From assembly GCA_003693705.1 (NCBI GenBank), contig RBZT01000746.1, positions 1 to 32,889 on the forward strand: 32,889 bases of DNA. Reading direction: 5' to 3'. Shown here piece by piece: positions 1 to 32,889 of this stretch. This DNA is from Polymyxa betae A26-41. Lineage: Eukaryota; Protista; Endomyxa: Phytomyxea. Below the pieces are notes generated by a model, which was given only the letters and a program-made list of their open reading frames with translations, searched no databases and was not told the DNA's origin. Numbering within the stretch: position 1 is the first letter of the stretch; every line of letters begins with the position of its first letter. Both the position numbers and the translations under genes were made by a program.

Positions 1-544
1 GCAACCAGCGTGTCACTTGATATCAGGTCATCTGTCTAAAATTTGATGGAATATTCATCTGAGTGATTACTCCGTCTGAATAACATCTCCATCAATCAAC
101 CGGATGGAGACGATTCCCAGCTACTACGGATTGGCCTCTATCCATGTTCGAATATATTGACACATGCTGACAGCTGCTATTATGTTTCACATTTTGTTAC
201 ATTCCATTCTCTATGACCATCTGTTCATGAACAAGTCGAATTAGATCGAGATTTGCATTAAAAAAGCTGAGAGATGATTAGAGACATGACTCTGTCAATA
301 CGAGTATCTAGGTCGTACTGACCCCAGCGAAAGGATCAATACGGCTATGGCAAGATTATGGAACGAACGATGAGAAAGGGGTGGTGTCAGGGTTTCGGGT
401 CGGGAAAGGGCCAGCCCTTCCACCTCCCCACGGACTGCGCGGCGGAATCATCATCTTTCTCTCTTGTATTGCCCTGACCACCCAACGACGTCCCGCCGCC
501 ACCCGCCCTTTGGCCTGCTCGCTCCCCGCCCTGGGCGGGCCAGT

Positions 545-2362
545 ATGACGTCGCCATCGCCGCCGCAGACGGCGCCGTGGACCGAGTCCGAACAGGACTA
601 CCTGCTGTCGTTAGTGCCAGCCCAGGTGGGGTCGTGGGCCGGCTGGGACTATGTCGCCGCCTGCATGATGAATCAGTTCGGACCGATGCGCATCTATAAC
701 GGCCCCGTCGTACAGGCCCAGTTCTACGGGCTTCGCGATCGTTGGCAACACGATCAGACGCCGCCGGATCCGTATTGCTATCCGAACGTTGCCGCCGTTA
801 ACGCCGATCGCGGACTTCAACAACCGGTTCTCCAAGACATCAGCCGTACTAGCCCGACCGTTCAGGTGCCTTTGTAATTTTTGTTGTTATAATTTGGATG
901 TTCTGCATTATGTTCGTGTTTTGATGATTTTGTGGTGGAACTGATTGAGAATGTTTTCATGGAAATGTTCGTTTTGACGTTTTTAAATGATTAGGCCGTA
1001 CAGGACGAGGATGGTACTGGCTCGAAAGTCCGCATTGTGGACCGTATCGGAACTCAGATGGAGTATCAGTTCGTTGCAGAAGATCGCCTATATGTTCATT
1101 GTAACAATACTCTCTCACCCGCCGTCTATGATGTTCCTCTCCCAACTACTTCTACCGACAATATTATGCTGGAGACCTCTGCTGCTATGAATCTATTATC
1201 GGTAACTCCGGGGTTCCTCCTTCTCCTATTTTCTAGTCTAACCACCCGTTCATAGGCAGGCGTACCGGACCCATTGCCTGACGAACACGTCCGAATTCCG
1301 GAATTCGGCCTTCCTGATTCTAATGTTACACAAACGTTTCAGCATCTGAGCACAGACAATAGTTCTGTACCTGTTGCGGACCCGTTCGTATTCACGGATT
1401 GCGGTGTGGATGATTCCGGATCGGTGATCCGTAAGAACTATACGAAATGGACTCCGGAAGAGGAACAATTCCTACAGCAAGTAGTCCGTGAACATGTTAA
1501 TGATTGGGATCGTATTGTGCAACGTATGCATGAACGATTCCCACACGGACGTACCTATACAGTTGGGTCTCTTAAGAAGAAGATCCAGTACGTCCCTGTA
1601 TGCCGAAATATTCCGGAATCGTGGTTTCGATCGGATCATGTGATGATGTTACCGCTGTCGCAATACTACGGGGTTCCACCAATGTCCGGTCGTAACAATA
1701 TGCCCGAAATGTTACGTTACAAGCTTCCTCCGGAGACCGACCCGAGCTCCGCAATCGCTTCACTGAGTAGTCCGCCGCCATCAGTCGGAGTTTTCCGTCC
1801 CGAACCATCACGGGTCCGTATCATATCCGAGGCGCAACCATCTGCGGACTTATCTCAGATCTCGGGACCATCAGCGCAGCCCGCTCCGGATCCATCTCTG
1901 CCGGTTCGGTCATCGTCTCGGATGTCTGAAGACGAGATCATTGCTGCGGCCATCGTTCGGGTCGTACCGGACCTCGGACTACTGGGCCTAGACGCCGCGC
2001 TGATACTGGATGATCCAGCAACGTATTGGGCGTCGACGGAACCTCATCCTGCAGAGGACGCTCACGCTGATTGTAATGTTACATCCGTGCCTGGAACGTG
2101 TACGGATCCAGCTCTATCTGAATCGATCGGCGGGTCAGTGGATGGAGGCGAACATCTAGTTGAAGGAGACTCATTAGGAGGAGATTTACGACCTGAGTGT
2201 TATGATACTAATATCTGTGATGTAACATCATCTCCTGGGTTAGAGAACTCTGAATCCGATAACAACTCCAAGGAGAAGCCCACAAACTCCACGGATGCTC
2301 CAACGTGGCGTCGTTGGCTACAGAAATATACGACATTGAAGACTGCGCTCGGAGTTCAATAA
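545..2362 (+). CDS. Spliced gene for a protein with two separated Myb/SANT-like repeats and an acidic Pro/Ser-rich C-terminus (exons 545-865, 995-1201, 1256-2362)
   Basis: Repeat 1 is PWTESEQDYLLSLV...GWDYVAACMMNQFG..RIY and repeat 2 is KWTPEEEQFLQQVV...DWDRIVQRMHERFP.GRTY, both matching the WT-x-E-E...W Myb/SANT pattern. Two phase-0 GT-AG introns (866-994, 1202-1255) join three listed ORFs in frame. Confidence 0.8.
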
Positions 2363-4189
2363 CATACGACATTATCAGCAAGTTCGCGGTATCGTTCGCT
2401 TAACGAGATTTATGGACGTACTGTCTCACTAATTATTATCTTGGAACTCTATTTATATACATTGATTCGCTTATTTATAACATTCATCCGCTTATCTAAT
2501 CTCGAGCAAATTGATGCCCGACACAACAGCCATGTAAGCCCGACCATGTGATGAATCTCGTCGTTATCAGAGACTTCTAGATAATAGATGACCAATAAAC
2601 CTGTATTCTAAAATGAAGTTCAGAACCTACCTGTTCAAGAGTCTCACGATTTCAGTTCAATATGGCTGATCTGAAAACCTGTTGAGACAAAGTGATAATG
2701 ATTACCTTGCAATACAGTACGAGATACAATAAAACAATAACAATGACAAATTTTAATACAATAGAACAGATTCGAAGTTCAAAATTTCTCAAAATTTGAT
2801 AAAAATGCTGTACAGAAGAACGACTGAGTCGACTAAATAATCTTTTTGGGTCCTGTTAGAGGCATTAATTGTCACAACCAAAACGTGCCGTGTATATTAC
2901 CAGGCATCCAATTTATTCAGGTAAGTCTCGGTAAGAATTCGGTTTCTAGGAATCACATTCTTTAAGAGCCTGCAATACTGGATTGCATAGACAGACGAAG
3001 TCAGGCAAGCGATGGCTGTCAATACTCAATTTCGGCTCTAATTCGACGATGCCTTTGGTTTTAGAAGTTCTTCTCATATGATTTCCAAATACAAAGAGCT
3101 GCACTGCTATGACCACGGAATCGAACGCAACGAAATAGGATAGTTTGCCAAGAGACCTTGAATATCACGAATTCAGATGTATTAACTTTAGCTCCGAAAT
3201 TCCGATCCTGTGAAGCAAATCTTAAAACACTCGAGATTCGAAGCCATTATAAATCTGGACACCGTCATTCGGCAGAGCTCAGAGGACATAAAGAGCCAAT
3301 CCTTCGAGTGAGTTCCCGTCGATTCAGATTGTGTCCGTTGCTGATATTGTAGTAGGACGATGTGATTGGACATACAAGGTTGGATGAGTCAGTTTGGTAT
3401 TGAGAATCCCATCTTTTTTAAGCACCAAACTTGACTGACCATTTCTGAAAGCTATCCTAAATAGACAAAGGAAAAGAGACCAGGTCTCTATCGATTTGAA
3501 TGAGGTTTTCGTCCGTCTATGGGCTTGATTGACGCCTTTTGGTAATGGGGAGTATTCAAGCAATCGAGGCCTACTGACATTTCTGTACCAATTTGCATAT
3601 ATTCCTGCTACTAGCTAATATCGGTCCACAAATATGTAGCAGAGCGGCGACGATCCCATCTATCACTATGAACATTCACCCAGATATCCCCAGTTAGCGA
3701 CCGACATTCAACCTCGGCGAATATTCAAACGGCGTTATCAGTCCAATCGCCGCATGTAGTGTCGAATTTGTGCTCCGATCGCCTACAGGTACTACCCAAC
3801 TACCGGCATTCATTGACCGTACCCGACCCCATGATCCGACACTCCCTGCTTTTTTAGTATGACCCCACCAATATCATAGCAATATGCTGCATCAGAATAA
3901 TTAAAAAAAAAAATGGTATTAGCAGGATTGTTTCACATGTCACCCGTGAGCTTTTTTAATCTTTCTGCATAAAAGAGTTGATCGCCTCCTTTTCATTGCC
4001 AAACATTATAAAAACCCTAATAGGTTTTGAATTGGAATGAGTTTGAAAAGTGTGTGTGTGTACTTTTGAGAATTTCAAAAGGAAGGCAATGCTTCCGGTT
4101 GACTTAGTGTGAGTCGACCTTATTGATATCTCGAAATTCGTCTAACAGCGGTCATATGCTAACACGAACTTTGTTTTGGATACACCTTA

Positions 4190-4316
4190 AACGCCCCTAA
4201 AAAAAAGCCCCTAAAAAAATTCCCGAAAAAAGCCCCTAAAACAGCCTCAAGAAAGCCCCGAAAAAATCCCCCAAAAAAGCCCCCTAAAACGGCCTCAAAG
4301 AAGCCCCGATAAAAGC
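4190..4316. repeat. Degenerate A-run/C-run minisatellite (units like AAAAAAGCCCCT, AAAAAATCCCCC, AAAACRGCCTC)
   Basis: Directly visible: roughly ten short units with a larger ~60-nt period (gcccctaaaacagcctcaagaaagccccg vs gccccctaaaacggcctcaaagaagccccg). Confidence 0.8.
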
Positions 4317-4537
4317 AAAGAGGTTTCCAAAAAAAGTTGCGAGCACTGGGGGTGGCGCAGCCCCCGGAGCCCTCTTTTTAGTCATTGGCCTCCGAGTGAG
4401 AACCGGCCAGAGCTGCCAACAGAGGGATCCGGAATTAGACGCAGTAGTATAGACGGACTATCATCTTAATCCACGAGATTAATCTCGCAAAACCAACTCC
4501 AAGTTCGATGGTGTTGGGGTCGTGACCATTCCCTGTC

Positions 4538-7208
4538 ATGAGGTGGACGATCGCGACCTGCTGGGCCGTACTGGCGCTGGGCTCGGCCCTGGCTGAGCCC
4601 ATGTACAACGAACAGGTCCAGGATCGGATCATCGATGTATACAGGCTCGTGCATAGCACGGACACCTTTCTCCATGACGACCGAAATCAGGCAGGAGATC
4701 CGCGATCTGTTCCCTCATTTCCTGGCCGGATACGAAGCCCGATTCCCGAAACTGACCGCTTATCATTATCTGGTCCGGAAGCAGAATTCAGCCACTGCAG
4801 ACGTGTCTATTTTTATCGAGACTCTGCTGCTAAGCAATATGCGGCCCTATTAATGGTCATGATGCCGCACAAGCAGCTTAACGCGATCTCGGCGGAATCC
4901 AACACTCTCCTTCTCACATTGCTGGATAACACCAGATCGGAATACGATGCCGTCATGCTGGCTCCCGCCTACGAACGTATTATTCAACGAATGGAGAAAC
5001 GAACGCTGTCAGCTGGTGCTCCAACGGCATTAGATCTGTATTATAATAAGTTCGTGCTGCCGACATTCACTGAAACTCGAACCTCGGAGAGCCGAATGCC
5101 GCTCGGCAGTGTATTTGATAAGTTTCTGGAGCTGTCCCCTCTGAAGGATGCGAAATCGTTAGCAAAGCAGGCTTCTATGCAGCTGGGTCCTGTATTATGG
5201 TCGCAGGTCTTCTACAAACTCGTGGCTAGAGACTTCCGCATCATGTTAAAATCCCGTTTCTGGCTGGTTACCGTTGATCAGTCCCAGAATCTATTCAAAC
5301 ATTGCATCCAAGATCTATTAAATGTTCAAGACAAATCTGCTTATGTTGATCATATCCTGATCGAGTTTGTTCTAAATGCAGATCTATCCTATTGTCAAAT
5401 ACTGTCCATGTTGGCGTTCAGAAGAGTCCACAGGGACGGTACGACGTACAGGTCGGTGCGATGCTCCCTATTTTTTTAACTGGAATTTTCTCTATCATTG
5501 TCTTCTACTGTTTCGTTACTTAATTTGCCGATTGTTGTTCGTATTTGTCAGGGTTTCTATGGCTTGTTGCTCGGTTAGAGTTTAGGGTTTTGGAATTGCC
5601 TCTCTCTTAAATGCTTCTAGGCCTTTCCTACGGGCATCGGGTGCGTTGAAGTCGCTCTTTGATCATCATTTCCATCATTCGCAGATTACAAAGATCGATC
5701 TACTACAGCATATGACAGAGCCTGATCTATTCCACTTGTTCATGAAATTACTCAGTTTATTTCATCGGTACAAAAGCAGGGAACGCGTGTCATGAATTCC
5801 CCACTCATATGTAACATTACAGCCCAGATATGTCTCGCAACGCCGCCTTCTATCAGTTTGCTGGCTCTGTTGTCTATAATGCCATGCGGCTCAATGTTAA
5901 TCTGGGTATCCACGACTATCTCTATCATCCGCAACGTATCATATCCAATCCTGAACTGGCCGCATCTGATCCATGCCATCTTGTAATGGCTCTTGGTATG
6001 TGGTATGAAATCAGACAAACATTCGCATTTTTTTTTATTTTTCATACGTTTTTCTTTCTCCCTTACGTTCTTTTTTTTATTTTTTACTTTTTGTTTTAAT
6101 TTTTTCATACGTTTTCTTTTTTTCCTAGGTTTTTTTATTTTATGTTTTTTTATTTTTTCATACTTTTTTTTCGTACGATGTCTGAGAGAGGAATGTTTTA
6201 GGGCAATTCGTTCCAAGAAATATCGAAAAATGTTTGATGGTGAACAGCCAGTGCAGGACGAAGGGTATTCGGTGTTGTGTATGGCTGCCCGTCTACTTAA
6301 GATCGCCGATCAAACAAGTGACCCTGCAGAGCAAAGGCGCTGTGATCAATACGTTCAGCTGGTTGCGTCGGCGGTGACCACGGCTTCTGGCCTCGGTCCG
6401 CTCAATATTCAGCTGGTCCGCAATAAAGCGATGGTATCCGTACCAGTGCAATGTGATCGCACTGGCCCTGGCCGTCAGTGGTGCTAATGATACGGCTCTG
6501 GATTATACCGAACTTATGCATGCGTTACTGAAATCCGAACGGATTTTGGAGTGTTTGCGATCCCCGCAGACGGTTTCTATTGATCTTCGTGAACTGCTAT
6601 CACGGGATTATTTACGTTTACAGCCAGAACAACAACAAATACGTAGTGAGTACTCTATGTACAGCTCCGGTACGTAATAGTATTGAAATTTTTTCAAACA
6701 ATTTTCGTGAAAAATGTTTGTCCTATCATTTTCCCGTTTTCGAATGTCCTCGAAAGTCGATTTCCACTAATATGTGTGTAGGGTTTGTAACGGAATGGTT
6801 ACAGCCTGTCCATGTCTCGAACATTGTTGTTAAAATTCAACTGATGATGTACGTTACGCTTTCCATTTCTTCTGTTGGAGGTTATGTCTGAGCTAGGGTT
6901 TAGGCTTGTCCAATATGCTTAGATCGTCTGGTTAATGAAGACGCTTCAGATTGCGACCAAGATGGGAATGGACCCCTGGTCTGCCATTTTCTGTTCTTTT
7001 ATTACAGATGTCTAATCGCGATGTTCAGATCAGCAACGATGCTGTTGTGCAATTTCCTTGCGCCCTGAATCATTTCTGCCATGTCCAATGTGGTATACAA
7101 TACAAGCTAAACAGTGACCTCTATGAGATTAGATGTCCGTTATGTCGTGGAGAGAACCATCGCTCATCAACGGCATCAACTGATACGTCATTATCAACTT
7201 CAGAATGA
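4538..7208 (+). CDS. Multi-exon predicted secreted protein with a C-terminal RING-H2 finger (candidate secreted E3 ubiquitin ligase)
   Basis: Signal-peptide-like start MRWTIATCWAVLALGSALA/EP. In-frame introns at 5452-5620, 5768-5822, 6003-6201, 6646-6781 and 6979-7007. RING ligands are CPIC (6907-6918), then C-ALN-H-FC-H-VQ-C, then CPLC, before TGA at 7206-7208. Junctions near 6416-6446 and 6830-6903 are ambiguous. Confidence 0.75.
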
Positions 7209-7849
7209 GATCGGGGTGGACTTCAGGTCACCCTTTAATACACTTTCAGCAATAGACTTTACATTTTACTGAAAACGGTTTCATGGCCTGTAGCGTACTT
7301 TCCTGTACTGCCACCTTTAAAAGATATTATTGCTGAAGGCTCCGGACAGGCGAGGTAGCACTTCATTATCAAGGATTTACGTCGATTTGGCAGATCCGCT
7401 AATACGAACAGAGAACGATCAAGATATTTTGGCTTTAGATATCAAGAAATCAGGTGTTTCATAGAACGAGAAAGACCGAGCTCGATGCAACCGATCCTGT
7501 CGCAAACATTAAACGTCGTCTCTGAAGATATCGAAATAGAATTATGGAAACGCTCACTCAGATACAGATCATGATCATGGTCTTTGACATATTTCTGCTC
7601 ATCTCCTGTGGCTTATTTCTCAGAATTGCAGCTGAAACAGAATTAGAAATAAAAACGCAAAGGCTTGCACAAAACTAGTATATCCCTAGATGTAAAAAGT
7701 CGTTCTCGAGAATAACGAATTAAACGACAACCAGAGAATCGTAAGTGAACACGCCCTGTTAGTTTCGGTTTGTTACTTCTTAGTTCCAATTCTTCACTGA
7801 ACAACATTGCCTTGGTCGACTTGTGTTATTTGCACGGGATTCCATGTAT

Positions 7850-8050
7850 ACATTGCTTCGACCAGATTGGCAGCACAAATTCGCAAAACCTCTTCTCATT
7901 CAGCTTGGAATGTTTCTGAATTTTTGCATTATAGCCTCTTCCATCTCCGGTCTAATCTCAACTTTACCTTTCCTTTGACCTCACTACCTAACTGCCAAAT
8001 CCTCCTTCAGTTTCGTCTTCACAACTCCTTCAGCTCATAGCTCAGGTTGG
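7850..8050 (-). pseudogene. Decayed stalk-like fragment resembling the C-terminal stalk of kinase paralog A (possible 3' remnant of copy D)
   Basis: Broken minus-strand frames give VKTKLKEDL, SEVKGKVK, IRPEMEEAI and SKLNEK, compared with A: VKQDMEEAV...SKLSDE. Stops and frameshifts are present. Confidence 0.35.
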
Positions 8051-8459
8051 ACCCTACCATAATGAACGATTTTCAAAAGTAGAAAATGACAATGGTTCAA
8101 TACCACAAAAACTCCAAAAAAGGGCACAAATATGACAAATTGAATCTAAAATAATACAAATTAAATAGTTTGATGCCTTTAATGCTCCAATTATATATAA
8201 AGCTGATCGGCAGAGAAACATAAACAATACAGTAAGGAGTATAGAGAGCAACATAACCAACGCAGAAAAGAATATGATCAACAATATACTCTTTAAACAT
8301 AGATTGAAGAAAACGAAGGTAAAAAAAATAGAGAAAACGAAAAACTAAATCGGCATCATATATTCTACTAGAGCCATTCATGCAGCTACAAAAAGAAGTG
8401 TGATAAAAACCTAGATTTGAATTTTATAGATTAATTGATGCTGTATGGAAGTGAAATCC

Positions 8460-9355
8460 GCCAGGCCAATATCACGATCGCCGCCGCTGATTCCGACCAT
8501 GCGACCACCGTCGCAAATGACGCGAGAATGCAGAACGGCATCGATCAGATCTTCATCCAGATGAGCATCAGCCGATCCCGCGACATATTCTGATACCGCT
8601 GCTTATCCATGCATCCAACCTGCCAGATCATTATGCAACAATATTCTTTCAAATTAGAATGCTTCGAATTCGTTTCGTTTAGCGACGATGGAGGAGCGAC
8701 CATCTCTACAGGTTCATCAAGAGGCTCTGCGATTACTGCATCAACCTGCCTTAACCGAATCAATGGACTCAGTTTTCGGGGCTGTACGACCTGAACCCTT
8801 CATTCAGTATGTGTATTTGGAATTTCCTGGACTTTTTGCTTGGAGCTGTCCGAAAGGCATCGCAATCAATGTGTTTGCTGAAAGAGTCCGATCGACTTTG
8901 ATCCATCCTTTTCCGTTGATGGTTCGGATGCTGCATGAGATCGCCCATTACAAAGCTCGATGGGCTGCTGATGATTTCAACCTCTCATCGCCAACATCGC
9001 TGCGTTCCATCAATCGACTTCAGCAGTAAGCCTCGAACTGAGATATTCTATCCGCTTAAAGTCCATTTCTAGAATGGGATTCAAATTGGGGAATCATGTC
9101 GATTAGGGCGATTTTATCGAACTGGCTGTGGTTGTGCAGAAGCTGTCTTATGTGCGGCATTGCAACAGCGAATGGTCCGAGCTCCAGGTCCGATTCCAGA
9201 TTTGCCATTCGAAGACGGACTTCTTCTTGATCGAATCGTATGAGCGCCGCAATACGAAATTCTGCGGTCGTTTGATAACCTGCAGTTTGGCTTTAGCTGC
9301 GATTTTCCAAAGGAATTCTGCTAAGCACGCTGGATTGGATTCGAAATTGTTTTGA
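8460..9355 (+). pseudogene. Decayed zinc metalloprotease-like (HEXXH, zincin) gene
   Basis: GIAIN...LMVRMLHEIAHYKAR...SSP in ORF 8688-9029. A GTAAGC...TTCTAG intron candidate lies at 9026-9072, followed by GDFIELAV (possible third-ligand Glu) directly after an in-frame TAG at 9104. Upstream frames are broken. Confidence 0.5.
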
Positions 9356-9509
9356 ACTCCGTGATCCTGTTCATTCATGCGAACGCTGCGGAAGAAACCA
9401 GGCCTGAAATTAGGGCTTAGGGTTATGAGCTTATAAAAATACTAATTTATCAGTTAACTATTGCCTAGATAGATCGAGAAACAAGGAATACCCGAGTGAG
9501 AAGACTTCA

Positions 9510-10120
9510 CGGACAGGTCTCTCCCGAATCGAACGATTGTCTGGTTCGTCGCGGATTCGGATGCGACCCTATAAAAACTATTGTTGAAATTGTGGATGCT
9601 GTCTCAAACTGGTTAGAAATTGCAAGAAAATGCCAGATAGCATTGCGATCATGATGGCTAAGAGCATAGTTGAAGAGGCAACGCCTTTTCAATACAGGTT
9701 GGAAATTCCGGACTAAAAACGATCGAGCAATGATCACATACAAAGCGATAGTTGTTTGTAAATCATCGATGGAGAGCGCTCTCAGGAATCGATTGTCGTT
9801 ACAATCGAGAAAGAGCTTGCGGAGAATAATCTCCCGGACTTCGGTTGAAACTTGTCCGGACGTCGAAGGGAGAAGAACGTAATGCTTCTTATGTCTGATC
9901 TGGCACGATAAACAGCTAATATGGACTACACACAATACACTCATAACAGTATAATCACAGGTGAAGAAACCCTAAACCCTAGCGTTAACCAACTCGTGAC
10001 TCATGAGTTGTTAACCGAAATGTAACATGGACCTCGAGTACTGTGAAATTATCCGAGTCCGTAATAGTACGTCGTAACAGACGCACAGAACAGCGCACCT
10101 TGGTCACCAATGGCAACAGG
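9510..10120 (-). pseudogene. Kinase-family paralog D, downstream part (exon 3 end, exon 4 remnant, exon 5)
   Basis: TDSDNFTVLEVHVTFR vs A TDSGNLTALELYFTFR. RCLFNYALSHHDRNAIWHF vs A RGVFNYQLDEHDLNGIWNL. TR-IVRFGRD followed by donor GTCCGT vs A TRAIIRFARN followed by GTCCGT. A 57-nt intron (9685-9741) sits at the family intron-4 position. Confidence 0.8.
10107..10120 (+). repeat. Left target-site duplication of the LINE (CCAATGGCAACAGG)
   Basis: 13 of 14 bases match 14695-14708 (CCAATGGCAGCAGG). Confidence 0.85.
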
Positions 10121-13100
10121 TCACTCCTATAACTGTTCGCGAGCCGTTGGATCGAAGGGAGGGTGTCTTGACGCCCTCCCTGGTAGGATCCAGGAGAGTG
10201 GCGACGACCAAGACGGAGACGCAGATGGGCCAGGGCTGCCAGCGGGCAGCCGATAAGGTAACTACTCTCCCTACCAGCAGCTCAGGGAGTCCCCGCGATG
10301 ACGCCAGCCGGTCGAGGGAGATGGGCTTGACCCAGACCCCGACTATAGCGGCTTTACGCTGGGCCAGCCGGACTGATATCCGTGCTGGTTACCCGAATCT
10401 CACAGGTCCGAGTTCTGCAAAGGGGCTCAGACAGGAGAAGCAATCTAAAGGGATCTATGATCGTTCAATCTGAAAAATACAATCACCATCGGGCTAGTCT
10501 CGATCAATCTTTACACCGGTCATCGACTGGACAGAAAACCAATGAATATAAATATCAAACACCCCATTTTCCTATCTCTCATAGCCAAACCCATTTTATT
10601 ACAGACCACATCCAGTTAGCAACTACCTCACCCGATCCCATTCACAGAAAAAACGCAGGCATAACACCCAGAATTCAACCGTATCAATATAAATACCAGA
10701 ATACAACTCAAATATACCAATCTCGATCAAAACCACACCAACATACACGTCCAGACCATCGATACCAAAATCCAGCCATCCACTCGACAGCTATTAACAC
10801 CTCGAAAGGCCAGCACAACTTGACGTCACTCCACTGGAAAAGGCGCAGCCTGCAGCAATTCAGGCGATACGTTTTGACCTGCATAAAGCAGCCAGTCTGG
10901 GCCCAGTCCGCCGAAATGACCAACAATAAACTGACACTTTGGATACTTAACTCAATGGGAGAATCTGCGACTTGAAGAAGCAAAAGATAGAATTTACAGA
11001 CTACCACCCCCAGGAAATGGAACCTATAGGCAGATGCCAATTACGGCATTCATGAACAATCTCTCTCAACGCCCAGAGCCAAATATCGAATACAGCAGGC
11101 GCCACAAAGAAACACGACGTAATCTCCATCCTACAGTGGAACGCACAAACCCTATCACAAGAAAACGCTGTCGAGTAAGCCCACCTTGCTTACAAAAGGT
11201 CAATCAATATACTCTGCATTTCTGAATGCGGTCATCGCCGACATACAGTGCAATATTTTGCAGAACTGGACTGGAATACGAGTTGAAGACATTACTCCAA
11301 CTCTGCGAATTAAAATACCCAGAATACAAATTCAATGCATCGAAATCGAAGAAGACGCTGCATTGATTTATCTATATGCCTCCACCAGATGTCCGTCACG
11401 GCACTCGTAAACAGGTTTGGGAACATGATACAGGAACGCATCATAACCAGTCAACTAAAACAAAAAAACAATCATCACCGGCGATTTTAAATACCCTAGA
11501 TAAACGATTCGGGGCAAATCATAAGGAGCACCACACATACCTCAATAGTGTTCTATACCCCATGGGATCACTGCGAATTATTAGTAGCAGGCTAAAACAG
11601 ACACGCGAAGCTTACACACTTGACGTTACATTAGGAACGAAAAAAGCGAAGACAGCAATTGAAAACTGGAAAGTCCTCAACACGTTATCCAGCGACCACA
11701 TACCGACAACATTCATCCTAAATATATAATTTCACGGCAACGTCCACGAGCTAGCAAAAGCAGATTTTAAACATCAGTCATAAAAAGAGCACTCACAAAA
11801 ACTAGCAGAAGGAGGTTGCTCAGCTAGACCCAAATTATATCTGCCTAGACAAAATCAGCTCAGCTCTTAGCAATGCCATTACATATAAAAAATTAAACAC
11901 AAACCAATACAGTTCTGGAATAAGGAGCCGTCGAAAGCCAAAAACGAAAGAAATACAGCGAGACGCTCCATCATTCAAGCACGTAAAAATGGGCAGAATC
12001 TGATCCGACGTGTAATCAAAACAAACCTAAAAAACGAGCTTTTCAAAGACTTTCGCAAAAGCCAAACTTGCACACCTACAACATCTGTAGAATCTGCGCC
12101 TGGACTTCACAGCAACTAACTGACCAAAAAAGTACAATAACAGCTCCACAGCTGTTAGTCGAGGGCCTACTTTAAGCAGTATTCCACAAACAAAGCCTAA
12201 AAGAGGCATCTAAGGACCGAACAGGAGCAGCTCTCTATAAGCTAATCCGACAATTAAATCCAACCACAGCTCAACAAAAACAGCCAGAAAGATTATCCCA
12301 GCAAAATGACACTAGAAGACGATACAGAACAAATTGCAGACACATTTGCAACAATCTTCAAATCAGCAAGGCACTCACCCCTGCGGAAGGGAGCTGGCAG
12401 AACTGCAGCATACGCTAGATGAAATTCGACAGAGCATCCTGACAACCGAAGATTTAGTCATCACAGAGCGCGAACTGAAACAGGCGCTCAAGGCAGCCAA
12501 CAACCGGTCTGCCCCAGGGCCAGACAAAATATCTAATAAGATTCTGACATCAGCGAGCGAAAACACGATTTTTTCATCTTTTATTATGTGCTATGAATAA
12601 CCATATACAATCTGGGGAATAACCACCTAAGCTCAAAACAGCCAGAATTGTTGCACTTCCGAAAGACAAGCCAGGTGATTTTCGGCCAATTAGTCTCTCC
12701 TCAAACATCTCTAAAATTACAGAATTCATAATCCAACATCGAATCAGGCTTTCCATTCAAAATATACTCCCACCTAATCAATTCGGCTGCCGTCCTGGGC
12801 ACTCCACAGCTCAAGCCTTGATGAGGCTCATGCGTTCCTGCGGAACCAGTGCATTCAACAATCAATTCGGATGCATCTTGTACGATGTTACAAAGGCCTA
12901 TGATAGGGTCCCGAGACATATCCTCAAAAAAATGGTTGAGCTGGAAATCCACCCGCAGCTCACAATGCTCACATACAACTGGCTACAGGACCGCCAATTT
13001 ACAGTTACACATAAAGGATGCACTATTAGACTGCGACAGCAATGTAACGGTATCCCACAGGGATCCAGTCTCAGCGTATTACTCTGGCTACTTTTCGTAT

Positions 13101-14694
13101 ATGCTCGATCCTAATACATTCAACATTTACGTTGATGACACCGTCGGTTGGTCCATCTCGCAAAATAAAGATGCAGTAGTGAAAGAGCTGACGGAACAAC
13201 ATGAGACCATGGAAATCTGGTGCCAGAAAAACAAAATCAAAATCAATACTGATAAGACATATGTTCTGTTTAACGAAAGCTGTCCAAATGATAAAATAGT
13301 CACGAATTATTCAACTGTATCTAGAAGGTCGCAGTAAATGTACCTTCCATCTTGATGACAGACAATCCGCCCTTGAAAAACACGAGATGGGGACGCTCAT
13401 AGTAAATTCTCCATGTATATCCATTTGGACAGATGGCAGTGTTCTACAAGATGAAACAAAAGTTTTAGCTGGCTCAGCAGCCTTCGTCAAATGGGGTCTT
13501 CCCCCTGAATTCATACTCAATGAAGATATACTAGACAACCCATCATATGAAATAACTCACACAGTCGACGACACCACAAATGAAATCCGATCTGAGATTA
13601 CAATCAAAGAATACAGACAGCTGACAACAATCACTTCCAGCTATTGAGCTGAACTATTTGCTATTCAGATAGGACTTCATAACGCCGTAGACCTGAATCC
13701 TCAGAATCAATCTATACATCTCTATACAGATTCACTGTCATGTATGCAACAGCTTGCTACGTTACCATATAAACCTCGATATGTCAATCAATGATACAGT
13801 GGCAGATTGTGCTGATCAACTAGCGATATTAACAGCCAATAATCTAGTAGAAATCCATTTTGTACCAAGTGATACTAAACCACCTATTCCAGAAAACGAT
13901 AAAATAGACAAACTGGCAAAGACTGCTCTGAGAGTGGTGAACCATTAGACCATGACCCATTTGTTGGTTCTTACAGAATATTCCTCCACAGAGTTTGGAC
14001 ACACCTTCAGGTTTATCTGGAAAAAGCAATTAGATCGAGTCACTGTACGGGATACCCCTGCAGAGACCCCTTCATATACAGTCGATATCCCATGAAACGT
14101 GGGAGACACACCATACATATCAGAGTATATCACGACCACCCACAGCTTAACAGAGCCCGATCCAAGACATACTCGGTGTAGGGATCATCACCATTAGATG
14201 CGAATTGAACAAGAAAACACATGTCGATATTGTAATCAATATAACGAGACACTGGAGCATCTCCTCCTGAAATGTTCTTATTTTGAGACAGCATTATCAC
14301 GCCACAGGCGTAAATACAGTTCCCAGAGGATAACTAACTTTAATACAGCCCTATGGCAACAGCCCAAACTCATGAGACAGATGTTTCAGAAAGCATACAA
14401 ATATGGATGTCCAATATACATACAACATGTGATAGAAGCCGGGAGACCAGCATGAGATCGAGTCAATGTTTGGGTACAGGGTTCAACTCCCTGTAGGGTT
14501 GGGCCAACAGGTCGCTGCCCATCATTGATCGGTCTCTAAGCCCTCCGTTGGGCTGAAATTCGCTTTTGCCTCTCAAGGGTGTAGGCCTCCGAATGTTTAT
14601 TGTAGGAGAGCACGGATTTTCGGGTCCGTGCCCCGCACTAGGGTTAAAGTGCCGTCCACCTTGCCGAAAGGCGCAATAACTAGTACAATCCAAT
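10121..14694 (+). mobile_element. Non-LTR retrotransposon (LINE) with both ends intact; APE-RT-RNase H-CCHC type (I/Tad1/ingi-like architecture); inactivated
   Basis: APE motifs ILQWNAQ, IITGDF, TLDVTL, SSDHIP. RT motifs SAPGPDKI, FRPISL, QFGCRPGHST, YDVTKAYDRV, GIPQGSSLS, YVDD, KINTDKT. RNase H motifs IWTDGS, AELFAI, LYTDSLS, HFVPS...ENDKIDKLAK. Knuckle CRYC...ETLEHLLLKC. Ends in a (CCAAT)n tail and is flanked by a 14-bp TSD. Confidence 0.93.
11128..14455 (+). pseudogene. LINE ORF2 (endonuclease, reverse transcriptase, RNase H, zinc knuckle) fragmented by stops and frameshifts
   Basis: Motifs occur in the correct order but are spread over many short ORFs in all three plus frames. Confidence 0.9.
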
Positions 14695-14708
14695 CCAATG
14701 GCAGCAGG
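14695..14708 (+). repeat. Right target-site duplication of the LINE
   Basis: CCAATGGCAGCAGG, whose first 5 nt continue the CAATCCAATCCAAT tail. Confidence 0.85.
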
Positions 14709-14760
14709 GCGTACTGGCCCACCGATCTGTACTGCCACCATGTAGCGATCCGAATGCTGA
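14695..14760 (-). pseudogene. Kinase-family paralog D, start of exon 3 (the other side of the LINE insertion)
   Basis: Minus strand reads SDRYMVAVQI / WASTP. Joined across the TSD it continues GDQGALF / RLLRRT, matching A SDRYREYVFVAVQLWASSP...ECALFLRLLHHT and C RDQGGLL. Confidence 0.75.
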
Positions 14761-14914
14761 GAATGTTGTCATAGAGCGGAAGCAGCTACGTTTTCAGTGC
14801 TGAAAATTGTTTGAAAAAAGAGAAGAATGCCGAATGTTTTATTGGTTGAAAACATGATGTGCGGAGTGATGCTACAAGGCATCAAAGGAAGAGCTCGACC
14901 TCACATAATAACGT

Positions 14915-17900
14915 TCAAGAGCGGACTCGGAATGTATCGATAAGCAGATACATAGCCAGGACTATAACGAAAGACCCGCCTACAATACTACAAATGATGA
15001 TCACAAGTTTAATGGAGACGCATGAAGACCCTGAAGTTGCCATTTCAGAAAAACGAAAGTCGTGAGCTGATCATGTTAAGGCGCTTTCATCAAATATTTA
15101 AAGAACGAAAACAGAAACTCCAAAGACGAACATAAAAAATCGGAAAAAAAGTACAAGTTCCGACCTTGCTTGCGCTGATTATCAGAATTGCTTCGCTTCG
15201 TCCCTTCTGTATCAATCTCGTTTCTATCGATCGTGACAATCACATCTTTCGAATCGGTTTCGCAATTCGATGTGGCAGCCATCTCCACGTCTTCCTCTTT
15301 GCCGGAGAGCACCGAAGCATCATGGTCCTCTTGATCCGAGTCGAACGCATCGCCAACAGCGTCTTTCGTTTCCTTCTCGATTTTGTTACTATTTAACTGG
15401 TTCTTGATACTTTCCAGCCCGATTTCGTCGCTAAGCTTGCTCTTAATATTCTCCCGATCTTCATGATTAACAGCCTCTTCCATGTCCTGTTTCACCTCGG
15501 GCTTCATCTCATTCATTAATTGACTTTTCACATTTTCTATCAATTCCGCCTTCAAATCGTCCGCTATTTCAAGTCGGATTTCGGACTTCATCTCCTGAAA
15601 CAACTCCTCCCGAAATTGAATCTGGATTTCCTCCTTCAATTCCGCCTTAACATTCTGTAACAATTCCTGTCTGATTTCCGAATCCAGCACAGCCTTGAGC
15701 TCATTCATTAACTGCGTCTTCATCTCGTTCTTCAATTCCGTCTTCAGACTCTCTTCTATCTTCTGTCTCATCTGCGACATCAACTCAGCTTCCAAATCGC
15801 TCTCAGATTCCGACAATTGCTCCAAATCGCTCCCAGATCCGGATCTCCTTTGATTGATAATGTCATCTTCAATATCACTATTACTGTCCAGATCTTGATC
15901 ATGTAACAAATGCGGGAAATCCAGATATCTCTCGGACCAACGTCCAGTAAGAGGTAGATCACGGACACTGTCAAATATGGGATCCAGTAGAAGGACGGAG
16001 CAGTTCCAGGTACAGGACGGCCACGCCTTCAGCGAGATCTCGTACTGGCCCAGCAGGCCCGGGGCCTTTTCGAACCACGCAACTCCGAGTCGCTGCTTGA
16101 CCACGTCCAGCAGCGTCACCAATCGCGCATACAGTTCGTAGAGGTCGTGGTTACAGACGACCGGATTGCGGGACGGATCCGGACGACCCGCGTACCCGAA
16201 ATCCAGTACGACCAGGCTGACGTTACCATCATCGGTCGCATCGATCATAACTGATTCAATAAAAGTCAGATTTCGCGCATATGGAGCCGAACGTCGGGGG
16301 TCGTACAGTTATTTAAGTGTTGAATATCTCCGTGGGACCAGCCGATCTGATGCAGATGGTGCAGTACGGACAGGATCTGATAGGTGATAGAGACCAGTTG
16401 CTGGGCGGCCTCCGCCGGGTCCGCCGGCACGGACCAGTTCTGAACCGTCTGGCCCTGAACCAGCTCCATGATCATGTAGATATCGGGGCCGTACTGGACC
16501 AGGTCGAGGAGCTGGACGAGACCCGGAATCTGTCCCGAATGACAGAACTGCGACATAAACTCGACCTCACGCTGTGTATCCTCTTGAGCGGCCTCCATCA
16601 CTTTGATAGCAACTTCATGCGTCCCCGGACCACGTAAACATCGACCTTTATAGACAGATCCGTAGGATCCTTCACCTGTTAAGAACTCCGTTCAGAAACG
16701 AGAATTGTTGAAAACTTGAAATCTGCAAATATGAAATGCGGATAGTTTAAGATGTTAAATTCTGTGAATGAAACAGCTTAACAATGCTGCCCGTACCTAA
16801 TCGATCTAATAATTGATATTCTTGTGATAAATCTGATACAAGACGGATTGGCATCATCTTATAGGTCTCGGACACCGGAGCAGTGTTATCGTTACAAAGC
16901 TGCGTGGCTTTGCTGGGAATCAGTTCATATACGAGCTGATACAAGTCCGGATTAAGCGGCTTAATTTTATCTTCCAGATAGTGATGGAAACGCTCGGACA
17001 TGGATAATGTTACCAAGGCTGCGCGTAGCTCCTGTTTGCCAAAATCCCGCAGTGTACTGTGTAATTGAGGATGATTCTCCTCCAACATGGTCCGCAACGT
17101 TAGACTCAGGAGTAACGAAACCCAAGGCCGCCAACGTGCGTTATCACGGACTTTGGAGCACAACCGCAGTGCACGACTCACGACGTATTGTTCAAATTCG
17201 GGGTCGCACATGGATTTGAGGTCTTTGGTCGATTTCTGAATCCTGACACAAGTTATCGAAGGTAGGGTTAGGGTTTAGGGGGTTATTACACTTGAGACAC
17301 CTCATAAATGAGTCGATATCTATCCTTTCCACGAAATTCAGCGGCTAGATCGAAGGAGATTCTCTCATCATGTGATAAATGGAAATCCAATAGATTATGG
17401 AAAATTCTCCGACGAAATCGATCGGATCGATTTTCACACAGACTATAACAGCAACAACGATCAGCAAACCGAACATAAAGGCGCTCGACAAAAAAGAAGC
17501 CGCAAAACGATACGGACATGTTTCTGGCGAATCGAATAATGGCCCTGGTTGACGCCTGCTGAGATGAGAACATAAAGCGGACAACTGGCCCGAATCGCTG
17601 ATGTAGATCAGGCTGGTCGTACAACGCACATAAATTCCAGATCCCATTCAGATCATGTTCATCGAGTTGATAATTGAAGACGCCGCGCCTAGCGAAAGTC
17701 CGAATTTAGAGCGAAAAACGAGTTCGCATCGACGGAATCGGGTTACCAGTGTGTTAATAAGCGATCGGCATCGATATGGGTGAAATAGCGGCGAATTTGA
17801 TCATCGGTGAAAGTGGGAGGAATCTTGCGGAAAGGGGTGAGCGTATTCTCGGTCTTGTATCGGGTCTCATCCGCCCGACCTCGGATTAGGGCCTCGAAGC

Positions 17901-18792
17901 CACTGGTGTCCCCCCGACGATTATTGAACTCTTGGAAGATGAACGTCCAGATATGGGGCGGTAAGCGATCAATACTGGCCCGTCGGGCTCGGTCCACCAC
18001 GTTGTCCGGACTTCTCTTTACTATATCATTGGCAATATCACTATTCAGCTCGTCTTTCTCAGTACTATGACACAGTCAGCTGTAATACATAAAACCCTAG
18101 CAAAAATAATCCAAAAAAATTTCCACAACATTATGGGAATGTTCGGAAAGAAATCTGTTCGAACCTGAAAGTGAAATAAAGTTCAAGGGCGGTGAGATTC
18201 CCGGAATCCGTCACGGAAAAGGCATCGGCCGACATGGATCGGACTATAATTTGTAGTAGGCGCGTCTTCCCATCAAAATAACATCGTGTATGATGTAACA
18301 GACGCAGGAACAGCGCACATTCATGACGCATTTCACGGGGCGAACTGGCCCACAGCTGGACCGCCACGAACACGTATTCTCTATACCGATCTGACGACAC
18401 CCTGCCATTGAGCCATTCAATATGATAGGTAGCGTGTTGGCTGCGACCGTACCGGCCCTCGTCCAGCAGGTATGTGAGCGTGGCCTTCTGTAAATCATGC
18501 AGCATCACGTGGTCGCAGAGCTCGCTGAATTTGGCGGCAAACGTGTCATTGGGCCATGTTGGCCCATCGGATTGCTCCGATGGACGGAGCCGGGAGCTCG
18601 TTCTATACGCAATGAGAATGACGAAAGCGGGTGGCCGGAAAGTGGATAACGTTACATTTCCGAGATGCGGCGGAGTGCGTCCGCGAACTGCTCCTGCTCA
18701 TGATGATGGGACGGGTCGGCGGCGGGGTCGGCGCCGGGCTGGTCCCGGGCCAGTACGACGACGATCAGAGCACAGACGAGATGGGCGAGCAT
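14915..18792 (-). CDS. Paralog A: signal peptide, unknown N-domain, minimal kinase, long stalk, C-terminal TM (10 exons, ~1060 aa)
   Basis: Exons 18792-18656, 18602-18453, 18401-18165, 18064-17747, 17688-17518, 17442-17290, 17242-16797, 16675-16307, 16250-15165, 15030-14915; all introns GT-AG, total 3183 nt in frame. Motifs MLAHLVCALIVVVLA; LGEGSYG, VAIK, REVE, HGDIQHLNNFM, DFG; TM LVIIICSIVGGSFVIVLAMYLLI. Confidence 0.88.
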
Positions 18793-19400
18793 CGGGACCC
18801 CTTTTCCGAGTGGTTGCCGGAGAGGCCGCCGAATCGACCGTTAGGGAATGGACGAATCCAAATATAGACACTGGCGTCCGTGGCGGACTGCGCTCGGGCA
18901 AATATACCATTTTCTGTGGGAGAGTTAAGGGGGGGAGGTTGCCAATCAATCTCAATTTTCATTGAATAGTTGATCGAATCACTCATGAATAATAAATTTA
19001 TAAATATCACCGCTCTATATTGTAACAAACATCCTATTGGATCTTGAAGATTTCTCAAATACAAAATGCTGTATCATCTTTCAGTTCTGCTCTACTGTTC
19101 ACAAATCCATATTATTTCAAAGAGCAACGTTTATGATTCATATTCCTACACCTAAAAGTAATCGAGTTTGGCCACGCATCGCTCGATATTGATTCAAATA
19201 ATGCAGGCTTTGAAAGTTGCCCTCAAAATATCGGATTCAGGAAACTGTATGGATCGGATTATACCTCCATTTGCTTATCTGTCACAATATCGTGTGGTTG
19301 TTTCTTCAGTTCATGGCCTGATTCTGAAAAATCGGCTTCATAGCGACAGTGCGTGAATGTAATCAGAGGTCGTGTTTGAGGAGGAAGTCGTCGGCGGTGG

Positions 19401-19502
19401 TCATCCCCTAGGTAGGCACAGACTCACAGGCACTTCGGGCCCGGTCTGATGAGCTCTGACGATTAAAGCCAGGTGAGAGCGTCCCTGTCCCCATCATCCC
19501 CT
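19401..19502 (+). other. 84-nt segment between 9-bp direct repeats, containing half of a hammerhead ribozyme core
   Basis: TCATCCCCT occurs at 19401-19409 and 19494-19502. CTGATGA (19446-19452) is followed by a GCTCT/AGAGC stem and then G, but GAAA is missing. Confidence 0.35.
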
Positions 19503-20607
19503 TCGATGTCGGTTGAGCCCGACGGCTCCCTACAAAACCAAAACCCTAACTCGCAGTCATTCTTCACACCACAGGACACAGTCACGCAACAACCACAATT
19601 AGCATGTAGTAAAATCATGACAAACCACATGTTACACTATACTGAGCCATAAAAGAATGATTGTAGACAGCATCCAACATCATCACTTAATTAGAATTAT
19701 GTTTTGTAAGAATGTATTAATAATAGAGCCCATTTGGGAAAGCCCCCGTTTTGAAGAAAGCGAAGCAAGGATTTACAGGCGGCTACCACCAGGAAACGGA
19801 CGCCCTGTTCGGAGAAATATCACCGAATTTATTTAGAAGACTAGATATGAATGATAACATGAACACTGACCAAAACACTTCCAACGATGTCGAAGCTTAA
19901 AATTGTGAACTCTTCCAGAATGAATACAAGCACCTCAAAATAACAGCGCACATTCACTCAAACTTTAACGAATGGAATGTATGAGACACAACCAGCATGA
20001 AGGCCAGAGTGAGGGCATAGCCTAGAACTCGGATCCATGCATGGCTGGGTCTCTCTCAACCCTCTCGGTTGGTGCCGATGGGGCTGTCAGAGAGAGGTCG
20101 CCTCGAATTCAGGGTTTCGGCCCTGGCCCATTCGGCCGGCTCCGCCTCTATTCACCAGCTGTCTCCAAGCGTAGCTGTCCGTCGTCGACGACCTCACAGC
20201 ACCATTCCTCGTAGCACTACGCAGTTTCCGCAGATCTTTATGATATTGCAATTCAAGCCATCAAGTTTTTTCTCTTTTCAATAAGCAATTTAGCTTTTCT
20301 TAATCAAAATAGTTTATCATATGTGAACCGCAGCGCCATCGACATTGCTTCCATGTTGACAACTGTATAAAATGACAGACTGAAGCCAGATCAGAAAACA
20401 GCAGCAAAGTAAACTTCGAAAGATGCCAATAAACGAAAGTCCTGAAGAAGGGTCACAATGTGGCAAACGCGCACATATGCAGCCTCTGTGTGGCATTGTT
20501 ACAATGATCAAAATTTGGTGTTTATTGGTGCTGAATATTTCATTGCGTTGCCAATTTAACACAAAACATGGAATTTAACAGAGAACAGCAGACAATGCCG
20601 GTGAAGG

Positions 20608-23600
20608 TCATTTGGAGATCTTAGATAACAGCGGATTCCAATAAAAGCGCAAATACACAATGATGCCGATAGCAACTAGTAAAAGAGCGCTAAGACAACT
20701 TGTAATGACAATCAGAAGAACCTGGGAGGAATTGTCGCTGGTCGCTGTAACGCTCAAATCAGTTATATAGTCAGAAATCTGTAAACTCAATAGATTTGCA
20801 AAATCATGAATCAGCATTGTCGACAAACGAAGTTTAACAAGAATCAACAGAAAACGAAATCGACGAAACGAAAAAATGCCGCATCACAAAGTCACCTTGG
20901 TGAACACGGTCTGTTTTTTGTGGCTCTTGGATAGGTACGATGTTCTCCTTCAGTAGAATTTTGTCTTGAGTAACATGCGGAACCGAACTCATCTTTGGCT
21001 CTTGGAACTCGTTTCTGAGCTGCTCTGTTAACTCAGTCTCTAAATCCTCCCGAACTTGCTCTCTCAGATCATCTTTCATGTGGGCAGTGAAGTCCGCCTT
21101 CCATTCGTCAAGCAGCTCTGCTTTAACCTGTTCTTTGATCATATCCGGATAGTCGAGGTATTTCGAAGGAAAGCCACTTGGGAGAGGATTTGCGCGAACA
21201 GTATCGAATACGGGATCTTGCAGTAAACTGGCACAGTTCCAGGTCGACTCCGGCCATTTCTCGAGAGCAGCGCAGAGCAAGCCCAACTCTCCTGAGGCTG
21301 GCTCATACCACGGCATTCCGAAATGCAATTTTATCGTGTCGAACATCGTTGTAAATCGTTGAAAAACGCTGTCCAAGTCGTCGATACATGCGACCGGACG
21401 TTTCACCCGATCTGGACGTTCAGCGTATCCAAAATCCAGTGCAACCACACGATTATCGGACATATCGAACATAACTGCCAACGATATTAGAAATGAGCAT
21501 CTTGTAAAGAGAAGAAAACGTACAGTTATTGAGATGTTGAATATCTCCGTGATTCCAGCCGATCTGATGCAGATGGTGCACTACGGTCAGGATCTGATAG
21601 GTGATAGAGACCAGTTGCTGACCGGCCTCTGTCTCGTCCGCCGGAATGGTCAATTTCTGAACCGTCTGGCCCTGGACCAGCTCCATGACCATGTAGATAT
21701 CGTTGCCGTACTGGACCAGGTCGAGGAGCTGGACGAGACCCGGGATCTGTCCCGAATGACAGAACTGCGACATAAACTCGACCTCGCGCTGTGTATCAGG
21801 TTGGGAGGCCTCCATCACTTTGATAGCAACTTCATGAGTACCCGGACCTCGTAAACATCGACCTTTATACACAGATCCGAATGATCCGGAGCCTGCAACA
21901 GATAGTCAGCGAAAATCCGAGAAATTTTAAATTGAAGTATCGTGAGTAGTGTAAGCTGACCTATTTTTTCAAGTATTTCGTAATCATGAGATAGTTCAGA
22001 CCCCGTACGAAGATACATTCGTTTGGTCCTGATTAATGGCATGGGGCGATCATCGACTAGCTGAATGGACTTCGATGGAATTAACGTCTTGATGCGATCA
22101 TAGAAGATGGGGTTGTGTATGCTGAAGATTTTGTTCATGACGAAATGAAAATCCGGCCACATTGAGAATGAAACCAGCGCTGGTCGCAGAATTTCATCCG
22201 AGAAATCTGGCATTCTTTTGACAAAATTGGGGTTGTCAGGCCTTTCGACGATTGTTCGCAGAGTGAGACTCAGCAGAAAAGAAACAAACGGCTGAATATC
22301 AGATGCTTCACGGAACTGAGAGCAGAACAGAATGGCATCCTGCAGCAGCTTGATCTGAATCTGTGCTGCAGTCATCCCGTCCGTTATGACAGTTTGCTCC
22401 GGATTTAAGCTGAGTATGAAAATGTTCGGTCAGATGAATGAAATTGAGTGAAAGATATTCGGACCAGTTGAGAAGACCGTGTATCAGCACATAGCGACTT
22501 TCACCGTTAAAACGGGCAGCCAAATCGAAGGCAACGGTTTCATCATGTTTCATGTGAAATTCCAATAACACCATCAGAACTTTAAGCCTCCAGACGTCCT
22601 CATGGTGACCATTGAATACACTACATGCTCCAATTAAGCACCATACAGTTTAACAGTAACGAAAAACCAACAAGAAAAGAAAAATGGAAACTATCATTGA
22701 AAACATCATAATGAAACGGATTAACAGAAAAAGTCACATTTCCTGAATGAATTTGACGATAACCTGGTACGAAAAACAACAAGAAATGGAAAATGAAAAC
22801 TATTACTGAAAACATGACAATGAGACGGATTAACAGAAAAACTCACATTTCCTGAATGAATTTGACGATAACCTGGTACGATGCGATTTTGGAAGCGAAC
22901 AGGAGAGGGGCCTGTGTCAGGAACGGTGTTTGCAATTCTTCAACATTGTACAGTCCGACTAGTCGCCAGATGGCATTGAGATCGTCGGCATTCATGCGAT
23001 ATTTGAAATGGCCCTTGCTGAACAGAAATCAGTTCGATCATCTTTCAAATTAAAAAAAAACTGTTCTAACGAGAATGCAATAATAAGCATGCGGAAAAAT
23101 GTGGAAAAGATTGAAAAATGCTAAAAACTCTGATATCGAAAATGGGTTTTCAAAGCAGTTTTAGCAAAACTTTTAGCAAAACTTCAAAGCAAATCCAGAA
23201 GAAGTGGAAAGAAGTTCAGCTTACAAATCTTCCAGCAGCTCTTCAAGGTCGAGACCATCGAACATTTCTCGAATTTCTTCTTGGGCAGTATCTGGCTGCA
23301 TACGGCGGATCTTTGTTAGCATGACTTCTTGCTCCAGAAGTGTACGATCGGGCCGATCCCCGAATATGTTATCGAAACAGAGATCCGGATCACCGAGACG
23401 ATCTGTGATCTTCACGTTATGTTCGTGAAAGATTTGAGCCCAGATATGAGGAGATAATCGGTCTAAGGTTGCAACCGATAGAAGATCTAAAGCTTGCTCC
23501 GGAGTCTGTCGTGCTATCTCCACAGCTAAATCAATTTTAAGGTCGCCAAACTCCAAACTATATTCAGTCAGCAAATGCAGAATTTTCACAATGAAAGCCG

Positions 23601-24256
23601 TTTAAAAGTTCTCTAAGCAAAAAATAAAAAATACCTGGATTCAAGATATAATTCGAATGCAGTCCGTCCCTGTTCATCTGTAGCAGATAATGCCAGACCG
23701 GATAATGATTCAGCAACGCTTCGCAGAAAGATGGTTTTGGATTCAAATCGACAATGTGAGAGCGATAGCAGTCGCAGGAACAGAGAACCTTCATCTCGTA
23801 GTCTCTCTTTCATCCCCAGCCATACCAAGGTCGCCAAGAACACATACTCCGGCTGACGATCCGGTATGTTACTAAGAACAACGTTCATTATCAACGGAAG
23901 CAGCGTCGCTGGGAGGGGTCGTACCGGCCCTTCTCAAGCAGGTACGAAACGATGTCAAGTTGAAGTTCGTGTTGCATTGTTAGGGTTTTAAGCTGGTTAA
24001 TGCGGGCGTGTATGTCGGGGTCAATCCAGGTCGGTCCATTAGCAGCGAGTGGCTGCAGCCGTGTAGATACTCTAAGTGAAAGAGTGAGCCTGAAGGACAG
24101 CAGGACGTCGGGTACCCCGGCTCACATTTCAGATATCAATGCGATCGCGTCCGAACGCGCATCCAGTGCAGTGGGTTCGGGGTCGGTGGCGACCGGCAGC
24201 CCGGACTGGACCAGTACGACGAGGGCGATGGCGACGATGTGACGAGCTGACAGCAT
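20608..24256 (-). CDS. Paralog B: signal peptide, unknown N-domain, minimal kinase, stalk, C-terminal TM (10 exons, ~902 aa)
   Basis: Exons 24256-24126, 24071-23925, 23871-23635, 23557-23225, 23017-22847, 22620-22465, 22409-21961, 21892-21524, 21474-20896, 20744-20608; total 2709 nt in frame. Motifs MLSARHIVAIALVVLVQSG; IGSGSFG, VAIK, HGDIQHLNNFM, DFG; TM VLLIVITSCLSALLLVAIGIIVYL. Confidence 0.88.
22661..22879. repeat. Tandem duplication of ~110 bp spanning the exon 5 end and donor site of paralog B
   Basis: Units are 22661-22770 and 22771-22879. The core acggattaacagaaaaaStcacatttcctgaatgaatttgacgataacctggtacga is identical apart from one base. Confidence 0.9.
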
Positions 24257-26214
24257 CGGTTCGACGACGATGACGAAGAGGTGACCCTCTAATAATGGCA
24301 GGTCGACTGCGAGGTCACGCCTGGGTCAAAGGAATCACAGAGAAAAGAGAGGCCGCGCTCGCAATTCAGACTTGGTGGGATGCGCAACCTGCTTGCTCTG
24401 TAGAGATTCAGACAATGACTACTAAATGACACCCCCAAGCCCCTGATGCTCGAGCACGCCTTGCTGGTTAGGATTGACGCTGGCCACGGATTCTGGAAGT
24501 TGCAGGAGTGAGTTGTCTTAGAGATATTATTAAAGGAGATGTTAGAATAATGTGGTGAAATGAGGTCTGGTCAATCCCATGTGTTAGAGATCAGAAAGAG
24601 GTAGTTCCGGTTGATCCGAAGGGGACCGGCTGTTGATTGATCTTGAAATTAATCCATCATTTGCCCTGCCAATGGCCAGCTGTGGCTGTCCAATTCTATC
24701 AATACCATTACAATACCAACAGGTATCTTCATGGCTCGTTCCGCTGAATGGAGATTTAAAGCTAGATTCGCCTCCAGGTTTTCGTACCCTCGAAAGCCCC
24801 TCCCATAGTAAAAATAGTTTGTCGCTGACGGTTGGAAGAGGGTCGCAATTCTCATGAAATCAAGAAAAAATGACAATTTGTTCAAATACTTCCAGGTTAT
24901 AGAGTTTCTGTCATCAATAGATAAATCGTTAGTTGTTGACACCCTTCATTAACAAACTATAAGCCATATACTTTGTTGAATGCATCACGTCGTGTAGTGC
25001 AGGATTTGTTTGTTTGAACCTATTAGCTTGAATTGGAGACAACAAGAGCTGCCTGCATATGATTGCATTTGGAAAATGAATCGTCCCCAATCAGATACAA
25101 ACAATGAAGATGCTCGGAACGGAAACTTCAGCCAGTTATCACAGAGGTACTCTGGCATCTTGAAGACCAACAGAGAATATTCTCCAGTTAATCGAACTGT
25201 AAGTGGGGACGGGGTCGCGACTCATCCGTGCTCGAATCCGCTGGGATCTGCTTCTTTTCGAGTCGCCCTCGTGTTCTCTATTAGACTCAGCATGTTGGGT
25301 TGATAGATAAACATTCCCATAGTGCTCTGCTTATTCGGGTTTTCAGACATGGGAGCTTGGAAAGTTCCAGTGGAATCAGGTTCCGACTCAGTCGCAGTCT
25401 GTTCCGCCTCCGGAAGAGTGCAGCTGCTCCATAGGCTGCGCACAATATTCCGAAGGTGTGGGATCGTCATTTCCAACATGAACTATATATATTGTCAATA
25501 ATAGATCAAGTATAAATAGCTTGTTATTATAATAGTTGCCGATGTCTACATACCGTGGAAAGAGGTAGCTCCTCCAAACCCTAAAACCTTAACTGGAAAG
25601 GGTTTGGCTTTGCTGGCTGAACACGGTGAGACTGTAGAGATAGCGACTAAAAAGACAGCTTTTCGACGAATTCAACGTCAGCAGTGTTCGAAAATGACGG
25701 CCTTCGACCATCCTGCTGAGGCGATTCCGGCCATTTGTCAGAAGAGGCGCGGTACCGTTAGGGTTTATGCTGTGACCATGCTGCTTGTCGCTATGAACAC
25801 TGCAGCGTTGCTGATGCAGAAGCAGCCGGGAGCATGCGCTCAGCTACGTTTTGGATTCGTGTTACTGATCGCTCTCTCTGGTTGCCCAAGGTATGAGCTT
25901 GAAATGTGAAACAATCAGCAAAAACTGCTGGGTCTATCAAGGGCAGACATAATGATCTCCAAATCACGGTCATTACAGCGATTTGCAATGGACGGCTCAC
26001 GCTATCCAATCATTGAAAAAATCGAAGATTGCGAACCTTTACGAAGATATTTGCCCGGTATACATGCGGAGCTTCTCGGGTAGAGATTGTGCTCGTTTGT
26101 GCTATTTATGGACTGAGAAGTAATTTCTGTAGCTCTCTATCCGGCATCAAACAATATGTAGATGAGTTCTTCGGAAACTCGCAGTTTTCACGGACAGGCC
26201 CAAATTCAGCCATA

Positions 26215-26620
26215 GTCGCGGACACCAATTGGGCCAACGATCACGACAAGCGCAAACCTGTTGGAGGCTACACCTTCATTATTCATGTCGGATTAATCGA
26301 ATACAATTGCAAAAAGTTACCGAAACAACCGAATCGTGCGCCTTCTGTAAGTCACCACATCCGCCAAATCGGTGCGCAATATGCTTCATGAATTCGATGC
26401 CATCGCCTCAGATAATCTTCCTAGAAACCAGGGATGCATCAGTTACGGCAAGCGCAGCGTCAACCAAACATTCATGATGCACATTGACCTCAAATACAAC
26501 TTACTTCGAGAAGCAATAAACAGAGGCAGATTCAATCTTAATCGGGTTCCTACATCCGACAATTTAGCCGACATCTTGTTATGGCTCTAGTTAAACCACG
26601 CTTTCCGGAGCTGCGGCAGC
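26215..26620 (+). mobile_element. Ty1/copia LTR retrotransposon remnant (RNase H region)
   Basis: ADTNWANDHDKRKPVGGYTF...CKK resembles DADWA.D...RKS..GY.F...SKK. NQGCI...HIDLKYNLLRE...VPTSDNLADIL resembles DNQ.AI...KHIDIRYHF.RE...VPT.DN.ADIL. Frameshifted; no LTRs seen. Confidence 0.85.
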
Positions 26621-27643
26621 CACTGAATATCGAAACAGTTCACAGTCTCAACTGTAAACGATTTTGTGTTTAGTGTATATTGCGATTCCTGTTGTATAGT
26701 CCGTATTCGCGTCTCCGTAAATGGATCCACTCTTCCCCGATATATGTTGCTAATCCAATCGAGAACAGAATTCACATTCTGATCGTTCCCAGTCACACTG
26801 CTACCGAGTATGAACTGAGGGTCTGTGTTGGATCCGAGGTTTATGATATAAACATCATCTATTCCTGAAACGCTTCATGGAACTCCGCCACGGTGCCATA
26901 GGTCGAACTTATCAAGGCCGTCGATCTGCTCACCCAGGATTTTACAATCAGGACATCAACACTCTCCAAGTTCATATTCAATTTATGTGTCTCCAGTAGA
27001 TCCTCCGTAGACTTAACAGCAGATACCATCACAATCCATCGTTTTGACGAGGTTGTCGAAACCTCAATTCGATGTGAACGCAGATTGAATGAGAGCAAAA
27101 GCGAATTATTGATATACGCGTGGGCCAGTGCGGCCGGAAAGATGAGTATTGGTCACGTGTCCTTCAGGTAGAGTAGGTCCCGGTAGTTGTACTCCGAGAT
27201 GAGGTCCGGCCTCCTTTCCGCCCCGACACTTTTGTCTCCGTCACGGACTACTGTGGATCATTTGCTCCAGTGTTGTGTTGGTAAATCTTCTATATCTGTC
27301 TAATAGGGAACAATACAACACAGAACAAATTCGAGTTTTGTTTAAGAAAGATTGAAGCGGTCGGATGGATGGTCCCGCGTTATCTTTGACATTTCAGACA
27401 AGCAGTGTTAGAGAAGGGGTGTTAAAAAGACTCACGCAATTAAATATTTGCTGCTCAGATTGCGCCCCCGATTACATAAACTGCGATGGACTGTTCACGC
27501 AATTAATGAATTGACACACTGTGAACAGCCGGGGGCTTTCAAGTGGTGAAAAGCCCGTCACGGGCCTTTCACCAACCCTTCCCAAAAGCCTCACAATCCC
27601 CCGTTTGTATCCTCTTTATTGCCAATCGGGTGTGTGCATCGTC

Positions 27644-30600
27644 ATGGCTTCCGTCAGGCGCTTCTGCACTCTTCTCGCCATCGTCGTCATCGTCGTGCTG
27701 GCCGACCCGAACCAGGCCGCCGTACCAGACCCGCGTCCCAAAGCCGTGATACCGATCAAATTTCTATCGCAAATGTGATTTATGCTTTCGCTCGTCGTAC
27801 ACTGCCCTACCCTGAAACGTTTCATCAACAGGACCGCAATTCGACTCAAACCACGTCCCGGGTCGGAAGGTCCAACTTGGGCTGACGACGCTGTCGAAGC
27901 CCGATTTAACGCCCTCGTCACTTATGTCCGTAAGCGTGACCTTGCCACGGCGGTCGTCACTTATCTCCTCGACATGGGCCGGTACGTCCCGCCACTCGCG
28001 GGTGGCCGCACTACCCTTGATTGCTATAACGTTTATTATTGCGTTACAGGAAGGTCCTGGATCGTTACAAGGAGTACGTGTTCGTGGCCATTCATCTCTG
28101 GGCCCGTCTGCCAGAGCGGCTGCGTGACCAGGGCGGCCTCTTACTGCAGCTGCTGGCACAGACGCGCTGCTGCTTTGATGGCAAGCACGACCTGCTGCGC
28201 AGAATTGCCAGGTCCGTGTCGTCGGAGGCATTGTCTGCTACAGATGCAGAAGGTCGTACTCCGCTCCAGTACTACCTTAGTTTCAAGTACGTCTCACGTT
28301 ACGTTTTCTTTATTATAGCTGGGAGCGCCATTTCTTACGTTACGCATCTGCTGGTATTGGCTGATATTGACACACTGCTGATAGGTTTCATGATATCAAC
28401 TTGGACGTTGCAGCCGCATTTGCGCTGAAAACTCCGAAACCCGTACTGATCCGTATCCATACGGAGACACTCGATCGATTACCACCCCATATATGGTGTC
28501 GTGTCTTTTATCAACATAATACTGCATTAATTATTCAGATGGGAAATCGATCTGCGTTCAATCAGAACGTATTCGGTGCCAAGGCGGATCGAACTCGCTG
28601 GGAGACCGCGGTCGTGCTGGCCCGACTCGCTCGAATACCGACTCGATCTGTGAATGAGATCGCTCGTGCTCTTGATGGTGTTGAGTTAACCCAACTATTG
28701 ACCGATTGGTAATCTGATCGTATGTTTAAAGATTGTCAAACCTATAGAACGTTGCCATTTTTCGCAATTTTTCATTATTTGATGCATGATGTTGAGTTTT
28801 GTTGAATGTTACTGAAGATGTTGGAAATGTTTTTGTATAGCAAATCTAATGGAAGATTAATGCCTCTCTATGTATACAGTGCTGGACATTTCAATTACTT
28901 TGTTCATGATCATGATCTTCACGCACTATGGAATTTATCTGGTCTATATAATCAAACGGAACTCCGTGATCTCTTCTGTCAACAAGTCCCATATATGTTT
29001 GCATCAATGCGTTCCTCATTTGCTGCTATCGTCCACTTTATTAACGCCACGTATGTCCGATTATGTTTCCGAACATGCAAACCCACCCTGATTTGGTAAC
29101 ATCAGCATTATGTCCGGAAACTGTAACGATGAGTGGAGATTACGTATCCTACGTCGTCTGACAGTGTTCCATTTGAATCACGACCTTATGGTTGGGTACT
29201 TATTAGCACAACATTACAGAAATAATGCGCGATATCTGCTCATTGAATATATCACTTTAAAGTCAGCTCATTAATGGTTCCAACAACTTCATCGATTGTT
29301 TGACTTTGGATTTAGCATATCAAAACAATTCAAACTGAACGTTTGTTCCTCCGAACAACGTAATTTGGATCATTGTCAATATTCAATTATCCGGACTGCA
29401 TTACGCGTCTGTTCCTCAGTTCGAGAACAGCCAGCGGTTCGGCTTTGGAGTTCACTCCTACTGAATCTAACACTGCGCGCAATTCTATCACATCAGAACT
29501 CCGAATTTATTATTAGTTGTAGGTTTCCTGTCCTACATGCTGAACAATTACGTAAAGCGTTCCTTATGGTATCCATGATGCCCAACTTCCATTCAATCAT
29601 GAACCGTACGATCGGCCAGAATAAGCGGCCTCTTCTATATCAAATTCGGAATCTATTACCGGAGAAAACCATCCAAATGGCCGACCATCACAAGGAATGC
29701 TCTTTGGGAAAGCGCCGCCTGCCACTCCGAATCGGGTCCCATCCATCTCAAGATTATCGTTTCATAGAACCATTAGGTCCGAGCACGCTGCCTTCAAATG
29801 TTGTTTTGACGAGTTCACTTCCCGTTCCTATATTTTCAAAATCCTCTGCTCAATGCCGTTTCTGATATTTCTATCAGGTGATGGGTCGTTTGGGACAGTA
29901 TACCGTGCGGTGGCTTTAAAGCTTCCGGGCAATCCGGAAGTAGCCGTTAAAGTGATGCCGTCGAAGGACCCGAACACGAACCGTGAGGTCGCGTTCATGT
30001 CACGATACTCTCATTCGGGACAGATTCCGGGTCTAGTCCAGGTCCTGGACCTGGTCCAGTACGGCCCGGATACATATGCGATCATGGAGTTGATCAAGGG
30101 CCAGACCCTACAAGGCAGGGACATACCGACAGATGCCACCGAGGCCGCCCAACAACTGATTCACGGCCTGTACGGGGCTCTGACCGTACTGCACCAGCTG
30201 CATCAGATCGGATGGAATCACGGAGATATTCAACATCTCAACAATTGTACGTTGCAGCCTTCTGGGCGATTTTCGCTGTTTTTTATCTTCGTTTACGCAG
30301 TTTTTGTTCTAGTTTCGTTGCGCTTTTTTTACGCACTTTTTCTTACCATTTGTTTCAACAATGTTTATGCTATCTGTCCCGTTTTGCAATCCGAAGGCTA
30401 ACCTCTGATGGTAGTTATGATCAAAACCGCCGATCAGAGCGTGGTCGTACTGGATTTCGGATTCACACATAGGCTGAACCTGGCCGACTATCCGGTTGCC
30501 TGCAACAATGATCTGGACCAAATCTATGAGAAATTCGTGCTTGAACTGGATACCGTGAAGGAGCGGGTCGGTACGGCCTGGTATGAGACTTCGCCGGGTC

Positions 30601-31373
30601 TATTGGGCCAGTTCGAGACCGCTCTCCGCAGCTGGCCGTCTAAGACCTGGAACTGTGTTAATCTTCTGCGGGATCCCATATTCGATCATGTTCGGGGTCC
30701 TGCTACAAGCTCGCAAACGAAGTCCGACGCTGCGACTCCGCCCAACAGAAGTGTAAAAGGACCCGATTTCCTAAAGGGACAAAATCAAGAGAATGGGTCT
30801 TTGAATAATGTGACAAATGCGATTCGGAGTGGACATTCCAATTCAAGTCCCGAAAGTCCGGAAGTCGATACATTAACGATCGATAACGGATATATGAATG
30901 AATATGAAGAACGTAATAATGATCATGATATGAATGTCGCCGGATATAATGACAATCACATTCCAGGTGAGCATATTCATAATATCATTGATCAAGGTCA
31001 ATCCCAACCAATTCCTGACTGTATGTTGCCAAACGATTTTGTCTTTGCTGTTACCTATCGATATTTTACTTATTTATGTTTCCCATCGGTATTGTATGCT
31101 TATGTTTCCTATATGCTGTGCTACTGCTTATTTTCGAACATTTCCAATAAGCTGTTCTTCTTTTTCTGTATATTTATCATTGATCTAATTGAAATAATAG
31201 CTAATGGGCAGCATTCCTCGAAATATGTGATCATATCGCTCTCTATTATTGCTGTTCTATCTATACTATCTATACTATCTATTTTCTATTATTGTCGTCA
31301 TCGATACTCACAAAGCCGTCATCATACAAAAGCTGAATCCCCAACGATGAGCTCTCCTGTGGATATCGCCTAA
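27644..31373 (+). CDS. Paralog C: signal peptide, unknown N-domain, minimal kinase, Asn/Asp-rich stalk, C-terminal TM (10 exons, ~907 aa)
   Basis: Exons 27644-27774, 27832-27981, 28050-28286, 28385-28708, 28880-29050, 29106-29261, 29316-29776, 29878-30246, 30415-30966, 31201-31373; total 2724 nt in frame (the last donor could lie slightly later). Motifs MASVRRFCTLLAIVVIVVLA/DP; LGDGSFG, VAVK, HGDIQHLNNFM, DFG; TM YVIISLSIIAVLSILSILSIFYY followed by RHR. Confidence 0.88.
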
Positions 31374-32889
31374 TATTGATAGCCATTCTTTTACCACATC
31401 TTATAATATGAATAAATACAGTATTTAATCATTGCCAAGCGATAATAAGGGATTCTCTCTCGGTTTATGATACTCAATACAAATGTGATTCAACCAAGTT
31501 GCCATTTCATCTTGCCTTTTACCTTGTGAAGAGGCAAGGATTTAGGGTTAAAATCGCCCTTTCAAGACTCTTGTCTTTTGTAGCTGATCTTAATCATTCG
31601 TTTCTTGTATCACTCTGGAGGCATTAAGTTTATCGATACCTTACTTTATCGCCTCTGGCATTTCGTAAAAACTGTGCACTTGCCTTCACCTGTTGGTACT
31701 TCAATAGGTTTTCCAGATCACAAAGGCAATTCGAGCTGTATTTACGTTTGTGAGCTTCATTGCGAACTCCACAAGCAAACGGAATGGGGGTGCAAAACGT
31801 TTGAATTCGGACGGGTTGCTAGGTTAGGGTTCTATGGTACACCTTAGGTGGCTTTCTTGCCTCCCCATCAAACTTTAAAATTTGAACTTTTAGGAAAAAT
31901 GCCGTCACAGAGCATAGAGCGATAATCGCTTACATCAGAGACTAATCGAAATGATTCATCATCGGCATTAATCTGAGAAGAAAATCTAAATGCAGCAAGC
32001 TCGGATATCAGGGCGGCTTGATATTGGGTAGTCATTAGAATAGCGATGATCCGAAGCATCTTAAACTCATCATTAATTGGCCGCATCGTTTTGTCTTTCC
32101 GACCTCAATGGCTCTGTCTCAGTGGTATCAAAGGACGCCGGGGTCGTTGTGCTTGAATAGAAACAGCCAGCTGATGGCATCGATACAGATGTCAAAGCGA
32201 AATCTGACTTATCAAAAAGCGATCGCATTTGCTTCCCAGGTGCGTTTTTCAGTAACAATCTTTACTCGAAAGATTGCAATAAAAGAATCAACAGAAGCTG
32301 CGTTGAACAAGGCGCACTCTGAATTTGACGCGCTCCTTTCCCGCCATAAAATCTCTCCTTTGCCTCTTCACACATTCATGATAGTCTTCGTCCAACATAA
32401 TAACAATCCAGTGGATCTACGTCTTCACCAGCAACTTGTAGAAGAGCTGGTTCTTATGGAGCCGTGTCGTATGTCCCAAGCAGCCCAGAATGCGACTCCC
32501 TCGTCGAACAGTGTCGTCGGTTCCAGTCTTGTCAACAATGGCCGTCTGTTATCTGAGATTGTGAGCCATGCCAGATAGAAGCATGTAATATCCACAGCTG
32601 AAGTATCAGCTGCGAGCGCAAGAGCATTAAATAAGTTGCATATCGCCTTCATTCCATGGACTTGCCAAACGATAAGGATTGCCAGAAAGATCGCCATTAC
32701 CTAGCTCAGCGTCGAAAGTCGTATTCAGAATTCGACGTAGGGTCGCAGTATAGGAGAACAAATCAGAAGTGAATTGTATATAGGATAACAAGGTCTGGTA
32801 CTCGAGGTATGACTGTCTTGACCGTACCATATCTAGCAACACCCTCCTCGTGCCGAGTGCACCAGAAAAAACGCACTCAGTGCGACGCA

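What the first reader, a model, noticed from the sequence alone, without database searches (positions are those of the whole stretch)
14915..31373. Family of 'inside-out receptor kinases': signal peptide, large N-domain, kinase, stalk, C-terminal membrane anchor
Seen: three paralogs with nine introns at equivalent positions; exons 3, 5 and 8 are 237, 171 and 369 nt in all three. Each begins with a signal-peptide-like segment and has one evident TM helix in the last exon, after the kinase, followed by a short tail with basic residues. Established: a signal peptide plus one C-terminal TM gives type I topology, so the kinase would be lumenal or extracellular, opposite to RLKs and RTKs. Parasites do export kinase families (Toxoplasma ROPK, Plasmodium FIKK). 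Inference: this is a membrane-tethered ecto-kinase family held out on a stalk; in an intracellular parasite it could phosphorylate host proteins at the interface. I do not recognise this architecture as a named family. It is invisible in the ORF track because the G-loop and catalytic region are split by introns.
Basis: partly seen in the sequence, partly recalled or inferred. Interest (0 to 1): 0.9.

Follow-up and report, generated by a model that had tools for sequence, protein, structure and literature searches.

The report
Surface-anchored kinase family in beet parasite
The sugar-beet root parasite Polymyxa betae has about twenty related genes for stripped-down protein kinases that are predicted to sit on the outside of its own membrane on a stalk, where they could act on the plant cell it lives in; the gene structure is solid, but location and activity are untested.

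Summary
Genes A, B and C are intact ten-exon paralogs with identical intron phases (1072, 902 and 907 aa). Each reads: signal peptide, about 500-aa helical region, kinase, stalk, one TM helix, short basic tail. The genome is the Polymyxa betae draft assembly.

The family has about 21 loci. In 11 of 17 other loci tested, a TM plus basic tail follows the stalk (null 5%). Two paralogs naturally lack intron 7 or intron 8, which supports those joins. The kinase keeps its catalytic residues but has no APE motif or alphaG helix. No relative was found outside P. betae. It is not a ROPK or FIKK, and no paper describing it was found.

Type I topology (kinase outside the cytosol) is well supported by sequence. 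Action on host proteins is inference (about 45%); a lumenal or spore-wall role is the main rival. No RNA-seq could be examined. Earlier first-stage notes flagged the same architecture on other contigs of this genome.

The parts
14915..18792 (-). Gene A, 1072 aa. Exons 18792-18656, 18602-18453, 18401-18165, 18064-17747, 17688-17518, 17442-17290, 17242-16797, 16675-16307, 16250-15165, 15066-14915
20608..24256 (-). Gene B, 902 aa. Exons 24256-24126, 24071-23925, 23871-23635, 23557-23225, 23017-22847, 22620-22465, 22409-21961, 21892-21524, 21474-20896, 20744-20608
27644..31373 (+). Gene C, 907 aa. Exons 27644-27774, 27832-27981, 28050-28286, 28385-28708, 28880-29050, 29106-29261, 29316-29776, 29878-30246, 30415-30966, 31201-31373
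18748..18792 (-). Gene A signal-peptide-like segment (aa 1-15)
   Evidence: consensus anatomy only, SignalP not available
24203..24256 (-). Gene B signal-peptide-like segment (about aa 1-18)
27644..27703 (+). Gene C signal-peptide-like segment (aa 1-20)
27832..29740 (+). Gene C N-terminal region (exons 2-7, about 500 aa), no named domain. The end of exon 3 resembles one degenerate ankyrin motif; exon 4 models as seven helices with no fold match
15970..16830 (-). Gene A kinase domain (approximate limits): G-loop split by intron 7, VAIK, alphaC Glu, HGD loop with Asn at +5, DFG, 17-residue segment to alphaF Asp, alphaH-alphaI
21200..21990 (-). Gene B kinase domain (approximate limits), same motifs
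29745..30690 (+). Gene C kinase domain (approximate limits), same motifs
15008..15960 (-). Gene A stalk, 281 aa, acidic, with 4-residue hydrophobic periodicity (autocorrelation lag 4 0.32, lag 7 -0.10); B has 104 aa and C 95 aa
14939..15007 (-). Gene A C-terminal TM helix, then a 7-aa tail with two Arg
20653..20721 (-). Gene B C-terminal TM helix, then a short Arg/Lys tail
31227..31292 (+). Gene C C-terminal TM helix, then a tail of about 27 aa with a basic start

Best explanation
A Polymyxa betae lineage-expanded family of type I membrane kinases. Shown: the gene structure, the conserved order of signal peptide, kinase, stalk, TM and basic tail, and intact catalytic residues in A, B and C. 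Follows from established membrane biology: the signal peptide sends the chain into the ER, the late TM stops transfer and the basic tail stays cytosolic, so the helical region and kinase lie outside the parasite cytosol. Inferred: the protein reaches the surface of the wall-less plasmodium inside the root cell, is held out on a stalk of variable length, uses host ATP and phosphorylates host proteins next to the parasite. The kinase has lost the APE motif, the alphaG helix and the subdomain XI Arg, so it is probably constitutive. The divergent helical region probably selects partners, and catalytically degraded paralogs would act as binders, as in the rhoptry kinase family.
For: Intact, phase-conserved models under purifying selection. 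Twenty kinase loci in two searches plus one far-diverged member; the 18 rows placed in a tree form one clade against the best database hits. TM plus basic tail in 11 of 17 other loci against 30 of 554 random windows. A phase-1 last intron with good splice sites is available in paralogs L021, L027, L028 and L035. Paralog L025 lacks intron 7 and L033 lacks intron 8, with its C-lobe matching the exon-9 profile colinearly (E 1e-4). The L033 domain models as a shortened kinase fold (Z about 10, about 200 residues aligned). Phytomyxids enter host cytoplasm as protoplasts (PMC10953367). In microsporidia, TM-anchored family proteins were shown to be exposed to host cytoplasm (PMC5423893). P. brassicae secretes an active kinase (PMC7317818).
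Against: No transcript, localisation or activity data. Whether a host-derived membrane separates the plasmodium from host cytosol is unresolved (PMC10953367 says how the plasma membrane is crossed is not known). The catalytic-loop Lys is replaced (Gln in A, B, C), so a non-protein substrate or weak activity is possible. Many paralogs are degraded or broken. The cytosolic tails carry no tested sorting signal, so surface location is not shown.
Confidence: 0.45

Rival explanations
1. Same topology, but the kinase works inside the parasite's secretory pathway or on its zoospore or spore surface, modifying the parasite's own secreted proteins or glycans, as Fam20, POMK, Four-jointed, CotH or Toxoplasma WNG1 do.
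For: Topology alone cannot separate lumen from surface. The non-RD loop without the Lys and the missing APE segment are shared with several atypical secretory and small-molecule kinases (my knowledge). A Cys before alphaF and a Cys at the start of alphaI often occur together, compatible with a disulfide.
Against: Housekeeping lumenal kinases tend to be conserved and few. This family is expanded, fast-evolving, full of pseudogenes and not detected outside P. betae, the pattern of host-exposed families (PMC5423893).
Confidence: 0.25
2. The TM is a trafficking anchor, and the ectodomain is cut off and released into the host cell as a soluble effector kinase.
For: Long exposed stalks; several TMs begin with helix-breaking Gly pairs (A, L029, L030, L031, L037). 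Short family members with a signal peptide directly on the kinase and no TM found exist (L026, L032, L034).
Against: No conserved cleavage motif was seen. Stalk lengths from about 95 to several hundred residues suggest a display function.
Confidence: 0.15
3. They are surface adhesins or scaffolds whose kinase fold binds host proteins without meaningful catalysis.
For: Several paralogs have lost the G-loop, catalytic Asp or DFG (L023, L024, L033, L053).
Against: A, B and C keep the G-loop, beta3 Lys, alphaC Glu, catalytic Asp and Asn and DFG, and exon 8 is the most conserved exon.
Confidence: 0.08
4. The topology is mis-inferred: exon 10 is not spliced on, or the N-terminal segment is not a signal peptide, giving a soluble secreted kinase or a tail-anchored protein with a cytosolic kinase.
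For: No transcript check was possible. T-rich introns translate as hydrophobic. Exon 10 is poorly conserved in sequence. Intron 9 of C is in frame and stop-free.
Against: The TM-plus-basic-tail pattern recurs far above chance with Phe-rich windows excluded, the last intron keeps phase 1, and signal-peptide anatomy recurs in ten N-termini.
Confidence: 0.07

Closest known systems
Coccidian rhoptry kinases (ROPK: ROP2/5/8/16/18; PMC3682881)
   Same: Lineage-specific expansion of signal-peptide kinases and pseudokinases in an intracellular parasite, an N-terminal extension before the kinase, non-RD HGD-type loops in some members (my knowledge).
   Different: ROPKs have inserts in the kinase, keep the APE segment and have a WC motif at the end of alphaF; this family has deletions instead. 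ROP2-clade proteins attach to the vacuole by N-terminal amphipathic helices (my knowledge), not a C-terminal TM on a stalk.
Plasmodium FIKK kinases
   Same: Parasite-expanded, exported, divergent kinases with long N-terminal regions.
   Different: No FIKK motif (VAIK or VAVK here), G-loop retained, C-terminal TM present. PfFIKK13 ranks 48th in the fold search (Z 8.4), no better than generic kinases.
Plasmodiophora brassicae secreted kinases (SSPbP22, SSPbP61, 20-member cluster; PMC7317818, PMC12503489)
   Same: Signal-peptide kinases in a related plasmodiophorid, proposed as effectors; SSPbP22 is active in vitro.
   Different: They are soluble and came from pipelines that removed TM proteins. 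No P. brassicae protein appeared in a family-profile search covering roughly 190-600 aa, so homology beyond the kinase superfamily is not shown.
Microsporidian host-exposed large gene families (NemLGF3/4 with C-terminal TM; kinase expansions in two species; PMC5423893)
   Same: Clade-specific, expanded families anchored by a C-terminal TM and exposed to host cytoplasm.
   Different: Unrelated lineage. The passages read do not describe a signal peptide-kinase-stalk-TM protein.
Secretory-pathway and surface kinases (Fam20C, Four-jointed, POMK, VLK, fungal CotH; from memory, not tested)
   Same: Kinase-fold domain outside the cytosol; CotH of Mucorales is surface-anchored at its C-terminus.
   Different: These are soluble, type II anchored or GPI-anchored and belong to other kinase-like families. 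Here the N-lobe scores best against ordinary ePKs such as RSK and ULK.
Minimal kinases (Bud32/PRPK, RIO, bacterial OspG/NleH)
   Same: Short or absent activation segment, no APE, reduced C-lobe.
   Different: Only a non-significant match to a 226-aa kinase chain around DFG (8k20_B, E 0.21). The reduction looks independent, and alphaH-alphaI are kept.

Membership tests
Eukaryotic protein kinase superfamily | G-loop, beta3 Lys, alphaC Glu, HxD with Asn at +5, DFG; bilobal fold | tested here: met
   fold of paralog L033, Z about 10
Canonical ePK (Pkinase, full length) | APE motif, alphaG helix, subdomain XI Arg, Lys at HxD+2 | tested here: not met
   DFG to alphaF Asp is about 11-19 residues; no APE in any member; Thr at the Arg position; Gln at +2
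ROPK | WC motif at the end of alphaF with a partner Cys in the alphaG-alphaH insert | tested here: not met
   No WC at the end of alphaF and no alphaG region; definition from PMC3682881, which notes some ROPK clades also lack it
ROPK | Conserved inserts, including between APE and alphaF | tested here: not met
   That region is deleted
ROPK | Sequence or structural grouping with ROP structures | tested here: not met
   No ROP among the 60 PDB sequence hits or 50 fold hits shown; lists are truncated
FIKK | FIKK motif in subdomain II and loss of the G-loop | tested here: not met
   VAIK/VAVK and an intact G-loop
Receptor kinases (RLK/RTK/TMK) | TM helix between ectodomain and kinase | tested here: not met
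   No internal 19-residue window above 1.3; L025 joins exon 7 directly to the kinase
P. brassicae secreted kinase cluster | Homology beyond the generic kinase level | tested here: inconclusive
   No hit, but the searches are word-based and length-limited, and the P. brassicae sequences were not in hand
Type I membrane protein | Cleaved signal peptide and C-terminal TM with cytosolic basic tail, shown experimentally | not testable with these tools
   Sequence anatomy fits; no SignalP, DeepTMHMM or experiment
F-box proteins | F-box profile or fold in exon 4 | tested here: not met
   0 of 10 members match any Pfam family at E up to 5; best fold Z 4.7, no F-box listed
Ankyrin-repeat proteins | Tandem ankyrin repeats | tested here: inconclusive
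   Gene C exon 3 finds 13 multi-stretch proteins, and the seven scanned are all ankyrin-repeat proteins; but 0 of 8 exon-3 copies match Pfam Ank. One degenerate motif at most

The most novel reading that the evidence does not exclude
A plasmodiophorid coats its intracellular plasmodium with a family of active, type I anchored minimal protein kinases that face the plant cytosol, run on host ATP and phosphorylate host (and possibly viral) proteins at the interface: an ecto-kinase effector architecture that I found described for no other eukaryotic parasite.
Probability: 0.4. Interest if true: 0.82.

Novelty: new variant of a known kind. Interest (0 to 1): 0.62.

Why it matters
Plasmodiophorid effector surveys discard proteins with a TM helix (PMC7317818, PMC12503489), so such a family would be missed systematically. 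P. betae infects sugar beet without symptoms and carries the rhizomania virus, and virus uptake at the plasmodium surface is not understood (PMC11784302). Surface kinases would give the first enzymatic handles on that interface, and markers for the membrane the plasmodium shows to its host. The reduced kinase core, present in active-looking and degraded versions, is also of interest for kinase structure.

Tried and rejected
As a precaution, later outside searches used gene C and other contigs as queries rather than 14900-24300; A and B were analysed in local scripts (pieces of them had gone to Pfam, sent together).

Joined spliced models were not searched or folded. In scripts every junction codon was left as X.

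A first acceptor for gene C exon 4 (28413) broke the frame; 28384 is the consistent one.

Two mixed-fragment alignments (A4, A7) were misaligned and discarded.

F-box reading of exon 4: not supported. Internal repeat between exons 4 and 7: none. Adenylate kinase hits to the C-lobe profile are non-significant.

N-region copies on contigs without a kinase hit turned out to be a contig-end fragment, broken copies or a far-diverged pseudokinase member, not fusions to other domains.

Metagenome scan: only generic kinases at 26-39% identity. The two 2022 Decroes papers on the P. betae genome and the CotH paper are not held, so a prior mention there cannot be excluded.
Full report
Source. The window is contig 77 of a 27,085,814-base, 1001-contig assembly. 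The Polymyxa betae draft has 1001 contigs, 27,085,946 bp and 45.1% GC (PMC6328671). One family member is also 100% identical over 44% of the query to a 165-aa partial protein filed under Beta vulgaris on an 805-base contig, most simply parasite DNA in the beet assembly. I take the organism to be P. betae, an obligate intracellular root parasite and virus vector of sugar beet.

Gene structure. A (18792-14915, minus), B (24256-20608, minus) and C (27644-31373, plus) each have ten exons and nine GT-AG introns in phases 2,2,2,2,2,2,1,1,1, with no internal stops, giving 1072, 902 and 907 aa. Exons 2-7 are 32-50% identical between copies with near-saturated synonymous sites (pS 0.67-0.95, pN 0.30-0.50), so they are coding and constrained. 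Two joins have independent genomic support. Paralog L025 has no intron 7 and runs from the helical region straight into a complete G-loop. Paralog L033 has no intron 8, and its C-terminal half matches the exon-9 profile colinearly over 90 columns (E 1e-4).

Topology. Each protein has hydrophobic segments only at the two ends; the best internal 19-residue window is 0.92, 1.30 and 1.18. Ten N-termini across the family have a short n-region, a hydrophobic core, a -3,-1 site and usually an acidic or Pro-rich continuation. T-rich introns can mimic TM helices, so I tested the C-terminal pattern against a null. A 19-residue uncharged, Phe-poor hydrophobic window, two or more Lys/Arg within 15 residues and a stop within 45 residues occur just after the stalk in 11 of 17 other loci, against 30 of 554 random windows (p about 1e-10). 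The criteria and windows were set after I had seen the loci, and three pairs are near-duplicates; collapsing them leaves 8 of 14. A twelfth locus (L053) also has a TM-like segment after its stalk. A phase-1 last intron with good splice sites is available in L021, L027, L028 and L035. A cleaved signal peptide with a late TM and basic tail gives type I orientation by established rules, which puts the kinase outside the parasite cytosol. An uncleaved N-terminal anchor or a GPI signal would leave it on the same side.

The family. Searches of the genome return 20 kinase loci, and iterating with a wider profile adds none. The exon-4 profile adds one far-diverged member with a degraded kinase and a Pro-rich stalk. 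The 18 rows placed in a tree form one clade against the best database hits (100/100), with A, B and C together (97/98). There are long forms like A-C, and short forms with the signal peptide directly before the kinase (L026, L032, L034; no TM found). Some members have lost catalytic motifs (L023, L024, L033, L053). Some copies are broken: L029 and L030 have in-frame stops in the C-lobe, and L031, L036, L052 and L054 look disrupted or truncated. These were described and left as they are. Outside P. betae I found only generic kinases at 22-38% identity and ankyrin proteins. These searches are limited by length windows and shared words, so the range beyond this species is open.

The kinase. A, B and C keep the G-loop, beta3 Lys, alphaC Glu, an HGD loop with Asn five residues on, and DFG. 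The N-lobe profile scores best against ordinary kinases such as RSK2 and ULK2 (E 6e-11 and 2e-10). After DFG there are only about 11-19 residues to an Asp that is invariant in the ten members aligned and that I read as the start of alphaF. There is no APE motif in any member and no alphaG, and the chain ends in a segment that lines up by eye with alphaH-alphaI, with Thr where the subdomain XI Arg would be. Losing the APE Glu together with its Arg partner is coherent. A Cys two or three residues before the alphaF Asp and a Cys at the start of alphaI occur together in about ten members, are both absent in three, and are mismatched in about five. A disulfide replacing the salt bridge is therefore a guess, not a result. 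A model of the intronless L033 domain (pLDDT 62, weak in the C-lobe) shows three helices after the DFG position and matches kinases over about 200 residues at Z about 10, with no family standing out. The Lys two residues after the catalytic Asp is Gln here, so substrate class and activity are uncertain.

The N-terminal region. No Pfam, PDB or Atlas match. Exon 4 models as seven helices with best Z 4.7; the F-box-like look of its motif is not supported. The end of exon 3 resembles a single degenerate ankyrin motif. I found the region only with this kinase or in fragments of the family.

How it probably works. Phytomyxids enter the host cell as protoplasts and grow as plasmodia among host organelles, though how they cross the host membrane is not settled (PMC10953367). 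A type I protein on the plasmodial membrane would then face host cytoplasm or the space next to it. In microsporidia, proximity labelling showed that clade-specific, expanded families with TM anchors are exposed to host cytoplasm (PMC5423893), and this family has the same evolutionary signature. I give about 45% to a surface-displayed kinase acting on host proteins with host ATP, 25% to a lumenal or spore-surface role on the parasite's own proteins or glycans, 15% to shedding of the ectodomain, 8% to non-catalytic binding and 7% to a wrong topology.

Comparison. It works like the rhoptry and FIKK kinases, in being an expanded, exported, divergent kinase and pseudokinase family, but fails their defining motifs. 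Secreted kinases are known from P. brassicae, but those surveys removed TM proteins (PMC7317818, PMC12503489). Known lumenal kinases are soluble, type II or GPI-anchored (my knowledge). My paper searches found no description of this architecture in plasmodiophorids, but I could not read the two 2022 P. betae genome papers. Five earlier first-stage notes of this scan flagged the same architecture on other contigs of this genome; they are not independent evidence.

Verdict. A real, intact and apparently undescribed family with a well-supported inverted topology: a new variant of the parasite exported-kinase theme. Function is untested. Interest 0.62.

Noticed in passing
window 16307-16675 and 21524-21892: Exon 8 of A and B is homogenised: pS 0.19 and 87% amino-acid identity, against pS 0.6-0.95 in the other exons. 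This points to gene conversion limited to the kinase exon.
   Followed up: yes
window 22663-22880: A 109-nt tandem duplication (91% identical) copies the end of gene B exon 5 and its donor into intron 5, giving a second possible donor.
   Followed up: partly
window 9507-9944, minus strand: Remnant of a fourth paralog: an exon-5-like stretch at 9597-9677 (20 bits) beside the retroelement-like region, with no kinase exon detected downstream. Left as found.
   Followed up: partly
window about 10100-14700, plus strand: Fragmented ORFs that look like a decayed non-LTR retroelement (endonuclease-, reverse transcriptase- and RNase H-like pieces; by eye).
   Followed up: no
   Followed up: no
window 464-877 and 1274-2362, plus strand: Two ORFs with Myb/SANT-like tryptophan motifs (by eye).
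   Followed up: no
window about 25600-26600 and 32100-32580: Fragments resembling copia-type RNase H and transposase-associated proteins between and after the kinase genes (by eye).
   Followed up: no
window 15460-15800: Gene A stalk has 4-residue rather than heptad hydrophobic periodicity, with 12-nt-based repeats, suggesting a right-handed coiled coil that lengthens by repeat expansion.
   Followed up: partly
P0037 (KMS93723.1, BVRB_028610): A protein annotated as Beta vulgaris is identical to part of a P. betae family member, which suggests parasite contamination in the beet reference assembly.
   Followed up: partly
L035 (G000:C857 start) and L055 (G000:C497 start): These two contig ends may hold the two halves of one family gene close to L028; not verified.
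   Followed up: no
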